Shown here: positions 1 to 64,000 of the stretch, piece by piece | How the letters are laid out: each line of letters starts with the position of its first letter | Numbering within the stretch: position 1 is the first letter of the stretch | Virus record (IMG/VR): IMGVR_UViG_3300031485_000046 | Source of the DNA: a virus | DNA length: 64,000 nt | Direction: 5' to 3' (one strand) | Made by a program: the position numbers and the translations under genes | The notes under the pieces: model-generated | The model's database searches: none | Seen by the model: only the letters and a program-made list of their open reading frames with translations | Told to the model about the DNA's origin: nothing

Positions 1-250
1 GCTGATATACTCAATATCATCTTTCTGCATACCTTTCTTTATCTTCTCCGTGAATATGCCTTCAATATCACGGAACGGAGCTTTATTATATTTCTTGAAG
101 TAATCCACACACCAACTGGATAATAATTTAGCCGTAGATGCTTCCATGTAATGGATTGACCATATCGGAGCGATAGCACGAATAAAATCATCGGACACGA
201 TTAAGCCAATAAGGATTTTTCGTTCTATGAATTTATCTGGCTTTTCCATT
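1..250 (-). CDS. Partial CDS (N-terminal 83 codons; continues beyond window start); possible DnaB-like replicative helicase N-terminal region
   Basis: ATG at 248-250 preceded by AGGAGGG RBS; open to position 1; sits directly downstream of the DnaC-like loader gene; weak resemblance to DnaB N-terminal domain. Confidence 0.5.
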
Positions 251-259
251 TAGGCCCTC

Positions 260-910
260 CTACTCGTTATTGTAATGGTACTTTATGATTTGTGAGCACA
301 TCCGTCCAATTCTAGATGGTATCCTAGCATCATCCATCATTTCAGACAATCCTTCAATGGACACGTTGCTAGTAAATATGGTTGGGCGCAAATATTCATA
401 TCGGGTATTTATCAACTTGTATATTTTCTCATAATTAGCTGGATTGAATATTCCCTTTTCCACTCCAAAATCATCTAATACTAATAATGGAATTTGAGAT
501 GCAACCTCTATGGGAGTGGCTAAAGCCCAGTCACGGTGATTGTGCTTACTTTCTTTGTCCAGCAAATCTGCCATAGAAGTGAAAATAAAATTCCTAGATG
601 TATTCTGGATATATGCTCTTTTCATTATTTCCACATATATGAACATGGCTAGTACAGTTTTGCCTGACCTGGGTTGATTATGCCATATGTATATCCCGCT
701 ACCTTCAGTAGCTGTCATGGCATCCGCAATCTTACTAACCTTTTGCTTGATAGATTTGGATGAATACGTTTCCAATTCTTTGAGCATTCTAGGAGTAAAA
801 TGCCCTCGCAAATGCATTTCAATAGGATGATTGTCCCATACATTTTCCCTTGCACAAAACTCGCATACTGTAAACTTATATTCTCTTCCGCATTTGTTGC
901 ACATACTCAT
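260..910 (-). CDS. DnaC/IstB-like helicase loader ATPase with N-terminal CxxC zinc ribbon
   Basis: Walker A GSGIYIWHNQPRSGKT, Walker B LLVLDDFG, sensor TSN; RBS AAGGAGGG 6 nt upstream of ATG. Confidence 0.85.
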   Translation of the reverse strand: MSMCNKCGREYKFTVCEFCARENVWDNHPIEMHLRGHFTPRMLKELETYSSKSIKQKVSKIADAMTATEGSGIYIWHNQPRSGKTVLAMFIYVEIMKRAYIQNTSRNFIFTSMADLLDKESKHNHRDWALATPIEVASQIPLLVLDDFGVEKGIFNPANYEKIYKLINTRYEYLRPTIFTSNVSIEGLSEMMDDARIPSRIGRMCSQIIKYHYNNE

Positions 911-930
911 AGGTATCCCTCCTTACAGGA

Positions 931-2346
931 TTATTCTGACTGAATCACATTACCCAACGCATCATAAAACACTATCTTTTCATCCACATGGAGTTTATTC
1001 TTTCCATTATGTCTTCGTATCCTGCTACGGAAATCTTCTATCATCCGATATTTTTTTACGAATTCTTCCATATCTCGTACTACGGGCATATAATCCATAG
1101 TTTTGTTATGAATATGCCATGACAGCAAAGTAGATAAATTGGCGGGCGGAACCTCCTCAGACATACTGAATCGGTACAAAGAATTTGCCCATTTCAGTAT
1201 TGGCGGATTCTTGGTTTTCAATGATTCTGCTAATTCTCTAGCCATTTCGACGAACGCCGGAGGCGTATTGTCGAGGGCTAATGAATAATAAAACCAGCTG
1301 AAAGCTGTTTTAGTACCTTCTTTATCTCTGGATGCAAACTCATTCCAAAGTAGGTTTGGAAGAGATACTTTTCCGGTTTCTTTAGATTTATTCCTACTTG
1401 TAACTGCTGTAAGCAGGAGATTCTTAATCTCTTCCGTTGTCCATTGTTTTCTCAGGTAAACCTGGTCGATCTTAAAGGTTTGGAAGAACTCTCGTAATTC
1501 TTTTCTTGGTTGATTGTTCTTCATGCTGACTATCGGTATTCCCTGCAACAATGCTGAAAGCATCTTGCAGGCGGATTGTATCGTTTTACTCTTTGGATCA
1601 AGGTTATGCTTTGTCACATTTGGAAGAGTATTCCAATAAGAAATTATTTCTGAATTAATATCAGATAAAACACTGGCGGACACGCATGTGTCCGATAAAG
1701 TTTTTATTCTTGTATCTTCTTTAGAAGATACAGGAAGAATAACTTTAGTTATTCTTTTGTATTTGTTTATATGTTTATTAGGTTTATATTGTGCCTCGGT
1801 GTTAGGCGTAATGTTAGCATTGATGTTAGGAGTAATGCTGTGAGTGTCATTTTCGATACTCTGGGCGAAAGCTGTTCGTACAACTGAATCGGTACGTTCA
1901 TTGACCTTTTCTACGGGTTCTGTAGAAGGTGTAAATAGTTCTATCAGCTTCAACGGGTTTATTTTGTACCATTCTTTTGCAGGTAAACCTCTGAATTCCG
2001 ATTGCATTACACCTTTTTGAATAAGGATCTTTTTTGCGTATATCACAAATTGTCCAGAAAGGTGCCCTTTTTCATACAGGTCCTTCTTGGTATAGTAAAA
2101 CCATCCTTTATGATTAGGGTACTTCTGCATGTTATACATACACATTTCAATATACATGGATACAAGTCCAGCAAACATCCATCCGTACTTTTTGACCAAT
2201 TCTTTGTTAACGGTATAATAGCTGATTTTACATACCAGGCGATTCATTATTTCGCATTCCTGTTCGTAAGTCAATTCTTTACATTTACCATATTTCTTTT
2301 GTAAAGATTCAATGGTTATTTTTTTATCTTTTTTTATTTTTTCCAT
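931..2346 (-). CDS. Hypothetical protein; possible replication initiation/replisome organiser (by position upstream of loader)
   Basis: Long ORF; start taken at MEKIKK (ATG 2344-2346); function inferred only from context. Confidence 0.65.
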   Translation of the reverse strand: MEKIKKDKKITIESLQKKYGKCKELTYEQECEIMNRLVCKISYYTVNKELVKKYGWMFAGLVSMYIEMCMYNMQKYPNHKGWFYYTKKDLYEKGHLSGQFVIYAKKILIQKGVMQSEFRGLPAKEWYKINPLKLIELFTPSTEPVEKVNERTDSVVRTAFAQSIENDTHSITPNINANITPNTEAQYKPNKHINKYKRITKVILPVSSKEDTRIKTLSDTCVSASVLSDINSEIISYWNTLPNVTKHNLDPKSKTIQSACKMLSALLQGIPIVSMKNNQPRKELREFFQTFKIDQVYLRKQWTTEEIKNLLLTAVTSRNKSKETGKVSLPNLLWNEFASRDKEGTKTAFSWFYYSLALDNTPPAFVEMARELAESLKTKNPPILKWANSLYRFSMSEEVPPANLSTLLSWHIHNKTMDYMPVVRDMEEFVKKYRMIEDFRSRIRRHNGKNKLHVDEKIVFYDALGNVIQSE

Positions 2347-2855
2347 GGCAATACATCTCTCGCTTTCCATGCACAATAATACAACATACTTGTACAAGAT
2401 GCCGCAGGAATATAATACCATGTAACAGATTTTTTGAATCGTTTTTCCTTTTCAATCTTGATAAAGTTAATGGATTGTAGAAATTTAATAACCTCCCGTA
2501 TCTTTTTAAGCGGGAATAGCGTTCTCTCTTGCATTTTTCGTAAAGGGTACGTAAACCAGATATTTCCTTGTTTATCTTCATGGTACTTATCTATCTCATC
2601 TAATTTTCGTTCTGCTGGATATAAATAGTAATGATCATACCCGGAATTTCCGTATGTGTCTTCCGCTATTTGTTTGGCTTCTATCATTAGTGAAATGATT
2701 ACTGCCGTTTCAGTACCCATTATTTTAAGGATATTTGAGTCAATCATAATCCTATCCATCCCACATAGATTCCATGCTACTTTTTCACGAATATCGGAAG
2801 TTATTTCCTTTCCATATACTTTCATAAATGTTTCCATATTCGGTAAACTTTCCAT
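2334..2855 (-). CDS. Hypothetical protein
   Basis: 173-codon ORF with RBS GGAGGTAC upstream of ATG. Confidence 0.7.
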   Translation of the reverse strand: MESLPNMETFMKVYGKEITSDIREKVAWNLCGMDRIMIDSNILKIMGTETAVIISLMIEAKQIAEDTYGNSGYDHYYLYPAERKLDEIDKYHEDKQGNIWFTYPLRKMQERTLFPLKKIREVIKFLQSINFIKIEKEKRFKKSVTWYYIPAASCTSMLYYCAWKARDVLPWKK

Positions 2856-2880
2856 TTATGTACCTCCTTCCGAAAAACCT

Positions 2881-3398
2881 TCAGGCCCTCCATTGTTAAA
2901 AAAGAGCGGAGGTTTTCAAAATTTGGCAACCTCCGCCCTTCCCACGCCCCTAATTCGTGTTTTTGTTTTTTGGAACAATGATGGTGAAACTTTTGCTTTA
3001 TTTACTCGAAACCTTTGTTGCAAGAATGACTGTTTCTGCTTGTCAGGAAATGAAAATCGTCATCATTTTCACATCCAAACTAGGATGATTACAATTATAA
3101 AATAGAATGCTGTTGTGCCGCACCTAGATCGGCCTAAGATTTTTGGTGAGTACATTCTATTTTATTTTTGTAAAATCCAAGCAGGCGTGTTCACTCTTTT
3201 GGAGCAAAACTACAGCCTCCTTTCATGTGTTTCAAGATATGGAGCTAATCTCGCTTCGTGCGAGAATGCATATTATCATACAATAGAAATTTGTCCTAGT
3301 AAAGTTGTCGAAATATTGATAGCAACGGCAGAGAAACGTATAGCGCCTTGCGTTGCATACGCATGGCGGAGAAACGGTCGGCGGAGAAACGGAGAAAC
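2881..3398. repeat. Non-coding element A: conserved TCAGGCCCTCCATT box (2881-2894) and GGCGGAGAAAC direct repeats (3365-3375, 3380-3390, partial 3391-3398); homologous to element at 15169-15697
   Basis: Shared end motifs at near-identical spacing (about 485 bp) in two intergenic regions. Confidence 0.6.
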
Positions 3399-3567
3399 TC
3401 CGCTCCTAAATCTCTGCATGGATCTCCGGAGTGCCTTCTGGATTCCTGAAAACGGTAATACTGCTTACCTCAGAAGTTATACCTGTTCCAGAATCGTATA
3501 CCTTTAAGCGGTGCTGGAACAAAGGTATTGCCAAATTGAGAAGCCTTACCGCGTCTTCTAATTCCAT

Positions 3568-3822
3568 TTACTGTTCCACCTTTGTCATAATTGTGGTACC
3601 GCCCATTTCTACAAACAGGATTGTATATTTACCTTCTGTTTTTTTGGCATACTTGTCGAAAAAGGCCATAAACGTAACAAATTCCATACATATTGTCCGT
3701 ACTACCGTAGGAACGCCTTCTGGAGTAGTTGCCCATTCCACATTAATGCTGATAATACCGTCTGGTAACTGGATTCTATCTGTTTTAGTTATCAATTTAT
3801 AAATCTTAATCCTTTCGTCCAT
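3568..3822 (-). CDS. Hypothetical small protein
   Basis: 84-codon ORF with RBS AAAGGAGAAGG. Confidence 0.6.
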   Translation of the reverse strand: MDERIKIYKLITKTDRIQLPDGIISINVEWATTPEGVPTVVRTICMEFVTFMAFFDKYAKKTEGKYTILFVEMGGTTIMTKVEQ

Positions 3823-4108
3823 TTTTATACCTTCTCCTTTCTATTATGAAAAATAGACTGATAACCACACCTATTACTTCCACGGATTTCATGTTTCCTT
3901 GGTTGGTACGCTATAGCCTTTACTTTCAAGCTATAGTTTCATGTCTTTTTTGCTACCTAGTGATCCTGAGCGATTCTAGAGCCAAGGTTATACTTCTCGT
4001 TTACATCTATCCGATATATAATACACAGGTAATTCTTTTCCTTCAGATGATGGAAAGAAAAAAAGTAGAATATATTAATCAGCTATATTTTTCACAAACG
4101 AATATGGG

Positions 4109-4134
4109 TAAAAAGAAGGCAAGGTACTGCCTTC
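4109..4134 (-). terminator. Rho-independent terminator downstream of primase gene
   Basis: Stem GAAGGCA/TGCCTTC (4115-4121, 4128-4134), 6-nt loop, U-run on minus strand (A-run 4110-4114 on plus). Confidence 0.5.
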
Positions 4135-4137
4135 TTC

Positions 4138-5046
4138 CTAAATCCAACCTAGCAATTCTTTCTTCAAGGCATCCGCGTCAGTTTGTGCCATATCACCGGG
4201 GTCACCTTGTATTTTTATAGAATAGGCATCCACGCCTCTAAGTATAAGTTCCGCAGTCAATTTTTCCGATTGTTTTATTGCCTGCGGATCATCATCGAAT
4301 ACCACAAATACTTTCTTGAACCTTTTGCTTATTTCCCTTACCTGATATTTAGTGTATTTTATCCCAAAAGTAGCAATAGCACCGTACCCAAATCTCCATG
4401 CGTCTGTGACACCCTCCACACAAATGCAAGCATCATAATCCTTAATTGGTATCGCTTGGTAAAATACGTGCTTGTGTTTTACTATCTCTCGTTGTTCTGG
4501 ACACGTTATATAGCGGAGGGAATGCTTGGCAGTAATATCCCTCGTCTGAAAAGACACAATACGATTTTCCCAATAGATGGGAATAACTAATCTGTGGGAG
4601 AATGATATTCCATCCATAAGACTGATAGGACCTGTGCCTTGTACATCCCATATCTTTTCGATTACCTCTGGATTAAACTTTCTTTTGGTAAGGTATCTTT
4701 TATGACGATCGTTCATTGGTGCAGTAGAAGGAGGCAGTCTGAATTTTTTCTGACCGACTCTTACTGTTACAGTAGATTTTACATGACTCTTACCTCCGTA
4801 TTTCCTTGCTATTTCCTTTGCTTCTTTCTCTGATACGTGTATAAGTAGTGCTAGAGCTTTATGGGTCGCTTTCCAACCGCATCTCCAACAGACATAAAAA
4901 TCATCCGCCATATTGTATCCTAAATGCATTCCTGGATTACCAATGCAAAAAGGGCAGGTCGTATTGACCCACCCTTCCCGACAATGTTTATGCCCTTCCG
5001 TAGCAAATGGTACGTTAAAATCCTTGTACAATTGGATTATATTCAC
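4138..5046 (-). CDS. DNA primase (DnaG-like, CHC2 zinc finger plus TOPRIM)
   Basis: HKHCREGWVNTTCPFC zinc finger; TOPRIM motifs CVEGVTDAWRF, VFDDDPQA, GDPGDM; GTG start with AGGAGG RBS. Confidence 0.85.
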   Translation of the reverse strand: MNIIQLYKDFNVPFATEGHKHCREGWVNTTCPFCIGNPGMHLGYNMADDFYVCWRCGWKATHKALALLIHVSEKEAKEIARKYGGKSHVKSTVTVRVGQKKFRLPPSTAPMNDRHKRYLTKRKFNPEVIEKIWDVQGTGPISLMDGISFSHRLVIPIYWENRIVSFQTRDITAKHSLRYITCPEQREIVKHKHVFYQAIPIKDYDACICVEGVTDAWRFGYGAIATFGIKYTKYQVREISKRFKKVFVVFDDDPQAIKQSEKLTAELILRGVDAYSIKIQGDPGDMAQTDADALKKELLGWI

Positions 5047-5551
5047 GGCAATCCTCCTGCATTAGGGCTTTCAGTTCGTTTATCGTATCCCAAATTCTTT
5101 CGTGTGTCCAACCTTTCTCTCTGAGGATGTGGCGCAATTTCCCACGAACTGCTCTACCGCTCATGCTACCATATTCTTCTTGTGCCTCTATAATCATATC
5201 ATATACGATTTTGGCAGAAGGACTCATACGATCCATCTTTTCTTCCCATTCTTCTTTAGCATCTACCGATTCAGGTGATGGTATAGTATATTCCATTTCT
5301 TCATCGAAAAAAGTACATGGAACCTTTTTCTGATGATACAGGTAATTGTTCAGTTTGGATTTTACGCACAAGGCAATCCAATTTATCAATGGTACGTTTT
5401 TATCCGCTTTGTATGTATTCAAGGCAACTGTATAGCCAACTGTAGCCTCAGAAAAAAGTTCCTCAAAATCTACTCCAGAGGTTTTATTGTACGACCAAGC
5501 TAATTTCCTTAGAAAGTTCTGGTACTTTTTATAGGTAGCGGTATCAGTCAC
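5015..5551 (-). CDS. Sigma-70 family-like transcription factor (regions 2 and 4)
   Basis: DFEELFSEATVGYTVALNTYKADKNVPLINWIALCVKSKL resembles sigma region 2; C-terminal HTH-like segment; start placed at GTG 5549-5551 with AGGAGGA RBS. Confidence 0.55.
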   Translation of the reverse strand: MTDTATYKKYQNFLRKLAWSYNKTSGVDFEELFSEATVGYTVALNTYKADKNVPLINWIALCVKSKLNNYLYHQKKVPCTFFDEEMEYTIPSPESVDAKEEWEEKMDRMSPSAKIVYDMIIEAQEEYGSMSGRAVRGKLRHILREKGWTHERIWDTINELKALMQEDCREYNPIVQGF

Positions 5552-5565
5552 AATATATTCCTCCT

Positions 5566-5784
5566 TTAGGATTTTCTGCTGTACTTGTGATGGTGTGGGC
5601 AGTAACAACGCCTATCAGAACGTAACACCAACCAATCCGCTTTTTTAGCACGGAAGACGCATTCTTCAAACGTATCACCAACAAATATCGCCTTGCGTTT
5701 ATACTTGTGGGAAGAGCAATATCTACAATCACATACCATTTCCATGTAGACTCTATCTCCCCACGTCACTCCCACAATAATCAT
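5566..5784 (-). CDS. Small Cys/His-rich protein
   Basis: 72-codon ORF immediately downstream of SNF2 gene; stop inside RBS of next gene. Confidence 0.45.
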   Translation of the reverse strand: MIIVGVTWGDRVYMEMVCDCRYCSSHKYKRKAIFVGDTFEECVFRAKKADWLVLRSDRRCYCPHHHKYSRKS

Positions 5785-5789
5785 AATAC

Positions 5790-7817
5790 CTACTCCGCAT
5801 AGGAATTCAGCATCGCGGTAAGCATAGAGCCTTCAGGAACATCTTCCCCATCCAGTACCGCAGTAATCACCTTTCTCTTTTCATCTATCATTTCTGCCAA
5901 CCTTTCTTCAATTGTGCCTCTGGGAAGAAGATACCAAATGTTGACAGCATTTTTTTGTCCAATACGATTGCACCTGTCCTCCGCCTGATCTAGGAGCCCA
6001 GGTGTCCAAGGCAGTTCAAGGAAAGCTACGTTGTGGGAAGCGGTAAGTGTGATACCTACTCCAGCCGCCTTAATATTACCTACGAACAATCTTACGGAAG
6101 GGTCATTCTGAAATCTATCCACTATCTCTGCTCGTTTTTGGGCAGATACAGACCCGTCTATTTTTACCGCAATCCCTGTATTGAATTCATCCATAATGGC
6201 TGATATGATTTCCTTGTGGACAGCAAACACTACAAGTTTATGGGAAGTATCGTTCAGGAAATCTTTAATCCATTCAATCGCACCCTTTAATGCACCCTTA
6301 GCCGCCATAAACCTAAGAGCAGAAATCTGGGCAAGTGCTTCCGCATTAGAAGCCTTAGCCGCTGCCAACGCACCTTTATTTTCAGTAACCCAACCAATAA
6401 AATCTCTTTCTACCTTTCGATATTCCTTCTCATTAGACAAGGCTACAGGGATGACTGCTCTCTGCTTAGGTGGCAATTCTGTCAGGACTTCTTCTTTCCT
6501 TCTACGGATCATAACTCCCTGAAGTTTTTCGTACAATTCTTCGAGATTAGAAGCACCATTGTAATCCCAACCGAATCCATTGTGCTTGGCATCGCAGTAC
6601 CGATTGGCAAAGTGCATGAAATTAGGAAAGAGATTAGGTTCTACCATGCGGATAGCATTGTATATCTCCTTAGGCCGATTGATTACGGGTGTTCCTGACA
6701 TAGGAATAATATGAGGGATCCTTTTTGCCAATGCTTTCACGGCTTTGGTTCGGATAGTAGCATTGTTCATTATTGCCTGACATTCATCCAGTACCAGCAC
6801 CTTAGGACTAAGGCTTGCAAGGTATTCTTGCCATCCTGCCACTATATCATAATTAAGGATGATTATGTCAGGGTTATCAAGTTGGTATGCCTTTTTTCCT
6901 TCAAGTACAACTGCCTTTCTATCATCAGAAAGGCATCCTTTCACTTCTTTCAGCCAATTATATTTTACCACTGCTGGTGAAATGACAATAGTAGGCTTCA
7001 GTTCAGGATGGGCATGAATGTAGGCAAGGGCTTGAATAGTTTTGCCTAGTCCCATATCATCTCCAATTATTGCTTTACCATTCCGATGTTCCAAAAAAGC
7101 TACTCCCTGTGCTTGGAAAGGGTACAGCTTTTTCTTCAAACCTTCTATATTCGCTTCCTTCATATCATGGACAGATTTCTCTATCCTTGATATGATGTTC
7201 ACCAGCCCTTCATCAATAGAGAAACCCCATTCTTTTACCTGTTTGATAGAGGCAGGCGAAGCAGAAGCAACCCAATACTTTTCGGTTTCCTTGCTGACAA
7301 ATGACCTGTTAGGAAGCGATTTTACCTTCCCAAGCAGATCACCTGTAGGCTCGAAGGTTAGTTTCATCATATCGCCAGCGACTAATGTGGCGATACTTTT
7401 CTGAGGTTCCCGATTACCATCGTAGGATTTGTGAGTAGAAGGCACCTGAACAGTTCCCGCGTCCTCGTAGGCTATGAGAACAGATTTAGGGAACCAAGAA
7501 TCAACAACCTTGCTTCTCGTAACACCTTTTGCCATCTCGATCTGTTCTGGCGTAAGGGATTCAAGAACAAGGTCACGCAAGCCCCAGTCCTTAAGACACT
7601 CAGGACCAATGCCAATGAGTTTAGAACCGGGATGGGTAAGTGCTCTTCCACATTTGGAACAACGAACTTCTGGATCAATCTCACCGTACCCGTATAGGTA
7701 AACTGCTCTTGCAGTTTCCCTAAGGATTGCGGCTTTGAAGTATATTGGTACACCTTTCTCTCTTGCTACTATGGGTCTGGTTCGATAGAACTTTGCAGGC
7801 AGCTCCATGAATGTCAT
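5790..7817 (-). CDS. SNF2/RAD54-family helicase
   Basis: DMGLGKTIQ (motif I), LVLDECQ (motif II), helicase C motifs LFVGNIKAAGVGITL and QAEDRCNRIGQ; RBS AAGGAGGG. Confidence 0.9.
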   Translation of the reverse strand: MTFMELPAKFYRTRPIVAREKGVPIYFKAAILRETARAVYLYGYGEIDPEVRCSKCGRALTHPGSKLIGIGPECLKDWGLRDLVLESLTPEQIEMAKGVTRSKVVDSWFPKSVLIAYEDAGTVQVPSTHKSYDGNREPQKSIATLVAGDMMKLTFEPTGDLLGKVKSLPNRSFVSKETEKYWVASASPASIKQVKEWGFSIDEGLVNIISRIEKSVHDMKEANIEGLKKKLYPFQAQGVAFLEHRNGKAIIGDDMGLGKTIQALAYIHAHPELKPTIVISPAVVKYNWLKEVKGCLSDDRKAVVLEGKKAYQLDNPDIIILNYDIVAGWQEYLASLSPKVLVLDECQAIMNNATIRTKAVKALAKRIPHIIPMSGTPVINRPKEIYNAIRMVEPNLFPNFMHFANRYCDAKHNGFGWDYNGASNLEELYEKLQGVMIRRRKEEVLTELPPKQRAVIPVALSNEKEYRKVERDFIGWVTENKGALAAAKASNAEALAQISALRFMAAKGALKGAIEWIKDFLNDTSHKLVVFAVHKEIISAIMDEFNTGIAVKIDGSVSAQKRAEIVDRFQNDPSVRLFVGNIKAAGVGITLTASHNVAFLELPWTPGLLDQAEDRCNRIGQKNAVNIWYLLPRGTIEERLAEMIDEKRKVITAVLDGEDVPEGSMLTAMLNSYAE

Positions 7818-7840
7818 GGTTTAATGCCCTCCTTTGGATT

Positions 7841-8152
7841 TTAGATGAGTTTCTGGTTCCTATTTAGCATTCCCTTCAGTTCATACTCCTTTTTTAACTT
7901 GTGGTAATACAAGTGCCAATCTGGAAGGGGATTCATGTGCAATTTCCCATCCCCCGATTCTGAAATGAACCATACTGCAAATCCTAACTTTCCTGAATAC
8001 CGAACGAGGAACTGGTCCCCGTTCTCGTTCATCCGCACCGCGTAACTCCAGCGGATGGTTTCTCCGCGGGCCTTCATATTCCGCATGGAAAAATGCTGAT
8101 CGCCTTGTGATATAAAGGCCCTACGAAGTTCGTTTACCGTATACTTTTTCAC
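7841..8152 (-). CDS. Hypothetical protein
   Basis: GTG start 8 nt after AAGGAGG; follows upstream stop directly. Confidence 0.6.
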   Translation of the reverse strand: MKKYTVNELRRAFISQGDQHFSMRNMKARGETIRWSYAVRMNENGDQFLVRYSGKLGFAVWFISESGDGKLHMNPLPDWHLYYHKLKKEYELKGMLNRNQKLI

Positions 8153-8455
8153 CTACATACCCTCCTTTATTCCGTATCTTTTTACTACCTCAAGTCTGCC
8201 ACAAGGTATACCCCCTATTTCAAATTCTACATAATCCTCTTCCTTTACCATAAATGTGATATTGGACAATCTTACGGTAGGTTTCAACAGGTATTTCTTT
8301 ATAACCTTTTTAAGTAGTTTATCCGTAGTCCATGTTTCCTCGTCCATTGTTAAAGGGGAATCGTGTTTCCATTGATCATTGACTTCATATCCCTCTTTTT
8401 TGTTGCCCCATACATCATACAGCCATATCTGAACATCCATATACTTTTGTTCCAT
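8153..8455 (-). CDS. Hypothetical protein
   Basis: Start placed at internal ATG (8453-8455) preceded by AAGGGGGG RBS. Confidence 0.55.
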   Translation of the reverse strand: MEQKYMDVQIWLYDVWGNKKEGYEVNDQWKHDSPLTMDEETWTTDKLLKKVIKKYLLKPTVRLSNITFMVKEEDYVEFEIGGIPCGRLEVVKRYGIKEGM

Positions 8456-8548
8456 CTTTAGTCCCCCCTTCATATTGATAAGGTACAAGAGCAAGGTATG
8501 ATACTATTTTATTTCATAGTGTAATAATATCATACCTTTTTTGTTATG

Positions 8549-9316
8549 TCAAACGCCAGTTGTGTCTGGCTTCATTATTTCATCAGCAATATACATACCA
8601 TTTCTGGAAAACACTTCGCCTAATTTCACAAGCCCTTCAATAATTTCCTTTTCATCCGTTAGCTCCTCGTAAAAATCCCTAAGTTTTAGAAAGGTATACC
8701 TAGAAAGCATTTTTATATAATGAGTTAGCCGTTCCTCTAGCAAGGAAATATTTCTCTGAATAGTATCCATTACCTCATCAGATACAGGTACAAGAATCCC
8801 CTCACCAATATCCGTTGAAGGAAATAGGGTGTTTTCATGGCAGTATATATTAGTGGAGCCGGAAATATAAATATCTAACTTTCCTAGATATTCAACCTTA
8901 GTATATTCCACATTAGGGAAGGGGTGTTCTACATACGAAAGTATCCTATAAACCAAATCTGGATATGTTTGTTCAAGATGGTGCCAGAATGATCCAAACC
9001 CTCGAAAGGTACGGCAATCTTTCTCTACCGTTTTTTCAAACCATTCTTCATGCCAGCTACCAACTGCTTGAGGAATATCTGTATCCTTGAGGACACAAGT
9101 AATTCTAGCACCATCATTCTTACAAGGATACGTAAAATCAGAATGTTCAAAGCCAATAAATGTTATCCCTTGCAATTTAAGAAACAACCGTACCTCTGCA
9201 TAAAAATGCTCGTCCCATTCCTCGGGAAGCTCTACCTTATATTCCGCAAGTGCCTTTCTCTGGATATTGGCGTCCAATTCATTATATCCGTACACTCGTA
9301 TTTTCCTGATTTTCAT
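8549..9316 (-). CDS. Hypothetical protein
   Basis: 255-codon ORF, coupled to upstream small ORF. Confidence 0.7.
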   Translation of the reverse strand: MKIRKIRVYGYNELDANIQRKALAEYKVELPEEWDEHFYAEVRLFLKLQGITFIGFEHSDFTYPCKNDGARITCVLKDTDIPQAVGSWHEEWFEKTVEKDCRTFRGFGSFWHHLEQTYPDLVYRILSYVEHPFPNVEYTKVEYLGKLDIYISGSTNIYCHENTLFPSTDIGEGILVPVSDEVMDTIQRNISLLEERLTHYIKMLSRYTFLKLRDFYEELTDEKEIIEGLVKLGEVFSRNGMYIADEIMKPDTTGV

Positions 9317-9468
9317 ATCCTACACCCTCCTATTCTGATATGGTGTAGGTTAATATTTTCTTTACCTGCATGTTCTTTTTCCTCCTTTGCTTTCTGGATA
9401 GCCTTTATAACCTCGTCAATGTCCTTATACAGGTATACCACATTATTTATGGTTATTTTGTGTATCAT
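9313..9468 (-). CDS. Small ORF (51 aa), not in the supplied ORF track
   Basis: ATG at 9466-9468 with AGGAGG RBS; stop TGA overlaps ATG of next gene (ATATGA). Confidence 0.4.
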   Translation of the reverse strand: MIHKITINNVVYLYKDIDEVIKAIQKAKEEKEHAGKENINLHHIRIGGCRI

Positions 9469-9479
9469 ACCTTTTCCTC

Positions 9480-9782
9480 CTATCCTTTGCAAAAAGAGTA
9501 AAATACCTTAGCGCATTCTCCATCCTTACTAAGGTGGATAAGGTTTGCCGTAAACATCGAAGAACAGGCAACGGCGTGTATTTCCATTCCGCATAGTGCC
9601 GATTCTTCCTTGAACCCATTTGGGCTTGTGGTAAATTCATCAAGCCAGATTCTCTGATTCCTGTATCTAACATAGGGAGAAGATACATCCATATTACCAT
9701 GCTCTTTGTTTACCGCATATTTGATTTCCTGCCAATGGTTACTGCCGAAGATCACCATTTTAGCATTTTCCCAATGTTTCAT
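9480..9782 (-). CDS. Hypothetical protein
   Basis: ORF with 4-nt overlap to upstream gene. Confidence 0.55.
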   Translation of the reverse strand: MKHWENAKMVIFGSNHWQEIKYAVNKEHGNMDVSSPYVRYRNQRIWLDEFTTSPNGFKEESALCGMEIHAVACSSMFTANLIHLSKDGECAKVFYSFCKG

Positions 9783-10072
9783 ACCTGCACCATCCTTTCT
9801 AGGATAGAAAACTCCTTCTCCAATACCTTTAGGGCCGTGTAAATATGGTCATCATTGTAATCCTTACTGTAAAACAAACTGGATATAGCAAAATCATTTT
9901 TCCTGTTTACAAAACCAAATATATCGAATAGTATTCTTCTCCTAAAATCTTTGTAGTCACCCCGTTCCTTTATCCATTTGGCATACCCAATGGCTTCTTC
10001 TTCTGGCGTAGTAGCAAGAAATTTAGCCATTTCCTCTTTCAGGTACTGGTAGTCTTCAGGCGTGATTTTCAT
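9779..10072 (-). CDS. Hypothetical protein
   Basis: 97-codon ORF in operon context. Confidence 0.6.
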   Translation of the reverse strand: MKITPEDYQYLKEEMAKFLATTPEEEAIGYAKWIKERGDYKDFRRRILFDIFGFVNRKNDFAISSLFYSKDYNDDHIYTALKVLEKEFSILERMVQV

Positions 10073-10324
10073 TTACCTTTCCTCCTGAGGATTATACGTA
10101 TGATCGAAAATGGTGCAATGGTCCGCATTGTAAACCCTTATCCTAAGAGTCCCATCTTCCTGAGGAATGCAAGATATACGAAGTATCTTATTTGGCTCAC
10201 CATTTTCCTTTACGAAAAGATCCGTGGCCATTTCCCCTGTTTTACTTCTGGGACCACCTGCAAGCAAAGTTTCCCTACCTTCAATTTCTGACCTGATCCA
10301 AAAATTTCTGATAGTCATACCCAA
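10073..10324 (-). CDS. Hypothetical protein
   Basis: 83-codon ORF in operon context. Confidence 0.55.
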   Translation of the reverse strand: MGMTIRNFWIRSEIEGRETLLAGGPRSKTGEMATDLFVKENGEPNKILRISCIPQEDGTLRIRVYNADHCTIFDHTYNPQEER

Positions 10325-10698
10325 AGCTCTCCTTCGTCATTATCCACCTTGAGGTTTCCGTCTTCTTCAAGAATCCATTTCACGGGATGGTATTGAGGAT
10401 TGATGTCCTTCATCATTACCATCCTTGTATCAGTAATCATGGCAACATATCCGCTTACTAGCTTCTGTCCTTTGGCGTTGCATAGGAAGAGTGTAGTGTT
10501 TCCTGCCGATCCTACGCCTAGTCCGAGGTAAATTGCGTCCTCATTTTCGTTGAATCCAACGAAAATGGGTGTAGGGGAGTGTGTGACTCCCCCCTCCGTG
10601 TCTACTTCTGGCTTCTGCAAACGGGTGACCTGAATATCATCACCCTCTGCCGTAATGCGGTACCGGTTTCCATCTATATTTACTATTTTCTTTGCCAT
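10315..10698 (-). CDS. Hypothetical protein
   Basis: Start at internal ATG (10696-10698) with AGAGGAGG RBS. Confidence 0.6.
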   Translation of the reverse strand: MAKKIVNIDGNRYRITAEGDDIQVTRLQKPEVDTEGGVTHSPTPIFVGFNENEDAIYLGLGVGSAGNTTLFLCNAKGQKLVSGYVAMITDTRMVMMKDINPQYHPVKWILEEDGNLKVDNDEGELWV

Positions 10699-10699
10699 T

Positions 10700-11092
10700 T
10701 TAGTTATCCTCCTCTTCAAAGTTTACCAACTCAGGCAGATACTTCCTGAGTGCGGGCAGACTGTAGAAAAACCTTGACGGTTTTCCTGTACCTGTTCTTG
10801 CCCTGAGGCATCCACCGCCTTCAGGGTAGAGGCTCATGGAGATCATGCGCCCGTTGGTGAAAGTGCCCTTCCAGGTAAGAGTTACCCTTCCAAAAATGTC
10901 TTCCTTAACTTCGATGTCAGGGTTGGGTTCCTCCCCTCTGACCTTTTCAAGTACCTCTACCCCTATTGAAAGGGGCCCGTAGGTGGTGATTTCTTTGCTG
11001 GGAGTGCCCCAGCAGTGGAGCATCCACCTGGCAAACTCGTGATATACCCTTTCTGCCTCCCTCGGGTCTTTTATGGTACGCCTTTCATCCAT
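10700..11092 (-). CDS. Hypothetical protein
   Basis: 130-codon ORF with AAAGGAGG RBS. Confidence 0.65.
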   Translation of the reverse strand: MDERRTIKDPREAERVYHEFARWMLHCWGTPSKEITTYGPLSIGVEVLEKVRGEEPNPDIEVKEDIFGRVTLTWKGTFTNGRMISMSLYPEGGGCLRARTGTGKPSRFFYSLPALRKYLPELVNFEEEDN

Positions 11093-11093
11093 G

Positions 11094-11348
11094 TTAGTTA
11101 TCCTCCTTTGCGGCTTTTCTGAAAACCGCCTTCAGCAGCTCGTGTCCTTCTTTTGAGATGCCTTTAATGTACTCTACCTTACCGCCGGGCTTCCTGGTAT
11201 TTCTAGGGGCATCATGTATAATGAAGAGCCCTGCCCTTCCGTACATTAGCCTAGTTTCTTTGCGCGGATCATCCTCGCTTCTTTTCGAGGCGAGGATGAT
11301 TTCAACTACCTGTTCGAGATGGTTTCTTACTGTCCTCATGGTACACAT
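11094..11348 (-). CDS. Hypothetical protein (first gene of leftward operon; start may be the ATG at 11337-11339)
   Basis: ORF with AAAGGAGG RBS; upstream is a divergent promoter region. Confidence 0.6.
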   Translation of the reverse strand: MCTMRTVRNHLEQVVEIILASKRSEDDPRKETRLMYGRAGLFIIHDAPRNTRKPGGKVEYIKGISKEGHELLKAVFRKAAKEDN

Positions 11349-11486
11349 TCCTCCTTTGGTTTTCTGTACTAAGGATTAGGTTGTCAAGGGTCACGGGTTT
11401 GTGCTCACTTCGCTGTCTGATGCTATTCTCTCATACCATATTTGATATGTCAAATGTCCAGTTTGTCAAACAATAGAGTCTTTTTA

Positions 11487-11515
11487 TTGACAGGATACGG
11501 TTAAGGATATATACT
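11487..11515 (+). promoter_or_regulatory. Sigma-70-type promoter for terminase operon
   Basis: TTGACA (11487-11492), 17-nt spacer, TATACT (11510-11515). Confidence 0.55.
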
Positions 11516-11595
11516 ATTTCAATCTACCTGTAATATTTTCATCTCGAAAAAATGTATATAATAGAAGCCAATTTTGAAAGGAGTGTTTCATACAC

Positions 11596-12162
11596 ATGGC
11601 ATATCGAAAATCAGGGAGACCTTTAGCAGTAGCAGAACCGTGGAATGAATCAATCCCAGAAAGGGCGTATGATCTTTGCCTTCTAGGATTGCGTGATGCC
11701 GATTTAGCCACGGCATTCGGAGTTTCTATATATACCATTGATAAATGGAAACAGACTCATCCAGAGTTTAGAGAAGCACTATCCAGAGGTAAAGAACAAG
11801 CTGACGCTAAAGTGGCAGACGCACTTTACCATAAGGCAGTAGGCTATGCCCATAAAGCTGTGGACATCAGAATAGTTGACGGCGAGGTAGTGAAAATACC
11901 ATACACTAAAATCTATCCACCAGATACTACTGCCTGCATATTCTGGTTGAAGAATAGGCAAAGACAGTACTGGACGGATACCAAGCAAAATGTTCATACT
12001 GGTACAGTGGGTGTGGAACATACTATGAGACGTCAACTTGACCTTTCTGATTTCTCCAAAGAAGAACTTGCCCTAGCAGAAAAACTAGCCTCTAGGATGC
12101 TTCAGGAGGGTACTCAGGATGCAGAGTTTACAGAAGAGGGGGAGAATGACGGGGATGAGTAA
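11596..12162 (+). CDS. terS: Terminase small subunit
   Basis: Immediately upstream of and overlapping terL; RBS AAAGGAG; family assignment is recalled resemblance to HTH-type small terminases. Confidence 0.7.
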   Translation: MAYRKSGRPLAVAEPWNESIPERAYDLCLLGLRDADLATAFGVSIYTIDKWKQTHPEFREALSRGKEQADAKVADALYHKAVGYAHKAVDIRIVDGEVVKIPYTKIYPPDTTACIFWLKNRQRQYWTDTKQNVHTGTVGVEHTMRRQLDLSDFSKEELALAEKLASRMLQEGTQDAEFTEEGENDGDE

Positions 12163-13714
12163 ATATGAACGTAAGGACGCCTTAAAACGCCAAAGAGAAA
12201 ACATCATCCCAAAATCAGATAGGTTCCAAGCATTACTTTTGAACCCATTGCAGATAAAAGCAGAAAAATGCCGTAGGTCCCTATTTGAATTTATGAAAGA
12301 ATTCTGGCCAGAAGTATCCACAAGTGACCCTACATGGAATTGGCATCTAGAATACCTAGCTAACGAACTGGAAAGGATGATGTATAGAGTAGCAAACAGA
12401 CAACCAAAAGAATACGACCTCATAATAAACATAAGCCCCGGTACCACAAAGTCTACCCTATGTTCCATAATGCTGAATGCATGGGTGTGGGCTAAATGGC
12501 CTTGGCTCCGATTCATCAACGCATCCTATTCTGGAGCCCTATCTCTGGAACATTCAGAATTGTGTCGTGACCTTATACGGTCAGAACGATACAAAAGGTT
12601 ATTCCCGTATTTGGAAATAAAGCAAGACAAGGATACCAAAACTAACTTTAAAATTTTATATGATGAAGAGCGTCTGGATTCCATAACAGGCGAAGCATCT
12701 ACACTAAAAAAGAGTGGTGGTAACAGATACTCCACCTCCGTAGGCGGCACCTTGACTGGATTCCATGCTGATGTACTGTTAGTAGACGATCCATTGGATC
12801 CGCAAAGAGCTGTATCCGACGTGGAAGTCCTTAAAGCCAACACATGGATAGATCAGACACTATCTACCAGAAAGGTAGATAAAGCGGTAACACCAACCAT
12901 AATCATAATGCAAAGGCTCCATCAGAATGACCCTACGGGTTATCTGCTATCCAAGAAGAATAAAAAGATAAAGCATATCTGCCTACCAGGTGAAATACGG
13001 AATTACAGGAAAAATTTGAAACCTAAAGCCCTAGCCAAGTATTATAAGGATGATCTGTTCGACCCTATAAGAATGCCATGGAAAGTCCTTGACGACCTAA
13101 GAGTAGACCTTGGTGAATTCGGGTATGCTTCCCAGATCGGCCAATCCGCAGTATCAGACAAGGGCAACTTATTCAAGGTAGAACACTTTCAAATCATCCA
13201 TAGTATGGTACCAGACCCAGACATAGTAAGATCCATACGATACTGGGACAAAGCCGGTACAGCTGGAGCTGGAGCATACACGGTGGGGGTACGAATGCTT
13301 GCATTGAATAATGGAAAATTCCTTATCACGGATGTTAAAAGAGGGCGGTGGTCCACAGAACAACGGGAAGCCATCATCAGACAGACTGCAGAAGCCGACG
13401 GTACAGACACAATAATCTGGCATGAACAAGAACCAGGTTCAGGCGGAAAAGAATCCGCAGAAGGCACTATAAGAAACCTAGCTGGATACACCACGTATGC
13501 AGATAGGGTAACTAGAAACAAGGAAATGAGAGCGGATCCATATTCAGTCCAAGTAAATAATGGTAACGTACTGTTACTATATGCTCCGTGGAACCAAGAC
13601 TTCATAGAAGAGCACAGATACTTCCCAAATTCAACATATAAGGATCAGGTAGACGCAGCCTCAGGAGCGTTCTCTAAGGCAGTACGGAAAAAGATAGCCG
13701 GTGCGATAGGATAA
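12155..13714 (+). CDS. terL: Terminase large subunit (ATPase plus RNase H-like nuclease)
   Basis: N-terminal ATPase region; C-terminal nuclease-domain pattern (IRYWDKAGTAGAGAY...DQVDAASGAF); start at ATG 12155 with RBS, overlapping terS stop. Confidence 0.9.
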   Translation: MSKYERKDALKRQRENIIPKSDRFQALLLNPLQIKAEKCRRSLFEFMKEFWPEVSTSDPTWNWHLEYLANELERMMYRVANRQPKEYDLIINISPGTTKSTLCSIMLNAWVWAKWPWLRFINASYSGALSLEHSELCRDLIRSERYKRLFPYLEIKQDKDTKTNFKILYDEERLDSITGEASTLKKSGGNRYSTSVGGTLTGFHADVLLVDDPLDPQRAVSDVEVLKANTWIDQTLSTRKVDKAVTPTIIIMQRLHQNDPTGYLLSKKNKKIKHICLPGEIRNYRKNLKPKALAKYYKDDLFDPIRMPWKVLDDLRVDLGEFGYASQIGQSAVSDKGNLFKVEHFQIIHSMVPDPDIVRSIRYWDKAGTAGAGAYTVGVRMLALNNGKFLITDVKRGRWSTEQREAIIRQTAEADGTDTIIWHEQEPGSGGKESAEGTIRNLAGYTTYADRVTRNKEMRADPYSVQVNNGNVLLLYAPWNQDFIEEHRYFPNSTYKDQVDAASGAFSKAVRKKIAGAIG

Positions 13715-13772
13715 ACATATAAAGGTAACCAAACAGATAACCCGTTTAGCCGTAGGCTATAGGGATAAATAA

Positions 13773-13817
13773 TGATACAGATAGATATGGATTCACCTAT
13801 CTGTATCATTTTTTTAT
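13773..13817 (+). terminator. Rho-independent terminator after terL
   Basis: Perfect 12-bp stem TGATACAGATAG/CTATCTGTATCA, 12-nt loop, T-run 13809-13817. Confidence 0.6.
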
Positions 13818-14325
13818 GGTAAAATACTCATACCGTAAGGTAAGCTATGATATAGTAAAAATTGGGTAGTTTGGTAGTTATAGAGGTAGTCAGATAGAAT
13901 AGGAAAAAAACTATCCATAAAAATAACATAGATAGGTAGACTAATATGGTATAATCTATAGAAACCTATATATCAATACAATCCATACTTTTACTATCCA
14001 AATAAGCTAATAATCCAATATAATCCAGATAATCCTAAACAGGTACATATAGTCAATTATAATAAGATACAGAAGAGGCAATCCCAAATCATACTAAGAT
14101 GGTATACCAATATATCTGATACACCATATAACCTATCTCATGTAACCATACGAATATGCATATGGATAAACAGTAAGAACGACATAATACAAATATACAC
14201 CAATTCAATCAAGCTAATAGGAACATACGCAATAAGCTAATATCCGATAAGCCTAAACAGGTACATAGTCAATATCAATATCTAGTCAATAGTAAACTAA
14301 CATGCGAGCCTCCCTAAGGTAGGTC

Positions 14326-14370
14326 CCATAAATTGGTACCATAAATTGGTACCATATCCTGGTTTACCAG
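14326..14370. repeat. Tandem repeat ATAAATTGGTACC (about 2.5 copies)
   Basis: Direct read of sequence. Confidence 0.6.
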
Positions 14371-14688
14371 CATGTGGTAACCTTACCTCCATCCTTACCA
14401 TCACCTATACCACCATTCATCTGGATCTAATCTGCCTATACCCATATTTAATCTATGGTATTTAATAAATGGACACCATATTTCATAAATGGATAGCCAA
14501 AACCATACAAGCCATATCCTATTCCGTATTCCAATCCAATATATAGATACCTATACCTCCACTTCACCATGTACTGGGAAACCCAGTAATTGGTATAAAA
14601 AAATGGGACCTAAGTGTGGTAACCTAGATTTATCTATGTATGATCGTTTATATAGTGAAACCGAGATTTATACCTATTATTTTGTCCT

Positions 14689-15080
14689 CCACTATACCAA
14701 TACGGTGGTATGCTGGATTGTAATCAGGAAATTCAAATACGGAGTAGACCTCGATGTTTTACTATGTATATATAGAACGTATCTTTATAACAGTACCTAC
14801 CAACTATCCACTACGGTGGTGTGTTGGATTGTACTTATAAATATGTGGAAAATAGAAAATGGGAGGTATTTCGATGTTTTACTATGTAGAACCGACGGTC
14901 TGTTTTTGTCAGGAATCTTCCAACTATCCACTACGGTGGTATATTGGGAGATACTTACCGAAACGTGTATGATATGAAATGGGAGGTATTTCGATGTTTT
15001 ACTATGCATATATAGAGATATTGATTGGTTCCCATTTACCCTATATCTTACCCAGTATCCACTACGGTGGTATGTTGGGT
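14689..15080. repeat. Four direct repeats, period about 120-130 bp, with conserved cores CCACTACGGTGGT and GGGAGGTATTTCGATGTTTTACTATG
   Basis: Core copies at about 14689, 14801, 14921, 15051; second core at 14751, 14871, 14991. Confidence 0.7.
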
Positions 15081-15168
15081 AGTATTAATCCGTAGTATGG
15101 GTAGGTACTGTCTAGATTGTTTATCTATATATAGAGAATGAATAAGGTGTGTCCATTCCCAAAATACC

Positions 15169-15697
15169 TCAGGCCCTCCATTATCTAGAATTTTCCCCAA
15201 TTATAAAAATTTGTCAACCTCTGGCAGCTAAATGGAGTATAAGTATCCTACGGATACATGTATAAAAATGAAATCTTGGACACGTATCCAACGGATTATT
15301 TTATAAAAATGGGATTGGATTATTTTTATTTATACAGGTTCAATTTGAGAAAATGCACCTGTTTGAGTTTTCGATGGGTAATTGGTATAACAATAGTTGG
15401 ATTATATAAAAACGGTATGGGATAATACCAGACCCGTTTTGAAGGCATAAATTGCATAAATCAGTTCCGTTTATTTTTTTATTTCCTATGGATGGTACCG
15501 AATATTTCGAGGAGAAAAGGAATCCATAAAAATCATACGAGGTTTTTCATGCTACCTAATCCAAAATACGTGGCGAATTTTCGGCTCCGTAATCGTTTTT
15601 CTAGAGGTGAGCGGTGAATTCATACCGGTAGAAAATGAGCGCCTTCTAGCGCACCGCTGGCGGAGAAACTCATTGGCGGAGAAACTGGCGGAGAAAA
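15169..15697. repeat. Non-coding element B: TCAGGCCCTCCATT box (15169-15182) and three GGCGGAGAAA(C/A) repeats (15659-15669, 15675-15685, 15687-15697)
   Basis: Homologous end motifs and spacing to element A (2881-3398). Confidence 0.6.
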
Positions 15698-15748
15698 TGG
15701 ATGGATTTTTCTGTTTTTCTGTTTTTCTGATTGTTGTACATCGTTTCT

Positions 15749-15797
15749 ACATTCTACATTCTACATTCTACATTCTACATTCTACATTCTGCATTTC
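15749..15797. repeat. Heptanucleotide tandem repeat ATTCTAC, about 7 copies
   Basis: Direct read of sequence. Confidence 0.75.
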
Positions 15798-16019
15798 AGA
15801 AGAATGCATGTGGTACTTTATAAGATGCATGTATGCAATGTCATATGCATCCTTAATTGTCTCCTGATTACTATACAATTATACACTATTCCTATTCCTG
15901 TTTCAATCGTAACAGATATTTTACTATTATATAATAATCTATAGTATTGTGTCATATTGTAGAATATTCTTATATTCATGAATATCAGACAAGCATAATG
16001 CAGAATGCATATTATACAA

Positions 16020-16213
16020 TGCATTATTCAGCTATATTTTTCACAAGCATTTTTTAGTAGTACAATGCATAATGCAGAATGCATCATGCATTATTCAATG
16101 AAACATTTCACAAGTGTTCATACAGTGCATACAATACATTCTGCATCATGCATCATGCATTATTCAGCTATATTTTTCACAAGCATTTTTTAGTAGTACA
16201 ATACATTCTGCAA
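16020..16213. repeat. Two copies of a 50-bp direct repeat (16021-16070, 16157-16206) plus three copies of TTCAATGAAAYATTTCACAAG
   Basis: Direct read of sequence; repeats about 136 bp apart. Confidence 0.6.
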
Positions 16214-16439
16214 TATGCATTGTATAGCATGTATTATTCAATGAAACATTTCACAAGTGTTACTGTATCCGAAGAGTATACAATGCATTTTTCAATGAAA
16301 TATTTCACAAGCGATACTGTGATCGAATTGTATCTGAATGACTATACAATTCACTATTATTTTATAAAACTCTATAGTATTGCAGAATACAGTAGAATTC
16401 AGTAGAATTATATTAAGTGTATAGTCTTTTCATGCATAG

Positions 16440-16467
16440 TTGACATTCTATCGTAGAGTGCTATACT
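16440..16467 (+). promoter_or_regulatory. Sigma-70-type promoter for three-gene cassette
   Basis: TTGACA (16440-16445), 16-nt spacer, TATACT (16462-16467). Confidence 0.5.
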
Positions 16468-16584
16468 GTACTCGTAGCAAGCGAGCGAGCAAGTTCTTTG
16501 ACAACTGAAGAAGCAAGCTCATAACAGAGTAACACTTCTTCAGAACATACGCGCACAACGTTGCGCAGAAAGAGAGTGTGTAGC

Positions 16585-16923
16585 ATGACAACGAGCAGCA
16601 AGAAGAACGTAAACAGTAAGAAAGCTGAAATAGTCGAACAGAAAGCAGTTGAAGTAAAGAAAGAAGAAGTAAGAGAAGCAAAGAAGATTAGCAATACTCA
16701 GAAGTGTGCTGATATGATCATGCAACTTGCGAAAGACGCTAAGTATACTCGCAGTGAAATTTGTAATGCTGTTTCAGATGCACTAACAGCATTAAGCATA
16801 GTCACAGTAAAGACTATGCTTTCAGACTTGCAGAACAGCAAGTATGCAAGACGTTATAGCACTCATACTATCGCAGTAAACAAAGAAACAAAGATTGTAA
16901 CAGTAGCAAGTGAGATAAAATGA
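16585..16923 (+). CDS. Hypothetical lysine-rich protein (cassette gene 1)
   Basis: ATG at 16585 downstream of promoter; 5' leader contains 9-bp inverted repeat CTGAAGAAG/CTTCTTCAG (16503-16545). Confidence 0.55.
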   Translation: MTTSSKKNVNSKKAEIVEQKAVEVKKEEVREAKKISNTQKCADMIMQLAKDAKYTRSEICNAVSDALTALSIVTVKTMLSDLQNSKYARRYSTHTIAVNKETKIVTVASEIK

Positions 16924-17132
16924 AGTATCAGCATGTTGAACGTTCGCAAGCTCTCGCAGTAAGTGACGTTGAAACTTTGCAGAATATTGCAAAAAGACGT
17001 CTGATCGATTTGAAACAGCTTGCAAGAGAAGCAGACTCTTTACTTGTCTTTTCAGTAATAAGAAATACATGTATTCAAATCGATCGAAGCATCGATGATG
17101 CACTTGAAAACGCAAGAAAATTACTGAAGTAG
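16920..17132 (+). CDS. Hypothetical protein (cassette gene 2)
   Basis: ATGA overlap with upstream stop. Confidence 0.5.
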   Translation: MKYQHVERSQALAVSDVETLQNIAKRRLIDLKQLAREADSLLVFSVIRNTCIQIDRSIDDALENARKLLK

Positions 17133-17141
17133 TACAAAAAA

Positions 17142-17185
17142 AGATAGTCAAGTATCTACAATTCGATACTTGACTATCTTTTTAT
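17142..17185 (+). terminator. Rho-independent terminator
   Basis: Perfect 15-bp stem AGATAGTCAAGTATC/GATACTTGACTATCT, 8-nt loop, T-rich tail. Confidence 0.6.
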
Positions 17186-17208
17186 CTCATTTGAAAGAGA
17201 GTGATACT

Positions 17209-17532
17209 ATGTTAGATAATCAGTATGAATTACATCAAAAGATACAAAAAATAGAACACAAGCATATCAGATTACATGCAAGCAATTGTATGTACAAATT
17301 GATGAATATTCAATTGTTACTTGAAGAACAGATTAATCTACTCATTTCTGATATTGTAGCAAATGATGCTTCTGTTAGTGAAATATTGCTAACAGAACGT
17401 CAAAGTACATTTGATAATGAACTTTTTGCGATAACGACAAAAGAAGATAGAAAAGCAATAGCAATACTGCATAATACTATAATCGATAGTATGAATGCAG
17501 TAAGAAAGACAATCATCTATACAGACGAATAA
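17209..17532 (+). CDS. Hypothetical protein (cassette gene 3)
   Basis: ATG at 17209 (MLDNQYELHQ) after weak RBS; ORF track start at 17170 lies inside the terminator. Confidence 0.5.
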   Translation: MLDNQYELHQKIQKIEHKHIRLHASNCMYKLMNIQLLLEEQINLLISDIVANDASVSEILLTERQSTFDNELFAITTKEDRKAIAILHNTIIDSMNAVRKTIIYTDE

Positions 17533-17574
17533 AATTACACAATAGAGCATAATTGATAGCAATTGAATAGAAAA

Positions 17575-17612
17575 GAGTAGTCAATACTAGACTACTCTTT
17601 TCTTTTTTATTC
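17575..17612 (+). terminator. Rho-independent terminator
   Basis: Stem AGAGTAGTC/GACTACTCT, 7-nt loop, T-run. Confidence 0.6.
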
Positions 17613-17750
17613 ATGCATACAATGCATGATGCATCCTGCACTATGCATAGTATAAGCGTTCATAGTAGCATTTGATAACATAACACTACACTATTTATTA
17701 CAATTAGACAATATACTACAATATGATAGTGTAGTGTGTATTGTCTATTC

Positions 17751-17794
17751 TATACACTACAATATAGACAAGTATACACTACAATATAGACAAG
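17751..17794. repeat. Tandem 22-bp direct repeat TATACACTACAATATAGACAAG (2 copies), flanked by inverted repeat ACACTACACTAT/ATAGTGTAGTGT
   Basis: Direct read of sequence. Confidence 0.6.
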
Positions 17795-17998
17795 TATAGA
17801 ATAGAGTATAATAATCTATAGTATGCTACACTATATAGCAATATAATATAATAATATATAATTGTATAGTAAAGCAGATACAATTCAATACAATGACTGC
17901 GCTAGTATACAATGCATGATGCATGATGCATCGTACACAATGCATAATGTAAAATCGATTTTACACGTTGCAGAATGCATGCTGGCTCCTGGCCCCCT

Positions 17999-18152
17999 CT
18001 AAAATTGTGACAAATTTTTCTGGATATTAAAATGGGTAATCCATTATTTTCTAAAGCATATTCATTATTTATTCTACGTATCTTTCACACACCCCTCGTA
18101 AAATTGCTACTGATTTTTCCCAATACTAAAGTGGGTAATCCATTATTTTCGA
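17999..18152. repeat. Two copies of about 55-bp element ending in TGGGTAATCCATTATTTTC (promoter-like)
   Basis: Copies at about 17999-18052 and 18094-18150; degenerate third at about 18340-18375. Confidence 0.55.
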
Positions 18153-18414
18153 TATATCTATTCTGTATGACTGTATAGATAGTATAAGATGCAGTATCCA
18201 ATTTTAACTAATGGATTAATATACCCAATTTACTCATACTATACGTATCTTCATGGATCCGTTTTCTTTCGTCTTTATTTTTACCATACCCCGTCATTCT
18301 GTATGAATTTATCCAAAAATAACCGCATAAATATTTTGTAAAAATTTATATGGGAGTTAAAATGGGTTGATTAGATCAGTAGAGAGGTTAGATCACACTA
18401 GGGAGTTAGATACG

Positions 18415-18452
18415 ATGCATCCTAGCCCGGATCCTGATAGGCTAGGATGCAT
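18415..18452. other. Perfect 13-bp inverted repeat (stem-loop) ATGCATCCTAGCC / GGCTAGGATGCAT with 12-nt loop
   Basis: Direct read of sequence; no T-run follows. Confidence 0.5.
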
Positions 18453-18674
18453 ATAGAAACTATGTTTGTCGTAATATATCTTGAAAACGCATCAGATTCG
18501 TTTCATACTGTGCGATTTCCTTGCTTATGGAAGCTGTTCGTTCTGTTTCAGACGTTGTTTCTATCGTCTAGAGTGAAAAAGATCGAATACCGTGCAAGGA
18601 TTTAACGTGTCATGCCATCCCATTCGGTTGTTCCCTCCGTCCTTGCGACTTTCCTATAAGGGATGGAAACCGGG

Positions 18675-18893
18675 TCATTTCGCCCGCTCCTCCCAGAACC
18701 GTCTGCGTCGCTCCTCCCTGTGACGCTTGATATTCTCCCGCACCCTCTGCGTGCGGGGCGGGAACGTGTTCAGATGGGTCAGCACCGGCTCCACGCTGAC
18801 AGCTCTGCCGAATTCCCTCTCCCATTCCTGGGCGTAGATTTCCTCGTAGGATAACATTTCGCGAAATCTGAGCCCCGTGCATCGTCCGCTCAT
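18675..18893 (-). CDS. Small basic, arginine-rich protein encoded in a GC-rich patch
   Basis: ATG overlaps stop of KdsB-like gene (ATGA); local composition visibly GC-richer than surroundings. Confidence 0.4.
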   Translation of the reverse strand: MSGRCTGLRFREMLSYEEIYAQEWEREFGRAVSVEPVLTHLNTFPPRTQRVRENIKRHREERRRRFWEERAK

Positions 18894-19684
18894 TCCTTAC
18901 CCTCCTTTTTTTCTATAATTTCATCATATTCATTTTCTTTACCAGAGTTTATTATACAACGAACAGCTTCCAAATCAGCAGGAGTATCTACACTAGGTCC
19001 AACTTTTTTTGCTCTTGTTATTTCTACTTTAATGGAAAAATCATGTTCTAATATTCTGAGCTGTTCCAGTGATTCTGCTGATGCCAAAGGTGTTTGTGGC
19101 ATTTTGGCATAATAATGGATTAAGAAACGTCTAGTAAATCCATAAATTCCTATATGTCGGTAGATGGGATATACTTCTTCCGGATCTCTAATAAAAGGGA
19201 TAGGAGACCTACTGAAATATAAAGCATCTCCATTTATTCTGAATGCCACTTTTACTACCGATGGATCATTGATAGTAGCGGTATCTGTAATAAGGGCACA
19301 TATCGTAGCAGATTCCGTAGCCCTATTTTCAGTTTTATAAAATAATGATATTACTTCATCAATCATACAAGGATTAAGTAATGGTTCATCCCCTTGTATG
19401 TTTATCACTATATTATTATTAGAGAATTTTTTAGCTATTTCCACAACTCTACTAGTTCCGTTTGTATGATTTGGAGAAGTTAGCATAGCTTCTCCACCGA
19501 AATTATTTACAGCCTGCACGATTCTTTCATCGTCAGTAGCTACAATCAACCGGTCAAGTAAAGTAGATCGTGAGGCTCGCTCGTACACTCTCTGGATCAT
19601 TGTTTTTCCGCATATATCAGCTAGAGGTTTACCGGGGAGCCTTGTAGAATTGTATCTAGCGGGGATAACTCCTAAAGTTATCAT
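18890..19684 (-). CDS. kdsB: CMP-Kdo synthetase-like cytidylyltransferase (3-deoxy-manno-octulosonate cytidylyltransferase family)
   Basis: IPARYNSTRLPGKPL, VATDDE, GGE, QGDEP, ALYFSR, HIGIYGF, LEQLR, VDTPADLE match KdsB signature blocks as recalled. Confidence 0.85.
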   Translation of the reverse strand: MITLGVIPARYNSTRLPGKPLADICGKTMIQRVYERASRSTLLDRLIVATDDERIVQAVNNFGGEAMLTSPNHTNGTSRVVEIAKKFSNNNIVINIQGDEPLLNPCMIDEVISLFYKTENRATESATICALITDTATINDPSVVKVAFRINGDALYFSRSPIPFIRDPEEVYPIYRHIGIYGFTRRFLIHYYAKMPQTPLASAESLEQLRILEHDFSIKVEITRAKKVGPSVDTPADLEAVRCIINSGKENEYDEIIEKKEGKE

Positions 19685-19703
19685 TATTTATCACTTCCAT
19701 TCA

Positions 19704-19850
19704 TTATTTAAGATTATGTGGTACTTTTTTGTCAAGTTCCAGTAATTTTGCATTAACTTTTTCTAGTTCAGCCATGAGAAATATTACCATATCGCATCTA
19801 TCAGGTAGTATTTTTTCTTTACCTGTTACTTTCCTCCATAATTCTACCAT
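19704..19850 (-). CDS. Short ORF (48 aa) paralogous to C-terminal half of the 20615-20914 protein; not in ORF track
   Basis: ELWRKVTGKEKILPDRCDMVIFLMAELEKVNAKL vs RLWRKTTGKDFIMPDRCDLVVYLMEELDKAKRRI; no clear RBS. Confidence 0.3.
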   Translation of the reverse strand: MVELWRKVTGKEKILPDRCDMVIFLMAELEKVNAKLLELDKKVPHNLK

Positions 19851-19906
19851 CGGGATTTGTCCAAAGTTTCTTGTTATTGTCGTATTTCTATCCAGTTCTA
19901 TAATAC

Positions 19907-20443
19907 TTATTCAGAAAGGTTGTCATGTTCACTTGCATTTTCCTCCTTTGTTGGAAGTGGTACCGGTAACTTTTCTTTTATGCAATTCATAAGGATTGTA
20001 TATTTCCTTTCTTGCATCATTTCTAATGCTTTTACCATCGTTTTTCCCCAACCATTACATGAATATTTTCCTAAGTCTTTAATGTAGGCAACGTATCCTT
20101 TCATTCCGTTTAGTTCTGTAGTCATTGGCTGAATTGTAATGGAATACGGAATTTTCATCAATTCATCTATAGTGGGATCCTCGTTTCTGTTTATATTTTG
20201 TGAAATTACCGACATATTTATCATGTCAAACCTATTAGACATACGGTCAGGTACGTTAATCGTAGCACCACATCCGGAGCATCGCAAAATTAAGGAATCT
20301 AATTCTGCAATCATTTTATATGGATTTGGATACGCATACTGTATTTGGTCAAGAGTGTCAATTGGTTTAGCGCAAAGTGGGCAAATTATTTGTCTACCGT
20401 CACAAAACAATACATAACGCCCTTGTCCTATAGAAAGACTCAT
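19907..20443 (-). CDS. Hypothetical protein with paired CxxC motifs
   Basis: 178-codon ORF with AAAGGAG RBS. Confidence 0.6.
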   Translation of the reverse strand: MSLSIGQGRYVLFCDGRQIICPLCAKPIDTLDQIQYAYPNPYKMIAELDSLILRCSGCGATINVPDRMSNRFDMINMSVISQNINRNEDPTIDELMKIPYSITIQPMTTELNGMKGYVAYIKDLGKYSCNGWGKTMVKALEMMQERKYTILMNCIKEKLPVPLPTKEENASEHDNLSE

Positions 20444-20637
20444 TCTTCCATCTCCTTTTTAAGCAAAGCCTTCTGCATTTTCCCCAAAGCCGCAAACAAC
20501 GTATCTTTACAACCCGTATAGATATACAGACTGCCCACAACTTTACCATCAACGAGTACAGTATATGTAGGAGATTTGATTGGCCCATGGTTCTCTTCGA
20601 GTATTATCACTATTTCATTCCCCCTTTTCCATTTCAC
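20440..20637 (-). CDS. Hypothetical small protein
   Basis: GTG start, no clear RBS, overlaps upstream gene by 23 nt. Confidence 0.35.
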   Translation of the reverse strand: MKWKRGNEIVIILEENHGPIKSPTYTVLVDGKVVGSLYIYTGCKDTLFAALGKMQKALLKKEMEE

Positions 20638-20914
20638 GTATTCTACGTTTAGCTTTATCCAATTCCTCCATCAGATATACTACTAAATCACATCTGTCTG
20701 GCATGATAAAATCTTTCCCTGTTGTTTTTCGCCATAGTCTTACCGCTCTCATATCCGCTTTCCATACAATATCGAACACATTCTGGAGTTGTTTAGCGTC
20801 TTCTTTCAAGGAATCCACGAGCATTTTCATATTTTCTAACCGTTTTTTCAAGGAATCTCTCTCTTTAACCAGCTTTTCTAGTTCTTGCATGAGCAATTTT
20901 CGATCACTTTCCAT
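20615..20914 (-). CDS. Hypothetical coiled-coil protein
   Basis: ATG 20912-20914 with AAGGAGGG RBS. Confidence 0.55.
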   Translation of the reverse strand: MESDRKLLMQELEKLVKERDSLKKRLENMKMLVDSLKEDAKQLQNVFDIVWKADMRAVRLWRKTTGKDFIMPDRCDLVVYLMEELDKAKRRIREMEKGE

Positions 20915-21044
20915 CAATGTCCCTCCTTATAAATTTGCGCTTCACTATATTATACAACACCATTTTTGCTCATTTATACATAGTTTTCCATGAAAATTGT
21001 GTTTAATTTGCAATTATAGTATACTGTATAGTTTTCTGTCATAG

Positions 21045-21073
21045 TAGACAAAATTGAATTATGGGTATATAAT
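21045..21073 (+). promoter_or_regulatory. Sigma-70-like promoter for morphogenesis operon
   Basis: TAGACA (21045-21050), 17-nt spacer, TATAAT (21068-21073). Confidence 0.5.
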
Positions 21074-21095
21074 GTATTTATAATACGGTAAGGAG

Positions 21096-22556
21096 GTGAG
21101 TAGGATAGAAAATATCAGTACCAACGAATTGGTTGGGCAATTACAGCGGATTACAGCTATGGCTGAACTGGCTACAAGAATGAATGTCGGTGCTAGGATG
21201 GGAATGCAGTATGACGGCCAACGGGATATTGCAAAAGCTCTTGGCTACCCACAAACAATACGGTACAACGACCTCCTTGCCGCATATACCCGTCAGGATA
21301 TGGCGAAAGCCATTATAGATCGTCCCGTAAAATCTACTTGGCGTGGAGATTTCAAGCTAGTAGAAACCCACAGGGACGATGATACGCAACTCGAAACAGC
21401 TTGGTCTACATTATATAGGAAATTGCACATAAAACAGAATTTCCTTAGAGTGGACAAGCTAGCCTGCCTCGGTAATTATGCTCTTCTTTTTCTTGGTTTC
21501 AATGATGTGAATAGTCCTGAAGAATTGATACGACCTGTTTCTGCTGGAGTAGGACGTGAATTGCTGTATTTGAAACCGTTTGGACAGAATGTCATTCAGA
21601 TCAAAGATTGGGAAGATGATACAAGTTCACCTGAATATGGAATGCCGCTTATTTATGAAGTAGACATTGGAGAAGCATCATCTAAAAAGAGCCGAACTGT
21701 CAGCATCCATCGGTCAAGGATTGTTCATGTAGCTTTCGACCTACTTGAATCAGAGTATGAAGGTGCTCCTGTTCTAGAAGTTGTTTTTAACCGTCTGAAA
21801 GACCTTGAAAAGCTAGTAGGCGGTTCTGCTGAAATGTTCTGGAGAGGTGCTAGACCTGGATATGCAGGTAAAATTGATCCAGAATACATGCTGACGAAAG
21901 ATACGGAAGAGGGATTGAAACGCCAGCTGGATGAGTTTGAAAATAATCTGCGAAGGATACTCATGCTTGAAGGTGTTACACTCGATAGCCTTGAGCCGCA
22001 GGTAGTTGACCCGTCTATGCACGTTGATATCCAGATTCAGATGATTTCTGCTATTACTGGTATTCCTAAGAGAATTCTTACAGGAAGTGAGCGAGGTGAT
22101 CTTGCTTCTACGCAAGACAAAGATAACTGGCTCGACCTTATCCAAATGCGACGGGAAGAATATGCTGAACCTAAGATCATTCGAGCAACCATTGACCGTT
22201 GTATTGAATTTGGTGTGCTTCCTAAGCCTGAAAAGGAAACATACAAAATAAAATGGCAGGATCTTTATGCACCGTCTGTTAAGGATCAAGCGGACATTGG
22301 GCAGATACGTTCGCTTGCCTTGAAACATTATACGTACAATCCTGAAGCAGAGCAGTTTATCCCGTTTGAAGCGTTCCTTACATTCTTCCTTGGTTTGGAA
22401 GATGAGGAAGTGGAGTATATCAAAAAGCTCCAGCAAACAAGTGAAAGGATATTGACGCCTGAATTAAAGGAACTTGCGAATGAAAATGCACCAACACGGA
22501 GAGAACGCCCTCCGCGGAGAGGAATACCTCGAGAGGATGAAGAACTAGAAAAGTGA
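21096..22556 (+). CDS. Portal protein
   Basis: Size and position (first gene of head module after terminase region); GTG start abuts RBS so true start may be downstream. Confidence 0.75.
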   Translation: MSRIENISTNELVGQLQRITAMAELATRMNVGARMGMQYDGQRDIAKALGYPQTIRYNDLLAAYTRQDMAKAIIDRPVKSTWRGDFKLVETHRDDDTQLETAWSTLYRKLHIKQNFLRVDKLACLGNYALLFLGFNDVNSPEELIRPVSAGVGRELLYLKPFGQNVIQIKDWEDDTSSPEYGMPLIYEVDIGEASSKKSRTVSIHRSRIVHVAFDLLESEYEGAPVLEVVFNRLKDLEKLVGGSAEMFWRGARPGYAGKIDPEYMLTKDTEEGLKRQLDEFENNLRRILMLEGVTLDSLEPQVVDPSMHVDIQIQMISAITGIPKRILTGSERGDLASTQDKDNWLDLIQMRREEYAEPKIIRATIDRCIEFGVLPKPEKETYKIKWQDLYAPSVKDQADIGQIRSLALKHYTYNPEAEQFIPFEAFLTFFLGLEDEEVEYIKKLQQTSERILTPELKELANENAPTRRERPPRRGIPREDEELEK

Positions 22557-22568
22557 GCAGGCTATTGG

Positions 22569-22629
22569 GGCAGACTAGGGAAATAACTACACTTACTTAT
22601 AATGGGCAGGTTTATTTGCCCTAGTCTGC
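22569..22629 (+). promoter_or_regulatory. Stem-loop between portal and scaffold genes
   Basis: GGCAGACTAGGG (22569-22580) pairs with CCCTAGTCTGC (22619-22629); internal GGGCA/TGCCC sub-hairpin. Confidence 0.4.
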
Positions 22630-22696
22630 TTCTCCTGCTCCAGCTATTCTTCATTCTCCTGATAATATAGATTGCAAAGGAGGTGGTGATTAAACA

Positions 22697-24121
22697 ATGA
22701 CAACCGCAGTAATCAGTATGTATCAGGTGCAGGCAAATAATTATGAAATTCGTATGGAAACGTACATGGGAAGAAAGCATTTGATCGTTCCTGTAGTGAT
22801 GATGGTAGAAGGTGTGCATTGTGGTAGTGCTGGCCCGTTGTTTCATTCAATAGAAGAGCTTGGTAAGTACCCTGATTCTTGGAATGGAATCCCTGTTTCT
22901 ATTCAGCATCCCGAGCAAGATGGGCAGTATATTTCCGCAAACAGTCCTGAAGTTCTTGAACGGCAGACTGTTGGGCAGGTTTTCAATACGTTTGTTGATG
23001 GAAATAAGCTAAAAGCAGAGTGCTGGATTGACATTGAACGTATTACCACTATTAGTCCAGAAGCATACGCATATCTCCAGAATAAACGACCTCTGGAAGT
23101 GAGTATTGGTGTGTTTTCAGATGATATTCCACAAGAAGGCGATTGGAACGGAGAACATTATATAGCTGTTGCCACCAATCATCGTCCTGATCATCTTGCT
23201 CTTCTTCCTGGTGGCAGAGGTGCGTGTTCCTGGGCAGATGGAGCAGGTATCAGAGCCAATTCTATGAAGAAAGGAGGAGAGCCGGTGGATATTACTGCAA
23301 CGATAAAGGATCTTGTGTGTAAAGGATATGGAGTTCTATCGTATCAGAGTAATGAAGGTTTTCGTTCCATTATGTCGCAGATACAGGATGTGCTCAATGG
23401 GTACGATACGGGTCTAAAACTGCATTATCTGTCGGAAGTATACGAGGATTTTTTCGTATATGAGGTGAATTCTCGTATCAATCCAGAAACCTACATTACA
23501 TCCGTAAAGTATTACAAACGTCCGTATTCTGTTAATGAAGATGGAAAAGTTACGCTGGGAGATGTAGCTACGGAAGTGATGCGCAAAATTGTGTATGATG
23601 AGGTTAAAACTAATTCCAAGTATCGAAGAAAGGATGATGTGAAAGTGGACAAAGCAAAAATGGATATTCTGGTCCAGAGCGGAGTGTTTTCCGAAGCTGA
23701 CCAGGAGTGGCTTACGGGACTCGATGCCGAGCGCCTTGATAAGCTGGTTACTGCTTGCACTAAGAAAGTGGAAACTCCGCAGGCGAATGAGGCGAAAGTG
23801 GATATTCCCACAGTCATTCAGGCACTGGCTGAACAGTTTAAGACTCCTGAGCAGTACATCCAGCTGATGCCGGAAGAAATGCGTGATCAGATGGAATCGG
23901 GACTGAAACTGCACAGGGAACAGCGTCAGGCAGTCATTGACAAGATCAAGGCGTTCAATGTATTTTCGGAAGAAGAGCTTCAGAAAAAATCTATGGATGA
24001 ACTGAACAAGATTTCTAAGCTGATTCCTGCGCCTAGGGATTATTCGCTTGCCGGAGCCAAATCTGTCAATACGAATACGGAAACTGAGGAAGTTCTGCTT
24101 CCTCTCGGGCTGAAAGCCTAA
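22697..24121 (+). CDS. Putative prohead protease/scaffolding protein
   Basis: Position after portal; N-terminal globular domain followed by acidic coiled-coil region; RBS AAAGGAGGTGGTG. Confidence 0.55.
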   Translation: MTTAVISMYQVQANNYEIRMETYMGRKHLIVPVVMMVEGVHCGSAGPLFHSIEELGKYPDSWNGIPVSIQHPEQDGQYISANSPEVLERQTVGQVFNTFVDGNKLKAECWIDIERITTISPEAYAYLQNKRPLEVSIGVFSDDIPQEGDWNGEHYIAVATNHRPDHLALLPGGRGACSWADGAGIRANSMKKGGEPVDITATIKDLVCKGYGVLSYQSNEGFRSIMSQIQDVLNGYDTGLKLHYLSEVYEDFFVYEVNSRINPETYITSVKYYKRPYSVNEDGKVTLGDVATEVMRKIVYDEVKTNSKYRRKDDVKVDKAKMDILVQSGVFSEADQEWLTGLDAERLDKLVTACTKKVETPQANEAKVDIPTVIQALAEQFKTPEQYIQLMPEEMRDQMESGLKLHREQRQAVIDKIKAFNVFSEEELQKKSMDELNKISKLIPAPRDYSLAGAKSVNTNTETEEVLLPLGLKA

Positions 24122-24142
24122 TAAAAAGGAGGGTAAAAGAAT

Positions 24143-24634
24143 ATGGCGTACAATACCATCAAAGTTAAGAAGTATTCGGATGTTATTGAGGAGAAAGTTG
24201 CCAGTGCGGCAATCACTCCGGGTATGCTTCTCATCATTGAAAGTGCAGGTACTGTGAAAGCGCACGATCAGGCGGATAAGGACGCATTTCCTATTTTCGC
24301 ACTTGAGGACGAACTTCAGGGCAAAGGGATTGATGATGCGTATGCAGCGAATGACCCTGTCCAGTGCTGGATTCCCTATCGCGGAGATATTGTGAATGCT
24401 ATTCTCGCTGACGGACAGAAGGTTGTTATTGGGGATCCTCTTACCAGTGATGGCTACGGTCGCCTGAAGAAGCATGTTACCGACGTTGGTGCGTCTGCGG
24501 CTGAACTTGTTTCCGTGTACCCGCTACAGATTGTTGGGTATGCCGCCGAAGCTCTTGACCTGTCTGGTTCTAGCGGAGCCGAAGTTTCAGGCCCTCTCGG
24601 CTATCACAAGCGCCTGCTCGTCAGGATTGCGTAA
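24143..24634 (+). CDS. Putative head decoration protein
   Basis: Small ORF immediately upstream of capsid gene (lambda D-E-like order); RBS AAGGAGGG. Confidence 0.45.
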   Translation: MAYNTIKVKKYSDVIEEKVASAAITPGMLLIIESAGTVKAHDQADKDAFPIFALEDELQGKGIDDAYAANDPVQCWIPYRGDIVNAILADGQKVVIGDPLTSDGYGRLKKHVTDVGASAAELVSVYPLQIVGYAAEALDLSGSSGAEVSGPLGYHKRLLVRIA

Positions 24635-24661
24635 TCACAAACATAAGGAGGAGTGCTGAAT

Positions 24662-25783
24662 ATGGAACCCAATGTCTATATGGATTTTCTTGCTAACGGA
24701 GCGGCTCAGGGAGAAGTTGCCCAGAACCTTCAGGTGAATGGTCGGCTTGATCCTGCTATGCTTCGTCCGTATATTGGAAGGGATGGAGCATCCTACATCA
24801 CCGTCTGCAAACACGGTGCTGATCCCAAGGATCCTAAGAGTTATCAGTCTATCCGCGTGAATTCTGGTGCAACTCTTCGCAGAGAAGAGTGGCAGTATCT
24901 GGACGAGGCTGTTCTCAATGTTTCTCGGTATCGTCTTGGCGGTATTGCTGACCTTGAGGCAAACGGACTTGTTTACAACCTCAACAATGCTATGGGAACC
25001 ACCGTTCTTGAGTACCATGATGTATCTGACGCTTTCGAGGCAGAACTTACGATGGATGGGGTTACTAGGAGCAAGGGAGACCGTGTGAATTTCGGTGCAA
25101 AGTACCTGCCCATTCCTATCATTCATGTGGACTACGAGATTAATGCTCGTGTTCTTGCCGCTTCTCGTAGCCTTGGTAATGCGCTCGATACGACTCAGGC
25201 AGAAGTTGCCGCTCGTAAGGTTATGGAGAAGCTAGAGAAAATGATGTTCACCAGCGAAACTTACTCGTTTGGTGGGGGAACAATCTATTCTCTTGTCAAT
25301 CATCCTCATCGTAATCCTGTTACTCTCACGGTGAATTGGGATGATAGTACGTCTACTTCTTCTGGTGATCCTGTCATTACAGGTGCAAAGATCATTCAGG
25401 ATGTTCTTGCTATGAAGCAGGCAAGCATTGATGCTTACCACTATGGTCCCTGGATGCTATACATTCCGACCGCATACGAAACAGTCCTTGACTCGGATTA
25501 TGATACCGTTACGCCTGGCACTACGATTCGGGAGAGGATTATGAAGATCGAAGGTATCAAAGGTATCAAGGTTATTGATGTACTCGCTTCCAATAACGTG
25601 CTCCTTGTGCAGATGACCCCCGATGTGGTTCGCCTTGTGAAGGGCATGGCTATTCAGAACGTGGAATGGCAGACTGAGGGACGCTTCATCAATAAGTACA
25701 AAGTTATGACGATCCAGGTTCCTCAGGTTCGTTCTGACTACAACCAGAAGAGCGGCATCGTTCATCTCGCTCCTGCACCCTAA
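24662..25783 (+). CDS. Major capsid protein
   Basis: Size and position; ATG 24662 with AAGGAGG RBS. Confidence 0.7.
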   Translation: MEPNVYMDFLANGAAQGEVAQNLQVNGRLDPAMLRPYIGRDGASYITVCKHGADPKDPKSYQSIRVNSGATLRREEWQYLDEAVLNVSRYRLGGIADLEANGLVYNLNNAMGTTVLEYHDVSDAFEAELTMDGVTRSKGDRVNFGAKYLPIPIIHVDYEINARVLAASRSLGNALDTTQAEVAARKVMEKLEKMMFTSETYSFGGGTIYSLVNHPHRNPVTLTVNWDDSTSTSSGDPVITGAKIIQDVLAMKQASIDAYHYGPWMLYIPTAYETVLDSDYDTVTPGTTIRERIMKIEGIKGIKVIDVLASNNVLLVQMTPDVVRLVKGMAIQNVEWQTEGRFINKYKVMTIQVPQVRSDYNQKSGIVHLAPAP

Positions 25784-25830
25784 AGGTTAATATCAGGCTA
25801 ATCACGCCTATATAAAGGAGGCATGTAAAA

Positions 25831-26259
25831 ATGGTTGAAAGTAAGGCAGTAAAGAAAAAGGTAGTAAAGAAAAAGGTTGTTGAAAAGAAAGAACCTGAAA
25901 TTACTACTTCCAAAACTGAGGTGATTACTCCTCAGATTGTTGTTACCCCTCCGGGAATGTGTACATGGAGGAAAAAGGAAGGTGCTACATTCAGGCTTGG
26001 TAATGGTAAGAAAGTAAAGCCGAATGAAGTATTCAAGGCGTATCCTCGTGAAATTCCGCCTGCATTTCGTGACCTGTTTGAATTGCTTGAAGGTGATGAG
26101 AATGCTGTGGAACGAGTGATTACCGCTCCTTCTAAGTTTGCTATTGGTGAACGTGAAGACGGTATGTTTGATGTAGTTGATCCTGATGGTAAGTGTATCA
26201 ATGATGTTCCGCTCGGTAAAGAGGATGCCGAAAAACTGCTTATAGCACTCTCTACTTGA
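25831..26259 (+). CDS. Hypothetical protein with lysine-rich N-terminus
   Basis: RBS AAGGAGG; 142 codons. Confidence 0.6.
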   Translation: MVESKAVKKKVVKKKVVEKKEPEITTSKTEVITPQIVVTPPGMCTWRKKEGATFRLGNGKKVKPNEVFKAYPREIPPAFRDLFELLEGDENAVERVITAPSKFAIGEREDGMFDVVDPDGKCINDVPLGKEDAEKLLIALST

Positions 26260-26263
26260 TACA

Positions 26264-26977
26264 ATGCGGGCGTGGAATACTCCGAGGATATGGGATAAAG
26301 GTGAATGTTGGATAATAGGAGGAGGACCTTCTATTATGCGACAGTTCCATATTCCTGAGAATGTGATTGAGGCGGTTAGAGAAAAAAGATTACCGCTTTC
26401 TGCATATTCTCCGTACATGGAAAGCATTCATTCTAAGCATATCATCGGAGTAAACATGGCATTCCAGCTAGGAAATTGGGTTGATTTTTGTTTCTTCGGA
26501 GACGATGGTTGGTTTCGGGACCATAGAAAAGAATTAGCCCAATTTACTGGTGTAAGGGTATCTTGCGCACCTATGTTCAGTAAAAATACGTACCATGCAG
26601 ATAATGGGGAACGTATTAAGTACCTAGCGCAGGATCCTAAAAAATCACACGGTATTAGTGAAGTACCTTACACCGTATGTTGGAATGCAAATAGCGGAGC
26701 GGCGGCAATCAGCCTAGCTTCTCATCTAGGTGCTAAAAAGATTGTTCTGTTAGGATTCGATATGCAGTTAGATCCTAATGGAAATAGTCATTGGCACAAA
26801 GAGTATCAAATGAATCCAGCAAAACGATCCGTGTTTCCTCGACACCTTAGAGGGTTTCCAATTATCGCCGCGGATGCTAAACGGATGGGCATCGAAATAC
26901 TAAATGCCTCACCTGAAAGCGTAATAGACGATTTTCCTAAAATGACAGTGGAGGCGATATTGAATGGTTCTCCATAA
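26264..26977 (+). CDS. Sialyltransferase-like (CMP-sugar-dependent) glycosyltransferase candidate 1
   Basis: Motifs CWIIGGGPS, SGAAAISLASHLGAKKIVLLGFD, HWHKE resemble GT42/GT29-type and Maf/DUF115-type transferases (recalled). Confidence 0.6.
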   Translation: MRAWNTPRIWDKGECWIIGGGPSIMRQFHIPENVIEAVREKRLPLSAYSPYMESIHSKHIIGVNMAFQLGNWVDFCFFGDDGWFRDHRKELAQFTGVRVSCAPMFSKNTYHADNGERIKYLAQDPKKSHGISEVPYTVCWNANSGAAAISLASHLGAKKIVLLGFDMQLDPNGNSHWHKEYQMNPAKRSVFPRHLRGFPIIAADAKRMGIEILNASPESVIDDFPKMTVEAILNGSP

Positions 26978-27578
26978 AAACAATATCGCGGTTATAGGAC
27001 ACGGTCCTAGCACTCGTGGAAGGAAACTAGGCAGTTTCATTAACCTTTGTGATACGGTCATTCGCATGATCGAATGTGATTGGCAGGATGCAGAAGATTA
27101 CGGTAGTAAATATACGATCGGTGTATATGCTACGGGAGGATCTGACGATTTTACAAAGGTGATTGAACGAAAGCCTTCTCTTTGCTGGTGGGTGTACGTT
27201 GCGGCTGGAACCCGTCCTTCTACGGCGATGAATGATGATACAGTAGATGCTCCAGGTGTTGCGGGTCGTCCGATACGGTGGTTACGAAGAACCGTATGGG
27301 ATTGGATCGGTGATAATAAAAAGTTCTCTAGAGGTACTGCTGCCGCGATTGCGTCTATGGCGATCCTAAAACCCACTACAGTTCATTTAGTTGGGTTTGA
27401 TGATGTTGCAAGGGGTGGAATGCTGAAAGGAGCATATCATCCTCCTGAGTTGCAACAGTACCTCAAAGAACAAGGAAAGACACTTGCCAGAAGTGAAACA
27501 GACCATGATTGGAATAATGAAGGCACCGTACTCCAACGTGCCGCAGACTATTACGGAGTTGAGGTGAATTTTCTATGA
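26964..27578 (+). CDS. Sialyltransferase-like glycosyltransferase candidate 2 (paralogue)
   Basis: Motifs IAVIGHGPS, RGTAAAIASMAILKPTTVHLVGFDD, HDWNNE; RBS GGAGGCG. Confidence 0.6.
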   Translation: MVLHKNNIAVIGHGPSTRGRKLGSFINLCDTVIRMIECDWQDAEDYGSKYTIGVYATGGSDDFTKVIERKPSLCWWVYVAAGTRPSTAMNDDTVDAPGVAGRPIRWLRRTVWDWIGDNKKFSRGTAAAIASMAILKPTTVHLVGFDDVARGGMLKGAYHPPELQQYLKEQGKTLARSETDHDWNNEGTVLQRAADYYGVEVNFL

Positions 27579-28813
27579 AGACAATATCAGAGGAATATAT
27601 TCGCCTTAATTCTGAGGTACACAACCAGCGGAGAGGGTACGGTAATTCAGCCAATCGGTTTGCTAAGGACATTGGGCTTGTTTTGCATCAGTTCCACACA
27701 ATGTCTTTTCTGGATTATGGATGCGGAAAAGAATCTTTGATCCGTTGTATTACGAAGGACTATCCGTATCTTGCCCAGAGAGCAAAGTATGGAGCATACG
27801 ATCCAGCTATACCGCACCGGTCCGTTAAGCCGGAAGAGCAGTATGATATGGTTATTTCTACAGATGTTCTTGAACACATTGAACCTGAATATCTGTCAGC
27901 CGTGCTGGAAGAGATCAAAGGATATGCTAAAAAAGGCGTCTATCTGAATATCTGTATGCGACCGTCAGGAGATATTCTACCTGATGGTCGAAATGCCCAT
28001 CTGATCGTTAAAGATGCCCCGTGGTGGCGTGAAACACTATCCAAAGCGTTTGAAGGATGGGCACTGGAAGAACGGGATGTACTTGACTCTTGGCGCAATT
28101 ATACAGTAGTATTGACACCACCTAAGATTCAAAAGCCATTAAATATCGTCTGTTTCTACTGGAAAGGTACGAGTAATCGGTACCCAGGATGGGACGATGT
28201 GGATTTGGCAAAGATTTATGTCAACAATCTGTATAATGGCGTCCGTCGAAATTTGAACAAGGATTACAAGTTCATCTTGTTTTCCAATGATATTGAAGAT
28301 GGGCTGGATCCACATGTAGAGATACGAAAGTTCCAGCCTATCTCGTGGACAGGGTGCAATCCTAAGTTGTATGTGCATAGCCCAGATGCAGGATTAGAGG
28401 GAAGGGTGCTTACGTTTGATATGGATACTATCATCGTAGGAGACCTTACTAATTTTGCAGAATACGATGGGGCTTTCACTACACGGATGGAACCTGACCG
28501 AAGAAGAGTAACAGCAGGAGACCTGCTAGGATTTGAAGCAGGTGAAACGTACCAGTTATGGGAGAATTATAAGAATATCTCCAAGTATGCTGAAAAGTAT
28601 CAAGGAGATGAAAGGGAGATCTACAAACTTCTTTGGAAACATTTGCTGTACTGGCAAGAAGAAATACCCGGGCAGTTGGTTTCTTATAAAGGTGATGTTC
28701 GTCCTAATCAGAACAGACTGCCTAGAAATGCAAGAATTGTAAGTGCGCACGGTAAGCCTCGTCCGCATGAGATCAATGCGGAATGGATTAAATCGTGTTG
28801 GTGGGGAAAATGA
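27575..28813 (+). CDS. Fusion protein: N-terminal class I SAM-dependent methyltransferase, C-terminal domain of unknown (possibly transferase) function
   Basis: FLDYGCGKESL (motif I-like) and MVISTDVLEHIEP (motif II-like); C-terminal FDMDTIIVGD. Confidence 0.6.
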   Translation: MKTISEEYIRLNSEVHNQRRGYGNSANRFAKDIGLVLHQFHTMSFLDYGCGKESLIRCITKDYPYLAQRAKYGAYDPAIPHRSVKPEEQYDMVISTDVLEHIEPEYLSAVLEEIKGYAKKGVYLNICMRPSGDILPDGRNAHLIVKDAPWWRETLSKAFEGWALEERDVLDSWRNYTVVLTPPKIQKPLNIVCFYWKGTSNRYPGWDDVDLAKIYVNNLYNGVRRNLNKDYKFILFSNDIEDGLDPHVEIRKFQPISWTGCNPKLYVHSPDAGLEGRVLTFDMDTIIVGDLTNFAEYDGAFTTRMEPDRRRVTAGDLLGFEAGETYQLWENYKNISKYAEKYQGDEREIYKLLWKHLLYWQEEIPGQLVSYKGDVRPNQNRLPRNARIVSAHGKPRPHEINAEWIKSCWWGK

Positions 28814-29526
28814 AACCGTATGTAGAATCTCCCATTATCATAACAGGTTGTCCACGAAGCGGAACTAGCATCATTTCTGGGATGTTAGAAATATGTGGTG
28901 CATTTGCAGGAACTATTCCACAGCCTACGAAACACGAAACAAGAGGCATGGGAGAGAATCGGGTTATATATGAGGATGTTGTTAAACCGTATATTCAGAG
29001 TTTGCAAGCGGATCCATCTGGACAATGGCCATTGATGGATTCTGAAAAACTGATGATTCCTATCGACTGGGAATCAATGATTTCAGACGCCTTGCACAAG
29101 GATGGCTATATGGGAGGCAAATGGCTATATAAGAGTAATACTGCGGCTCTTATGTGGAAAGTGTGGTCCTACGCCTATCCTAGCGCCAAATGGGTCCTAG
29201 TACGCAGGCGTACAGGTGACATAGTTTCTTCATGTTTGCAGACCTCGTATATGAAAGCATTCAAAAATCCTGCATATCGTAAGGAAATTGGAGCGGAAAC
29301 AGAATCAGAAGCATGGATCCATTGGGTACATAAGTATGAAGAAGCCTTTGTAGGGATGTTGACTGCGGGAGTTAATTGTAAGGTTGTCTGGCCGGAAAGA
29401 TTCGTAAGAAACGATTATCAACAGTTGTATGAAGTAATTGAATGGGTAGGGCTTGAATGGAAATCTTCTGTAGCAGATTATCTAGACCCAAAGCTATGGA
29501 AGAATGAACGGAAGGAGGAGTGCTGA
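28810..29526 (+). CDS. Sulfotransferase
   Basis: IIITGCPRSGTSIISGML (5'-PSB PAPS-binding motif) and VLVRRRTGDIVSS (3'-PB-like); ATG 28810 overlaps upstream stop (ATGA). Confidence 0.7.
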   Translation: MKPYVESPIIITGCPRSGTSIISGMLEICGAFAGTIPQPTKHETRGMGENRVIYEDVVKPYIQSLQADPSGQWPLMDSEKLMIPIDWESMISDALHKDGYMGGKWLYKSNTAALMWKVWSYAYPSAKWVLVRRRTGDIVSSCLQTSYMKAFKNPAYRKEIGAETESEAWIHWVHKYEEAFVGMLTAGVNCKVVWPERFVRNDYQQLYEVIEWVGLEWKSSVADYLDPKLWKNERKEEC

Positions 29527-29894
29527 TGGCTAGAGTAACTCCAGCGGAAGTAAAATTGATCCTTCCTGATTCTGAACTGACAGATCCTACGATCACTGCG
29601 TTTATCACCAGTGCGAATAATCTGGTAAATGCAGTGCTTACGGATTACTTGACGGAGCCGTTGCTTACCGAAGTAGAAAAATGGCTGACCGCGCACATGA
29701 TTGCTTCTACAGTTGAGAGAATGGCAACTAGGGAAGGTGCCGGCGGTGCAGAAATTTACTACACGGGTAAGTACGGACAGAATCTAACATCCACACCATA
29801 CGGCCAGATGGTGCTGTCGTTAGATCCATCAGGAAGAATGGCGGCTCTCGGTGGCAAGACTGTCACCATGATTGCCATTAAGAATTTTGATTGA
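29527..29894 (+). CDS. Putative head-tail connector/adaptor protein
   Basis: Position and size; ATG 29527 with AGGAGG RBS. Confidence 0.55.
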
Positions 29895-30277
29895 TGGTTA
29901 GCGGGCTTATCAAGTTCATAAAAAAAGTGTGTGTTCAGCCTGCCGTTTATTGGGGTGCTCCGAAGCCCGATGGATTTGGCGGAATGACATACGGCACTCC
30001 CGTAGAAATAAAATGTAGGTGGACAGATAAAGTGCAGGTAATAAAGTGGCAAAGTGCATACGTACCGACAAGTAATGAATTTATTTCTTATGCGGAAATA
30101 CTGTTGTATTATGATGTGGAGCTTCAAGGTGTGTTATGGCTTGGTTCTCTTACATCCTTGTCTACCACACAAAAAGCCGCTCCACTTACAATACCTGGCG
30201 CACGGGAAATAAAGACATTGGAACGGGTTCCTTTGTTCAGATCGTCTACGGAATTCGTAAAGAAGGTGTATCTGTAA
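29891..30277 (+). CDS. Hypothetical head-tail joining protein
   Basis: Operon position; 4-nt overlaps. Confidence 0.55.
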   Translation: MMVSGLIKFIKKVCVQPAVYWGAPKPDGFGGMTYGTPVEIKCRWTDKVQVIKWQSAYVPTSNEFISYAEILLYYDVELQGVLWLGSLTSLSTTQKAAPLTIPGAREIKTLERVPLFRSSTEFVKKVYL

Positions 30278-30771
30278 TGGCATACGCGGTATGGAATGGT
30301 TTGCCAAAAGTGATTCAAAATCTAAATGCACAGATAATGAAAATTCAGGGACGAACACTACTTGGATTGATACGTGGTGCATCAATTATCAAAGATACGA
30401 TGGATTCTATGCCTCCTGTTATACCTGTTGATACAGGAAATATGCGCCATAGTTGGTTTGTTGTCACGAACAATGGTGGTGTTCGAGCTGGAAAGAATCC
30501 TAGTTTTCTGCCGGGTCCGCATAATGATCGAGATGTTGCAAAGCTAAAGAGTGACCACGCTAAGGCGATTTCAGTATCCGCTTCTATGATTAAAGGCAAA
30601 GAACCGGCGGTAGCATTAGGTTTTTCTGCCTATTATACGATGTGGGTACATGAAAACGTAGGCGCACATTTTACAAAACCGGGTTCTGGTGCTAAGTTTT
30701 TTGAAGCAGGAATAAAAAATAGTACCAAACGAGTATTGATGGTGATACAATCGGAGGCGAAAATACGATGA
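30277..30771 (+). CDS. HK97 gp10-like neck/tail completion protein
   Basis: VDTGNMRHSW motif; ATG 30277 overlaps upstream stop (TAATG). Confidence 0.6.
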   Translation: MAYAVWNGLPKVIQNLNAQIMKIQGRTLLGLIRGASIIKDTMDSMPPVIPVDTGNMRHSWFVVTNNGGVRAGKNPSFLPGPHNDRDVAKLKSDHAKAISVSASMIKGKEPAVALGFSAYYTMWVHENVGAHFTKPGSGAKFFEAGIKNSTKRVLMVIQSEAKIR

Positions 30772-31205
30772 ATGCTCCTTCTATTGATATAAAGGATATT
30801 TTAGCGTATATTCCTCCTTCCGAATCATCTAGTGGATACGATCCTGTTAATGAGTTTGGATTAACATTCGGATCAAATTTATTTGTAGGACGAGAGCCTG
30901 CACAACCAGACGAAACAGTTACAATTTTCGACGTTGTAGGATGGGAGCCTCAGCTTACCTTTAACAAAGAAGAGATATATGAGTACCCGGCTGTTCAAGT
31001 AAGAGTTCGTTCCAGATCGTATGTCACTGGTTGGAATCTTCTTGAACAGATTGTACGGAGGTTGCACGGAATTGCTCAGGAAACATGGAATGGGACATTG
31101 TATAGTGTAGTGCGGTGTTCCAGAGCACCGATGCTCTTGGATTGGGATGAAAATGCAAGAGTGCGGTTAATTGCTAGTTTTGAAATTCAAAGGAGGAGTG
31201 CTTAA
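30768..31205 (+). CDS. Putative tail terminator/neck protein
   Basis: Position between neck genes and major tail protein. Confidence 0.55.
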   Translation: MNAPSIDIKDILAYIPPSESSSGYDPVNEFGLTFGSNLFVGREPAQPDETVTIFDVVGWEPQLTFNKEEIYEYPAVQVRVRSRSYVTGWNLLEQIVRRLHGIAQETWNGTLYSVVRCSRAPMLLDWDENARVRLIASFEIQRRSA

Positions 31206-31206
31206 T

Positions 31207-31641
31207 ATGGCAATTGCTGGTGTTGGAACAGTATTCAACCGTTGGGACCCTACAGCGGGATCGTCGGGCGGATGGAAAAGAATTGCGGAGATTAACAATA
31301 TCACTGGCCCGGGTATGTCGAGGGATACGATTGATACATCCACCCTTGATACTGAGGGCGGATATCGGACATTCATCACAGGATTCAGAAATGCAGGCAC
31401 CATGACCCTTGCGATGAATTTTACTCAGGCAACCTATCTTCAGATGAAGGCAGATTTTGAGAGTAATGATCCTGTTTCTTATCAGGTCATTCTTCCGGAT
31501 GATGAAGAAACTGTGATCGAATTCGATGGACTTGTTACTGAAATTCCGTTGACGATTCCTACGGATGACAAGATTACTGCGGATGTTACGATTCAGATCA
31601 GCGGCCCTGTTGATGTATTCAAGGGCAGTAGTGGAATGTAA
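31207..31641 (+). CDS. Major tail protein
   Basis: Position upstream of chaperone pair and tape measure; ATG 31207 with AAAGGAGG RBS. Confidence 0.7.
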   Translation: MAIAGVGTVFNRWDPTAGSSGGWKRIAEINNITGPGMSRDTIDTSTLDTEGGYRTFITGFRNAGTMTLAMNFTQATYLQMKADFESNDPVSYQVILPDDEETVIEFDGLVTEIPLTIPTDDKITADVTIQISGPVDVFKGSSGM

Positions 31642-31660
31642 TTAAGAGAGGAGCCTAATC

Positions 31661-32083
31661 ATGGCATTTTTGAACAGGGAAGAACTTCTGAAAAAAGCAC
31701 CGTTTAGGGTGGAACGAGTAGATTTTCCTAATGGGGATTTTGTGTTCGTTCGCCAAATGTCTTCTAAGATGAAAGATCAGCTAGAAAATTCGGTTCTTAG
31801 GCGTAGTATTGACAAGAACGGACAGGTACAGTTTGAACAGGATCTTTCAGGATTCAATGCAAAAGTAGCGGCACTTTCTCTTTGTGATGAAGAAGGTAAT
31901 CTGCTTCTTTCTTTGAAGGATGCAGACCTGCTTGCAGAGAACAAACCCGCAGAAATGATTGATACCATTTCTCTTAAAGCAGGTGAACTGAACGGCATTT
32001 CTGTCAATGCGAAAGAGGAAGCAGTAAAAAACTCCGAGAGCGGCACACCCGAAGATTCCTCTTCAGGTTGTGTCGAGAATTAG
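31661..32083 (+). CDS. Tail assembly chaperone (gpG-like)
   Basis: Acidic small protein directly upstream of tape measure, with overlapping -1 frame ORF. Confidence 0.7.
   Translation: MAFLNREELLKKAPFRVERVDFPNGDFVFVRQMSSKMKDQLENSVLRRSIDKNGQVQFEQDLSGFNAKVAALSLCDEEGNLLLSLKDADLLAENKPAEMIDTISLKAGELNGISVNAKEEAVKNSESGTPEDSSSGCVEN
32026..32032 (+). other. Candidate -1 programmed ribosomal frameshift slippery site A_AAA_AAC
   Basis: Heptamer in zero frame of chaperone ORF (codons GTA AAA AAC); -1 frame open from 31987 to 32433. Confidence 0.55.
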
Positions 32084-32433
32084 GATACACACACCCTAAC
32101 GATCTGCTGGAATGCCTCTCACTTGAGGAACTCCAAGAATGGGAGGCATTCGATTCCTTAGAGCCTGTGGGAAGATTAGAAGAACGAATGGAATATATGT
32201 TTGGGATGGTTTGCGCAGTTATCACAAACAATATTGCCGCCATATTCGGTAAGAAGGGTTCTAATCAGACTACAGTAACTCCAGCAGATTTCATGCCTAA
32301 ATGGGGTGTGTTCCCTGAAGAAGTAAAAAAGGAAAAACAGATACAATCTGTTGAGGAAATGAAACAAATACTGCTTTCTATGGCTAAAGTACAGAATACC
32401 AAACATCCTAGAGAAAGGAGGCGAAGAAAATAA
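32032..32433 (+). CDS. Frameshift extension of tail assembly chaperone (gpGT-like C-terminal part)
   Basis: -1 frame ORF ending at tape measure start; no independent RBS. Confidence 0.55.
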   Translation, partial: LRERHTRRFLFRLCRELGYTHPNDLLECLSLEELQEWEAFDSLEPVGRLEERMEYMFGMVCAVITNNIAAIFGKKGSNQTTVTPADFMPKWGVFPEEVKKEKQIQSVEEMKQILLSMAKVQNTKHPRERRRRK

Positions 32434-35067
32434 ATGGCGATAGGTGGTACTGCTAGTCTTGGAACACTTGTTACCACACTTGGTGTTAATTCAAAACCAC
32501 TGTTGACTGCGGAAAAGCAGGTAGCCACATTTGCTAATAGAACGAATACGTTGATGGCGTCTGTCCGTAGGACAATGATGACCGTATTCGCTACTGTTGG
32601 TGTGGGCCGTCTTGCTAAAGGATTTCTTGATGCCGCCGTATCTGTGGAAAATTACAAAGTATCTTTGAACGCCGTTATCAAGGACGCACAAAAAACGGAA
32701 GCTGTATTCCAAGACCTTTTCAAATGGGCGTCCATCAATCCTATTGATACGGATGATGCTATTAAATCATTTGTTCGTCTGAAAACAGCTGGTGTGGAAA
32801 ATACAAAAGCCGCTGTTGTCGCCGCGGCAGATGCGGCAACAGTTATGCAGAAACCTGTTGAATACGTAGCAAATGCGATGGTTTCTACGAATAATAAGAT
32901 GCTTCGGCAGATAGGTGTACAGCTTGACCGTACAGGTAAAACAGCTATTATCCGAAGTGGTAAAGTACGAATTGAAGTTGAAAAAGATATAGACAAGATC
33001 CGTCAAGGCATTATCGAGGTTCTTCAAAAGAATTTCGGTGGTGCGATGGATGCTTTCAAAAATACCTGGAGAGGTTCTCTGAATACCATGAAAGGTCTTT
33101 GGTGGACTTTCATGGCGGAAGTTATGGGAACAAACAATTCAGGAGGTCCTTATGAAACATTGGTCAAAGGGATAAACAGGGTTCGGGATGCTTGGATAGA
33201 ATGGAGAGAAACTACGGATTATACAGAATTTGTAGCAAATACCCAAGCAGTATTTTCAGCCATGATTGATGGGATGATAAAGGGTATTGAGATGTTAGTA
33301 AAAGGGTTTAAGTGGTTGCTTGATAATCTAGAGATGGTAAAAACAGCGATTATTGTACTTGCAAGTGCGAGAGTGATGGGGCTTCTTATCCGTTCCTTTG
33401 CTCTCCTTCGTACTGAATTAATTGCAGGAAGTGCAGCCACTTCGTTATTTATGAAGGCGATATATGCGCTCAGGCTTGCATTTCTTGAACTACGCACGGC
33501 AAATACAATTTTAGGAGGGCTAAAAGGGGCACTTGCCGCTTTGGGGCTAGGGCCGGGTGGTTTGTTAATCGGAGCAATCGGTGGTTTGGTACTCCTTGCG
33601 GAAAATTTGAAACCTCCGTTCCAAGTTGCGTATGATGAGATTCGCAGATTCAAGCAGGAATTACGCACCATCCCTGTAGACAAGATTAAGGAGATTGTTG
33701 ATCTTAGTTATTCCATGGGTGGGTTTGGGATGGGGGGAAATTATAAAGCCTCCATAGCGCAAGCAGTACAAAATGAAACAGGTAGAACATTGGCTGAAAT
33801 AAAAACACAAGCTGGTAAAATGAAAGCTATGTGGAATTACATGAAGCAAAAAGGGTATGGGGATAAGATATATGTAGAGCCAGAAACAACAGATCAACCT
33901 AGTATGGGCGGCGGTGAATCTAAGTATAAAAAACTCATCCAGCAAATGAAGGATGAGGCAAAATATCTTGGTGCAAACGTACAAGCCTTTCTTCCTATAC
34001 TGGATCAATGGGCATCTAAGATGAAACCTCTTTCTGAGGATTGGAAGCTGATTAAAGATTATGCTGTGGAAATAAGAACAGGAATGGCTAAAGAAGCTGG
34101 GAAAGAAGCCGCTGATACAATGAAACGGCTGGAAGAGCAAATAAAATTGCAAAAGGAAGCGAGAGAAGCGGCGGAACAAGGAGTAGAAAAGTTCTGGAGC
34201 ACCGCGGCTAATGGATTTTCGCAAGGACTTATTAAAGGTCAAGAGTATTTCCAGATGCTCACAAATGAATTTGAAAAATTGAAAGAAGCGGTAAATGCAG
34301 AAGCCGGTGGGTTTTTGAATATGGAAGATATATTCAATTGGACTGAACCGATGTGGACTATATTTTCTGAATTGCAGAGTGTGGGAGGACATCTTGCTAA
34401 TCTTGACCTTACTAGGCTCAACGAGCAGTTGGAAAAAGGGGTTCTTTCTCAAAAAGAGTGGAATGCGGCCGTACAGGAATTACTCGACAAATACTCCGCG
34501 CTTCCTTCTGTCGTGGAACAAGTAAACAACGCTCAGCAAAACACAAAGAAGACCTCCGACGAGTTCGGAATAAGCGCAAAACTCTGGGCGAACGACCTCT
34601 CACAAGGACTTGCACAAGCCATTGTCAACGCCGAAGACCTGGGTGACGCGCTGCGGAATATTGCCAAGTCCATAGCAGGGAGTTTTTTACAAAAGCTCAT
34701 CGGTGGATGGATCGGCGGTTTATTCGCCGACGGCGCGGCCTTTCAAGGCGGGAGCGTCATCCCGTTCGCAAAAGGTGGTATCGTGGGCCGCCCGACAATC
34801 TTCCCTATGGCTCGCGGCATGGGCTTGATGGGGGAAGCTGGCCCGGAGGCGGTCATGCCGTTGACACGGACAGCAGGGGGCGAGCTTGGCGTTAAGGCAG
34901 AGGGTAACGGCAGCGGCGAGATGAATATCACCATGAATATCAACGCCGTTGATAGCCGCTCCTTCGTGGAGATGATGCGGTCGAACAGGGCGAGCGTTGA
35001 AAGCATCGTTGTGGAAAATATTATGAAAAACGGGGCTGTTAGGAGTGCTATGAGGGGGATGGCGTAA
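32434..35067 (+). CDS. Tail tape measure protein
   Basis: 877 codons, hydrophobic segments, position after chaperone pair. Confidence 0.9.
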   Translation: MAIGGTASLGTLVTTLGVNSKPLLTAEKQVATFANRTNTLMASVRRTMMTVFATVGVGRLAKGFLDAAVSVENYKVSLNAVIKDAQKTEAVFQDLFKWASINPIDTDDAIKSFVRLKTAGVENTKAAVVAAADAATVMQKPVEYVANAMVSTNNKMLRQIGVQLDRTGKTAIIRSGKVRIEVEKDIDKIRQGIIEVLQKNFGGAMDAFKNTWRGSLNTMKGLWWTFMAEVMGTNNSGGPYETLVKGINRVRDAWIEWRETTDYTEFVANTQAVFSAMIDGMIKGIEMLVKGFKWLLDNLEMVKTAIIVLASARVMGLLIRSFALLRTELIAGSAATSLFMKAIYALRLAFLELRTANTILGGLKGALAALGLGPGGLLIGAIGGLVLLAENLKPPFQVAYDEIRRFKQELRTIPVDKIKEIVDLSYSMGGFGMGGNYKASIAQAVQNETGRTLAEIKTQAGKMKAMWNYMKQKGYGDKIYVEPETTDQPSMGGGESKYKKLIQQMKDEAKYLGANVQAFLPILDQWASKMKPLSEDWKLIKDYAVEIRTGMAKEAGKEAADTMKRLEEQIKLQKEAREAAEQGVEKFWSTAANGFSQGLIKGQEYFQMLTNEFEKLKEAVNAEAGGFLNMEDIFNWTEPMWTIFSELQSVGGHLANLDLTRLNEQLEKGVLSQKEWNAAVQELLDKYSALPSVVEQVNNAQQNTKKTSDEFGISAKLWANDLSQGLAQAIVNAEDLGDALRNIAKSIAGSFLQKLIGGWIGGLFADGAAFQGGSVIPFAKGGIVGRPTIFPMARGMGLMGEAGPEAVMPLTRTAGGELGVKAEGNGSGEMNITMNINAVDSRSFVEMMRSNRASVESIVVENIMKNGAVRSAMRGMA

Positions 35068-35399
35068 TGGCAGAGACATTTTCCTATTCGCCTCTCTATG
35101 CGTATCAAAGAGGATTAAATCATAATGTCCTGATAACGGAGTTTGAATCAGGAAAAGAGCAACGTAAGTATTTAGGAGTTCGTGCTAGGACGTGGACACT
35201 CGGATTCCGAGCCGACGTTGCTACCATCCAGGGAATCGAGGATTTCTACAATGCCCGTGGTGGTAATTACGAGGCGTTCAACTGGACACCTCCGGGAGGA
35301 AGCGCCATTTCCGTCCGGTTTGAGGAAGGGAGCCTGTCGGTCAGTTATTACGGCTCTCAGTACGGCGAATGTGAAGTCACATTGAGGGAGATATTATGA
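35067..35399 (+). CDS. Minor tail protein M-like (lambda gpM family)
   Basis: GGNYEAFNWTPP resembles lambda gpM GGWKSFLWTPP (recalled); TAATG coupling to tape measure. Confidence 0.75.
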   Translation: MAETFSYSPLYAYQRGLNHNVLITEFESGKEQRKYLGVRARTWTLGFRADVATIQGIEDFYNARGGNYEAFNWTPPGGSAISVRFEEGSLSVSYYGSQYGECEVTLREIL

Positions 35400-35938
35400 G
35401 CAGGGCAGGAGCGGCATATATAGCAGAATCGGCGAATGACGAACTGAAGCCTATCCTGCTGGTGCGTGCGCTGGATATTCCACAGGTGCTCAATCCTTCG
35501 GTCAAGGTCAGTCTGTATTTGACCAATGCGCAAACGGACATATCCTTTTTTGACGAGAATGATAACACCCAATTGTACACTGCATGCGCCCTGTCCTATG
35601 ACCAGGTGCAGGCGTCCACGGATAATGAGATCGGCACGGTAAACGTGCGGCTGGACAACGTATCAGGGACGTTTACCAGCCTTGCGAAGGACTACCTTTT
35701 ACGCGGCGTGAGAATGCATCTGCTGGAGGCGTTCCAGGATACGTTATTGTCTCCTGCCGGGGCGCGGTGGATATTCCAGGGACATCTCGAAAAAGCGATT
35801 ATAGGGATGTCAGCCATCGAGGTGATGGTCAAGGCGGATTTTTCTCTTTCGACGCGGGTTCCTCGCAGGCTCTACTGGGTGAAGGACTTCCCGCATCTCC
35901 CGTCTGCGAAAGACCCGCGGACGCTGGCGCTGAAATGA
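35396..35938 (+). CDS. Minor tail protein L-like
   Basis: Position in M-L-K-J order. Confidence 0.6.
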   Translation: MSRAGAAYIAESANDELKPILLVRALDIPQVLNPSVKVSLYLTNAQTDISFFDENDNTQLYTACALSYDQVQASTDNEIGTVNVRLDNVSGTFTSLAKDYLLRGVRMHLLEAFQDTLLSPAGARWIFQGHLEKAIIGMSAIEVMVKADFSLSTRVPRRLYWVKDFPHLPSAKDPRTLALK

Positions 35939-36321
35939 TCGGTATTCCGTGGAAGACGAAAGGGCGGGACCGGGACGGGATTGACTGCGTCGGTCTAGCC
36001 CTTCTCGCGCAAAAGGAGCTGTACGGGCGGGAGTATGACTTCCCATTTGACTACGACCCGGAGACGGGGGATGAGCGCGTTTTGCTCGACTGGCTGGAAG
36101 ACATAGCTGATGAAGTGGACATACCGCAGAATGGAGACCTGGTGATTTATCGGATGCCGGGAATTGACGGGATTGTAAAACATCACATCGGTACGGTCGT
36201 TGGCGAGGCATTGTTGCACATTTATCCGGGGAAGAGTTCTCGGAAGGTGAAAATCAGGATGAAACGGATCTACAAAATCTACCGGGCGAAGGAGGTGGAG
36301 ACATGCCGGGAGCGGCAATAG
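35935..36321 (+). CDS. Tail assembly protein K-like (NlpC/P60 peptidase fold)
   Basis: GIDCVGLALL (Cys) and HHIG (His) motifs; start at internal ATG 35935. Confidence 0.7.
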   Translation: MIGIPWKTKGRDRDGIDCVGLALLAQKELYGREYDFPFDYDPETGDERVLLDWLEDIADEVDIPQNGDLVIYRMPGIDGIVKHHIGTVVGEALLHIYPGKSSRKVKIRMKRIYKIYRAKEVETCRERQ

Positions 36322-39300
36322 GGGCGCTGTTAGGATTTGCCTTGTCAGGAACTGGGCTTGGGATAGGACTTGCAGGATTCCTTGGCGTTTCAGCCGGTAC
36401 CCTCTGGATGGTTGGGGCCTCCCTCGGTTCGTTGTTCGACGGACCGGATATCGACCTTGGAGGTTCGACGCCTAATTACACATTCGGACAGCTGTCGAAT
36501 ACGAAGAGCCAAATGCTCCCCATCCCCATCGTATACGGGCGGTGCAGGGTCGGCGGGAATGTGTTCATGCAGACGTTTTACGACGATACCTTGCAGAAAA
36601 TGGATATGCTGGTCGGTGTTTCCGAAGGGCCAATCCAGTCCATAAAATCCATTTACGCCAGCGACACGGAACTGACGGATGTAAACGGTGATATTACCCA
36701 CGAATTGGAAGAGGTGACGCTGAACGTCCACCTCGGTGAACCAGGCCAGGTTGCTGACAGCCGAGACCCCAGCGGGAGCACATATGCGAATGTGGCTTAT
36801 GTGGGGCTGACGCTGAAGGCGCAGGACGGGCTATCAGGCAACCCTACCATATCGTCCATAGTGGAAGGGCGGAAGATATGGACGCCTGCTGGTACGATGT
36901 TTTCAAGGAACCCAGCGTGGATCGTCTATGACTTCCTGACCAATACCCGCTACGGCGTCGGCATTCCAACAGACCTGATCGACCTCGACTCATTCATGGC
37001 GTCCGCCGACTATTGTGACGCTCTGGTTGAGGGTGAACCTCGTTTCACACTGGATTATATCATCGACACTCAGCGACCGGCGGTGGACCATCTGCAATCC
37101 ATGCTGGCTTGTTTTAGAGGGTATTTCCTCGCCCGGGACAAGATCGAATTGCACGTGGAGCAGGCCGGGAGTGTGTACAAGGCCCTTGGGCCGGATAATT
37201 TCGTGAAGGACAGCTTCACCTGGTGGCAGAAGAGCGGCGACGATTCACCGAACAGAATCACCCTGGAGTGGATCGACCCGGACAACCATTACGAGCAGTC
37301 CTCGGCTGTGTTTGAGTATCAGGAGGATATGCAGGCTCGTGGTGTTTTTGAAAAATCATTCTCCGTGCTCGGAGTAACCCGCTCGTCCCAGGTAGGTCGG
37401 TTGGGTAATTACCTGATGGAAACAGCAAAGCGGGTACAGAATTTCTGCTCGTTCCAGGTGGGACTCCAAGATGCCGACATCGAGGCAGGGGAAATCATAT
37501 CCCTGACATATCCCGATTTTACGGGGTGGGATTCGAAACCCTTCCGGGTTGTGGCGGTGCAGGACCACGGTGATTCGGGTTTAGTTACAATCACCTGTGC
37601 GGAATATGATGCGACGGTATACGGTGATGATGCGCTGCCTGTGCAGACACCCATAGTAGACCCGACGCCCGTTACCTATGACGATGTGTACTCCCTCGCT
37701 CTTGAGGATATGGGGCATATCGCCGATGACGGGACATGGTTCCCGGTAATTCGTGCTACGTGGCAGAACCCGTCCGACTACACGCCCGCTGCACTTAACA
37801 TCCGCTGGCGATATAGCGGCGATACGGTATGGAACCTGCATCTGAACACGTCCCGGCTGACCACGCAGACCAACATTACCGGGCTGACTACCGGAGAGGA
37901 TCTGGAAGTTTGGGTTAATTGCGTTAAGCCAAATAATGGCAGGGAGACAACCGGGGCGACGGCAACGCTGTCCGTAGGACGGGATGTTACCCCTCCGGCG
38001 GCCCCAACTTCCCTTACTGCAACGGGATGGTTTGGAAGCATTAATCTGGAATGGGTGAATCCTGCTGACAGGGACCTTAGTCATATCGAGGTATGGGAAA
38101 ATGCCATTGATAACAGGGCAACCGCAGTAAAAATTGCCGAGACAAAAGGGACATCATACCAGCGGTATGTAGGGTCGTTCATTACTCGTTACTACTGGGT
38201 GCGGGCGGTTGATTTCTCAGGCAACGTGGGCGCATGGAACGCTACGGCAGGCACGGCTGGCAACTCTGACCAGAAGAACCATCAGGATTTTGTAGATTTG
38301 GTGCTACAGGAAAATCCGTATCTCGCAGAAGTACAGACAGACCTCAACTCAGCGATAGTTTTAGGCGACACAAACATTAAGACAATTGACCTGCCTGGCT
38401 ATGAGCAGAGGATAGCCAACCGCATTGATGAGGTCAACGATGACATAATGACGCAGGTCAACACGTATGCTGACGGAACTATCGATGCGATGCTTGACGC
38501 TTCCGAAGCAATAAGTGCAGTAAGAGATGCGGGGATTATTACCGATCCTGTTACGGGATTGACAAGCATTTTCGCCCTTGATGCATACAAGACAGCAAAT
38601 GACGCAAGAGTATCAAACGTTGAGATTGACCTTGATGCAGTCGAATCCACTCTTACATCTAAGGTCACTCTGGCACAGGTGGACGAGCGGATCGCAGGGG
38701 CTGTCTTCGGCGATGCAGGGGAATTGCTCCTGTCCGGCGTGGATGCACGGGTGTCGCTGGTAGAGGAGACCCTTGACGGTGTTGAGGCCGAACTTCTCGA
38801 AAAGGCAACATACGTGGAGGTGAACGAACTCGGCGGGCGAATCGGCACAGCAGAGTCAAGGTTAGACGGTCATGATGCGGAGATTGCCATGCTTGCCACG
38901 TCACAGGAACTTGACGAGGTAGAGAGCCGTGTGACAACGGCAGAGCTTAATATCGATGCCCTTGAAGGATCAATTGTCAATAAGGTTGCCAGCACGGTAA
39001 CGATTACACAAGACCAAGAGGAGCTAATAGCACAGGGCCTGGTTGATGCGATGCTAAACGACCGTGAGGCACAGACCGATGCTAAGGCAAAAACGCAGAG
39101 TGCATTAGCAATAGCGGAGTCTGAACTGTACGCCCATGTCAATGATGAGATGGAAGCAGAGGCGGGGCAGAGATTGTTGTTGGCGGCGAAAGTTGACAAT
39201 AATCAAGCGACTATCCAGAGTGAGTCTGTCGCACGAGCAAATGCTGATTCCGCCATAGCCTCTAATGTATCAACATTGTCAACCACCGTAGGGAACAACA

Positions 39301-39773
39301 CATCAGCGATACAGACAATTGACAGTTCAGTAGACGGGATTCAATCAAAACACGCCGTTAAAATCGATACAAACGGATATGTCACAGGCTATGAACTTAT
39401 CGGCACAGGCGCATCAAGCTCCATGGTGTTCCACGTTGATAATTTCCTAGTCGGCAAGCCGGGTACAACCAACAAATATCCGTTTGTAATCGGCACGGTA
39501 GACGGTGTATCGCGGGTTTCTATGGACTCGGCGTTTATACAGGATGCGGCAATCGAGAATGTGAAGATTGCAAATGCAACAATAACAAGGTTAAAAATTG
39601 AAGGACACACTCTGACTGAGGTCGCATCGTATTACGTTGCAGCAGCGAAGGATATGTTAGAGGACGCAACGTGGACTTACTACACGGATATCGACCAAAT
39701 AACAATTACAACAGAAGCGGGTTATCCAGCACCGATAACGTGGACGGCAGTGCTCAATACAGGAGCAGGGTGA
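36303..39773 (+). CDS. Host specificity/tip attachment protein J-like, with glycine-rich hydrophobic N-terminal segment
   Basis: NPAWIVYDFLTNTRYGVGIP region resembles lambda gpJ NNMAWCLWDMLTHPRYGMG (recalled); 1156 codons; RBS AAGGAGGTGGAG. Confidence 0.85.
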   Translation: MPGAAIGALLGFALSGTGLGIGLAGFLGVSAGTLWMVGASLGSLFDGPDIDLGGSTPNYTFGQLSNTKSQMLPIPIVYGRCRVGGNVFMQTFYDDTLQKMDMLVGVSEGPIQSIKSIYASDTELTDVNGDITHELEEVTLNVHLGEPGQVADSRDPSGSTYANVAYVGLTLKAQDGLSGNPTISSIVEGRKIWTPAGTMFSRNPAWIVYDFLTNTRYGVGIPTDLIDLDSFMASADYCDALVEGEPRFTLDYIIDTQRPAVDHLQSMLACFRGYFLARDKIELHVEQAGSVYKALGPDNFVKDSFTWWQKSGDDSPNRITLEWIDPDNHYEQSSAVFEYQEDMQARGVFEKSFSVLGVTRSSQVGRLGNYLMETAKRVQNFCSFQVGLQDADIEAGEIISLTYPDFTGWDSKPFRVVAVQDHGDSGLVTITCAEYDATVYGDDALPVQTPIVDPTPVTYDDVYSLALEDMGHIADDGTWFPVIRATWQNPSDYTPAALNIRWRYSGDTVWNLHLNTSRLTTQTNITGLTTGEDLEVWVNCVKPNNGRETTGATATLSVGRDVTPPAAPTSLTATGWFGSINLEWVNPADRDLSHIEVWENAIDNRATAVKIAETKGTSYQRYVGSFITRYYWVRAVDFSGNVGAWNATAGTAGNSDQKNHQDFVDLVLQENPYLAEVQTDLNSAIVLGDTNIKTIDLPGYEQRIANRIDEVNDDIMTQVNTYADGTIDAMLDASEAISAVRDAGIITDPVTGLTSIFALDAYKTANDARVSNVEIDLDAVESTLTSKVTLAQVDERIAGAVFGDAGELLLSGVDARVSLVEETLDGVEAELLEKATYVEVNELGGRIGTAESRLDGHDAEIAMLATSQELDEVESRVTTAELNIDALEGSIVNKVASTVTITQDQEELIAQGLVDAMLNDREAQTDAKAKTQSALAIAESELYAHVNDEMEAEAGQRLLLAAKVDNNQATIQSESVARANADSAIASNVSTLSTTVGNNTSAIQTIDSSVDGIQSKHAVKIDTNGYVTGYELIGTGASSSMVFHVDNFLVGKPGTTNKYPFVIGTVDGVSRVSMDSAFIQDAAIENVKIANATITRLKIEGHTLTEVASYYVAAAKDMLEDATWTYYTDIDQITITTEAGYPAPITWTAVLNTGAG

Positions 39774-39794
39774 AACGTTACTTTCGGGGCAAGG

Positions 39795-40004
39795 TTGCTC
39801 CGTAACGGTGTAGTAATCAACACAAGGGACGCTTTTTATTACTCTTTATATCAAGGGATGTCTCCGGTTGTTTTTAGTTTTGTTGATACAGGGGCATCGA
39901 CAGGATCAACTACTTATAAGATACAGGTTAAGCGGGTTCGGTCTCTGGACTGTCATGTTTCGGCATCGGAGAGGACGATGGTGGTTCATTATGCCTACAG
40001 ATAG
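39795..40004 (+). CDS. Hypothetical small protein
   Basis: TTG start, weak RBS. Confidence 0.3.
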   Translation: MLRNGVVINTRDAFYYSLYQGMSPVVFSFVDTGASTGSTTYKIQVKRVRSLDCHVSASERTMVVHYAYR

Positions 40005-40350
40005 GGGAACATGGTTTACGTATTATTCTCAAAACGGGGAGATTTACGGGAGCTATTCAAATACACGCGAGAACATGCTGATTGACCTAGCTGACAAGTC
40101 ATACATCGAAGCACCCGACAATGACATTGACATCAGCAATAAATATGTAGACAACGGAGAAGTTAAAATCAGACCTAACATGAACCTTGCCATTATTGGA
40201 GGGGTAATCACGGGCATACCGCAGGGCGCAACGGTCACACTGGGCGAGCAGTCTTTTACTGTCGATGATGGGGAAGCTGACATCGAGGGATATACAGGGA
40301 TAGTTAAAATAACATGCTGGCCCTATCTTGATGCGGAGGTGACGCTATGA
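39991..40350 (+). CDS. Hypothetical protein
   Basis: Internal ATG 39991 overlapping upstream stop. Confidence 0.5.
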   Translation: MPTDRGTWFTYYSQNGEIYGSYSNTRENMLIDLADKSYIEAPDNDIDISNKYVDNGEVKIRPNMNLAIIGGVITGIPQGATVTLGEQSFTVDDGEADIEGYTGIVKITCWPYLDAEVTL

Positions 40351-40541
40351 AAATAAACTACAAGCCGACCTCTGCGGAGGTGCGGAAAAAACGCAAAGAG
40401 GACTATCTGCAACGCTTCCCGGTTGAACGGCAGTTGGAAGCCCTCACGGAAGCGGCATCGGGCAGACCGGAAAAACTGAATGAACTCATGCAGGGCCTCG
40501 CTGAAATACGCAGGGCCTTGCCATTTGCGAAGGAGGAATGA
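40347..40541 (+). CDS. Hypothetical small protein
   Basis: ATGA coupling. Confidence 0.5.
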   Translation: MKINYKPTSAEVRKKRKEDYLQRFPVERQLEALTEAASGRPEKLNELMQGLAEIRRALPFAKEE

Positions 40542-41947
40542 ATTTGAGCTGGTATAGAACAGGTACCGTAGCCGTAACAAACGGAAGTAAGACAGTCACA
40601 GGAGTAGGTACGTTGTGGACAACGGCAGTCAATGCTGGTGACGCTTTCGCCCTTGTTGACGCAAATCTAAACCCGACTGATGCATGGTATGAGGTGGAGT
40701 CCGTCACGAACAATACGACTCTGGTGCTGAAGCAGAGTTACGCCGGGACAACCGGGAGCAATAATCAATATTGTGTATTTAACATGGTCGGCAACATGAC
40801 CACGCCGTCATTTGCTCAGAGGTTGGCTACGTTCTTCGCATCCTTCCAGAGTTTGATCGACAAGCCGACGACCACACCTACGGCATCCAGCATCCCGGTT
40901 GCGGACTCCGGCGGGAAAATCGCCGACGGATGGGTTCCTGACACTATAGCACGTCTCGCCTCACCAGCACTCACTGGCTCCCCCACAGCCCCCACGCAGT
41001 CAGCGAGCGATGATAGCACGAAGATTGCCACGACTGCGTTTGTGAAGGATCAGGTGGCATCGGAGACTGTTGCCGGAATGGTTGAACTCGCCACGTCAGC
41101 AGAGGTTTTAGCAGGGGAGGATACAGAAAGGGCGGTAACACCTGCGGGCTTAAAAGCGGGATTAGAAGCATCTTACGCTATCTTTGACTCTGACCGCATT
41201 TATGATGGCGTGAACCTCGAAACCAAGTTTGCCGCTGAGATAGCGGGATATACAGATGTTTGGGCATGGATAAAGGCACGTATTGCAGCAGGAGATTACA
41301 GTGGTCTGCATGTCGGTGATTACGTCCAGTTTACGGTAGGGTCTGATACGGTTCAAGCTCAGATTGCAGGAATGGATACGTATTATAGGACTGGAGACTC
41401 CCCACTCGGTCACCACATTGATTTTATCTCTAGGGATTGCCTGACGGCAACATATCAATGGAATACAACAGGCAACAACAACGGCAACTCATCTAATCCA
41501 TCTCCGTGGATGGTGTCTGCACTCAAAGCAAGCCTTGACGGACTTGTAACAAGCCTCCCAGCGGGGTTGCAGTCTGTTGTGGTTACAAAACGAGCATTTA
41601 TTGAAACACGATATACAAGTGGGTCAACGTTGATTGACTCGACATCGTGGGCTTGGAACAACATGGGCAAGTTGTGGGTTCCGTCTGAGTTCGAGGTTTT
41701 TGGCACTATAGTTTGGGGGACACGTGGATACAGTAATAACGGCGGGGTGCAGTATCCTATTTTTGGGAACTCATGGAAAAACAGGATGAAAGGCGCAGGG
41801 CATAACGGGGAGCGCACCGTCTGGTGGTTGTCTTCCGTCTATAGTGGCAATTCTGAGTCATGTTGCAATGTCGGCAACGGCGGGATTATCGGCCGCAGTA
41901 ACGCATCCGACGCTTATAGGGTGCCGCTCTGCTTCCGAATATCGTAG
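40538..41947 (+). CDS. Side tail fibre protein
   Basis: SDDSTKIATTAFVKDQV motif typical of tail fibres; RBS AGGAGG. Confidence 0.8.
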   Translation: MNLSWYRTGTVAVTNGSKTVTGVGTLWTTAVNAGDAFALVDANLNPTDAWYEVESVTNNTTLVLKQSYAGTTGSNNQYCVFNMVGNMTTPSFAQRLATFFASFQSLIDKPTTTPTASSIPVADSGGKIADGWVPDTIARLASPALTGSPTAPTQSASDDSTKIATTAFVKDQVASETVAGMVELATSAEVLAGEDTERAVTPAGLKAGLEASYAIFDSDRIYDGVNLETKFAAEIAGYTDVWAWIKARIAAGDYSGLHVGDYVQFTVGSDTVQAQIAGMDTYYRTGDSPLGHHIDFISRDCLTATYQWNTTGNNNGNSSNPSPWMVSALKASLDGLVTSLPAGLQSVVVTKRAFIETRYTSGSTLIDSTSWAWNNMGKLWVPSEFEVFGTIVWGTRGYSNNGGVQYPIFGNSWKNRMKGAGHNGERTVWWLSSVYSGNSESCCNVGNGGIIGRSNASDAYRVPLCFRIS

Positions 41948-41953
41948 GAGGTG

Positions 41954-42478
41954 ATGGATATGAACGACATGGAGTACAACAATGCTGTACAGATACTGCG
42001 ACAAACGGATTATGTCGCGCTGAAGCTCGCAGAGGGCGCAGACCCTCTCGAATATGCCGAGGTCTTAAAACTCCGTCAATCGTGCCGAGATAAAATTAAC
42101 GATTGGAACGGAGAAGATTTCATCGCACCGACATTTGAGGATTTGAGAAACAGAAAATATCGGGAAATCTCACAGGCCCACAAGGAGCATGTGGCAGGAA
42201 GCATCATGACATCCCTCGGCTTCCCCATGCAGTTCGACATGAAGGACAATCTCATGGTGGAAGGAACCATAAAACTGGCACAGGCAAGCGGAGCAACTAC
42301 AATTTACCTGACTGACGCAGAGGATGTCACTCATTACGACATCCCTCTTGCAGACGCACAGGCCGTGTTGCTTGAGATGAGTACTGCATTTGCACAGGCT
42401 CATGCTAAAAAACAGACGCTTCGGGAGCGGACAGCAGAAGCACAGACCCAGAGCGATCTGGACAAGATAAGCTGGTAG
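41954..42478 (+). CDS. Tail fibre assembly protein (Tfa-like)
   Basis: Position immediately after tail fibre; RBS AGGAGGTG; start ambiguous (41954 or 41960). Confidence 0.6.
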   Translation: MDMNDMEYNNAVQILRQTDYVALKLAEGADPLEYAEVLKLRQSCRDKINDWNGEDFIAPTFEDLRNRKYREISQAHKEHVAGSIMTSLGFPMQFDMKDNLMVEGTIKLAQASGATTIYLTDAEDVTHYDIPLADAQAVLLEMSTAFAQAHAKKQTLRERTAEAQTQSDLDKISW

Positions 42479-42490
42479 GAGGGGGATCGT

Positions 42491-42577
42491 GTGGTAGTGA
42501 TTCAGTGTCAGGATTTCTGGCCGATTGTTCTTGGCGGTGCGATCATCTTTATATTGGTGATGATGCTAAGGAGGTGA
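42491..42577 (+). CDS. Very small hydrophobic ORF (28 aa) upstream of endolysin
   Basis: GTG 5 nt after GGAGGGGG; single predicted TM segment. Confidence 0.25.
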   Translation: MVVIQCQDFWPIVLGGAIIFILVMMLRR

Positions 42578-42581
42578 AAAA

Positions 42582-42968
42582 ATGGGAAATCTTTCCAAAA
42601 ACTTTTCTAGTTCAGAATTTGAATGTCCACATTGTCATCAATCTCCAATGGATCCGTTGCTGATTTCTATATTGCAGATAATTAGAAACTATGTGAAATT
42701 GCCTATTGTTGTAAATTCAGGGTATCGTTGCCCTGAACATAACAAAAGGGTGGGAGGTGTTGCCAACTCCCAACATATCTTTGGTAAAGCGGCGGATATT
42801 TATGTTGAAGGCTGGTCAAATAAACAGTTGTTAGATGTAATCCGCGCCCTGACTGTAGCGAAAAAGATTTATGTAGGGTATGCGTACATTATAAAAAACT
42901 CGAATCGTGCCGTACATATTGATGTTCGTATACCCGAATCCAATACAGTCAGGGGGTGGATGAAATAG
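42582..42968 (+). CDS. Endolysin, peptidase M15-type (zinc D-Ala-D-Ala carboxypeptidase-like)
   Basis: SGYRCPEHNKRVGGVANSQHIFGKAADI with His/Asp metal ligands; RBS AAGGAGGTG. Confidence 0.85.
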   Translation: MGNLSKNFSSSEFECPHCHQSPMDPLLISILQIIRNYVKLPIVVNSGYRCPEHNKRVGGVANSQHIFGKAADIYVEGWSNKQLLDVIRALTVAKKIYVGYAYIIKNSNRAVHIDVRIPESNTVRGWMK

Positions 42969-43345
42969 AGTCCCAGAACATAGAACTTCGTGAACTTCGG
43001 GACGATATAAAAGAGATCAAGGATACGATGAAAGAACTGGCAAAGGTAGCAAGTACCCAAGCCCTTCAAAATCAACGCCTTGACATGGTAGAAAGGGATA
43101 TGTCCAATATTAAAGATGATTTGCTTTCAATCCATCGAGAACTTGTTATTATTGATAAACGATGCCTTGAACGATCACCTGTTATAGAGTTTGGGAAAAA
43201 ACGAATGGATAGTCCGGATAAGTATATGTCTAATGATACGTGGTGGACAATGTTTATCGGTAGTGCAGTTCGGAATGGGGTATGGATCGTTTTAACGGGT
43301 TTGATTGTTCCGTTGATTCTTTATTTAACGGGGGTGAAAAAATGA
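42956..43345 (+). CDS. Lysis-associated membrane protein (coiled coil plus C-terminal TM)
   Basis: C-terminal hydrophobic segment; start uncertain. Confidence 0.5.
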   Translation: MDEIESQNIELRELRDDIKEIKDTMKELAKVASTQALQNQRLDMVERDMSNIKDDLLSIHRELVIIDKRCLERSPVIEFGKKRMDSPDKYMSNDTWWTMFIGSAVRNGVWIVLTGLIVPLILYLTGVKK

Positions 43346-43881
43346 ATCTCCTGGAAGTGGTACCTGCACTTGATTCAATTATTGGTAAGATCATTCAAGA
43401 TCCAAATCAAGCAGGGAATCTAAAACTGGAACTAGAAAAATTGGATGTTCAAAAAGATATTGAACGGTATAAAGTACAGCAGAGTTGGTTGAGCAATAAA
43501 TCCGTATACGTTGCGGGAGCAATCCCTACAATCCTATGGCTTCTGTCAGTAGTGGTAGCATTCAACCACATCATCGCTCCACTACTTATAGGAATGGGCA
43601 TGAATATTCCTGTTCTGGAACTACCTTCGTATTATACTGATCTTGCTGGTACGATTGTTCTTGGTTTGTTTGCGAAGAAGGCGTGGGATGGTAGCACTAT
43701 TGAGAAGTTAGGTAAAAAACCTAAAGAAGAAAAGGCTGTAGAAGTAAAGGTAGTAGAAAAAGTAAAAGTTCCTGTTGTGGACGAATCTGGAGAAGAGCCT
43801 GTTTCTGAAATACCGAAAGATGATCCAGACTATTACAATAAGCGGTATGAGGAACTTATCAAGAAATTTAACAAGACATAA
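43342..43881 (+). CDS. Putative holin-like membrane protein
   Basis: Multiple hydrophobic helices; ATGA coupling; last gene before terminator. Confidence 0.55.
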   Translation: MNLLEVVPALDSIIGKIIQDPNQAGNLKLELEKLDVQKDIERYKVQQSWLSNKSVYVAGAIPTILWLLSVVVAFNHIIAPLLIGMGMNIPVLELPSYYTDLAGTIVLGLFAKKAWDGSTIEKLGKKPKEEKAVEVKVVEKVKVPVVDESGEEPVSEIPKDDPDYYNKRYEELIKKFNKT

Positions 43882-43895
43882 AGTTAAAACAAAAA

Positions 43896-43928
43896 GGGAG
43901 GGTCAAACTTCGACCACTCCCTTTTTTT
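43896..43928. terminator. Bidirectional rho-independent terminator between convergent gene blocks
   Basis: Imperfect stem GGGAGGGTC/GACCACTCCC, A-run upstream, T-run 43922-43928. Confidence 0.6.
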
Positions 43929-43930
43929 GT

Positions 43931-44581
43931 TTATTCTGCTACAAGAATTTCTGCAAGAGATTCATCTAGTTTATATACCGCGTCCCATAACGCATTACAA
44001 AAATCATTGAATTCCTTCATAGCGGGAGGGTTCCCTCTAAGTTTGTAAATATGTCGCCATTCTCGCATATTACCTGTAACAAGCATTTTTGTTGGAGTAC
44101 ATTCAGGCAATAGGTATTTAGCTGTATCATTCCCGTGCTTTTCTTGAATCTTTTTTACAAGCTGGGTTCCTTTATACAACCAATCCAATACTTCTGCATC
44201 TTGTTCAATAGCTTCAGGAAGTATGAACCCAATAGGATTCTTAATGATGGATTTAAGTGACCATCGTGTGCTTTGTACGGAAAAGGAAAGCAACCTATGC
44301 CGTGCAAATTGCTGAAGAAGAGCCCTAGAGATGTTAGAAACTTCCACGACGAGGACAATGTGTTCTATCACACTTTCATGACCGTCTTTGATTCGTTTAA
44401 GGACATACTGTTTTGCTGTTTCCGTATCATACCCATCTTCTTTCCAGAATACAATTAGGTCTTCATACTCATCAGTTATTGCAGGAAAAGCCTCTTGATT
44501 CACACAAATCTTAGATCCATGTAAAGCGTTTTGCAAAACAGTGGCATCTAACACTTTTACAGTCACAGGAAACTCTCTCAT
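43931..44581 (-). CDS. thyX: Flavin-dependent thymidylate synthase ThyX
   Basis: RHRLLSFSVQS matches ThyX RHR(x7)S motif; start at ATG 44579-44581 with AGAGGAG RBS. Confidence 0.85.
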   Translation of the reverse strand: MREFPVTVKVLDATVLQNALHGSKICVNQEAFPAITDEYEDLIVFWKEDGYDTETAKQYVLKRIKDGHESVIEHIVLVVEVSNISRALLQQFARHRLLSFSVQSTRWSLKSIIKNPIGFILPEAIEQDAEVLDWLYKGTQLVKKIQEKHGNDTAKYLLPECTPTKMLVTGNMREWRHIYKLRGNPPAMKEFNDFCNALWDAVYKLDESLAEILVAE

Positions 44582-44749
44582 AAAATCATCACTCCTCTTA
44601 CGTAAATACATACGTATCCTTGGCGAATCCTTGCGTCAGGATCGCATTCTTTTAGAAAAGAGATATAGAATCATGTCTAAACTGTTTTTTATTGCAGGAA
44701 AGCGTATTATCCGTCAGAATGACGTGTGCCCATCCTGCGATGTTAAATC

Positions 44750-45265
44750 CTAATAAGCACCCGACGTAAAACAGGAAGAAGCTATGCATATCAAATCTCC
44801 TATTGTTCCAGAGTTTTCTATAATATGGTCAAAACAGAATCCATCTAATTCCGTTTCTGACGGATGATTCTTCTGTTCTTCTGTAAGACCATTATCATAG
44901 TTAGGACGTTCGATACGAACCGTAATCACTTTGTATCCATTCTTTTTTCCCCATTGTCGCATAATCTGGATCTCATTCAAATACCGGCAGTCTGTTATTG
45001 CTATTTGATTTGGATAACTGTTAGTCTCCAGCATGCGACAGACAAGATTCACCCAAGTATCTCGATTATATTCCCTTACGGTAGAAGCAAGATCCTGTAG
45101 AAATTTACGACCTCGTTCATCTTTGTGCCCATTCCAACCCAACTTGATAGCAAAATCCTTAAGCCGACCAGCAAAGGAATATTTATTGTACCCATCTAAT
45201 CCTAACGCAAATGTATCTTTACCGGCTCTAGCTTTACCAGATATAAGAATGATCGTTTTATTCAT
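44750..45265 (-). CDS. Deoxynucleoside monophosphate kinase (P-loop)
   Basis: ISGKARAGKDT P-loop; size and context. Confidence 0.75.
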   Translation of the reverse strand: MNKTIILISGKARAGKDTFALGLDGYNKYSFAGRLKDFAIKLGWNGHKDERGRKFLQDLASTVREYNRDTWVNLVCRMLETNSYPNQIAITDCRYLNEIQIMRQWGKKNGYKVITVRIERPNYDNGLTEEQKNHPSETELDGFCFDHIIENSGTIGDLICIASSCFTSGAY

Positions 45266-45407
45266 CCGAAGTATTACCTTTTTCTACAGAAGGTAAGGGT
45301 TCATTTGTTTGTGCTGGACTAAAACATTTAGCCAATGTGGGTAGTCCATCTTCTTCTGCTACTTGCCGCATAATTTCCCGCAATTTCTGAGGCATGATTC
45401 TTGCCAT
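45258..45407 (-). CDS. Small ORF (49 aa)
   Basis: ATG 45405-45407 with GTGAGGT RBS-like sequence. Confidence 0.35.
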   Translation of the reverse strand: MARIMPQKLREIMRQVAEEDGLPTLAKCFSPAQTNEPLPSVEKGNTSDE

Positions 45408-45412
45408 GCTGA

Positions 45413-45829
45413 TTACCTCACTTTCGTCAATAACATAGGAATATATACTTTTACTTTTCTTCTTCCCCACCGTAGTGCCTCTTGCCGAGTATGGAAACAA
45501 ATATCTATCTTGTTTCCAGTTATTCTTTTTCCTCTATCATCTACCCTGCGCCATCCAATGCCTTGCAAATGTACCCATGTACCAAATGGAATATATTTTG
45601 GTGCGGCAATTGTAACATCAGGTGTCGTTCGATTCCCGCTTGCTGTTACTGTAGGATCTCCAGAATAACACATACCTTTAATTGCTTTAGGATCTAATGG
45701 AGCGTATCCTGTGGCAACCATTTCAATTGTCTTAGATAAAGGATACGAAAAAACGGGATGTACTGAAAGTAACATCCCGAAACCAAACATCATACTACCG
45801 AGAAGGAGGATCTTCTTTATCGACATCAT
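45413..45829 (-). CDS. Secreted 3D-domain protein (putative cell-wall hydrolase)
   Basis: N-terminal signal peptide; 3D-domain pattern TASG...PFGT...DRG...GNKIDI. Confidence 0.7.
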   Translation of the reverse strand: MMSIKKILLLGSMMFGFGMLLSVHPVFSYPLSKTIEMVATGYAPLDPKAIKGMCYSGDPTVTASGNRTTPDVTIAAPKYIPFGTWVHLQGIGWRRVDDRGKRITGNKIDICFHTRQEALRWGRRKVKVYIPMLLTKVR

Positions 45830-45956
45830 TCCAAAACTGGGTCATTTTCTTACCTACCCAAATGTACATTACGATAAGAGCAATAATGTACAATCCGATA
45901 AGTGTGCCGATAACCGTCAACAACCAAAATATCCACATAGGTAGATATATTGTCAT
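45795..45956 (-). CDS. Small membrane protein
   Basis: Two hydrophobic helices; starts 1 nt after dUTPase stop. Confidence 0.4.
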   Translation of the reverse strand: MTIYLPMWIFWLLTVIGTLIGLYIIALIVMYIWVGKKMTQFWNDVDKEDPPSR

Positions 45957-45957
45957 A

Positions 45958-46428
45958 TCAGACACCTGTACTTCCAAAACCACCCGCACCTCTATCAGTA
46001 TCCGTGAGGGAATTTACATACTCATTAAGCGCATGAACTACTGGAACCACAACAGCTTGGGCGATTCTGTCACCATGCTCAATAATAATGTCTGGATCAG
46101 TTATCCACCCCGCATGTTCAATCAATACCTTTATTTCACCGCGGTAATCAGAATCAATAGTGCCTGGGGCGTTTGGAATCCTTAGTTTTGTAGTAAATGA
46201 CAGTCCTGATCTTGGGCGTATTTGCATTTCACAGCCTTCAGGTATTTCTACTGCAAGTCCTGTGGGAATAGCTTTAATCTGCCCAGGTTTTACCGTTATA
46301 TTCCCGTCAGGGTACAGGAAAGGATCTGCTAGACATGCTTTTAGATCCATCCCGCTTGCTCCTACAGACATATACTTAGGTGAAGTAGCTGCAGGGTCAA
46401 GCAGTTTCCACTTCAGGATAACAGTCAT
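45958..46428 (-). CDS. dut: dUTP diphosphatase
   Basis: Motifs RSGL, GTIDSDYRGE, GAGGFGSTG. Confidence 0.85.
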   Translation of the reverse strand: MTVILKWKLLDPAATSPKYMSVGASGMDLKACLADPFLYPDGNITVKPGQIKAIPTGLAVEIPEGCEMQIRPRSGLSFTTKLRIPNAPGTIDSDYRGEIKVLIEHAGWITDPDIIIEHGDRIAQAVVVPVVHALNEYVNSLTDTDRGAGGFGSTGV

Positions 46429-46439
46429 TATACTCCTCC

Positions 46440-47090
46440 TTATCTAATCTGGAATGTTTTTGTAAATCCGTTTCTACTTTTGCACCATCCTACTAGCCAA
46501 TAACAAAATGGTGTATCACTCAATGCGATCAATATTTTAACAACCCACTGGCTCATTATCATGGAAAATAAAACAGGCATGGGCATAATTCCATAAAATG
46601 CAATAACGATAAAGATTACCGTATCGAAAAACTGGCTAGATATGGTACCTACGTTATTTCTAAGCCACAAATGTTTTCCATGTGTTAAATCCTTTAGCTT
46701 ATGAAATACCCATACATCATTCAGCTGGCTGACAAGATAAGCAGTCAATGAAGCTCCAGTAATCCTACCAACTCTTCCAAAGAGTTCTGTAAAGAATTCC
46801 TGCCTCTCATAGAAAGGAGCGGCGGGAAGCATAACAGCGATAAACCCTAGTGACATAGCAAGCAGACTACAAAAGAATCCTGCCCATACAACCCTTGTAA
46901 CTACTTTCTTACCCCATACCTCTCCAATCACATCAGTCATAAGAAAAGTAATTGGGTATGCGATAACACCTGCTGGTAGAATGAAATCCCCAAACATAAA
47001 CAGTTTTGTTGCCAATACGTTTGCAGTTACCAACGATGTCACAAATACTGCAACCAGTGTGATGAATGTTCTTGGAATCTTGAGTTCCAT
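46440..47090 (-). CDS. YhhQ/VUT-family queuosine-precursor transporter
   Basis: Multi-pass membrane protein; YPITFLMTDVIGEVWG, LTAYLVSQLNDVWVFHKLK, FFDTVIFIVIAF align with recalled E. coli YhhQ blocks. Confidence 0.7.
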   Translation of the reverse strand: MELKIPRTFITLVAVFVTSLVTANVLATKLFMFGDFILPAGVIAYPITFLMTDVIGEVWGKKVVTRVVWAGFFCSLLAMSLGFIAVMLPAAPFYERQEFFTELFGRVGRITGASLTAYLVSQLNDVWVFHKLKDLTHGKHLWLRNNVGTISSQFFDTVIFIVIAFYGIMPMPVLFSMIMSQWVVKILIALSDTPFCYWLVGWCKSRNGFTKTFQIR

Positions 47091-47105
47091 GCTGATACTC
47101 CTCCC

Positions 47106-47714
47106 TTAGATTACGGTACTTCGTCTTTTTCTGTTCTGTATCTGAAATACTTTATCCGCCGATTCAATCAAAGCATCAGAATGGGTAATCATGATAATTT
47201 GTAATCCGAGTTTGTCTGATACCTGTTTTAGCATCTCACTTGCTTTAGGTAGCAATCCTTCAGAAAGATTCTTGAATGGTTCATCCAGTAACAGCACATT
47301 CCGAGTTTTTGGCCGTTGCATAGACCATGATGCAACCCTAAGCGCAAAACTAGCTACATCTACTGCACCACCTCCAGACGCTGATAAAGGATCTATCACC
47401 TGCTTTCCTCGTTGAAACATCAGATCACATTCAGTCTTACCTCTCCTTTGCACAAATTCTACCAACATACTGTATGGATCATCAAATACAGAATCAAGTG
47501 CCATCGAAACCGTATCTGCTATATGGTACTGCAACGATTGTTGTGTTTTCAATCCTACTTCCTTTACTACCGCTATCGCTTGTTCGTGCTTTCTTATTTC
47601 TCGGTGTGTTTCTGCTAATCCTTGTTTGGCAGTTTCTAATGACTGTTCAAGCTGTTCTTTCTGCCCTTTCAATCGTTCAAGCTGGATTCGCAATTGCCTT
47701 ATCTCATTTTTCAT
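47106..47714 (-). CDS. SbcC/Rad50-like ATPase, C-terminal half
   Basis: Signature-like LSASGGGAVD, Walker B LLLDEP, H-loop ITHS, preceded by coiled coil. Confidence 0.75.
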   Translation of the reverse strand: MKNEIRQLRIQLERLKGQKEQLEQSLETAKQGLAETHREIRKHEQAIAVVKEVGLKTQQSLQYHIADTVSMALDSVFDDPYSMLVEFVQRRGKTECDLMFQRGKQVIDPLSASGGGAVDVASFALRVASWSMQRPKTRNVLLLDEPFKNLSEGLLPKASEMLKQVSDKLGLQIIMITHSDALIESADKVFQIQNRKRRSTVI

Positions 47715-47982
47715 TGTCTGAATATGATTGCGCTATTTCTTCAAGAAGCGAATCCAGTTTAGAGGAAACAGTATCCAAATTACTCTGGATTTTTGCAAGA
47801 GTTTTTTCCGCTTCTTCTAAATCCTTACAACCCCATTTTTCCGCTAGTTCTTTCAACATATAGTCTTTCTTGCCTTTTAATTCAGCTATTTTTGCTTTAC
47901 CGTCTTCAATCTTCTTCTTTAGTACAAATAGTTCCTTTTCTGTCAGTTTAGAGGAGCGAATTGCCATCTTTATCACATCCAT
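47704..47982 (-). CDS. Coiled-coil protein
   Basis: 92-codon ORF overlapping the SbcC C-half by 11 nt. Confidence 0.5.
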   Translation of the reverse strand: MDVIKMAIRSSKLTEKELFVLKKKIEDGKAKIAELKGKKDYMLKELAEKWGCKDLEEAEKTLAKIQSNLDTVSSKLDSLLEEIAQSYSDNEK

Positions 47983-48271
47983 TCATATAGTTTTGGTACC
48001 GCCTACAATGGTCCTTTTTAACACAAGTATGGAAGCATATTTGAGCCGCAACCATACATTCTCTTGCAGTACACCACAAGAATTCTGTTTCATGCAAAGC
48101 AGCCAATTCCTCGAATCGTTTCATTCTGTTTCTGCTCAATACTTTAGGTTTTTCCCCGAATACCCACTGTCGAATCATAGGAGGATTAATTGTGCCGTTT
48201 ACGGGAACTTCAACAATTCCTTTAGGTTTTTTTAGGAATTTACGAGTTTTCTTCTTAGCATACTTTTTCAT
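47948..48271 (-). CDS. Small Cys-rich basic protein
   Basis: ATGA overlap with SbcD stop. Confidence 0.45.
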   Translation of the reverse strand: MKKYAKKKTRKFLKKPKGIVEVPVNGTINPPMIRQWVFGEKPKVLSRNRMKRFEELAALHETEFLWCTARECMVAAQICFHTCVKKDHCRRYQNYMNGCDKDGNSLL

Positions 48272-49170
48272 AGCACTTCACCATCCATCGCTTTATGGAT
48301 AAGTGATATAACTGATTTTCTTAGTTTATTGGTTGAAAGAAATTCCCTTAGATTGTCTTCGAATGACAATGACACATTCCAGTCCTCCTTCAGGCGTGAT
48401 ATAAATGCTTCCATCCGCATATCTCTTTCTGCCTTTACCTCAAGATGTTCCTTTGTAATCACATCTGTCTTTATTGGTAGATATTCTGCGGTTACACTAT
48501 TTGTTTCAGCAAACCATAAATATACCCTAGGTTTGTGTTCCGCCTGATCCGCAGTTTGTCTTGTGATAGATCCAGGATTTACTAGCAATCTATCTTTATA
48601 TTTTACCACAAAAGGTGTATGGTTGTCACCTGTCAATATTAATTTATACTTAGAAAATTTTCTAAGTATTTGCTCCGCAGTAGGATCTGTACATCCTAGC
48701 CATGGTTTATTGCCTGTATATGTAAACTTGTGCCATACAGCAACATTTTCAAATGCACTACCTGCTAGTAGTTCTGAAATAGCCTCATTGGGTTTTTCTT
48801 CCCCCCAATGCCCATTTCTTAAAACTGTAATGTTATGTGCTGTACTTAAAGTATACATCCCAGACCGTTGTGCAAGTTCCATATTATGTTGTGGCAAATC
48901 GTGATTCCCGTATACCGTTAAAAAAGCAGGACCATTTTTGAATTCAGAAAACTGGTTGAAAAATGATATTGATGCAGAGAGTAAATAGGGTGATGTTTTC
49001 CATGTATGGAATAAATCTCCAGCATGGATAACAGGGCAACCATACTTTCTTTGCAATTCCATAATATAGTTCGCTTTTATCCATTGGGATTCCCAAAAAT
49101 TATCAGTACGGCAGATTGGTTGTGTGTCTCTCAAATGCCAATCTGCCGTAAGAATTGCCGTAGGTTTCAT
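48268..49170 (-). CDS. SbcD/Mre11-like nuclease (calcineurin-like phosphoesterase)
   Basis: Motifs TADWHL, GDLFH, GNHD, GDNH. Confidence 0.85.
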   Translation of the reverse strand: MKPTAILTADWHLRDTQPICRTDNFWESQWIKANYIMELQRKYGCPVIHAGDLFHTWKTSPYLLSASISFFNQFSEFKNGPAFLTVYGNHDLPQHNMELAQRSGMYTLSTAHNITVLRNGHWGEEKPNEAISELLAGSAFENVAVWHKFTYTGNKPWLGCTDPTAEQILRKFSKYKLILTGDNHTPFVVKYKDRLLVNPGSITRQTADQAEHKPRVYLWFAETNSVTAEYLPIKTDVITKEHLEVKAERDMRMEAFISRLKEDWNVSLSFEDNLREFLSTNKLRKSVISLIHKAMDGEVL

Positions 49171-50219
49171 TTCTTACCTCCTTTTTTACTGCCGCATAAA
49201 GGACAAGTATCTGGAAATAGCGCATCAAACTTTTCCTGAAGTTTATTAGTTTCTTGCACTATATTATACATATCCTCGTCATTTTCCTTTATGTTTGTGA
49301 AAAGAAGGTATACATCTTTTTTATTATCGTAAAGTGTTCTTAGGTTTTGAAACAATTCAATAGCATTGTCTACTTGCGTTTCCTTAATAGGAAATGCTTC
49401 AAGTTTTTTTAATGCTTGTGATACTGCTTTTATTTCTGAAACAATGTCTGAAGCTCGAAGGAAAGTGTGTTCCAGTTGCGTTTTTTCTTCACGCAAAGTA
49501 AAATACTCCGTTACTTTTTTATCTATAGCAAAAAGAGGTTCAAATTCTTCCATTTGTAAATCAACCTCTTCTATGACATCAATAATCCTACTCAATTCCA
49601 TCAGGTCTTTGTCAAGTTTCTCTATCCTATTTTGAAGTTTCTCCGCACGGATAATTTTCTTTTCCATTTCAGAAATATGATTAAACTTAATAAGGGAATT
49701 TTCATATTCCTCTATTTTGCTTTCGTATACCCGTACATCCTGATTTAATTGCCTTTGCCACGATGCAAGTGTTTTCATTGTAGCATCAATAATGTCTAGG
49801 TGTGCGATCCTATTAAAATGAGCCGCTACCTCACCTGCACTAGAATCAAGTAAAAAGGGTCGGTCAAACTGCTGTTGCAGATTTACCTCGTCAATATTAA
49901 GGATTCGCACAACATCATCGGGAACATCTGTTTTGATAGCAGTCAGCTTGCTACCGTTTATTGTGTACCCATGTCCGCTATCATGTTTCCAACGGGTAAT
50001 CTCGTTATCAGGTACTTGAATAGTAACAGAAGTATCTCCGCCCCAGTCAGAACGAAAAGCATCTCCTAAGGGTCTATTCCAAATAACCCATCGTAATGCT
50101 CTTAGGATAGCAGTCTTGCCAGAGTCTGAGGGGCCAATGATAGCATTGACCCCTGCTTCAAACTCGAATTGGCTTTTCGTATGTGACTGGAAATTTCTTA
50201 GCTCCACTCGCTCAATCAT
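49167..50219 (-). CDS. SbcC/Rad50-like ATPase, N-terminal half with coiled coil and C-terminal CxxC hook
   Basis: Walker A GPSDSGKT; long coiled coil; CPLCG. Confidence 0.8.
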   Translation of the reverse strand: MIERVELRNFQSHTKSQFEFEAGVNAIIGPSDSGKTAILRALRWVIWNRPLGDAFRSDWGGDTSVTIQVPDNEITRWKHDSGHGYTINGSKLTAIKTDVPDDVVRILNIDEVNLQQQFDRPFLLDSSAGEVAAHFNRIAHLDIIDATMKTLASWQRQLNQDVRVYESKIEEYENSLIKFNHISEMEKKIIRAEKLQNRIEKLDKDLMELSRIIDVIEEVDLQMEEFEPLFAIDKKVTEYFTLREEKTQLEHTFLRASDIVSEIKAVSQALKKLEAFPIKETQVDNAIELFQNLRTLYDNKKDVYLLFTNIKENDEDMYNIVQETNKLQEKFDALFPDTCPLCGSKKGGKK

Positions 50220-50221
50220 AA

Positions 50222-50590
50222 TTATTTACCTTTGTTTTTCTGCAAAAGCTGAAAGAATACTTTTGCATCCATAATTACGATAGGATCTTTTCGACTTTTT
50301 TTCGCAAACAGCAACCATTCTGTTCCTGGAATGGTATTGGTTTGCGCTTGCTCTATCCAAGATGGGATAGACCAATTTTCCTGTGCTTTACACTCAACAG
50401 AGTATGGAAATTCTTTCAGCACTTTTGCTTCCATGCGAACATCTACGCCATTCTGCCCCATACCTCTAGATTCGATAGGGCAATCGTGGCCCCATTCATA
50501 CCCAGTTAGATTCGATATTTGTTCACAAACCCATTTCTGTAGCCTGCGACCTTTATCCTTAGCAGATGCAACAGATATCCGTTTTTTCAT
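50222..50590 (-). CDS. Putative PD-(D/E)xK nuclease (Holliday junction resolvase-like)
   Basis: GVDV...VECK arrangement; placed between recombinase and SbcCD. Confidence 0.5.
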   Translation of the reverse strand: MKKRISVASAKDKGRRLQKWVCEQISNLTGYEWGHDCPIESRGMGQNGVDVRMEAKVLKEFPYSVECKAQENWSIPSWIEQAQTNTIPGTEWLLFAKKSRKDPIVIMDAKVFFQLLQKNKGK

Positions 50591-51651
50591 ACCAATACCC
50601 TGCGTTTCCTATTGGAATCGAATTGTGATTCAACTTCTTCCCATAAATCAATTACAGCATCTTCCAATTTCTTTTCAAGCCCGTCTTCTTCAATCATCCG
50701 AATAGATTCTTCTAATGATTTGCCTAGTTTCGTATCTCCAAGCGCATAAACAGTATTACCGCTCATCTTCTTCAGGTATTGCAGATTCTCTCGAATATTA
50801 TCAATACCATAATCAAAGATTATAGTTAAAGGAGCAGAACGATACGGCTTCCATACAGAATTCTTGTATACTTCCACTTCTGTAGTTACGCCAATTACTC
50901 GTTCCACTTCCTTTTTGTTGATAGTTTTTACAACCTTTATCTTTTTAGGACTACTGAATTTCAGTCGAGTGGATGCATAAAATCCAATTGCAAATCCACC
51001 TGCGGCAGAAGTTTTTTCAGCATAAGGAGAAGAATCTCCTGAACTCCTTACCTGATTAGAACAGACCACAAGAAACTTCTTTTCCGTAATGACACGGCAG
51101 GTTTTTCGTAGCTGTTCCGAAAACTCCTTTGCCCTTCTCATTCCCATTTTGTCGCCTTCTTTTCCCTCTAATTCAAGGTTGGTAGAAAGAGCGGCTAGAG
51201 AATCCACAAATACTCCGTGCAAATTTCCTTCAGGTTCTGGTGCCCATTTACGAATAGGTTCAAACACTTCAGGTACAGTATCAGGGTGGTCTATCTCCAT
51301 TTCCTCTACATCAAGATCGAACATCGTAGCAAATTGCCTATTCAACCTTGCTTCGGGATCACGAAAGAAAATAGAACCACCCTGCCTTTGTATTGCACCT
51401 GCTATCTGACATAACACAACTGTCTTACCACTGCCTGATGGGCCAAATGCTTCTACGAGCACTCCACCCGGCAACCCACCACCTCTTACCCTTCCACCTG
51501 ATATAGCAAGGTCAAGCAACGTAGAACCCGTAGATACTTTGTGCGTAAAATCACCATCATACTCCTTTTTCTTTGCAGGTGGTTCACTCATTCTTTGCTT
51601 TATCTGGGTAGTTAATTTACTTGGCGTCAGCTTTTTCTTTCTTACCACCAT
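50587..51651 (-). CDS. RecA/UvsX-family recombinase
   Basis: Walker A GPSGSGKT preceded by STGSTLLDLAISGG; RBS AGGAGG. Confidence 0.8.
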   Translation of the reverse strand: MVVRKKKLTPSKLTTQIKQRMSEPPAKKKEYDGDFTHKVSTGSTLLDLAISGGRVRGGGLPGGVLVEAFGPSGSGKTVVLCQIAGAIQRQGGSIFFRDPEARLNRQFATMFDLDVEEMEIDHPDTVPEVFEPIRKWAPEPEGNLHGVFVDSLAALSTNLELEGKEGDKMGMRRAKEFSEQLRKTCRVITEKKFLVVCSNQVRSSGDSSPYAEKTSAAGGFAIGFYASTRLKFSSPKKIKVVKTINKKEVERVIGVTTEVEVYKNSVWKPYRSAPLTIIFDYGIDNIRENLQYLKKMSGNTVYALGDTKLGKSLEESIRMIEEDGLEKKLEDAVIDLWEEVESQFDSNRKRRVLV

Positions 51652-52027
51652 TCTCTATCTCCTCCATGCGTTTGATGATAGCTTCAATCTGGTCTACTGT
51701 AAGTTTCTTTTTATTCAGTAGACCACTGGCAGTAATCTTATACCGATCCATTGGTATATTATCAGCCTTAAGGAGTAAGAGCCGTTTTGCAATATCATTC
51801 ACCATTGTAGGCGTTGAAGGAGCTTCCTTGCTTAGTTCCTTCTCCACTAAATCACATATAACATGTGATCTGGACAGACCTTTGTACACCGTATATAGGC
51901 TAAACTTGTCGGCAAGGGCAGGGGGAAGATACCCCCCTGCCATCTTGTTCCGATCAAGAAGAGCCTTAGGCTTTTTTTCTACAGGAGCAATCACTTCAGC
52001 CTTTTTCTTCTTAATCGTCTTCGCCAT
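51617..52027 (-). CDS. Hypothetical protein
   Basis: RBS AAGGAGG; 136 codons. Confidence 0.6.
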   Translation of the reverse strand: MAKTIKKKKAEVIAPVEKKPKALLDRNKMAGGYLPPALADKFSLYTVYKGLSRSHVICDLVEKELSKEAPSTPTMVNDIAKRLLLLKADNIPMDRYKITASGLLNKKKLTVDQIEAIIKRMEEIENGGKKEKADAK

Positions 52028-52029
52028 AA

Positions 52030-53304
52030 TTAATCCTCCTTAGCATCCATACAATCGTCCCATTTCGCACAATCATCACATTCATCATATTCTTCACAAT
52101 CTTTTCCGAATACATGACCGTGCGGACACTTGTTCTTTCCAGCTTTCTTATTTACCTTTTCTTCTTTCTTTCCCTTTTTAGCAGGTTCTTCTTTCAGTTT
52201 CTTTCTACCAGTACCATCACAGGGATTGCATACGCCCCCTCTAGAATTCTTACCAGTACCCTTGCAAGCCACACATTTTTCCTTTTCCGGAATATCTTCC
52301 TCTTCTTCCTCTTCTTCTACTTCATCATCATCTTCATCATCGTCCGTATCCTCTTCATCCTCCTCTTCTTCATCTTCGTCATCCGTATCTTCATCCTCAT
52401 CTTCGTCAGAGATGTCGTCCTCGTCCTCGTCATCCTCGTCAGAAGAATCATCAGCATCGTCTTCATCCTCTTCGTCAGGATCAGCCTCTTTCTTTTTCTT
52501 GGATTTCATCATACTACGGACAGAAGTTCCATCTTCTTCTTCGTCATCCTCAGTTTCATACTCAAAGAATTTAGCTTCCAGCTCATTATACGTAAGCACC
52601 TGAAGAATCTCATCCAGATTAGGAACATCTTTCAGATCCTTTTCCTTATATGGCTTTTCACGTTCTTCAAAATCAATTCTGGAGGTAGCGGCGTACTTAT
52701 TCTTACCAAACTGTTCCTCGCTGAAACGAATCTTGAGAGTAAGCCCTTCATCAGGATCAGGGAATACAGCATTCGTATCATCTTCTTCAAGTTCCTCATT
52801 CAGCTTATCCTGAAAAAGATACTGCGAAATATCCCAAATATGAGGTTTCTTTTCGTGATCCTTTGAATTCAGAGGCACCACTACGTACAAGTTCCGAAGA
52901 GAAGGCTTGAGTGCCTTCAGTTCATCGTCTTCCGCATCTCCATCTTTCACTCGCTTAGCTCGATGTTCGCAGATAGGACATTTCTTACCGAAAGTTGTGA
53001 GGCAGACAAAGGTTTCCTTATTTGCCCCTATTCCGCGATGTACTTTATACGGCTTCTTATACCACTGCTCTCCAACAGTAGCAATACCAAGATCCACATT
53101 CTTATCCATATGCTTTGGGTCTGTAACAGTATATGGAAGAATGTCGAGTGATACTCTAGAACCCGGCTCTTCTTTGAATACTCGAATATTTTTAGGCAGA
53201 TTCAGATATCCGTATTTAGAACCTTGTGCTTTCTGCTGTTTCACATTACCAGCAACTGCCGCCCTGAATTTGCTGTTACTGCCCTTTTTTCCAAGTTTAG
53301 CCAT
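52030..53304 (-). CDS. Putative ssDNA-binding protein with long acidic D/E tract and Cys-rich C-terminus
   Basis: Position in replication module; zinc-ligand-like CPICEH; function inferred. Confidence 0.55.
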   Translation of the reverse strand: MAKLGKKGSNSKFRAAVAGNVKQQKAQGSKYGYLNLPKNIRVFKEEPGSRVSLDILPYTVTDPKHMDKNVDLGIATVGEQWYKKPYKVHRGIGANKETFVCLTTFGKKCPICEHRAKRVKDGDAEDDELKALKPSLRNLYVVVPLNSKDHEKKPHIWDISQYLFQDKLNEELEEDDTNAVFPDPDEGLTLKIRFSEEQFGKNKYAATSRIDFEEREKPYKEKDLKDVPNLDEILQVLTYNELEAKFFEYETEDDEEEDGTSVRSMMKSKKKKEADPDEEDEDDADDSSDEDDEDEDDISDEDEDEDTDDEDEEEEDEEDTDDDEDDDEVEEEEEEEDIPEKEKCVACKGTGKNSRGGVCNPCDGTGRKKLKEEPAKKGKKEEKVNKKAGKNKCPHGHVFGKDCEEYDECDDCAKWDDCMDAKED

Positions 53305-53306
53305 AT

Positions 53307-53459
53307 TTACTTTTCCTCCTTATGATTTATAATGTGAATTGGCCCTTCACAATCAGGATCCACACATTCTTTACAACCGATAGTTCGTCTTGCCTGCGTA
53401 ATATGCTCACAATGCACACAACCCTCTTCAGGGTAGTTTCTGCACTGGAACCAAGGCAT
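53307..53459 (-). CDS. Small zinc-ribbon ORF (50 aa), not in ORF track
   Basis: ATG 53457-53459 with AGGAGG RBS; CxxC...CxxC...C. Confidence 0.45.
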   Translation of the reverse strand: MPWFQCRNYPEEGCVHCEHITQARRTIGCKECVDPDCEGPIHIINHKEEK

Positions 53460-53623
53460 GTTTTATTCCTCCTCTTCTTCTTCGTTCTCTCCTGCTTTCT
53501 TTTTAAGAAAATCATCAAATGCATTTAGCCATGCAGTCATTTGAAGCCTGCTGAAAAGATATACAAAGAATGGTATGATAAATGCACAAAGGACGCTGAT
53601 AATAAGGATTTGGGTAAATGACA

Positions 53624-54118
53624 CTATGATTTCCTCGCTTTCTTTTTCTTCACCATAGAAGCGGCAACGGTTTCATTCACTTTCTCATTTTTCCGCGTCC
53701 TCTCTTCTGAAAGATTTCTAGGAATAGACGGCCCTGCAAAATACTGCATACCATGTAGCTTGATTAACCCATCAAGTGTATCTTTTCTGGAAGCGATCGC
53801 ATCGAATGCTGATTTAGCCATACCGTACCTATACTGTGCTTCGATTACTTCCTCCGCGGCTTTCTTGTAAGAATCTTGAAGGATGATTGTATCTGCTACA
53901 AGATTCTCGGTTATCTTGCCCAAACCAAATGCATCAGGATCTGCTCGTATCTCTTTACTCAACTCAGCCTTAACAGCGTCAAACTGTTCCTTCATATAGT
54001 CAAGTTCCTTCCTAGCTTCACTTACTACATCTCCGTATTTCTTCATCAGGATCGGCTGTTCAAGCAATTCTACATCAAGGGCAGTTTCGTCAATGTTTAC
54101 ATCAAGATTGTACTCCAT
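53624..54118 (-). CDS. Hypothetical protein
   Basis: 164-codon ORF in replication operon. Confidence 0.6.
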   Translation of the reverse strand: MEYNLDVNIDETALDVELLEQPILMKKYGDVVSEARKELDYMKEQFDAVKAELSKEIRADPDAFGLGKITENLVADTIILQDSYKKAAEEVIEAQYRYGMAKSAFDAIASRKDTLDGLIKLHGMQYFAGPSIPRNLSEERTRKNEKVNETVAASMVKKKKARKS

Positions 54119-54189
54119 TATAATTCTCCTTTCTTAATTTATTTTCGTTGCTACACTATATAATACAACCTGCTTTTATCCTATTTAGA

Positions 54190-55104
54190 TCAATTTTCTC
54201 CGCAAACAATAGAAAAACATGCAAACGTAAGTCCTGGAAATCCCGTATTGTAGAACGGTTCTATGAACTGTTCCATAACTAGCCCTGCTTGCATGTTCTC
54301 TCCCTTAAGGAGAATCGTGTTGCAGTAGCTAAGAACCAGCCTGCGAATTGACTCAGGATCTTGGTCTTTCAACTTAGTAAGAATTCCTGCCACTTTCTTC
54401 CAAGGTGCTTTTTGCATAAGAACACGGCATAATTCAATAGCATCTGATTGTACCTCAGCCGCTCTCTTTGCAACTTCTATCCGCATTTCAGCGGGCACAC
54501 CAAGCACCTGATCCAATATCTGCAACGCATTTCTTGGATGACCCTGACTATCCATAATAATCTGTTCATACACTTCTTTAGTCAATTTATGTCCTTCTGT
54601 TTTTACAACAGAACGAAGCAAGGTCATCATTTCTGAATCTGTTAACTGTTTCACCTGATACTGTGAACATCTTCCTTTTATCGTAGCAATCAATTTCTGT
54701 GGATCTGTCGTAGCCAATATATAGTAAACATGTGGTGGTGTATCTTCCAACGCTTTTAGTAGTGCGGACTGGGCATCATTGGTTAGTCGATGAACTTCAT
54801 CCAGTAACCACACTCTACATTTACCTGATAAAGGTTTATACTGCGATTGCCTGCGTATTTCCCTTACAGTTTCAATGCCTCGAAAATCAGCACTATCCAC
54901 TTCCTTAAAATCATCTTCTGAACAACCAAGTTCCGTAGCGATGATTCTACCAAGGGTAGTCTTACCACAACCGGTAGGGCCGTGCAGAAGATATGCATGA
55001 GGATGATCTTCTTTAGCCAGATCCGATTTGAGTGCCGCTACCACTTCTACGTTGCCAACAACCTCGTCAAAAGTAGCTGGACGATATTTATGATAAAGGG
55101 ACAT
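54190..55104 (-). CDS. Clamp loader subunit (AAA+; DNA polymerase III gamma/tau or RFC-like)
   Basis: KYRPATFDEVVGN, Walker A GPTGCGKTT, Walker B LLDEVH, GRCSQ sensor. Confidence 0.85.
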   Translation of the reverse strand: MSLYHKYRPATFDEVVGNVEVVAALKSDLAKEDHPHAYLLHGPTGCGKTTLGRIIATELGCSEDDFKEVDSADFRGIETVREIRRQSQYKPLSGKCRVWLLDEVHRLTNDAQSALLKALEDTPPHVYYILATTDPQKLIATIKGRCSQYQVKQLTDSEMMTLLRSVVKTEGHKLTKEVYEQIIMDSQGHPRNALQILDQVLGVPAEMRIEVAKRAAEVQSDAIELCRVLMQKAPWKKVAGILTKLKDQDPESIRRLVLSYCNTILLKGENMQAGLVMEQFIEPFYNTGFPGLTFACFSIVCGEN

Positions 55105-55109
55105 AGTAA

Positions 55110-55316
55110 TTACTCCCTAAACGGAATACACATTTGTCCTTTTGCAGGTGCACCAGATAGAGATACATTCGTACACATTCCGAGTACCTGTTTCATATCA
55201 TCCACAGCACATTCCTCGATCATTCCCACAATTTCTCCATCACGAATTCTAACCAGAAGATAATTGAACCCAATCTCGCTGAACTTACTAGGATACGCCA
55301 CTATTGTGAATTTCAT
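55110..55316 (-). CDS. Hypothetical small protein
   Basis: 68-codon ORF. Confidence 0.5.
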   Translation of the reverse strand: MKFTIVAYPSKFSEIGFNYLLVRIRDGEIVGMIEECAVDDMKQVLGMCTNVSLSGAPAKGQMCIPFRE

Positions 55317-55498
55317 AATTTACCCTCCTTCTCAATGCATTCAGTACACCTGACAGGTTTTCTGTTATGGCAGAACAACCTGATCCCATACATCAGACAA
55401 CCGTAGCATGTGTCCATATAATCATACGTAGTTGTGTCAAGGTACTCACATGATTCACAATACTTGTTCTTAGGCTTTGCTACTTTTATAATTGCCAA
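55313..55498 (-). CDS. Small Cys-rich zinc-finger protein
   Basis: Multiple CxxC pairs. Confidence 0.5.
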   Translation of the reverse strand: MAIIKVAKPKNKYCESCEYLDTTTYDYMDTCYGCLMYGIRLFCHNRKPVRCTECIEKEGKL

Positions 55499-55510
55499 TC
55501 CTACCCCTCC

Positions 55511-57328
55511 TTATTTGAAATGGTAATCTCCCTTCTCATTCCAAGAACAATCAACAGGACACACTTCTGCTTCTACTTCCAAGGGTACATTTATCCAGCT
55601 CCAGTGCTTAGGTAAATCTTCACAAGTAATCCTATGAACAGTAGACGCAACCATATCTAATTCGTCAGGATGCACATCCAACACCATTGCGTCATGTATC
55701 TGTCCGATCAATCTGGATTTCCAGTTCTGTTCTCTGGATATCTTGTCAACCTGAATGAACGACCATAACAGACAATGAAATGCACTTCCCTGAATAGGAA
55801 TATTTATGCATTCATTCCTACGCATGATACCAGAACATCTGAATCCTGTGTACATGCTCACATACCCGTTTTTTTGATACCCTTCCCACCACTTGTCTTT
55901 CCAACGATTATACACTTTGAATCGCCTATTCCAAAAATCATCTTCAATTTTCTTGATATGGTCCGTAAACTTATCGAAGGAATCTAGCTTGTTTGCAATC
56001 AAGTGGTCGGAAATATGACCTCCGTCATGCTCAATGCCTTCACCTTTCTTCCATTTGCCTTTAGATAATCCGCACCATTTACAAGCAATATTTTCGGCGC
56101 AGTTTACATAATAGTCACCATAGAACTGCGGAAATACAAATCCGTTCTTTGCCGCTTGCCTCATCATTTTATGCGATGGTATACTCTTGTCTAACTTATC
56201 AAGTACAAATATCTGACAAGCCATATCACCGTGCATATCCGATGAAGGATCTTCAATGTACTTTCTCATAACAGGGTCATGATGGTAACACTCGCTGATT
56301 CTTACTTCCACTCCTGAATAGTCTATTTCAAGTAGCTGGTGACCTGGCTTAGGAAATATCGCTTTGCGAGTAATCTCCATAGCCTCTTTATCTCGCTTGG
56401 GAATATTTTGGAAGTTTATCCGCTCCGATGAATTATGTACGCATATTTGGTTCACGATAAAATTATGATATTTTTCCACTTCAATATCGTACACATCTAC
56501 CGGCTCATCAAGGTACTCTATTGTGTGGTCTGTATGATTAGACAATACCTTATTAGAAAGACGTGTATCTGATAACGCCCTCGCTTGCACGTATGTTCCA
56601 TCTATTAGACGGATTTTGTGCTCAGGTGTCACATCTAAGTATCCTTTCCCACCTCCACCGTTTATAGAGTAATGGATTCGCACAACTTTCTTATGTCCTG
56701 TTTTGCCAGCCCATATAACTTTTTGAATAGAAGGGCGGAGTTTATCGTCAAAACAATACACATAATCACCCTTCTTTACATTTTCAATAGGGGTCCCTTC
56801 TGGTTGTGCTTCAAAATCTTTCATTACCAATACTTTAGATCCTTTAGCTACACAAGAGCGAAATGTCTTTACTGTATGCAAATTAAAGAAAGGATGCAAG
56901 TATCCGCCTACTTGTTCTCTTATGAAAGCATCCAGATACGTATCTCGCACCTTTTTCAATTTGCGCATTTCCAAAATCCACTTTATCTCAGGAATATCAA
57001 TCTGGGAAAGTGCTTCATCGTCTGTTGCACCCTTGCCAGATGGTGTCAACTTTGCAGGGGTGATTTTCCTAACATTGTACAAAAGGTGTGCTAACTGCCA
57101 ATTAGAATCAGGGTTAGCCTTAGCACCATACACCTTCGTCCAATGCATATAGAATTTAGTATCCCTGAGTTTTCTATCCAATCGTGCTATTTTTTTGTCA
57201 AGGTACTCTTTTTTCTTTAAGCAGTAATCAACATCAATCCGCATTCCTTCTTGTTCTGCCCTCGCAAAAGCAAGGATGCCATCTTGCAATAGCTGATATG
57301 CTTCAGGAAGATTAGGTGTCAGTTGCAT
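55511..57328 (-). CDS. DNA polymerase family A, polymerase subunit (intein-containing)
   Basis: NFQNIP, motif A DYSGVEVRI, motif B RQAAKNGFVFPQFYG, motif C QIHDAMV; start at ATG 57326-57328 with AAGGAGGG RBS. Confidence 0.9.
   Translation of the reverse strand: MQLTPNLPEAYQLLQDGILAFARAEQEGMRIDVDYCLKKKEYLDKKIARLDRKLRDTKFYMHWTKVYGAKANPDSNWQLAHLLYNVRKITPAKLTPSGKGATDDEALSQIDIPEIKWILEMRKLKKVRDTYLDAFIREQVGGYLHPFFNLHTVKTFRSCVAKGSKVLVMKDFEAQPEGTPIENVKKGDYVYCFDDKLRPSIQKVIWAGKTGHKKVVRIHYSINGGGGKGYLDVTPEHKIRLIDGTYVQARALSDTRLSNKVLSNHTDHTIEYLDEPVDVYDIEVEKYHNFIVNQICVHNSSERINFQNIPKRDKEAMEITRKAIFPKPGHQLLEIDYSGVEVRISECYHHDPVMRKYIEDPSSDMHGDMACQIFVLDKLDKSIPSHKMMRQAAKNGFVFPQFYGDYYVNCAENIACKWCGLSKGKWKKGEGIEHDGGHISDHLIANKLDSFDKFTDHIKKIEDDFWNRRFKVYNRWKDKWWEGYQKNGYVSMYTGFRCSGIMRRNECINIPIQGSAFHCLLWSFIQVDKISREQNWKSRLIGQIHDAMVLDVHPDELDMVASTVHRITCEDLPKHWSWINVPLEVEAEVCPVDCSWNEKGDYHFK
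56432..56854 (-). mobile_element. Mini-intein (141 aa) inserted in polymerase
   Basis: Begins Cys (CVAKGSKV), TPEH block B, ends YHNFIVNQICVHN followed by Ser; flanking exteins reconstitute HTVKTFRS-SERINFQNIP. Confidence 0.8.
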
Positions 57329-58590
57329 CCTATGTACCCTCCTTGCTGAATCCATCGCATTTGTTTAGATGCTAACCGGTAAGTGAACAAACTATCCATA
57401 CCACAGTATATCAATAGTTTATTCCAAATATCAGATCCTACAGGAACATCAAGCAATTTGTTCATGGAATTGCTATCTTTATCATCCGCCCCTTTAAGAT
57501 ATGGAGCGACCTCATCATCATACCCTGCTACACCAAAATTGATATAGGTTTGTATCTTCAATCCTGTGATGTCTGGTCTGTTATCAAGAATGTGTGTAGC
57601 CAACATAGTATCCCATATCCAGTTTTTTACTTCATACCCCAGAATATTTTGTGTCCATGTGTGTTCAAACTTCAGATTTTGGGCAATCTTTCCTATCTTG
57701 TCTGATTGCAAAATTTCCTTAAGCAGTCTATTTCCTTTCTTACTTTTAGGCATCCCAAAAACTATTGCATCTTCAGGATTACTACACATGGACATGCAGA
57801 TGATTTTGTGCTTGCTTGTATCATGCGGTTTAAGGCCCGTCGTTTCATAATCAATAGCAATAGAAAACGGAAACTTTCTAGAAAGAAACTCTTCAAAAAT
57901 TCCTACTAGCTCACTTTCTGATTTTACTATCTTGATAGCCGTCATTTCATCTGGATATGTTTGCATAGACATGTCCACTGTATTTAATGCCCTGTCAAGG
58001 TCCTGTTTCCATACTGTTCGATATTCCTGTGCATCTTGTTTTTCTACAAACTCTGGATGAAATATCGGGCAGATCCACGTATTGTATTTCCTATCTGGAA
58101 TAGTAAATCCTCTCCATTTATTCATTCCACCTAAATTCTTTGTCCAGATAGAACCTATCACGGAGTTTAATGCTAGTTCACCTACAAGAATTATCACTTT
58201 AGGTTTATACTGCTCAATAGTAGATAGCACTCTTCGTCGGCAACATTGAACTTCTTTTGTCCACGGATTGGTGGTTTCCTTGGACCCTGAAGCATAGCAA
58301 GACAAAGCAAAGAGATTCAGACAGTCTTTGAACAAATCAACGCCTCTACGTTCAAATTCTCGCCTAAGCGTTGTTCCAAATCTGTCTTGCCACGGTTTGC
58401 CTACTCGATCATCTCTACTGCTTGGCATATCACCAATGACCATTATTTTCTTTTCAAATTCCCCGAATGGTGCCATTCTAGGAGACGAAATATCTTTATA
58501 CAACCCACAAGAAGCGCAAGAGAAAGCCTTATTACCACTAGGCCTAGTTTTAGATTTAGTTTCTTCTACTGAAAAGAATCCACTAGCCAT
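57319..58590 (-). CDS. DNA polymerase A accessory subunit: UDG-like domain plus 3'-5' exonuclease domain
   Basis: N-terminal CASCG and IMVIGDMPS (family-4 UDG-like, variant motif); Exo I IDYETTGL; separate ORF overlapping pol subunit by 10 nt. Confidence 0.85.
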   Translation of the reverse strand: MASGFFSVEETKSKTRPSGNKAFSCASCGLYKDISSPRMAPFGEFEKKIMVIGDMPSSRDDRVGKPWQDRFGTTLRREFERRGVDLFKDCLNLFALSCYASGSKETTNPWTKEVQCCRRRVLSTIEQYKPKVIILVGELALNSVIGSIWTKNLGGMNKWRGFTIPDRKYNTWICPIFHPEFVEKQDAQEYRTVWKQDLDRALNTVDMSMQTYPDEMTAIKIVKSESELVGIFEEFLSRKFPFSIAIDYETTGLKPHDTSKHKIICMSMCSNPEDAIVFGMPKSKKGNRLLKEILQSDKIGKIAQNLKFEHTWTQNILGYEVKNWIWDTMLATHILDNRPDITGLKIQTYINFGVAGYDDEVAPYLKGADDKDSNSMNKLLDVPVGSDIWNKLLIYCGMDSLFTYRLASKQMRWIQQGGYIGCN

Positions 58591-58594
58591 CTTA

Positions 58595-59602
58595 CTAACC
58601 TTTCATTTCTAGAACGCCAACATACTCCCAATTATCTCCTATGAACTTGATAGCGTTTTCACCAAGAATGCATTTTTTAAGCATTTTACTTACATCCTTA
58701 AGAAGTTCAGGACGAATAGTAAATTTCTTTTCCTCACCTTTATATTTCAGATTCATCTCTTCTTCAAACCAGCCAACTTCAGACTGACCACGAATAATCA
58801 TGCGTTTGGGCTTGATAGTTATTGTTACAGCATTACTTTCTGCTTCACTGGAAAAGATAGACGCACGGTCTAACACCTCTTCAATAGCTCTAGGCAATTC
58901 AAAATCCGCACCCTGCACATCCATATATTTCGACACATCTGGAAATGTATCTCCGAAGAAAGTTCGGCAAGAATACTCCGTACCTTTCTCAGTCTTGAAA
59001 TGAATCCACCCGTGCCCTTCTGCAATATGTGTGGGTACACATCCATTCAATCTCTTTATAGTGCTTGCTGGCAAAAGAAACGTAGACACAGGCATCTTTT
59101 CAGTTAACTTGTACACCATTATTCTATAACTGTCAGACGCTTCAACGGAACCTTTTTCTGTCACATTTACACAAGTAATGATCGGACGGCTCATATCATT
59201 GGAACAAGCAAAGGAAACAAATTTAAGCGCCTTCATAAGACCTTCAGGTACTTTCTTCCATTTGCTTTTCTCACCAATCGCTTCTAGAGGCATCCGTATC
59301 TTTTCTTGAAGAGTAAGTCCTGCTTTAGCTTTACCTGCTTTCATGCGAACCTCAGAACCATTTGCCTCTATTTCTACATCATTGGTTTTCATTTTGCACA
59401 GCACCTGATAAAACTCGTCAGCCTTGATAGCACCCTCAAGCCCATCTAATCCTTCCACAGGATGGGACACACTTATTTCGTCATTGAATGTCATTACTTT
59501 CCCATCCTTAAAAGCAAAGCAGGTAGACTGTTCAATGTGCTCCTTAGACGCAAGACCGGGCTTCACTATTTCAAGAGCTTCCAGAATATCTTCCCTATTC
59601 AT
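58595..59602 (-). CDS. Putative sliding clamp (DnaN-like)
   Basis: Size and position between polymerase and other replication genes; weak pattern similarity. Confidence 0.5.
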   Translation of the reverse strand: MNREDILEALEIVKPGLASKEHIEQSTCFAFKDGKVMTFNDEISVSHPVEGLDGLEGAIKADEFYQVLCKMKTNDVEIEANGSEVRMKAGKAKAGLTLQEKIRMPLEAIGEKSKWKKVPEGLMKALKFVSFACSNDMSRPIITCVNVTEKGSVEASDSYRIMVYKLTEKMPVSTFLLPASTIKRLNGCVPTHIAEGHGWIHFKTEKGTEYSCRTFFGDTFPDVSKYMDVQGADFELPRAIEEVLDRASIFSSEAESNAVTITIKPKRMIIRGQSEVGWFEEEMNLKYKGEEKKFTIRPELLKDVSKMLKKCILGENAIKFIGDNWEYVGVLEMKG

Positions 59603-60189
59603 ATTATATCCACCCCTTTTGCCCTATTTCGTTTTACCTGCCGATGTATAAGAAATGCAAACTGTTTATACATGTTAATAAAATTATACCCAACATGCTT
59701 TAGTTTGCCTTTCTGTATTTCCCACGGAGTGCATATCCTATCTGCTTTCTCCCATCGCATGTCAAGTACATATTTATCAAAAGGAATAAAATCGTATCGT
59801 TCCGCCCAATAAGAAGACATAAGCCCATTATTCAGAACAAGTACACAAAAATGGATGTCGTATTTACTGCATTTATTATACAATTCCTCACAACTATGCA
59901 TTGTCTTGGGCAGATGCAGTCTAGGGTAATTACGAAGCTGGGAGTAAGACTGCCTTATCCAGAATTTTACTGGAATTGTTGTCTGTTCATTTTTTAGTCC
60001 TACATCCACAATTAAACCAATCCCTGAGAACATGTTTTGCGTCTTACCGGGTAATTCACACCGCAACGGACTCATAGGCATATTAACTAATTTTTCAACA
60101 TACCTGAGAACCATGCCGTTGTACTTATTTATATCTTCCTGCGGATTTCTTCCCTTAGTGTCTGATTCTACCTTGAACATCGGTTCCAT
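59599..60189 (-). CDS. Hypothetical protein adjacent to DpdA-like gene
   Basis: 196-codon ORF. Confidence 0.6.
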   Translation of the reverse strand: MEPMFKVESDTKGRNPQEDINKYNGMVLRYVEKLVNMPMSPLRCELPGKTQNMFSGIGLIVDVGLKNEQTTIPVKFWIRQSYSQLRNYPRLHLPKTMHSCEELYNKCSKYDIHFCVLVLNNGLMSSYWAERYDFIPFDKYVLDMRWEKADRICTPWEIQKGKLKHVGYNFINMYKQFAFLIHRQVKRNRAKGVDII

Positions 60190-60204
60190 ATTATGTTTCC
60201 CTCC

Positions 60205-61176
60205 TTATATAGTGAATAATCCTTTGCTTACTTGGAATTGAACTCCTTTGCGATATTCATTCACCCATTGCTCTAATCCTAGAATGTATCGGATGTTAAT
60301 TTCACAACGAACATCAAAGGATTGAATCTCATCATACGTGTACCCATCATCTTCAATCTGTTTTAATTTCCGAGGTGTAAGTACACCCATTCCTTTACTA
60401 GACCGTTGCTTCGATACACAAAACACCATCGGTTGCTTTGAATAATCAGGATTCTTGAATCCACCGATAGGGTACATGATAGAACCCCACGCGGCAACTA
60501 TTCTCCAAGTAGCGGCATCAGCACTAGTAAAAGGTAGCGTTTTCAGCACGGGCAACATCCATACTGCAAATCCGTGTGTTTTAACACGGATTCTATTTAT
60601 ATGGATGTAAGAAAATACTGACCGCATCCAAGATAGCCTAGATTGGACACTCATATCGTTTGCAGGTGACACTCCGATATAGTCAGTAAGTTCTACCATT
60701 TTGTGCAACCATTCCCAATCTTCTCCTTGATGGAAGACATGAATAGGAGTGATCCCTGCATCTTTCATCCTAAGAAGATTTTCGTATCCTTTCGCGGCCG
60801 CTGTATTGATAATTTTCTTATTCTCCGCAGTCTTCACTCGATTGAGATGTGTAGAAGTACCAGGAGAACCGGGGATCACATCGAGGTTGACTACCCTCAA
60901 CTTTTTATTATCATCCGCCGCTATTTGGATTGCCTCTTTAGCATAACTAATGTAGGCGTCAATGGGAATAGAATGACCTTTAGCCCATGCTGAAAACGCA
61001 CCTGAATCAAGAATGATGTTTCCATTTAATGTAGGAACTTGTCTGCACCATTCTTTAAGCTGTTTTGGATAGAGATAAGAAACCAGTCTGTTCGTAATCC
61101 GCCTGTTGAGTTCCTTACCGCGTTCTTCCTTAGGATTAAAAACAGGACCGGCAAAATACAAACGGACTGGCTTCAT
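60205..61176 (-). CDS. dpdA: DpdA-like tRNA-guanine transglycosylase-family protein (7-deazaguanine DNA transglycosylase candidate)
   Basis: ILDSGAF motif resembling TGT catalytic DSGGFQ; no zinc subdomain; adjacent to queF and queC. Confidence 0.65.
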   Translation of the reverse strand: MKPVRLYFAGPVFNPKEERGKELNRRITNRLVSYLYPKQLKEWCRQVPTLNGNIILDSGAFSAWAKGHSIPIDAYISYAKEAIQIAADDNKKLRVVNLDVIPGSPGTSTHLNRVKTAENKKIINTAAAKGYENLLRMKDAGITPIHVFHQGEDWEWLHKMVELTDYIGVSPANDMSVQSRLSWMRSVFSYIHINRIRVKTHGFAVWMLPVLKTLPFTSADAATWRIVAAWGSIMYPIGGFKNPDYSKQPMVFCVSKQRSSKGMGVLTPRKLKQIEDDGYTYDEIQSFDVRCEINIRYILGLEQWVNEYRKGVQFQVSKGLFTI

Positions 61177-61178
61177 TT

Positions 61179-61604
61179 TCAGTTACCTGTTCCGTCGTAC
61201 TCGGCAATCACCGAAATATCAGTACCACCTCTGCGATTGAAATTAGCCTCTATTCGCATGTGGTACGGTTTGCAAGCGTTCGACAGATCGTCCAGTATTT
61301 TGTTTGTAACAGACTCCATAAACGCTCCGTGCTGACGATATGCTCCCATGTATATCTTGAGTGCTTTCGTTTCCAAACAAAAATCCTTTGGAAAGTATCG
61401 AATCGTGATAGTGCCAAAATCAGGATTTCCTGTACGCGGACACAGACTGGAAAATTCCGTGAATACGAACTCCGTGGCGTATTGCCTGTCTTTGCACGGA
61501 TTATCAAATACTTCAAGAAGAGCTGGATCTGGATTATTGTACCTGTCGTACGGTACGACTGTTCCGAGGTTTTTCAGATGGTCTACATTCACTTTTCTAT
61601 CCAT
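61179..61604 (-). CDS. queF: NADPH-dependent 7-cyano-7-deazaguanine reductase QueF
   Basis: EFSSLCPRTGNPDFGT (catalytic Cys motif) and ETKALKIYM (QueF motif); start ATG 61602-61604 with GAGGAGGG RBS. Confidence 0.85.
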   Translation of the reverse strand: MDRKVNVDHLKNLGTVVPYDRYNNPDPALLEVFDNPCKDRQYATEFVFTEFSSLCPRTGNPDFGTITIRYFPKDFCLETKALKIYMGAYRQHGAFMESVTNKILDDLSNACKPYHMRIEANFNRRGGTDISVIAEYDGTGN

Positions 61605-62292
61605 TGTTTGCACCCTCCTCATAGAATACTGGGTCGATCAGATTGTTTTCTGCAAAGGCCTCAAGGCGTTCATAACAACTTCCACATTTTCCGCAAGGAT
61701 TCGGTTGGTTCTTGTAACAAGTTCTTGTAAGGTGATATGGTGCGTTATTTGCAATACCATACTGCACTATCTGACTTTTAGACATGTGAAGGAACGGTGC
61801 AAGTATATTCACATTTCTATCCGTACCAAGATAAATCGCTGTATCCATTGCTTTATGAAATTCTGGGCGACAATCAGGGTAAATAGCATGATCGCCTCTA
61901 TGAATTCCTATAGCAATATTCTCTATACCTTTTGACCACGCCATACCGGCTAGGATCGACAGGAACACTAGATTACGAGCAGGTACCACCGTCTGACTCA
62001 TATTCGATGATTCATAGTGTCCTTCCGGTATTTCTCCACCGCTTAGAAGCAGACTAGATTCCATTCCAGTAAATGCTCCGGACAGGTCTACAACTTCGTA
62101 GGTCAATTCGCAAGGAACGGCAGACACATAATATTTCAATACTGCGTCTGCCGCTCTTCGTTCGTACACATTGTGTTTGCTACCGTACTGGAAATTTACA
62201 CAATGGATTTTCTTGAATTCCTTGCGAATAAGCCAAGCAAGAACTGTTGCAGAATCCAGTCCTCCTGAGAAAGAAAGGACTGCGGAACGCAT
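61597..62292 (-). CDS. queC: 7-cyano-7-deazaguanine synthase QueC
   Basis: PP-loop SFSGGLDS; C-terminal CGKCGSC; start at ATG 62290-62292 (longer ORF-track N-terminus rejected). Confidence 0.85.
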   Translation of the reverse strand: MRSAVLSFSGGLDSATVLAWLIRKEFKKIHCVNFQYGSKHNVYERRAADAVLKYYVSAVPCELTYEVVDLSGAFTGMESSLLLSGGEIPEGHYESSNMSQTVVPARNLVFLSILAGMAWSKGIENIAIGIHRGDHAIYPDCRPEFHKAMDTAIYLGTDRNVNILAPFLHMSKSQIVQYGIANNAPYHLTRTCYKNQPNPCGKCGSCYERLEAFAENNLIDPVFYEEGANNG

Positions 62293-62293
62293 C

Positions 62294-63211
62294 TTACTTC
62301 TTCTTTCCAGCCTTCTTGCCAGCTTTCGCTTCCTTAGCCGGAGCGGTCTTTGCAGGCGCTTCCTTCTTTGCAGAAGCTTTCTTTTCCGCCATTTCTGCCT
62401 TCGCCTCCTTCTTTTTAGAAGATTTACTACCACCATCGTGCTTCACGATTTCCTTAGTGATCTTACTGCCTTTCTCACACTTGATATCCGTGAACTTCAC
62501 GATGTTGCCATCTTCCTTGTCAATGTAGATAAGCACAGGGAAGCGGCAATATTTAGGATTAGTCCCATCAGAAAGAATTGTAGAAAGAGCGGCGATGGTT
62601 GCGTCGGGGAACTGCTTTGCCGCAAGTTCGATCAGATCCTTTTTGCTGTACCGACCCTCATTGATAAGGTCGATAAAAAATTCGATCCTTTTGGCAGTCT
62701 TATTGCCACCAAATATCTCATCCTTCGTTTTCGTGGGCTTATCAGATTTTGCAGGCTTTTCTGCCTTCGGAGCCTTAGCAGGCTTTTCTTCCTTGGCTTT
62801 ACTCTTGCCCTTCTTAGGAATAGGAAGTACCTCTATTTCGTCTTCCTCTTCTTCCTCTACATCGTCACCGTCTTCGACATCTTCGTCCTCATCGCTTTCG
62901 TCCCCATCTTCCCCTTCCTCGTTGACCCCTTCATCGTCTTCGTCTTCATCGTCAGCTTCTTCGTCCCCTTCGACTTCTTCCTCATCCGCATCCTCCTCGT
63001 CGGCATCCTCTTCCTCTTCATCAGCATACTTAGCCTGAATCTGTGCAAGAATATCCATCGTTTCCTCGGAAAGTCCATCCTCTTCGCTTACAGCTTCAGA
63101 AGCCTCAAGCAGTTCAGCTTCCAGTTCGTCAGTACCGAGCTTTACATCAATGGGAGGCTCGATAATAGTATTAATCTCCTTAGCCGCCTTAACCAGTTCA
63201 CTTTTCTTCAT
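62294..63211 (-). CDS. Hypothetical protein with long acidic (D/E) and lysine-rich low-complexity tracts
   Basis: RBS TAGGAGGG; 305 codons. Confidence 0.6.
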   Translation of the reverse strand: MKKSELVKAAKEINTIIEPPIDVKLGTDELEAELLEASEAVSEEDGLSEETMDILAQIQAKYADEEEEDADEEDADEEEVEGDEEADDEDEDDEGVNEEGEDGDESDEDEDVEDGDDVEEEEEDEIEVLPIPKKGKSKAKEEKPAKAPKAEKPAKSDKPTKTKDEIFGGNKTAKRIEFFIDLINEGRYSKKDLIELAAKQFPDATIAALSTILSDGTNPKYCRFPVLIYIDKEDGNIVKFTDIKCEKGSKITKEIVKHDGGSKSSKKKEAKAEMAEKKASAKKEAPAKTAPAKEAKAGKKAGKKK

Positions 63212-63321
63212 AATCTTTGTTCCCTCCTAAATAGATTTTTGTGGATCGCTTGTTTTTTTGCTCTCTGACATATAATAACATATAATTCACGTCCAGTCAG
63301 ATTGTATATAAAACAGATTTA

Positions 63322-64000
63322 TTAAAAATAACTCCCGATAAAGGGTCGGCCTCGTTGCAAGCATTGAAGCACTTTCACTTGCCTTGTCCTGTCAAATTCT
63401 GATTCCCTTACAACTAATTCTCCTAAGCGCATAATACCGATTTTCTTTTCCTCGTCTGTTTGATTCAAACTATATGTAGCCGTTGTGTGGGCATACTTTC
63501 GTTTGTCTTCCGAGAAGTCTGACAAAGATAAGGTTTCCTTGTCATAACTTGACGCTGCCGCTTGTGTAGCCGTAATCAATAAACAATGTTTCTCCTGACT
63601 CAACTTTCGCATCCTTTGCCAAATCTTGTTTATCTGCCCCCTCCCGTCTAACCTGCTACAGTCATAATCTGGAGCAAGAATGTCCGCATAATCTATCAGA
63701 ACTACATCAGGTACGAACCCATCCTGTCGCTCCCACAACGTAAGCAGATTGCTAATTTCCTGCATGGTAAGAGTTTCATTTGGATATGTGGCTAACTTAA
63801 ATTTCTTATTATGTTTCTTCTGCCATGCTTTCATAATCTTGTATGCGTCCTTCCATGTAAGTGTTTTGACAGAAGGACTGTACTCTAGCCAAACAGCACC
63901 TCGTATTCTATCACAATTCCTACATGGTTTATACTCTGGATAATCTTGTTTTGCTTCCATCAGCATATCAAAGGTAATCTTCTTTTGTTCCATATCCGGA
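63322..64000 (-). CDS. Partial CDS (C-terminal region; N-terminus beyond window end): RecA-fold DnaB-like helicase
   Basis: VVLIDYADIL (Walker B-like) and CLLITATQ blocks spaced as in DnaB C-terminal domain; ORF open to window edge. Confidence 0.55.
   Translation of the reverse strand, partial: PDMEQKKITFDMLMEAKQDYPEYKPCRNCDRIRGAVWLEYSPSVKTLTWKDAYKIMKAWQKKHNKKFKLATYPNETLTMQEISNLLTLWERQDGFVPDVVLIDYADILAPDYDCSRLDGRGQINKIWQRMRKLSQEKHCLLITATQAAASSYDKETLSLSDFSEDKRKYAHTTATYSLNQTDEEKKIGIMRLGELVVRESEFDRTRQVKVLQCLQRGRPFIGSYF

What the first reader, a model, noticed from the sequence alone, without database searches (positions are those of the whole stretch)
16440..17612. Self-contained three-gene cassette with its own promoter and terminators inside the non-coding region
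A consensus-like promoter (TTGACA-16-TATACT), a structured leader, three small genes (16585-16923, 16920-17132, 17209-17532) and two strong terminators form an isolated unit. Small proteins under an independent strong promoter are typical of host-takeover or anti-defence functions, but no motif identifies them.
Basis: partly seen in the sequence, partly recalled or inferred. Interest (0 to 1): 0.55.

Follow-up and report, generated by a model that had tools for sequence, protein, structure and literature searches.

The report
Conserved phage promoter-driven small-gene cassette
This is a real, self-contained small operon in an uncultured lytic phage: a near-consensus promoter drives a conserved winged-helix DNA-binding gene plus small genes that differ between related phages, all closed by hairpin terminators, but what the proteins do is still unproven.

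Summary
The promoter (16440-16467), the three genes (16585-16923, 16920-17132, 17209-17532) and the two hairpin terminators (17138-17183, 17569-17603) are all present. They sit in about 4.9 kb of otherwise gene-free, repeat-rich DNA between the terminase and portal genes of a phage. The unit recurs at the same place in every related metagenomic phage contig examined.

The promoter, a private ribosome-site box (GAAAGAGAGTGA) and the last hairpin are conserved. All three genes are under purifying selection (dN/dS 0.1-0.25).

Gene 1 is always present. It has a disordered K/E-rich tail plus a confidently predicted winged helix. Gene 2 is a two-helix hairpin, present in about 40% of the gene-1 count. 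Gene 3 (about 10%) is one of at least eight interchangeable orphan cargo genes.

Most likely this is a host-RNA-polymerase-transcribed (early) operon: a DNA-binding regulator plus swappable accessory genes. Anti-defence or host takeover is plausible for the cargo only, and nothing tests it.

Two things are unexpected. ATGCAT heptad arrays flank the cassette in inverted orientation. Distant relatives of gene 1, including a 305-aa gene in this phage, sit directly upstream of queC in 7-deazaguanine clusters.

It is a new variant of a known kind, of moderate interest.

The parts
15746..16300 (.). Upstream array of 7-nt-phased ATGCA(T/G)N heptads. It includes (TCTACAT)x7 at 15746-15794 and five ~68-nt units at 15999-16315. 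Each unit also carries a TTCACA-17-TACAAT promoter-like site and a TGAAA(C/T)ATTTCA palindrome.
   Evidence: ATGCAT is about 30-fold enriched in 15.7-18.0 kb. Equivalent arrays are present in relatives.
16322..16396 (.). Left arm of the inverted repeat that brackets the cassette.
   Evidence: 75 nt, 71% complementary to 17815-17889. In the L013 lineage a different 19-mer repeat upstream has its own inverted copy downstream of T2, at 90%.
16416..16431 (+). Invariant upstream box AGTGTATAGTCTTTTC (about -60 to -45). Its GTATAG forms an inverted repeat with CTATAC of the -10 region, 36 nt apart.
   Evidence: It occurs only once in the window.
16440..16467 (+). Sigma-70-type promoter TTGACA-16-TATACT with an extended -10 TG.
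16474..16584 (+). 5' leader of about 110 nt with three hairpins: a 5'-proximal one, 16505-16543, and about 16550-16567.
   Evidence: compensatory changes occur in the middle hairpin. Leader length varies from 54 to 198 nt among lineages.
16568..16579 (+). Cassette-private ribosome-site box GAAAGAGAGTGT, ahead of ORF1.
16585..16923 (+). ORF1, 112 aa. It has a disordered K/E-rich tail (residues 1-35) and a winged-helix domain (36-112). This is the invariant gene of the cassette.
16920..17132 (+). ORF2, 70 aa, a two-helix antiparallel hairpin. It overlaps ORF1 by 4 nt (ATGA), which suggests translational coupling.
17138..17183 (+). T1, a 19-bp perfect hairpin flanked by an A-run and a T-run. It is an internal terminator or attenuator and a cassette junction. 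Its 5' arm resembles the ribosome-site box.
   Evidence: It is 93% conserved with L010 although it flanks different genes there.
17193..17204 (+). Second copy of the box, GAAAGAGAGTGA, ahead of ORF3.
17209..17532 (+). ORF3, 107 aa, an orphan cargo gene. Its helical character is my reading of the sequence; no structure was predicted.
   Evidence: In relatives the slot holds other genes. There is a weak similarity to a 90-aa cargo gene of L010.
17569..17609 (+). T2, the terminal hairpin AGAAAAGAGTAGTC-AATACTA-GACTACTCTTTTCT followed by a T-run.
   Evidence: It is conserved in the 11 close relatives examined. A more diverged lineage has a different hairpin whose 5' arm carries the box.
17609..17990 (.). 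Downstream heptad arrays (17613-17650, 17905-17990) in inverted orientation relative to the upstream arrays. The stretch also holds the AT-richest 200 nt (17700-17899, GC 0.24) and a perfect 22-nt tandem (17751-17794).
17815..17889 (.). Right arm of the inverted repeat that brackets the cassette.

Best explanation
This is an autonomous operon, probably read by the host RNA polymerase and therefore probably early, in a lytic phage that appears to carry 7-deazaguanine DNA modification genes.

Transcription starts at the near-consensus extended -10 promoter (about 16474). It runs through a hairpin-containing leader into ORF1 and the translationally coupled ORF2. T1 stops part of the transcripts. 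The rest continue through ORF3 and end at T2.

ORF1 is the fixed component, a winged-helix DNA-binding protein. It most likely controls this promoter and/or binds the repeat arrays around the cassette.

ORF2 and ORF3 are exchangeable accessory genes. They lie between conserved junctions made of the GAAAGAGAGTGA box plus a hairpin, and related phages carry other small orphan genes in the same slots. Their most plausible role is host interaction (takeover, anti-defence or exclusion).

SHOWN: the signals, their conservation, that the genes are coding, the fold of ORF1 and ORF2, and the modular exchange.
INFERRED: early timing, DNA binding and autoregulation by ORF1, attenuation at T1, and the role of the cargo.
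For: SIGNALS. The promoter is one of the two best sigma-70 matches in 64 kb and is conserved in all relatives. Similar promoters sit at the expected divergent intergenic regions of this phage (11453-/11487+, 21042-/21045+, 8552-), so the host uses this promoter type. T1 and T2 are the strongest folds in the region.

CODING. dN/dS is 0.1-0.25 for all three genes. Cluster counts are 114, 44 and 12 for ORF1, ORF2 and ORF3.

FOLDS. ORF1 residues 36-112 form a winged helix with pLDDT above 90. Conserved basic residues lie in the recognition helix and wing. Only generic winged-helix regulators match it: Fur, SarX, MarR. ORF2 is a helical hairpin with pLDDT 95.

MODULARITY.
- Minimal form: promoter-ORF1-T2 in L024, L063 and L075.
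- Other forms add ORF2, a 77-aa gene, 81+90 aa, 72 aa, 97/108 aa, 62 aa or ORF3.
- Each added gene is preceded by the box.
- T1-type hairpins separate modules in the multi-gene forms.

THE BOX. All 27 exact copies of the 10-nt core AAAGAGAGTG in 177 kb of related sequence lie in the cassette. All but the two inside a terminal hairpin sit just upstream of, or overlapping, a start codon. The other phage genes use AGGAGG.

DIVERGENCE. The cassette is 74% identical to L010 (dS about 1), while the flanks are 92-97% identical.
Against: - There are no expression data, so 'early' is only inferred from promoter quality.
- No protein matches any known regulator family, anti-defence protein or takeover protein.
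- No clear operator was found. The only conserved inverted repeat at the promoter (GTATAG-N36-CTATAC) has one arm that is the -10 element itself.
- T1 looks like an efficient terminator, and no promoter lies between T1 and ORF3, so ORF3 expression depends on unproven read-through.
- The dense heptad arrays, the co-varying inverted flanks and the AT-rich tract are not needed by this model. They suggest the cassette serves the surrounding DNA.
- Distant relatives of ORF1 are linked to queC genes, which points to some other DNA-related role.
Confidence: 0.5

Rival explanations
1. The cassette is part of a replication origin or another DNA-organising centre. ORF1 binds the ATGCA(T/G)N heptad iterons on both sides of its own gene. 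Strong transcription from the promoter towards the AT-rich tract after T2 helps open the DNA, as in transcription-activated phage origins. The cargo genes are passengers.
For: - ATGCAT is about 30-fold enriched in 15.7-18.0 kb, flanking the cassette but absent from it apart from one copy just upstream of the -35 (16432). The same holds in relatives.
- The arrays and lineage-specific repeats occur as inverted pairs around the cassette.
- The AT-richest 200 nt, with perfect 22-nt tandem repeats, follow T2.
- ORF1 and the non-coding DNA always occur together. More distant relatives, where the portal gene directly follows the terminase gene, lack both.
- The phage encodes a primase, a helicase loader, polymerase A and a clamp, but I recognised no initiator.
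- Several non-coding blocks are more conserved than the cassette genes.
Against: - A 77-residue winged helix with no oligomerisation or helicase-loading domain is small for an initiator.
- The heptads are degenerate, and binding was not tested.
- GC skew follows gene orientation and gives no origin signal.
- An essential origin protein would not be expected to be the most diverged gene of the region.
- Not every gene of the window was annotated, so an initiator may exist elsewhere.
Confidence: 0.2
2. ORF1 is an abundant architectural protein that recognises the phage's own 7-deazaguanine-modified DNA. It would be comparable in role to SPO1 TF1, which prefers hydroxymethyluracil DNA. The cassette exists to make this protein in large amounts early in infection.
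For: - The winged-helix domain belongs to a wider family with invariant T, D, N and Y that fit the pattern T-x-x-[ST]-D-x-x-N-x-K-Y.
- Two of its distant members lie directly upstream of queC-folE-queF in other phage contigs.
- This phage's own 305-aa gene (62294-63211, minus strand), directly upstream of queC, carries the same domain (hhalign E 1.6e-4).
- That gene also has an acidic stretch and a K/A/P-rich tail like a linker histone.
- The phage encodes QueC, a type II QueF (143 bits) and a Vut_1 transporter.
- ORF1 has a charged disordered tail and a very strong promoter.
Against: - The link to queC rests on three contexts and on marginal similarity (library E about 1e-4; hhalign probability 51%). 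A fourth distant member is not next to queC.
- No DpdA transglycosylase was identified in the window, so DNA modification itself is unproven.
- Fold matches are generic.
- The comparison with TF1 comes from my own knowledge and is an analogy only.
Confidence: 0.12
3. The cassette is a selfish mobile or invertible element bounded by its inverted repeats, and has no role for the phage.
For: - Inverted repeats bracket the cassette (16322-16396 and 17815-17889). The equivalent pair in another lineage has a different sequence but still matches itself.
- More distant relatives lack the whole region.
Against: - No transposase, integrase, invertase or homing endonuclease lies in or next to it.
- It has the same position and orientation in every contig that includes a terminase or portal flank.
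- It was not found anywhere else: one 2.7-kb mis-binned contig among 185,579 species genomes, and none in 50,697 phage records.
- The genes are under purifying selection.
Confidence: 0.04

Closest known systems
PeSL-flanked orphan genes in the hyperplastic regions of T4-like phages (PMC2839356, PMC4122927)
   Same: - Small genes of unknown function are bounded by short conserved regulatory motifs that include a stem-loop.
- The motifs mark the points where closely related phages differ by gain, loss or swap of genes.
- These regions diverge much faster than the core genome.
   Different: - A PeSL is a composite of an early promoter and a terminator stem-loop at every junction. Here there is one promoter for the whole unit, and the junctions are a hairpin plus a private ribosome-site box. 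No promoter-like site serves ORF3.
- There is no sequence relation.
- Here a fixed DNA-binding gene heads the array.
- The unit sits alone in kilobases of repeat-rich non-coding DNA.
Anti-CRISPR operons with an Aca regulator (PMC6765145, PMC9410906, PMC13551039)
   Same: - One strong promoter drives a conserved DNA-binding gene together with small, variable, fast-evolving orphan genes.
- The conserved gene is the marker of the locus.
   Different: - Aca proteins are classical helix-turn-helix repressors, usually encoded last in the operon, and they bind inverted repeats in the promoter. ORF1 is a winged helix encoded first.
- No convincing operator was found.
- No neighbour is related to a known anti-CRISPR.
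Host-RNA-polymerase early modules of lytic phages: T7 class I genes behind A1-A3, T5 pre-early region, SPO1 host-takeover module (my own knowledge)
   Same: - Consensus-like host promoters, small genes and intrinsic terminators.
- A position next to repeat-rich non-coding DNA. In T5 the injection-stop region is similar in appearance.
   Different: - Those modules lie at or in the terminal repeats and hold many genes. The genome ends of this phage are unknown, and the window's two ends share no sequence.
- This unit has one to six genes.
- There is no protein homology.
Heptad-repeat operators of the omega repressor of inc18 plasmids such as pSM19035 (my own knowledge)
   Same: Contiguous 7-bp repeats occur in direct and inverted orientation near promoters, next to a small DNA-binding gene.
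   Different: - Omega is a ribbon-helix-helix protein. ORF1 is a winged helix and ORF2 is all-helical with no N-terminal strand.
- The heptad sequence differs: WATCACW against ATGCAKN.
- I recognised no partition ATPase.

Membership tests
Sigma-70-dependent transcription unit with intrinsic terminators | -35 and -10 hexamers close to consensus with 16-18 nt spacing | tested here: met
   11 of 12 matches plus TG; among the top two of the window; conserved in relatives.
Sigma-70-dependent transcription unit with intrinsic terminators | A stable hairpin followed by a U-run at the 3' end | tested here: met
   T2 has a 14-bp stem plus U6, z -6.4. T1 has a 19-bp stem, z -9.7, but its U-run lies partly inside the stem.
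Sigma-70-dependent transcription unit with intrinsic terminators | Transcript start and end observed | not testable with these tools
   No expression data.
Winged-helix DNA-binding proteins (ORF1) | Three helices followed by a beta-hairpin wing | tested here: met
   The AlphaFold model has H37-51, H56-66, H72-83, E94-98 and E104-110, with pLDDT above 90. Top fold matches are winged-helix regulators, but only at E of 0.04 or worse.
Winged-helix DNA-binding proteins (ORF1) | Membership of a named sequence family (MarR, Fur, PadR and others) | tested here: not met
   Nothing reaches the threshold in Pfam, PHROGs, NCBIfam or PDB sequences.
Anti-CRISPR-associated (Aca) regulator operon | A helix-turn-helix gene in one operon with a known anti-CRISPR gene | tested here: inconclusive
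   A DNA-binding fold is present. The neighbours are orphans with no known relatives. No anti-CRISPR library was available.
Anti-CRISPR-associated (Aca) regulator operon | Inverted-repeat operator overlapping the promoter | tested here: inconclusive
   The only candidate is GTATAG-N36-CTATAC, and one arm is the -10 element itself.
Anti-CRISPR-associated (Aca) regulator operon | Regulator encoded downstream of the variable genes | tested here: not met
   ORF1 is the first gene in every locus.
PeSL mobile regulatory cassettes | A composite early promoter plus stem-loop at each junction | tested here: not met
   Junctions have a stem-loop plus the ribosome-site box but no usable promoter.
PeSL mobile regulatory cassettes | Junction motifs coincide with gain and loss points between close relatives | tested here: met
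   T1 and T2 and the box are retained, while the genes between them differ.
Integron gene cassettes | A tyrosine-recombinase integrase next to the array, and attC sites | tested here: not met
   No recombinase lies in 11-21 kb. The hairpins are perfect palindromes with terminator features, not attC-like.
Omega/heptad operator systems | A ribbon-helix-helix protein that binds 7-bp repeats | tested here: not met
   Heptad arrays are present, but ORF1 is a winged helix and ORF2 a helical hairpin.
Terminal-repeat early or host-takeover module | Location in or next to the terminal redundancy of the virion DNA | not testable with these tools
   There is no overlap between the window ends. Contigs of relatives run through the region. 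Physical ends need reads or virion DNA.

The most novel reading that the evidence does not exclude
ORF1 may belong to an undescribed winged-helix family with invariant T, D, N and Y fitting T-x-x-[ST]-D-x-x-N-x-K-Y. Its longer members sit directly upstream of queC in phage 7-deazaguanine gene clusters, including a 305-aa gene in this same phage.

On this reading the cassette is the control centre of the ~4.9-kb non-coding region, not a moron-type (accessory gene) locus. ORF1 would bind the modified phage DNA and/or the inverted ATGCAKN heptad arrays and organise an origin or early-promoter nucleoprotein complex.

The private box-plus-hairpin junctions would be a dedicated system for exchanging and translating small cargo genes.
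Probability: 0.2. Interest if true: 0.7.

Novelty: new variant of a known kind. Interest (0 to 1): 0.5.

Why it matters
If the main reading is right, the conserved promoter, ORF1, the box and T2 make a simple sequence tag. It could be used to harvest fast-evolving phage accessory genes from metagenomes, in the way aca genes are used to find anti-CRISPRs. At least eight orphan families were found this way here.

The cassette-private ribosome-site box is unusual in a phage whose other genes use AGGAGG. It could mark a separate layer of translational control.

The recurrent position of ORF1-like domains next to queC suggests an unrecognised DNA-binding partner of phage 7-deazaguanine modification systems. 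This could be tested with cultured Que-encoding phages.

The surrounding ~4.9 kb of conserved, repeat-dense non-coding DNA between terminase and portal is itself rare for a phage of about 65 kb.

Tried and rejected
NO MATCHES FOUND.
- Rfam on the whole window and on 13.7-18.9 kb at a permissive threshold gave only chance microRNA hits on the hairpins. There are no tRNAs.
- DNA and protein searches of 50,697 phage records found nothing for the region, ORF1 or ORF3.
- IMG/VR scans with ORF1 and ORF3 found no relatives.
- The species-genome scan found one mis-binned 2.7-kb contig.
- Pfam, PHROGs, PADLOC and NCBIfam gave nothing above threshold for ORF1-3 or for six cargo proteins from relatives.
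- PDB sequence profiles for ORF1, ORF2, ORF3 and the wider family gave nothing.
- Fold searches gave generic winged-helix matches for ORF1 and no match for ORF2. The AlphaFold-database library was unavailable.

HYPOTHESES REJECTED.
- Hidden genes under recoded stop codons: rejected.
- A large structured RNA in the non-coding DNA: rejected, because only the terminators stand out.
- Bacteroidota host, suggested by terminase relatives: rejected because of strong AGGAGG use and sigma-70-type promoters.
- Archaeal host, suggested by portal hits and a Methanolobus bin: rejected because the clamp, clamp loader, RecA and primase are bacterial types.

LOW-YIELD OR UNRESOLVED.
- The exact 16-mer scan of metagenome contigs returned mostly chance matches.
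- Terminal-repeat test: the window ends do not overlap, which is uninformative.
- The 323-aa gene after queF could not be identified as DpdA.
Full report
SETTING

The window is most of a phage genome of about 65 kb. The main landmarks are:
- small and large terminase at 11596-13714 (+);
- portal at 21096-22556 (+), followed by structural genes to about 43.9 kb;
- minus-strand replication and nucleotide-metabolism genes on both arms.

The minus-strand genes include:
- polymerase A with an intein;
- a beta clamp and clamp loader;
- RecA and SbcCD;
- a primase and a DnaC/IstB-like loader;
- an SNF2 helicase;
- ThyX;
- QueC, a type II QueF and a Vut_1 transporter.

Genes use strong AGGAGG ribosome sites. 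Good sigma-70-type promoters sit at the divergent intergenic regions. The host is therefore a bacterium with canonical promoters, not a member of the Bacteroidota and not an archaeon, despite some capsid-gene similarities.

After the terminase terminator (13767-13814) come about 4.9 kb without credible genes, up to the end of a minus-strand accessory module at about 18610. The only exception is the reported cassette.

THE OBSERVATION

- Promoter. The site at 16440-16467 (TTGACA-16-TATACT, with TG) is one of the two best matches in 64 kb.
- Genes. The three ORFs have exactly the coordinates given, and independent gene callers predicted them identically.
- Terminators. T1 (17138-17183, -25.7 kcal/mol, z -9.7) and T2 (17569-17603 plus U6, -21.3 kcal/mol, z -6.4) are the strongest local structures in the whole 5-kb region.
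- Leader. It folds into three hairpins, and the middle one shows compensatory changes among five relatives. The overall energy is not unusual, and one group of relatives has a leader of only 54 nt.

IT IS A CONSERVED FEATURE OF A PHAGE LINEAGE

ORF1 has 114 clusters of relatives at 60-100% identity. All are unannotated and all come from metagenomes.

Every contig long enough to show context has the same order:
- small terminase, then large terminase;
- 1.7-2.9 kb of non-coding DNA;
- the promoter and ORF1, followed by cargo genes;
- more non-coding DNA;
- minus-strand small genes;
- the portal gene.

A more diverged lineage lacks the minus-strand module and keeps only the non-coding DNA and the cassette. 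In terminase relatives at 57-59% identity, the portal gene follows the terminase gene directly. The whole block is therefore specific to this lineage.

The lineage is absent from 50,697 phage records and from IMG/VR.

THE GENES ARE REAL

Pairwise dN/dS is 0.12-0.25 for ORF1, 0.11-0.23 for ORF2 and 0.16 for ORF3.

The cassette is also a hot spot of divergence. Against locus L010 it is 74% identical (dS about 1). The terminase gene, several non-coding blocks and the portal side are 92-97% identical.

WHAT THE PROTEINS ARE

- ORF1 has a variable, disordered K/E-rich tail of about 35 residues and a nearly invariant 77-residue domain. The domain is modelled with pLDDT above 90 as three helices plus a two-stranded wing, that is, a winged helix. 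Structure searches return only generic winged-helix regulators at weak scores. No sequence family claims it.
- ORF2 is a two-helix antiparallel hairpin (pLDDT 95) with no significant structural match. It overlaps ORF1 by ATGA here and in relatives.
- ORF3 has 12 close clusters and no other relatives.

MODULAR ARCHITECTURE

A uniform parse of 14 loci shows fixed and variable parts.

Fixed parts:
- the invariant box AGTGTATAGTCTTTTC, then the promoter;
- ORF1;
- the terminal hairpin T2.

Variable parts lie between ORF1 and T2:
- nothing at all (L024, L063, L075);
- ORF2;
- an unrelated 77-aa gene;
- an 81+90-aa pair;
- a 72-aa gene;
- a 97/108-aa gene;
- a 62-aa gene;
- ORF3.

The T1 hairpin separates modules in the multi-gene forms, is sometimes duplicated, and is 93% conserved although it borders different genes.

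Almost every cassette gene is preceded by the box GAAAGAGAGTGA. Its 10-nt core AAAGAGAGTG occurs 27 times in 177 kb of window plus related loci. All 27 copies lie inside the cassette on the coding strand. All but the two inside a terminal hairpin sit just upstream of, or overlapping, a start codon. In the window only 16568-16579 and 17193-17204 match with at most one mismatch.

The 5' arms of the hairpins are near-copies of the box. By my own alignment, the box pairs with a Firmicute-type 16S 3' tail on both sides of a 3-nt mismatch that replaces the GGAGG core. Three readings remain open: a specialised ribosome site, a target of a regulator, or microhomology for cassette exchange.

THE SURROUNDINGS ARE NOT NEUTRAL

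ATGCAT occurs 22 times in 15.7-18.0 kb, which is 9.6 per kb against 0.34 per kb elsewhere. None lies between the -35 element and T2; the nearest copy (16432) is immediately upstream of the -35.

The sites are phased every 7 nt (ATGCAKN). One run is (TCTACAT)x7. The arrays upstream and downstream of the cassette are in inverted orientation. Relatives have equivalent arrays.

An inverted repeat brackets the cassette (16322-16396 and 17815-17889). In the L013 lineage a different 19-mer, repeated three times just upstream of the promoter, has its own inverted copy after T2. The flanks therefore change together.

The 200 nt after T2 are the AT-richest of the region and hold a perfect 22-nt tandem.

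These features are what an origin, a partition-like site or a regulatory nucleoprotein complex would look like. They are why I keep a 0.2 rival in which ORF1 serves this DNA.

A LEAD FROM DISTANT RELATIVES

A profile search of 1.8 billion representatives found only 14 proteins. Seven of these are distant (E about 1e-4) and carry the domain at their C-terminal end.

Three of the distant members could be placed in context.
- Two are encoded immediately upstream of queC-folE-queF in unrelated phage contigs.
- One is not next to queC.

The window's own gene upstream of queC (62294-63211, minus strand, 305 aa) has three features:
- the same domain (hhalign E 1.6e-4, probability 51%), sharing the invariant T, D, N and Y that fit T-x-x-[ST]-D-x-x-N-x-K-Y;
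- a long acidic stretch;
- a K/A/P-rich tail.

The main papers on phage 7-deazaguanine systems do not mention such a protein. The similarity is marginal and the sample is small, so this is a lead and not a result.

MECHANISM I COMMIT TO (confidence 0.5)

1. Host RNA polymerase starts at about 16474.
2. The message encodes ORF1 and the coupled ORF2.
3. T1 attenuates transcription.
4. Read-through transcripts add ORF3 and stop at T2.

ORF1 is a DNA-binding regulator of this locus and perhaps of the arrays. ORF2 and ORF3 are exchangeable accessory genes, most plausibly acting on the host.

The signals, coding status, folds and modular exchange are shown. Timing, binding and cargo function are inferred.

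COMPARISON WITH KNOWN SYSTEMS

- It works most like the PeSL-bounded orphan genes of T4-like hyperplastic regions (PMC2839356, PMC4122927) and like acr-aca operons (PMC6765145, PMC9410906).
- It fails defining features of both. There is no promoter at each junction, the regulator comes first, it has a different fold, and there is no clear operator.
- It is not an integron and not an omega-type system.
- Membership of a terminal-repeat early module cannot be tested without reads.

VERDICT

The finding is real and conserved, and it is a new variant of a known kind: a promoter-driven phage accessory operon with a resident regulator. Three aspects are unexplained and worth follow-up:
- the private translation box;
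- the inverted heptad arrays;
- the possible link to 7-deazaguanine clusters.

Interest is 0.5.

Noticed in passing
window 62294-63211 (-), next to queC at 61597-62436 (-): A 305-aa protein directly upstream of queC. It has a small N-terminal domain, a very acidic stretch, a domain related to the ORF1 winged helix (signature TILSDGTNPKY) and a K/A/P-rich tail like a linker histone. Distant relatives P0175 and P0178 occupy the same position upstream of queC-folE-queF in other phage contigs (L152, L153-L155).
   Followed up: partly
window 13715-15700: These non-coding blocks are as conserved as, or more conserved than, neighbouring genes. 13714-13985, 14246-14888 and 15156-15658 are 92-95% identical to L010. 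They include four ~120-nt tandem units (14687-15089), each with the palindrome CCACTACGGTGG, and a 41-nt tandem at 15230-15311. No conserved ORF, Rfam match or strong fold was found.
   Followed up: partly
window 15955-15630 (-): Two 11/12 promoter-like sites on the minus strand (15955->15926 and 15906->15878) face a terminator-like hairpin at 15652-15639. A minus-strand RNA of about 250-300 nt made from here would contain (AUGUAGA)x7. The promoter block 15916-15984 is conserved in all lineages.
   Followed up: no
window 17993-18150 and 18236-18602: Two 99-nt repeats end in GGGTAATCCATTATTTTC. A non-coding block is 85-90% identical in all relatives. It contains a conserved hairpin whose stem starts and ends with ATGCAT (18413-18452).
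   Followed up: no
window 18610-20917 (-): A second variable accessory module lies on the minus strand and converges on the cassette. Here it holds a CTP_transf_3 cytidylyltransferase (18890-19684, CMP-sugar synthetase type) and a zinc-ribbon protein. Relatives carry ThyX, an N6/N4 DNA methyltransferase or P22_Y8K6-family genes instead. One lineage lacks the module altogether.
   Followed up: partly
window 55511-58590 (-) and 61179-62436 (-): Polymerase A is split into a UDG plus exonuclease gene and a polymerase gene interrupted by an intein. The phage also encodes QueC, a type II QueF (preQ1 synthase, 143 bits) and a Vut_1 precursor transporter, which suggests preQ1-type 7-deazaguanine DNA. 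No DpdA was identified. The 323-aa gene at 60205-61176 is a positional candidate with no detectable similarity.
   Followed up: partly
L024:1474-1671: In one relative the cassette leader is expanded to 198 nt by a duplicated GC-rich insert (GCAATGGCGAGCGGTAATGCGCGAGGACCCATTGT, two copies). This shows that the leader is also a site of insertion.
   Followed up: no

What the first reader, a model, noticed from the sequence alone, without database searches (positions are those of the whole stretch)
17620..17960. ATGCAT-dense and palindromic segment
The segment carries many closely spaced ATGCAT hexamers (for example AATGCATGATGCATCCTGCACTATGCATAG and AATGCATGATGCATGATGCATCG), a 12-bp inverted repeat ACACTACACTAT/ATAGTGTAGTGT and a 22-bp tandem duplication. 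Clustering of a palindromic hexamer suggests an array of binding sites for a dimeric DNA-binding protein, or a structured origin.
Basis: seen in the sequence. Interest (0 to 1): 0.4.

Follow-up and report, generated by a model that had tools for sequence, protein, structure and literature searches.

The report
Phased ATGCAT heptad arrays in phage
The segment carries arrays of a short palindromic DNA word repeated exactly every 7 bases; these arrays are conserved in a group of uncultivated phages, where they bracket a small early-gene cassette, and most likely serve as docking sites for a phage DNA-binding protein.

Summary
ATGCAT occurs 7 times in 17620-17960 (9 in 17600-17990), against about 1.2 expected from the segment's own dinucleotide content and 0.1 from the rest of the window.

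The true unit is a 7-bp heptad, N-A-T-G-C-A-T, with a constrained core T-R-Y-A and a free spacer. Runs of four or more contiguous phased heptads occur 7 times in the 64-kb window, all within 15748-17979. Shuffles give a mean of 0.01.

The window is a lytic-type phage. The arrays lie in a hypervariable island between terminase and portal. They flank a cassette driven by a near-consensus sigma-A-type promoter. The only universal gene in that cassette encodes an orphan 112-aa winged-helix protein with a basic disordered tail.

24 related metagenomic loci were fetched. Every one with enough flank keeps arrays on both sides of this gene. Meanwhile the other cassette genes and the centre of the segment are swapped, duplicated or deleted.

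Best reading (0.4): cooperative operator or roadblock arrays for the winged-helix protein, autoregulating and insulating the early cassette. A replication origin is weaker, because the iteron/AT-rich centre is not conserved. A P1-like pac site is not excluded.

This is a new variant of a known kind of element.

The parts
15745..15795 (.). TTCTACA x7.3 tandem array. It amounts to 7 contiguous 7-bp-phased T-R-Y-A cores (TACA x6, then TGCA).
15993..16315 (+). Five tandem 54-74-bp units. Each holds a heptad array followed by TTATTCA..TTTCACAAG. The phased arrays are at 15999-16023, 16066-16090, 16135-16159 and 16202-16233, with a single site at 16283. In three units a sigma-70-like -35/-10 pair (TTCACA or TTTTCA, 17 bp, TACAAT) abuts the array; these are consensus matches only.
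16326..16351 (.). Inverted-repeat element AATTGTAT-N10-ATACAATT. Further copies are at 15855-15880 and 17860-17885.
   Evidence: D9, I4, I22; read directly from the sequence
16432..16467 (+). A single ATGCAT (16432-16437) abutting the -35 of the cassette promoter, TTGACA-16-TGcTATACT (16440-16467). In relatives the promoter and a T-R-Y-A site at this position are both kept.
16585..16923 (+). Gene for a 112-aa protein: a disordered K/E-rich tail (residues 1-35) plus a winged helix (residues 37-110). It is the only gene of the cassette present in all relatives and is the candidate array-binding protein.
16920..17532 (+). Variable cassette genes (70 aa at 16920-17132; 107 aa at 17209-17532), with a terminator hairpin at 17138-17183. 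In relatives these genes are replaced by other small genes or are absent.
17569..17603 (+). Terminator hairpin that closes the cassette. It is conserved in all relatives and is followed immediately by array L.
17607..17654 (.). Heptad array L: ATGCAT at 17613, 17622, 17629 and 17643, with a phased run of 5 at 17623-17654. It is an inverted copy of the upstream array module (91% complementary to 16061-16092).
   Evidence: (I5)
17683..17794 (.). Second motif family: the 12-mer A[CT]ACTACA[CA]TAT, five copies (17683, 17713, 17754 and 17776 direct; 17726 inverted). It occurs nowhere else in the window. It includes the exact 22-bp duplication at 17751-17794, which relatives carry as a single copy.
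17840..17863 (.). 24-nt run of A and T only. It is present in the window's sub-lineage; in the other sub-lineage the longest such run is 8-9 nt.
17904..17980 (.). Heptad array R: 11 heptads, with ATGCAT at 17912, 17919, 17926, 17940 and 17975, and phased runs at 17906-17951 (n=7) and 17962-17979 (n=3). It contains the 18-bp palindrome TGTAAAATCGATTTTACA (17948-17965). Relatives have TGCAAAATCGATTTTGCA there, so the two changes in the window are symmetric.
17981..17999 (.). GC-rich box GCTGGCTCCTGGCCCCCTC, still in heptad register. The core TCCTGGCCCC is invariant in all relatives. Together with 17938-17980 it forms the most conserved block of the segment.
17993..18367 (+). Repeated promoter-like units TTGTGAC-17-TAAAAT-GGG at 17993-18051, 18092-18150 and 18336-18367. 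Copy number varies among relatives. Their function is unknown and they may not belong to the same system.
   Evidence: (D8, D11)

Best explanation
The ATGCAT copies are the best-matching members of arrays of 7-bp-phased sites. The consensus is N-A-T-G-C-A-T and the constrained core is T-R-Y-A.

Seven such arrays lie within 2.2 kb. They bracket a strongly promoted early-gene cassette in the accessory island between terminase and portal of a lytic-type phage with Firmicute-like expression signals.

Most likely the arrays are cooperative binding sites for the first and only universal product of that cassette, a 112-aa winged-helix protein with a basic disordered tail. On contiguous 7-bp sites, successive protein units would sit about 240 degrees apart and coat the DNA helically, as the omega repressor does on its heptads.

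Proposed effects:
- Upstream, binding would cover the -10/+1 regions of promoter-like units and a site abutting the -35 of the main promoter. This would give negative feedback or shut-off of the cassette.
- Downstream, arrays L and R start right after the cassette terminator. They would act as a roadblock or insulator, or would pair with the upstream arrays in a loop, sealing the swappable cassette off from its neighbours.

Shown: the arrays exist, are phased and are core-constrained; they are exclusive to this locus; they co-occur with the gene in all relatives; the protein is predicted to be a winged helix; the promoter and terminator are conserved.

Inferred: that this protein binds the arrays, and what the binding does.
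For: Phasing and specificity:
- TGCA spacings of 7, 14, 21 and 28 dominate.
- There are 7 runs of four or more contiguous phased T-R-Y-A heptads, all within 15748-17979. 200 block shuffles give a mean of 0.01.

Selection on the core, not the spacer: in a 10-sequence alignment, heptad positions 3-6 are conserved while positions 1-2 vary (GATGCAT, TCTGCAT, CTTGCAC, ATTGCAC). A logo from 159 heptads gives nATGCAt.

The island evolves fast but keeps the arrays:
- 15.7-18.6 kb is 66-87% identical between phages whose terminase and portal are 90-96% identical.
- Indels occur in whole heptads. L042 has a 48-column gap (almost seven heptads) across array R in the alignment.

Linkage to the gene:
- Arrays are found both upstream and downstream of the winged-helix gene in every fetched locus with enough flank, except the upstream side of L027/L028, which is broken by a run of N.
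- Almost none occur in the remaining roughly 125 kb of those loci (one array, just outside the search window), and none in 86.6 kb of more distant terminase relatives that lack the gene.
- The gene is the only universal member of the cassette.
- The minimal natural variant L052 has just this gene, the terminator and the arrays.

The protein:
- The AlphaFold2 model has pLDDT above 90 for a helix-helix-helix-strand-strand winged helix.
- The Foldseek hits are nearly all winged-helix domains, most of them DNA-binding (Fur/PerR, SarX, CzrA).
- The recognition-helix and wing residues are invariant across 42 homologues, while the tail varies.

Promoter geometry: the near-consensus promoter at 16440-16467 has a site abutting its -35, conserved in relatives.

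Precedents:
- Four or more contiguous 7-bp heptads are the functional unit for omega/ParB of pSM19035 (PMC9499535).
- In an unrelated viral contig, an ATGCATT heptad array lies just upstream of a CI/LexA-like repressor gene.
Against: - No binding or expression data exist.
- The textbook binders of 7-8-bp tandem sites are ribbon-helix-helix proteins, not winged helices. Foldseek gives only generic fold-level matches (best E = 0.087).
- The relatives form one fairly close lineage, so co-occurrence of gene and arrays is not phylogenetically independent evidence.
- The T-R-Y-A definition was derived from these data. However, the strict ATGCAT statistics stand on their own.
- Arrays downstream of a terminator are not where simple operators sit.
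- The promoter-like hexamers next to the upstream arrays are only consensus matches, and only 3 of the 5 units have a -35 at 17 bp.
- The symmetric double change in the 18-bp palindrome hints at a hairpin or other dyad-dependent element, which simple tandem binding does not explain.
Confidence: 0.4

Rival explanations
1. Replication origin or replication-control locus. The arrays and 12-mers would be iterons for an origin-binding protein, either the winged-helix protein or the O-like initiator. The A/T-only tract would be the unwinding element. The binding-protein gene flanked by site arrays would mirror iteron replicons such as P1 (incC-repA-incA).
For: - Five 12-mers are spaced 22-41 bp apart.
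- There is a 24-nt A/T-only run.
- The 396-nt segment has strong dyad symmetry: its single-stranded DNA fold has z = -4.8, with array L pairing with array R.
- Promoters lie nearby.
- The phage encodes an O-like initiator and a DnaC-like loader, so it needs an initiator-type origin.
- The segment lies in a large non-coding zone near a switch of gene orientation.
Against: - The 12-mers and A/T tract are confined to one sub-lineage. They are replaced in L030/L033/L034 and deleted in L052.
- The O-like gene has its own internal repeats plus an AT-rich stretch (1760-1837), which is the classical lambda arrangement.
- A 75-residue winged helix has no obvious helicase-recruiting part.
- A period of 7 bp is unusual for iterons.
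Confidence: 0.2
2. Packaging recognition site of the P1 type. Two clusters of a palindromic hexamer (4 + 5 here; HEX4 + HEX3 in P1) would be bound by terminase subunits and would flank the cut site.
For: - The architecture resembles P1 pac: seven TGATCA/G hexamers in two clusters around an IHF site and the cleavage site (PMC10028697).
- The segment lies 3.9 kb downstream of terL, in the same non-coding island.
- The invariant block next to array R, with its GC-rich box, could be a cut site.
Against: - The same arrays occur five or more times upstream of the cassette, which a single pac site does not need.
- The centre between the clusters is dispensable (L052).
- Pac sites usually lie in or next to terS.
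- Contig ends of 12 related short contigs scatter and show no fixed terminus.
- Several assemblies read straight through the region.
Confidence: 0.08
3. Sites for a host protein (a nucleoid-associated or global regulator), or a decoy that titrates one. The phage winged-helix protein would have another job.
For:
- T-R-Y-A steps are flexible DNA (established knowledge of pyrimidine-purine steps).
- The winged-helix family is an orphan, so nothing ties it biochemically to the motif.
Against: - The host is unknown. No known Firmicute regulator with an ATGCAT heptad site was found in the literature search.
- The tight physical linkage of arrays and gene, down to the minimal variant, is more simply explained by a cognate pair.
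Confidence: 0.12
4. Recombination scaffolds or neutral slippage products. Conserved repeat blocks would merely mark the borders of a hyperplastic region and promote cassette exchange, as PeSL promoter-terminator motifs do in T4-type phages. Alternatively they would be microsatellite-like expansions without function.
For: - The cassette content is swapped between relatives while the promoter, terminator and array borders are kept.
- Copy-number changes occur in whole units of 22 bp, 48 alignment columns (almost seven heptads, L042) and about 245 bp.
- PeSLs provide the precedent (PMC2839356, PMC4122927).
Against: - Slippage homogenises whole units, spacer included. Here the spacer varies and only the core is kept.
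- Arrays persist in otherwise non-homologous sequence in the second sub-lineage.
- A recombination role does not exclude protein binding, and may depend on it.
Confidence: 0.1
5. A structured RNA or single-stranded DNA element, in which the heptads pair with each other because ATGCAT is self-complementary.
For: - The single-stranded DNA fold of 17600-17995 has z = -4.8.
- The 18-bp palindrome shows one symmetric (compensatory-type) double change in the window lineage.
Against: - The RNA fold of array R is not better than shuffles (z = -0.7).
- No Rfam family matches.
- The variation pattern (free spacer, fixed palindromic core) is not covariation.
- The long L-R pairing is lost when the centre is replaced or deleted, and it arises automatically from any two arrays of a palindromic word.
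Confidence: 0.05

Closest known systems
Omega (ParB) heptad arrays of plasmid pSM19035 (Firmicutes)
   Same: Both are contiguous 7-bp repeats, in direct and inverted orientation, in arrays of about 4-10. In pSM19035, at least four contiguous heptads are needed for function (PMC9499535). From my own knowledge, those arrays sit at promoters and each heptad is read by one dimer.
   Different: From my own knowledge, the omega heptad core is WATCACW and is not palindromic. The binder there is a ribbon-helix-helix protein working with a ParA ATPase as a centromere. Here the candidate binder is a winged helix, no ParA was found among the ORFs scanned, and the replicon is a lytic-type phage.
MetJ metboxes and Fur hexamer arrays (from my own knowledge; Fur DNA-binding domains are among the Foldseek hits)
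   Same: Both are tandem short palindromic or near-palindromic units (8-bp AGACGTCT; 6-bp GATAAT) read cooperatively by successive dimers. Fur is a winged-helix protein that spreads over extended hexamer arrays.
   Different: The periods are 8 and 6 bp rather than 7. Both are host metabolic regulators with cofactor control. There is no sequence relationship to the 112-aa protein, only the generic fold.
Phage P1 pac site (HEX4/HEX3)
   Same: Two clusters of a palindromic hexamer flank a central segment, in a phage (PMC10028697).
   Different: The P1 hexamers carry Dam sites, lie inside pacA and occur once in the genome. Here the arrays recur seven times around a gene cassette, and the centre is dispensable.
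Iteron replicons with the rep gene flanked by site arrays (P1 incC-repA-incA, F; from my own knowledge)
   Same: The gene for a winged-helix DNA-binding protein is flanked on both sides by arrays of short repeats, with promoter overlap and possible pairing between arrays.
   Different: Iterons are about 19-22 bp, spaced by helical turns. Rep proteins have two winged-helix domains. Replication function was not tested here, and the origin-like centre is not conserved.
Autoregulated early accessory operons (acr-aca type) and PeSL-bounded hyperplastic regions of T4-type phages
   Same: A strong early promoter, hypervariable small genes, one conserved small DNA-binding protein, and conserved promoter/terminator borders (PMC2839356, PMC4122927). 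The acr-aca comparison is from my own knowledge.
   Different: The regulator gene comes first rather than last. The sites are long heptad arrays rather than a single inverted repeat. No anti-defence function has been shown for the cassette genes.

Membership tests
Omega-type heptad operator/centromere (pSM19035) | Arrays of at least four contiguous 7-bp repeats | tested here: met
   7 arrays of 4-7 contiguous phased heptads. They are conserved in relatives.
Omega-type heptad operator/centromere (pSM19035) | Ribbon-helix-helix binder encoded nearby | tested here: not met
   Pfam and PHROG scans of the cassette proteins give no ribbon-helix-helix family. The only universal neighbour is modelled as a winged helix. 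The 70-aa neighbour was not modelled and is absent from some relatives.
Omega-type heptad operator/centromere (pSM19035) | Partner ParA-type ATPase | tested here: not met
   No ParA-like family was found among about 45 ORFs scanned with PHROGs or Pfam. Not every small ORF was scanned.
Iteron-type replication origin | Direct repeats plus an adjacent A/T-rich unwinding element, conserved with the replicon | tested here: not met
   12-mers and a 24-nt A/T run are present in the window. They are absent or replaced in L030/L033/L034 and deleted in L052.
Iteron-type replication origin | Origin activity (replication start, initiator binding) | not testable with these tools
   This needs marker-frequency data, 2D gels or plasmid replication assays.
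P1-type pac site | Two hexamer clusters flanking a cleavage site | tested here: inconclusive
   Two clusters exist (4 + 5 ATGCAT). The cleavage site is unknown, and the centre is dispensable in L052.
P1-type pac site | Unique site in or next to the terminase genes; genome termini or a packaging series start there | tested here: not met
   The arrays recur seven times over 2.2 kb and lie 2.0-4.3 kb downstream of terL. Contig ends of relatives scatter. Read-level terminus mapping was not possible.
Autoregulated early accessory operon (acr-aca-like) | Strong promoter, variable small genes and one conserved DNA-binding protein in one operon | tested here: met
Autoregulated early accessory operon (acr-aca-like) | The regulator represses its own promoter through sites overlapping it | not testable with these tools
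   A site abuts the -35, and arrays overlap promoter-like -10 hexamers. Repression itself needs reporter assays.
Known RNA families (Rfam 15) | Match at the gathering score | tested here: not met
   There are no matches at gathering score in the window. Only chance-level hits appear at E up to 1 in 15600-18700.

The most novel reading that the evidence does not exclude
A winged-helix protein with a histone-like basic tail polymerises on 7-bp-phased palindromic sites. This would be an omega-like helical protein coat built from a different fold. The arrays on both sides of its gene would pair to form a closed, insulated 'landing pad' in which early accessory (possibly anti-defence) genes are freely exchanged between phages. 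That would be a new type of phage cassette insulator or exchange module, found in more than 100 metagenomic protein clusters but in no cultured phage.
Probability: 0.15. Interest if true: 0.7.

Novelty: new variant of a known kind. Interest (0 to 1): 0.45.

Why it matters
Short-period tandem site arrays read by chains of small proteins are known from a handful of systems: omega, MetJ and Fur. This would add three things:
- a new word (nATGCAt, core T-R-Y-A);
- a new candidate reader, an orphan winged-helix family with a basic tail;
- a new setting, the borders of a hypervariable early-gene cassette in an uncultivated, apparently lytic phage lineage with Firmicute-like signals.

If the pairing of protein and arrays holds, it gives a compact, portable regulator/operator pair. 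It also gives a handle for finding early accessory cassettes (host-takeover or anti-defence genes) in metagenomic phages. The claim is directly testable with one small protein and a few oligonucleotides.

Tried and rejected
Similarity searches that found nothing:
- Megablast of 15000-19000, blastn of 17540-18060 and tblastn of the 112-aa protein against 50,697 deposited phage genomes: no match.
- The exact 21-mer AATGCATGATGCATGATGCAT in IMG/VR: 0 hits.
- Rfam at gathering score and at E up to 1: nothing credible. tRNA scan: none.

Protein identification:
- Pfam, PHROGs and PDB sequence searches of the cassette proteins found no family.
- Foldseek against PDB gave only generic winged-helix hits.
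- A profile search of 1.84 billion representatives found only 7 clusters below 1e-10. The remote hits carry no informative Pfam domain.
- The scan of 185,579 species-representative genomes returned only one 2.7-kb scaffold, binned as Methanolobus. That is probably a binning error, so it gives no host clue and no prophage copies.

Ideas considered and rejected:
- A Bacteroidota host was suggested by the nearest terminase relatives. It was rejected because genes carry strong AGGAGG ribosome-binding sites and TTGACA/TATAAT-type promoters.
- A fixed genome end in the region: contig ends scatter, and the window ends share no repeat.
- Avoidance of ATGCAT elsewhere in the genome: 17 observed against 18.6 expected, so there is none.
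- A coding explanation: only short, unconserved ORFs overlap the segment, and relatives differ by a 22-bp and a roughly 245-bp indel.
- The two ATGCAT at 18415 and 18447 are simply the stem of a hairpin. In L027/L036 the stem is kept with a different sequence, so these two copies are not part of the arrays.

Full report
**1. The observation**

The sequence is as described. ATGCAT lies at 17613, 17622, 17629 and 17643, and at 17912, 17919, 17926, 17940 and 17975.

The 12-bp inverted repeat is at 17683-17694 and 17726-17737. The exact 22-bp tandem duplication is at 17751-17794.

Seven copies fall in 17620-17960. Dinucleotide-preserving shuffles of the segment itself give 1.19 (0 of 2000 reach 7). 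The rate in the rest of the window predicts 0.098 (P = 1.6e-11).

**2. What the unit is**

Written in heptads, the right array reads AGTATAC AATGCAT GATGCAT GATGCAT CGTACAC AATGCAT AATGTAA AATCGAT TTTACAC GTTGCAG AATGCAT.

I aligned ten distinct relatives. Heptad positions 3-6 (T-R-Y-A, mostly TGCA) are conserved. Positions 1-2 vary freely. A logo of 159 heptads from 33 arrays gives nATGCAt.

In the 64-kb window there are seven runs of four or more contiguous phased T-R-Y-A cores, all within 15748-17979. 200 block shuffles give a mean of 0.01. The TTCTACA x7 repeat at 15745-15795 belongs to the same class, with TACA cores.

I derived the T-R-Y-A rule from these data. However, the strict ATGCAT statistics and the replication in relatives do not depend on it.

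**3. The setting**

The window is a phage.
- Terminase small and large subunits are at 11596-13714, the portal at 21096-22556, and structural genes follow on the + strand.
- The - strand carries a full replisome: an O-like initiator, a DnaC-like loader, primase, helicase, a split polymerase, clamp and clamp loader, UvsX/UvsY-like proteins and an SSB.
- It also carries a sigma factor and QueC/DpdA-like genes.

Genes have AGGAGG ribosome-binding sites and TTGACA/TATAAT-type promoters. I therefore infer a Firmicute-like host, even though the nearest deposited terminases come from Bacteroidota phages.

More distant relatives (terminase 34-59% identical) have the portal right after the terminase. 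They have no arrays.

In this lineage a 7.4-kb island sits between the two genes. Its left 4.8 kb is repeat-rich and almost non-coding. The exception is one cassette: promoter 16440-16467 (TTGACA-16-TGcTATACT), three small genes (16585-17532), and terminators at 17138-17183 and 17569-17603.

**4. Relatives**

The first cassette protein (112 aa) has 114 homologous clusters, all metagenomic and mostly on short contigs.

I fetched 24 loci. They are syntenic: terS, terL, non-coding DNA, this gene plus variable small genes, non-coding DNA, small genes on the - strand, then portal.

- Terminase and portal are 90-96% identical in DNA to the window. The stretch 15.7-18.6 kb is only 66-87% identical, and parts of it are unalignable.
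- The 112-aa gene is the only cassette gene present everywhere.
- Every locus with enough flank has arrays upstream and downstream of it, except the upstream side of L027/L028, which is interrupted by a run of N. Almost none occur in the remaining roughly 125 kb.
- Array length changes in whole heptads. L042 has a 48-column gap, almost seven heptads, across array R in the alignment.
- The centre of the finding segment comes in two unrelated versions.
- In L052 the centre is deleted between two ATGTATC repeats. That leaves the gene, terminator, arrays, palindrome and GC box within about 300 bp.
- The best-conserved block in all relatives is 17938-18010. It holds the last heptads, the 18-bp palindrome, TCCTGGCCCC and TAAAATTG.

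**5. The candidate reader**

The AlphaFold2 model, built from a 42-sequence alignment, gives a disordered K/E-rich tail (residues 1-35). Residues 37-110 form a confident winged helix (pLDDT above 90).

Foldseek finds only generic winged-helix domains (Fur/PerR, SarX, CzrA, CAF-1, cullin), with a best E of 0.087.

The family is narrow and unannotated. It is absent from deposited phages. Among species-representative genomes it appears on only one scaffold, which is probably mis-binned.

Recognition-helix and wing residues are invariant, while the tail varies. This matches the invariant DNA word but does not prove a link.

**6. Mechanism**

I commit to the following, at 0.4 confidence. The arrays are cooperative sites for this protein.

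- Upstream, they overlap the -10/+1 regions of promoter-like units, and one site abuts the -35 of the main promoter. This would give feedback shut-off.
- Downstream, arrays L and R begin 4 nt after the cassette terminator. They would act as a roadblock or insulator, or as looping partners. Array L is an inverted copy of the upstream module, 91% complementary over 32 nt.

The closest mechanistic precedent is omega on its heptads, where at least four contiguous 7-bp repeats are required (PMC9499535).

A side observation supports an operator role for this word. In an unrelated viral contig, an ATGCATT heptad array lies directly upstream of a CI/LexA-like gene.

**7. Rivals**

- Origin (0.2). The centre looks origin-like in the window: 12-mers, a 24-nt A/T run, and dyad symmetry with a single-stranded DNA fold z of -4.8. 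But these features are lineage-specific and dispensable. The O-like gene also has its own internal repeats.
- P1-like pac site (0.08). Two hexamer clusters resemble HEX4/HEX3 (PMC10028697). But the arrays recur seven times, and no fixed ends are seen.
- Host-factor sites (0.12), recombination scaffolds or neutral slippage (0.1; PeSL precedent), and an RNA or single-stranded DNA structure (0.05; RNA fold z = -0.7; no Rfam match).

The one symmetric double change in the 18-bp palindrome (TGCA...TGCA to TGTA...TACA) remains unexplained by simple tandem binding.

**8. Verdict**

The feature is real, conserved and non-coding. The binding-site reading is supported by the pattern of constraint. The origin reading is weakened.

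It is a new variant of a known kind of element: short-period tandem site arrays. It has a new word, an orphan candidate reader and an unusual placement around a swappable early cassette. Interest is moderate, 0.45.

Noticed in passing
window 14685-15090: Four copies, spaced 110-130 bp apart, of a hairpin-like motif (CCAAC..TATCCACTACGGTGGTAT..TTGG) inside a 120-bp tandem repeat. The 162-aa ORF over it (14489-14977) has an odd Y/C/W-rich composition and is probably not coding, although it is 93% conserved in L027.
   Followed up: partly
window 15658-15729: Two more short tandem repeats just left of the heptad arrays: TGGCGGAGAAAC x3 and TTTTTCTG x3.
   Followed up: no
window 17993-18367: Repeated promoter-like units (TTGTGAC-17-TAAAAT-GGG, each followed by a T-rich stretch) at 17993, 18092 and 18336. 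Copy number varies from 2 to 4 among relatives. They point towards convergent - strand genes, and no ORF follows them.
   Followed up: partly
window 18415-18452: A perfect 13-bp-stem hairpin (ATGCATCCTAGCC ... GGCTAGGATGCAT). In L027/L036 the stem is kept with a different sequence, which is compensatory. A well conserved non-coding block follows at 18500-18610.
   Followed up: partly
window 1760-1837 (inside the gene at 931-2421, - strand): The O-like replication initiator gene contains three 12-bp-spaced CCTAACA-type repeats followed by an AT-rich stretch. This is a lambda-like origin-within-the-initiator-gene candidate.
   Followed up: partly
window 60205-62436, 5015-5608, 55511-58590: QueC-like and tRNA-guanine-transglycosylase (DpdA)-like genes suggest 7-deazaguanine DNA modification. 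There is also a phage sigma factor (Sigma70_r2) and a DNA polymerase split into two ORFs.
   Followed up: no
window 18890-19684 (- strand): A cytidylyltransferase (CTP_transf_3, E = 1.5e-56) sits in the right half of the accessory island. Relatives carry other genes at the same place, such as an N6/N4 DNA methyltransferase or Thy1.
   Followed up: no
L017 830-907, 2603-2683, 6281-6300; L022 2811-2860, 6008-6095; L016 3231-3250, 4094-4113: Unrelated IMG/VR contigs also carry ATGCATN heptad arrays in intergenic DNA, several per contig. In L017 one array lies just upstream of an HTH + Peptidase_S24 (CI/LexA-like) gene. The word may be a recurrent operator grammar in phages.
   Followed up: partly
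L052 2100-2330: A natural minimal variant. The cassette holds only the winged-helix gene, and the roughly 245-bp centre between arrays L and R is deleted between two ATGTATC repeats.
   Followed up: yes
window 52295-52473 and 62837-63027 (- strand genes): Long runs of 9-15-bp tandem repeats (TCTTCCTCT, TTCGTCTTCATCGTC) inside coding regions. They correspond to acidic low-complexity tracts in the SSB-like protein and in a 305-aa protein.
   Followed up: no

What the first reader, a model, noticed from the sequence alone, without database searches (positions are those of the whole stretch)
17999..18152. Repeated promoter-like elements, possibly read by the phage sigma-like factor
Two about 55-bp copies (17999-18052 and 18094-18150, with a degenerate third near 18340-18375) share TTG(T/C)(G/T)AC...TTTT...ATA(T/C)TAAA(A/G)TGGGTAATCCATTATTTTC. 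The -35/-10-like hexamers are spaced shorter than canonical. The genome encodes a sigma-70-family-like protein (5015-5551), so these could be its cognate promoters.
Basis: inference. Interest (0 to 1): 0.45.

Follow-up and report, generated by a model that had tools for sequence, protein, structure and literature searches.

The report
Tandem host-type promoter-like repeats in phage
The repeat is real and conserved in related uncultivated phages, and it looks like a variable-copy array of ordinary host-type promoters, each overlapped by a small palindrome, inside a conserved non-coding block, with nothing linking it to the phage's own sigma-like protein.

Summary
The two 59-nt copies (17993-18051, 18092-18150; 80% identical, sharing an exact 19-mer found nowhere else in the window) and a third degenerate copy (18336-18366) are real. 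With TAAAAT/TAAAGT as the -10, the spacer is 17 nt (16 nt in the third copy).

About a dozen related phage contigs carry the same non-coding block between terminase and portal. Each has 1-3 hairpin-bearing units plus an invariant last unit. Across 18 distinct units, conservation peaks at TTG..A and TAAA.T, and the spacer stays at 17 nt. A TGG-N5-CCA inverted repeat overlaps the -10/+1 region and its inner bases vary freely.

The motif occurs only at this locus, fits the housekeeping-sigma consensus, and has no ORF downstream. What follows is about 240 nt of conserved non-coding sequence ending in a near-invariant block of about 95 nt, with modest signs of + strand RNA structure.

The 5015-5551 protein does have a sigma domain-2 fold, but nothing connects it to these units.

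Best reading (about 0.45): tandem host-sigma promoters with an operator-like palindrome that feed a conserved non-coding transcript. This is a modestly interesting new member of a known kind. The invariant downstream element is the better lead.

The parts
17948..17965 (.). Perfect 18-bp palindrome TGTAAAATCGATTTTACA, about 40 nt upstream of the first unit; a candidate regulator site
   Evidence: Coordinates. Relatives have TGCAAAATCGATTTTGCA, with both arms changed so the symmetry is kept. L021 has one mismatch.
17993..18051 (+). Unit 1: A-rich stretch TAAAA, -35-like TTGTGA (18005-18010), 17-nt spacer, -10-like TAAAAT (18028-18033), GG, inverted repeat TGG-N5-CCA (18033-18043), T-run. Predicted start about 18039-18041.
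   Evidence: The start site is inferred from the usual 6-8 nt distance downstream of a -10 element.
18092..18150 (+). Unit 2: -35-like TTGCTA (18104-18109), 17-nt spacer, -10-like TAAAGT (18127-18132), TGG-N5-CCA (18132-18142), T-run. Predicted start about 18138-18140.
18253..18303 (.). Invariant pyrimidine-rich block ATGGATCCGTTTTCTTTCGTCTTTATTTTTACCATACCCCGTCATTCTGTA, upstream of the last unit
   Evidence: Identical in all lineages apart from a 1-nt C-run indel, so it is not coding.
18336..18366 (+). Last unit: TTGTAA (18336-18341), 16-nt spacer, TAAAAT (18358-18363), GGG, no palindrome. It is the best-conserved unit. Predicted start about 18369-18371.
   Evidence: It is invariant in all relatives except L026/L027, where TTG is TTA.
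18370..18603 (+). Conserved non-coding region downstream of the last unit and a candidate structured RNA of about 240 nt. It includes the hairpin 18415-18452 and the near-invariant block of about 95 nt (18510-18603). Homology with relatives stops at 18603.
   Evidence: There is no Rfam match and no tRNA or tmRNA.
16582..16923 (+). Context only: a small conserved protein with a Lys-rich tail and a winged-helix-like domain, about 1 kb upstream. Any role as binder of the palindromes is inferred and untested.
   Evidence: 113 homolog clusters. AlphaFold2 pLDDT 80. Only weak winged-helix matches, E>=0.29.
5015..5551 (-). It is sigma-like at the fold level, but no link to the units was found.

Best explanation
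The units are a tandem, copy-number-variable array of promoters of the housekeeping (sigma-70/sigma-A) type. There are 1-3 copies, followed 230-450 nt later by an invariant distal promoter, and all fire rightward. Host RNA polymerase with its primary sigma would bind TTG..A and TAAA(A/G)T across a 17-nt spacer and start about 7 nt downstream. Each upstream unit carries a TGG-N5-CCA inverted repeat over positions -7 to +5. This most likely acts as an operator-like protein site, and less likely as a small hairpin. Transcription runs into a conserved non-coding stretch of about 240 nt that ends in a near-invariant structured element, at the boundary with a convergent, lineage-variable cargo operon. 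Shown: the repeat, its conservation pattern, the spacing, the lack of coding potential, and the restriction to one locus. Inferred: that RNA polymerase initiates here, which sigma is used, that the palindrome binds a protein, and that the downstream block acts as an RNA.
For: 1. The -35-like and -10-like hexamers sit at canonical spacing in all three window copies.
2. In 18 distinct units from about 12 contigs, information content peaks at TTG..A (G and A in 18/18, TT in 16/18) and at T-12, A-11 and T-7 (18, 17 and 18 of 18). It drops at -35 positions 4-5, at -10 position 5, and in the promoter-proximal spacer.
3. The spacer is 17 nt in 16 of 17 hairpin-bearing units, although the T-run varies from 4 to 7 nt.
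4. An A-rich stretch (TAAAA) lies directly upstream of the -35.
5. All units have the same orientation and are collinear in every relative.
6. The downstream region is conserved and non-coding. Four of the 5 variable sites in its long 3' hairpin keep pairing only as + strand RNA (G-C to G-U), and the + strand folds better than the - strand, -27.7 against -20.3 kcal/mol.
7. The phage's clear operon starts use canonical sigma-70-type sites, so a housekeeping sigma that reads this consensus is available.
8. The palindrome arms are invariant while the 5 inner bases vary freely, as expected for a dimer-binding site.
Against: 1. No ORF lies downstream and there is no transcript evidence.
2. A 9/12 consensus match is common in this AT-rich DNA.
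3. Two unit types have lost key determinants yet persist: C2 has CCGTAA in place of TTG..A, and L025_1 has TGAAAT.
4. L026/L027 have TTA in the last unit's -35.
5. Eleven of 18 units have G at -10 position 5. From my own knowledge, this is an unusual base at that position for strong promoters.
6. Parts of the unit that a promoter does not need are invariant: C.AATTTTT in the spacer, and CCATT.TTTT.
7. The promoters point at the 3' end of a convergent operon.
8. The host is unknown.
Confidence: 0.45

Rival explanations
1. The units are an array of DNA sites for a protein, such as the neighbouring winged-helix-like protein, a nucleoid protein, the terminase small subunit, or a replication or partition factor. 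On this reading the resemblance to a promoter is incidental to AT-rich sequence. A variant of it is an origin-like region where the nearby 22-nt iteron-like repeats and palindromes act together with the units.
For: The palindrome arms are invariant, the centre is free, and there is no covariation. There are invariant modules that a promoter does not need. The units lie in a block dense with other repeats and palindromes, including a 22-nt tandem at 17751-17794, ATGCAT-rich repeats and an 18-bp palindrome. A conserved winged-helix-like protein is encoded 1 kb upstream. Consensus-level promoter matches are common here.
Against: The pattern of which hexamer positions are kept and which vary matches promoter requirements, and the 17-nt spacing is kept. 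Unit spacing is irregular at 70-118 nt, unlike iterons or centromere repeats. The palindrome is not found at other promoters or sites in the window. The winged-helix assignment rests on weak matches.
Confidence: 0.2
2. The units work at the RNA level. On this reading, each is a small hairpin (AAA(A/G)UGG-N5-CCAUU) followed by a U-run in a + strand transcript made from further upstream, acting as a weak terminator, pause or processing signal, and the hexamers are by-products.
For: The stem is paired in 86.7% of cells. The A/G alternation lies opposite U, giving A-U or G-U on the + strand only. The loop varies freely and a T-run always follows.
Against: The hairpins are weak at -3.2 to -7.1 kcal/mol, compared with -19.1 for the real terminator at 17569-17603. 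They fail the terminator scan. There are no compensatory changes, and pairing is no better than in shuffles. The last unit keeps the hexamers but has no hairpin. This reading does not explain the conserved TTG..A 23 nt upstream or the fixed 17-nt distance.
Confidence: 0.1
3. One reading: the units are cognate promoters of the phage sigma-like protein (5015-5551).
For: The phage encodes a protein with a sigma domain-2 fold. Its N-terminal domain superposes on the SigE N-terminal domain with TM 0.87, and all top structural hits are sigma factors. Some unit features are not explained by a housekeeping promoter, namely the invariant GG and the spacer block. Phage-sigma promoters can escape motif searches (PMC8948821).
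Against: The motif is confined to one non-coding locus and lies upstream of no gene. It fits the housekeeping consensus at canonical spacing. Characterised phage-sigma promoters are unlike sigma-70 promoters and are dispersed upstream of many late genes. No region 4 is detectable by sequence in the sigma-like family.
Confidence: 0.09
4. The units are translation starts of tiny hydrophobic peptides (type I toxin-like or leader peptides). The ATG/GTG inside the -10-like hexamer would serve as start codon, with a GGAG-like motif 7 nt upstream.
For: The A/G alternation keeps ATG or GTG. ORFs of 13-22 codons follow, for example MGNPLFSIYLFCMTV and MVFPFFSRVCLLSMTV. Several units have GGAG at -11 to -8.
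Against: Three orthologous 15-codon ORFs differ by 4 non-synonymous changes and 1 synonymous change. T-run length changes shift the frame while the downstream DNA stays the same (L021 against L026). Unit 2 of the window has no SD-like motif. ORF length ranges from 2 to 48 codons. The peptide composition is simply that of T-rich DNA.
Confidence: 0.04
5. The units are RNA anti-CRISPRs, that is, solitary CRISPR-repeat mimics with their own promoters, or another RNA decoy.
For: Phages do carry promoter-driven solitary repeat units in non-coding DNA (PMC10651486). The units are short, repeated, variable in copy number and contain a small hairpin.
Against: There is no CRISPR-DR match in the units even at E<=10. 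The conserved part is the promoter region, while the would-be transcribed body between units is variable in both sequence and length, 12-59 nt. Spacing is irregular. The host and its repeats are unknown.
Confidence: 0.03

Closest known systems
Tandem early promoters for host RNA polymerase in lytic phages, for example T7 A1/A2/A3 (from my own knowledge, not tested here)
   Same: Several housekeeping-type promoters sit in the same orientation within a few hundred bases, in a non-coding part of a phage genome.
   Different: The T7 promoters precede early genes near a genome end and are not close paralogues. Here the units are clear duplicates with variable copy number. Each is overlapped by a palindrome. 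No ORF follows, and they face a convergent operon between the terminase and portal genes.
Promoters with an overlapping palindromic operator, as in phage repressor/operator systems such as P22 Arc/Mnt at Pant (from my own knowledge)
   Same: An inverted repeat with conserved arms and a free centre covers the -10/+1 region. P22 immI is likewise a small regulatory island inside the late region.
   Different: No repressor has been identified and no regulated gene lies downstream. The half-sites (AARTGG / CCAYT) match no operator I could name.
Phage-sigma-dependent promoter classes of phiEco32 and 7-11 (PMC8948821)
   Same: The phage encodes a divergent sigma-like protein with a recognisable domain 2.
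   Different: [quoted passage not shown] The present motif resembles sigma-70 promoters and is confined to one non-coding locus.
Tandem small-RNA gene families, each copy with its own promoter, for example LhrC1-5 of Listeria (from my own knowledge)
   Same: Repeated units of about 70-120 nt, each with promoter-like hexamers.
   Different: In sRNA families the transcribed body is the conserved part. Here the promoter region is conserved and the body between units is variable.

Membership tests
Housekeeping (sigma-70 / sigma-A type) promoter | -35 hexamer resembling TTGACA | tested here: met
   TTGTGA, TTGCTA and TTGTAA each match 4/6. TTG is kept in 16 of 18 units, and G3 and A6 in 18 of 18.
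Housekeeping (sigma-70 / sigma-A type) promoter | -10 hexamer resembling TATAAT, with A at position 2 and T at position 6 | tested here: met
   TAAAAT (5/6) or TAAAGT (4/6). T1 is kept in 18/18, A2 in 17/18 and T6 in 18/18.
Housekeeping (sigma-70 / sigma-A type) promoter | Spacer of 17 +/- 1 nt | tested here: met
   17 nt in 16 of 17 hairpin-bearing units, 18 nt in one, and 16 nt in the last unit.
Housekeeping (sigma-70 / sigma-A type) promoter | Match stronger than the background of the region | tested here: not met
   A 9/12 match is common here: 30 sites found against 21 +/- 4.7 in shuffles.
Housekeeping (sigma-70 / sigma-A type) promoter | Mapped transcription start and RNA polymerase binding | not testable with these tools
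   No transcript data are available.
Housekeeping (sigma-70 / sigma-A type) promoter | A transcription unit downstream | tested here: inconclusive
   There is no ORF. About 240 nt are conserved and non-coding, with modest signs of + strand structure.
Phage-sigma-dependent promoter class | The phage encodes a sigma-family protein | tested here: met
   Sigma70_r2 E=1.4e-6. Structural match to sigma domain 2, TM 0.87. No region 4 is detectable by sequence.
Phage-sigma-dependent promoter class | Consensus distinct from that of the host primary sigma | tested here: not met
   The units fit TTGACA-17-TATAAT at 9/12 with canonical spacing.
Phage-sigma-dependent promoter class | Copies upstream of a temporal class of genes across the genome | tested here: not met
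   The full motif occurs only at 18005-18366 in 64 kb.
Phage-sigma-dependent promoter class | Initiation by holoenzyme carrying the phage sigma | not testable with these tools
   This needs in vitro transcription.
Intrinsic terminator | Stable G+C-rich stem followed by a U-run | tested here: not met
   The stems have 2-3 G-C pairs and -3.2 to -7.1 kcal/mol. They are not reported by the terminator scan.
Structured RNA hairpin | Pairs kept through compensatory changes | tested here: not met
   There are 0 compensatory changes, and pairing is no higher than in shuffles.
RNA anti-CRISPR (solitary CRISPR repeat unit) | Resemblance to a CRISPR repeat | tested here: inconclusive
   No CRISPR-DR family matches the units at E<=10. 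The host repeats are unknown.
Iterons / replication origin | Short direct repeats in regular register | tested here: not met
   The units are 59 nt long at irregular spacing of 70-118 nt. The nearby 22-nt tandem at 17751-17794 has that form but was not tested.
Invertible promoter (inverton) | Flanking inverted repeats, with both orientations present in populations | tested here: not met
   There is only an 11-nt inverted repeat, GATGCATCGTA, and 8 nt of it are self-palindromic. All contigs show one orientation.
Small-peptide gene (type I toxin or leader peptide) | Reading frame kept under purifying selection | tested here: not met
   Four non-synonymous changes against 1 synonymous, and frame shifts caused by T-run length.

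The most novel reading that the evidence does not exclude
The promoter array and its invariant distal promoter drive a previously undescribed, near-invariant structured phage RNA of about 240 nt. Its 95-nt 3' domain is 98-100% identical across lineages whose neighbouring protein has diverged to about 62% identity. The RNA sits at the border of a swappable cargo cassette. Expansion and contraction of the promoter array would act as a dosage control. The RNA could act on transcription read-through into the cargo and late genes, or against a host defence.
Probability: 0.25. Interest if true: 0.6.

Novelty: new member of a known kind. Interest (0 to 1): 0.38.

Why it matters
If the units are real promoters, they mark a conserved regulatory and non-coding RNA module in a widespread group of uncultivated phages. 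The neighbouring small protein alone has 113 homolog clusters. That genome layout places nearly 5 kb of largely non-coding DNA (two repeat-rich stretches around three small genes) between the terminase and portal genes. The natural variation in copy number (1-3 units) provides a ready-made dosage series for experiments. The more promising target is the near-invariant element downstream of the units. In practical terms, the tandem units break metagenome assemblies at this point.

Tried and rejected
1. DNA similarity to known phages, both near and distant modes: no match.
2. Rfam at gathering and permissive thresholds, and tRNA/tmRNA search: nothing relevant.
3. The exact 19-mer core in IMG/VR: no match. 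Relatives were reached only through the promoter half and through a neighbouring protein.
4. The three genome-contig hits (L016-L018) come from unrelated organisms and match a pattern containing Ns. I treated them as chance and did not align them.
5. Intrinsic-terminator reading: rejected on stem stability and lack of covariation.
6. Palindrome as a general operator at other promoters: not found.
7. Search by eye for a second shared motif upstream of other operons that could be the phage sigma's target: none seen. This is weak negative evidence.
8. Mini-ORF reading: rejected.
9. Inverton reading: rejected, because all contigs show the same orientation and the inverted repeat is mostly a self-palindrome.
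10. CRISPR-repeat mimic: no support.
11. Bacteroidota-type promoter consensus (TAnnTTTG, from my own knowledge). I considered it because the terminase's nearest relatives are Flavobacteriia phages, at 38-50% identity. By my own reading the units do not match it, and strong AGGAGG ribosome-binding sites and canonical -35/-10 sites at operon starts argue against such a host.
12. Assigning a function to the 16582-16923 protein: only weak winged-helix matches.

Full report
**1. What is in the sequence**

The window carries two 59-nt direct copies at 17993-18051 and 18092-18150. They are 80% identical with a start-to-start spacing of 99 nt. Their 3' halves share the exact 19-mer TGGGTAATCCATTATTTTC. 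This 19-mer occurs nowhere else in the 64 kb even with 3 mismatches allowed, and none of 100 shuffles gave two matches. A third, degenerate copy lies at 18342-18367, 81% identical over 26 nt.

The consensus scan finds TTGTGA-17-TAAAAT at 18005-18033 and TTGTAA-16-TAAAAT at 18336-18363. Unit 2 reads TTGCTA-17-TAAAGT. The spacing is therefore canonical, not short.

At 9 of 12 consensus positions, such matches are common in this AT-rich DNA: 30 were found in 4.7 kb against 21 +/- 4.7 in shuffles. The promoter resemblance on its own proves nothing.

**2. Setting**

- The window is densely coded except for two stretches, 13715-16560 and 17533-18603.
- The units lie in the second stretch. To their left are three small + strand ORFs (16582-17532) that end at a strong terminator at 17569-17603.
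- To their right is a convergent - strand cassette that includes a KdsB-like cytidylyltransferase (Pfam E=1.5e-56) and a HicB-like protein.
- The cassette is followed by the portal gene, which has divergent canonical promoters at 21042/21045.
- Terminase small and large subunits are at 11596-13714.
- There is no DNA match to known phages, no Rfam family and no tRNA.
- The host is unresolved. The terminase is only 38-50% identical to those of Flavobacteriia phages. Strong AGGAGG ribosome-binding sites and TTGACA-17-TATAAT-type sites at operon starts point to a host with canonical signals.

**3. Relatives**

Using the promoter half of the unit as a DNA pattern, and the small protein 16582-16923 (113 homolog clusters) as an anchor, I obtained about a dozen independent contigs.

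All of them show the same layout: TerS-TerL, about 2.7 kb non-coding, small + strand ORFs, 1.1-2.1 kb non-coding, variable - strand cargo, then the portal gene. The block homologous to window 17920-18602 is collinear in all of them. Homology stops at 18603, beyond which every lineage carries different cargo.

The number of hairpin-bearing units is:

| Units | Contigs |
|---|---|
| 1 | L021/L022, L028 |
| 2 | window, L005/L012/L015/L023/L024, L026/L027 |
| 2-3 | L025 (two full units plus a partial one) |
| 3 | L013/L014, L020 |

L029's contig ends within the array, after one full unit and a partial one. In L019 the array is replaced by a run of N, so assemblers fail here. Every array is followed 230-450 nt later by an invariant last unit.

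**4. Anatomy of the unit across 18 distinct versions**

- Information content is maximal at TTG..A of the -35-like hexamer and low at its positions 4-5.
- It is maximal at T, A, A, A and T of the -10-like hexamer and low at its position 5, which is A in 7 units and G in 11.
- It is low in the eight spacer bases next to the -10.
- The spacer is 17 nt in 16 of 17 units, although its T-run varies from 4 to 7 nt. Part of this variation is only a substitution at the end of the run. The GGATAT/GGAGTAT difference needs an indel that is offset by T-run length, and the single uncompensated case gives 18 nt.

This is what selection on a sigma-70/sigma-A-type promoter would produce.

Other features are equally invariant and not needed by a promoter:

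- C.AATTTTT just after the -35.
- GG after the -10.
- The inverted repeat TGG-N5-CCA with flanking A and T runs. Its inner five bases vary freely (GTAAT, GTAAC, GTACT, GATTC, TGTTC, TATTC, CATCT).

**5. Hairpin or operator?**

As RNA, the stem would be paired in 86.7% of cells. However, there is not one compensatory change, and the value does not exceed shuffles.

The hairpins are weak, at -3.2 to -7.1 kcal/mol. The genuine terminator 450 nt upstream is -19.1 kcal/mol. The 5' arm overlaps the -10 element, so a transcript started at that unit would not contain it.

Conserved arms with a free centre at fixed spacing fit a dimeric protein site over -10/+1 at least as well. I found no such palindrome at other promoters of the window.

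The adjacent 16582-16923 protein has a confidently modelled winged-helix-like domain (pLDDT 80). Its structural matches are weak, with E>=0.29. Any role as the binder is conjecture.

**6. What lies downstream**

No ORF follows the units. The ATG/GTG inside the -10-like hexamer opens ORFs of 2-48 codons. Three observations argue against coding:

- Three orthologous 15-codon versions differ by 4 non-synonymous changes and 1 synonymous change.
- T-run length shifts the frame between L021 and L026.
- Unit 2 of the window lacks any SD-like motif.

A pyrimidine-rich block at 18253-18303 is invariant apart from a 1-nt indel.

The last unit is followed by about 240 conserved nt. This stretch contains a hairpin at 18415-18452 with one lineage-level T-A to G-C exchange, which L028 breaks. 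It ends in a block of about 95 nt (18510-18603) that stays 98-100% identical even where the neighbouring protein is only about 62% identical.

In the predicted long 3' hairpin, 4 of 5 variable sites keep pairing only if read as + strand RNA. The + strand also folds better than the - strand, -27.7 against -20.3 kcal/mol, with z-scores of -2.3 and -2.0.

This is modest support for a + strand RNA, in the direction in which the units point. It is not proof.

**7. The sigma-like protein**

- The 5015-5551 ORF (- strand, 178 aa) matches Sigma70_r2 just above the Pfam threshold.
- It matches region 2 of sporulation sigmas below the NCBIfam thresholds, and PDB sigma chains.
- Its modelled N-terminal domain superposes on sigma domain 2, and all top 50 structural hits are sigma factors.
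- The family is small, with 9 clusters, and no region 4 is detectable by sequence.

The gene is therefore sigma-like. Nothing ties it to the units, for three reasons:

- The motif is confined to one non-coding locus.
- The motif fits the housekeeping consensus.
- Documented phage-sigma promoters are unlike sigma-70 promoters and lie upstream of 6-8 middle and late genes (PMC8948821).

That paper also shows that such promoters can escape motif searches. My failure to see another shared motif is therefore weak evidence.

**8. Verdict**

The repeat is real and conserved. The best-supported reading is a tandem, copy-number-variable array of host-type promoters. Each is overlapped by an operator-like palindrome, and together they feed a conserved non-coding transcript (confidence about 0.45).

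| Rival reading | Confidence |
|---|---|
| Protein-site array with incidental promoter resemblance | 0.2 |
| RNA hairpin / U-run element | 0.1 |
| Phage-sigma promoters | 0.09 |
| Mini-ORFs | 0.04 |
| CRISPR-repeat mimics | 0.03 |

Tandem phage promoters and operator-overlapped promoters are known kinds, so this is a new member of a known kind and of modest interest. The near-invariant downstream element and the large repeat-rich non-coding regions of this phage group are the more unusual features and deserve their own follow-up.

Noticed in passing
window 13715-16560: About 2.8 kb after the terminase large subunit has no credible ORF and is full of repeats. These include a 120-nt tandem (14751-15016) whose copies each carry a CCAAC..CCAC-TAC-GGTGG..GTTGG hairpin, TTCTACA x7 (15745-15795), and 67-69-nt AATGCAT-rich repeats (16019-16262). 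The same gap is present in all related contigs.
   Followed up: partly
window 17751-17810: A perfect 22-nt tandem repeat, TATACACTACAATATAGACAAG (2.2-2.7 copies), that looks like iterons. It lies in a 30% G+C stretch and is conserved in several relatives.
   Followed up: no
window 17948-17965: A perfect 18-bp palindrome, TGTAAAATCGATTTTACA. Relatives have TGCAAAATCGATTTTGCA, with both arms changed so the symmetry is kept.
   Followed up: partly
window 18510-18603 and 18253-18303: Two non-coding blocks stay 98-100% identical across lineages whose neighbouring protein has diverged to about 62% identity. The first lies exactly at the border with the variable cargo.
   Followed up: partly
window 18528-18542 and 18958-18972: A 15-nt perfect inverted match between the invariant block and the coding sequence of the KdsB-like cargo gene. 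It is seen only in the window, not in relatives, and is unexplained.
   Followed up: partly
window 18610-20990; L005, L019-L028: The - strand cassette between the block and the portal gene differs in every lineage. The window has a CTP_transf_3 cytidylyltransferase and a HicB-like protein, L021 has Thy1, L028 has an N6_N4 methyltransferase, and several have PF27050. This is a hot spot for cargo exchange.
   Followed up: no
L019 7873-8035; L001, L003, L004: Assemblies break here. L019 has a run of N in place of the tandem units, and three IMG/VR contigs end one base before the portal start.
   Followed up: no
window 16582-16923: A small protein with a Lys-rich tail and a winged-helix-like domain. 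It has 113 homolog clusters, no Pfam family and no close solved structure.
   Followed up: partly
window 17622-17655 and 17905-17952: ATGCATGATGCAT-type repeats and palindromes flank the iteron-like region. An 11-nt inverted repeat, GATGCATCGTA (about 17926 and about 18411), brackets the promoter array, but 8 of its 11 nt are self-palindromic.
   Followed up: partly
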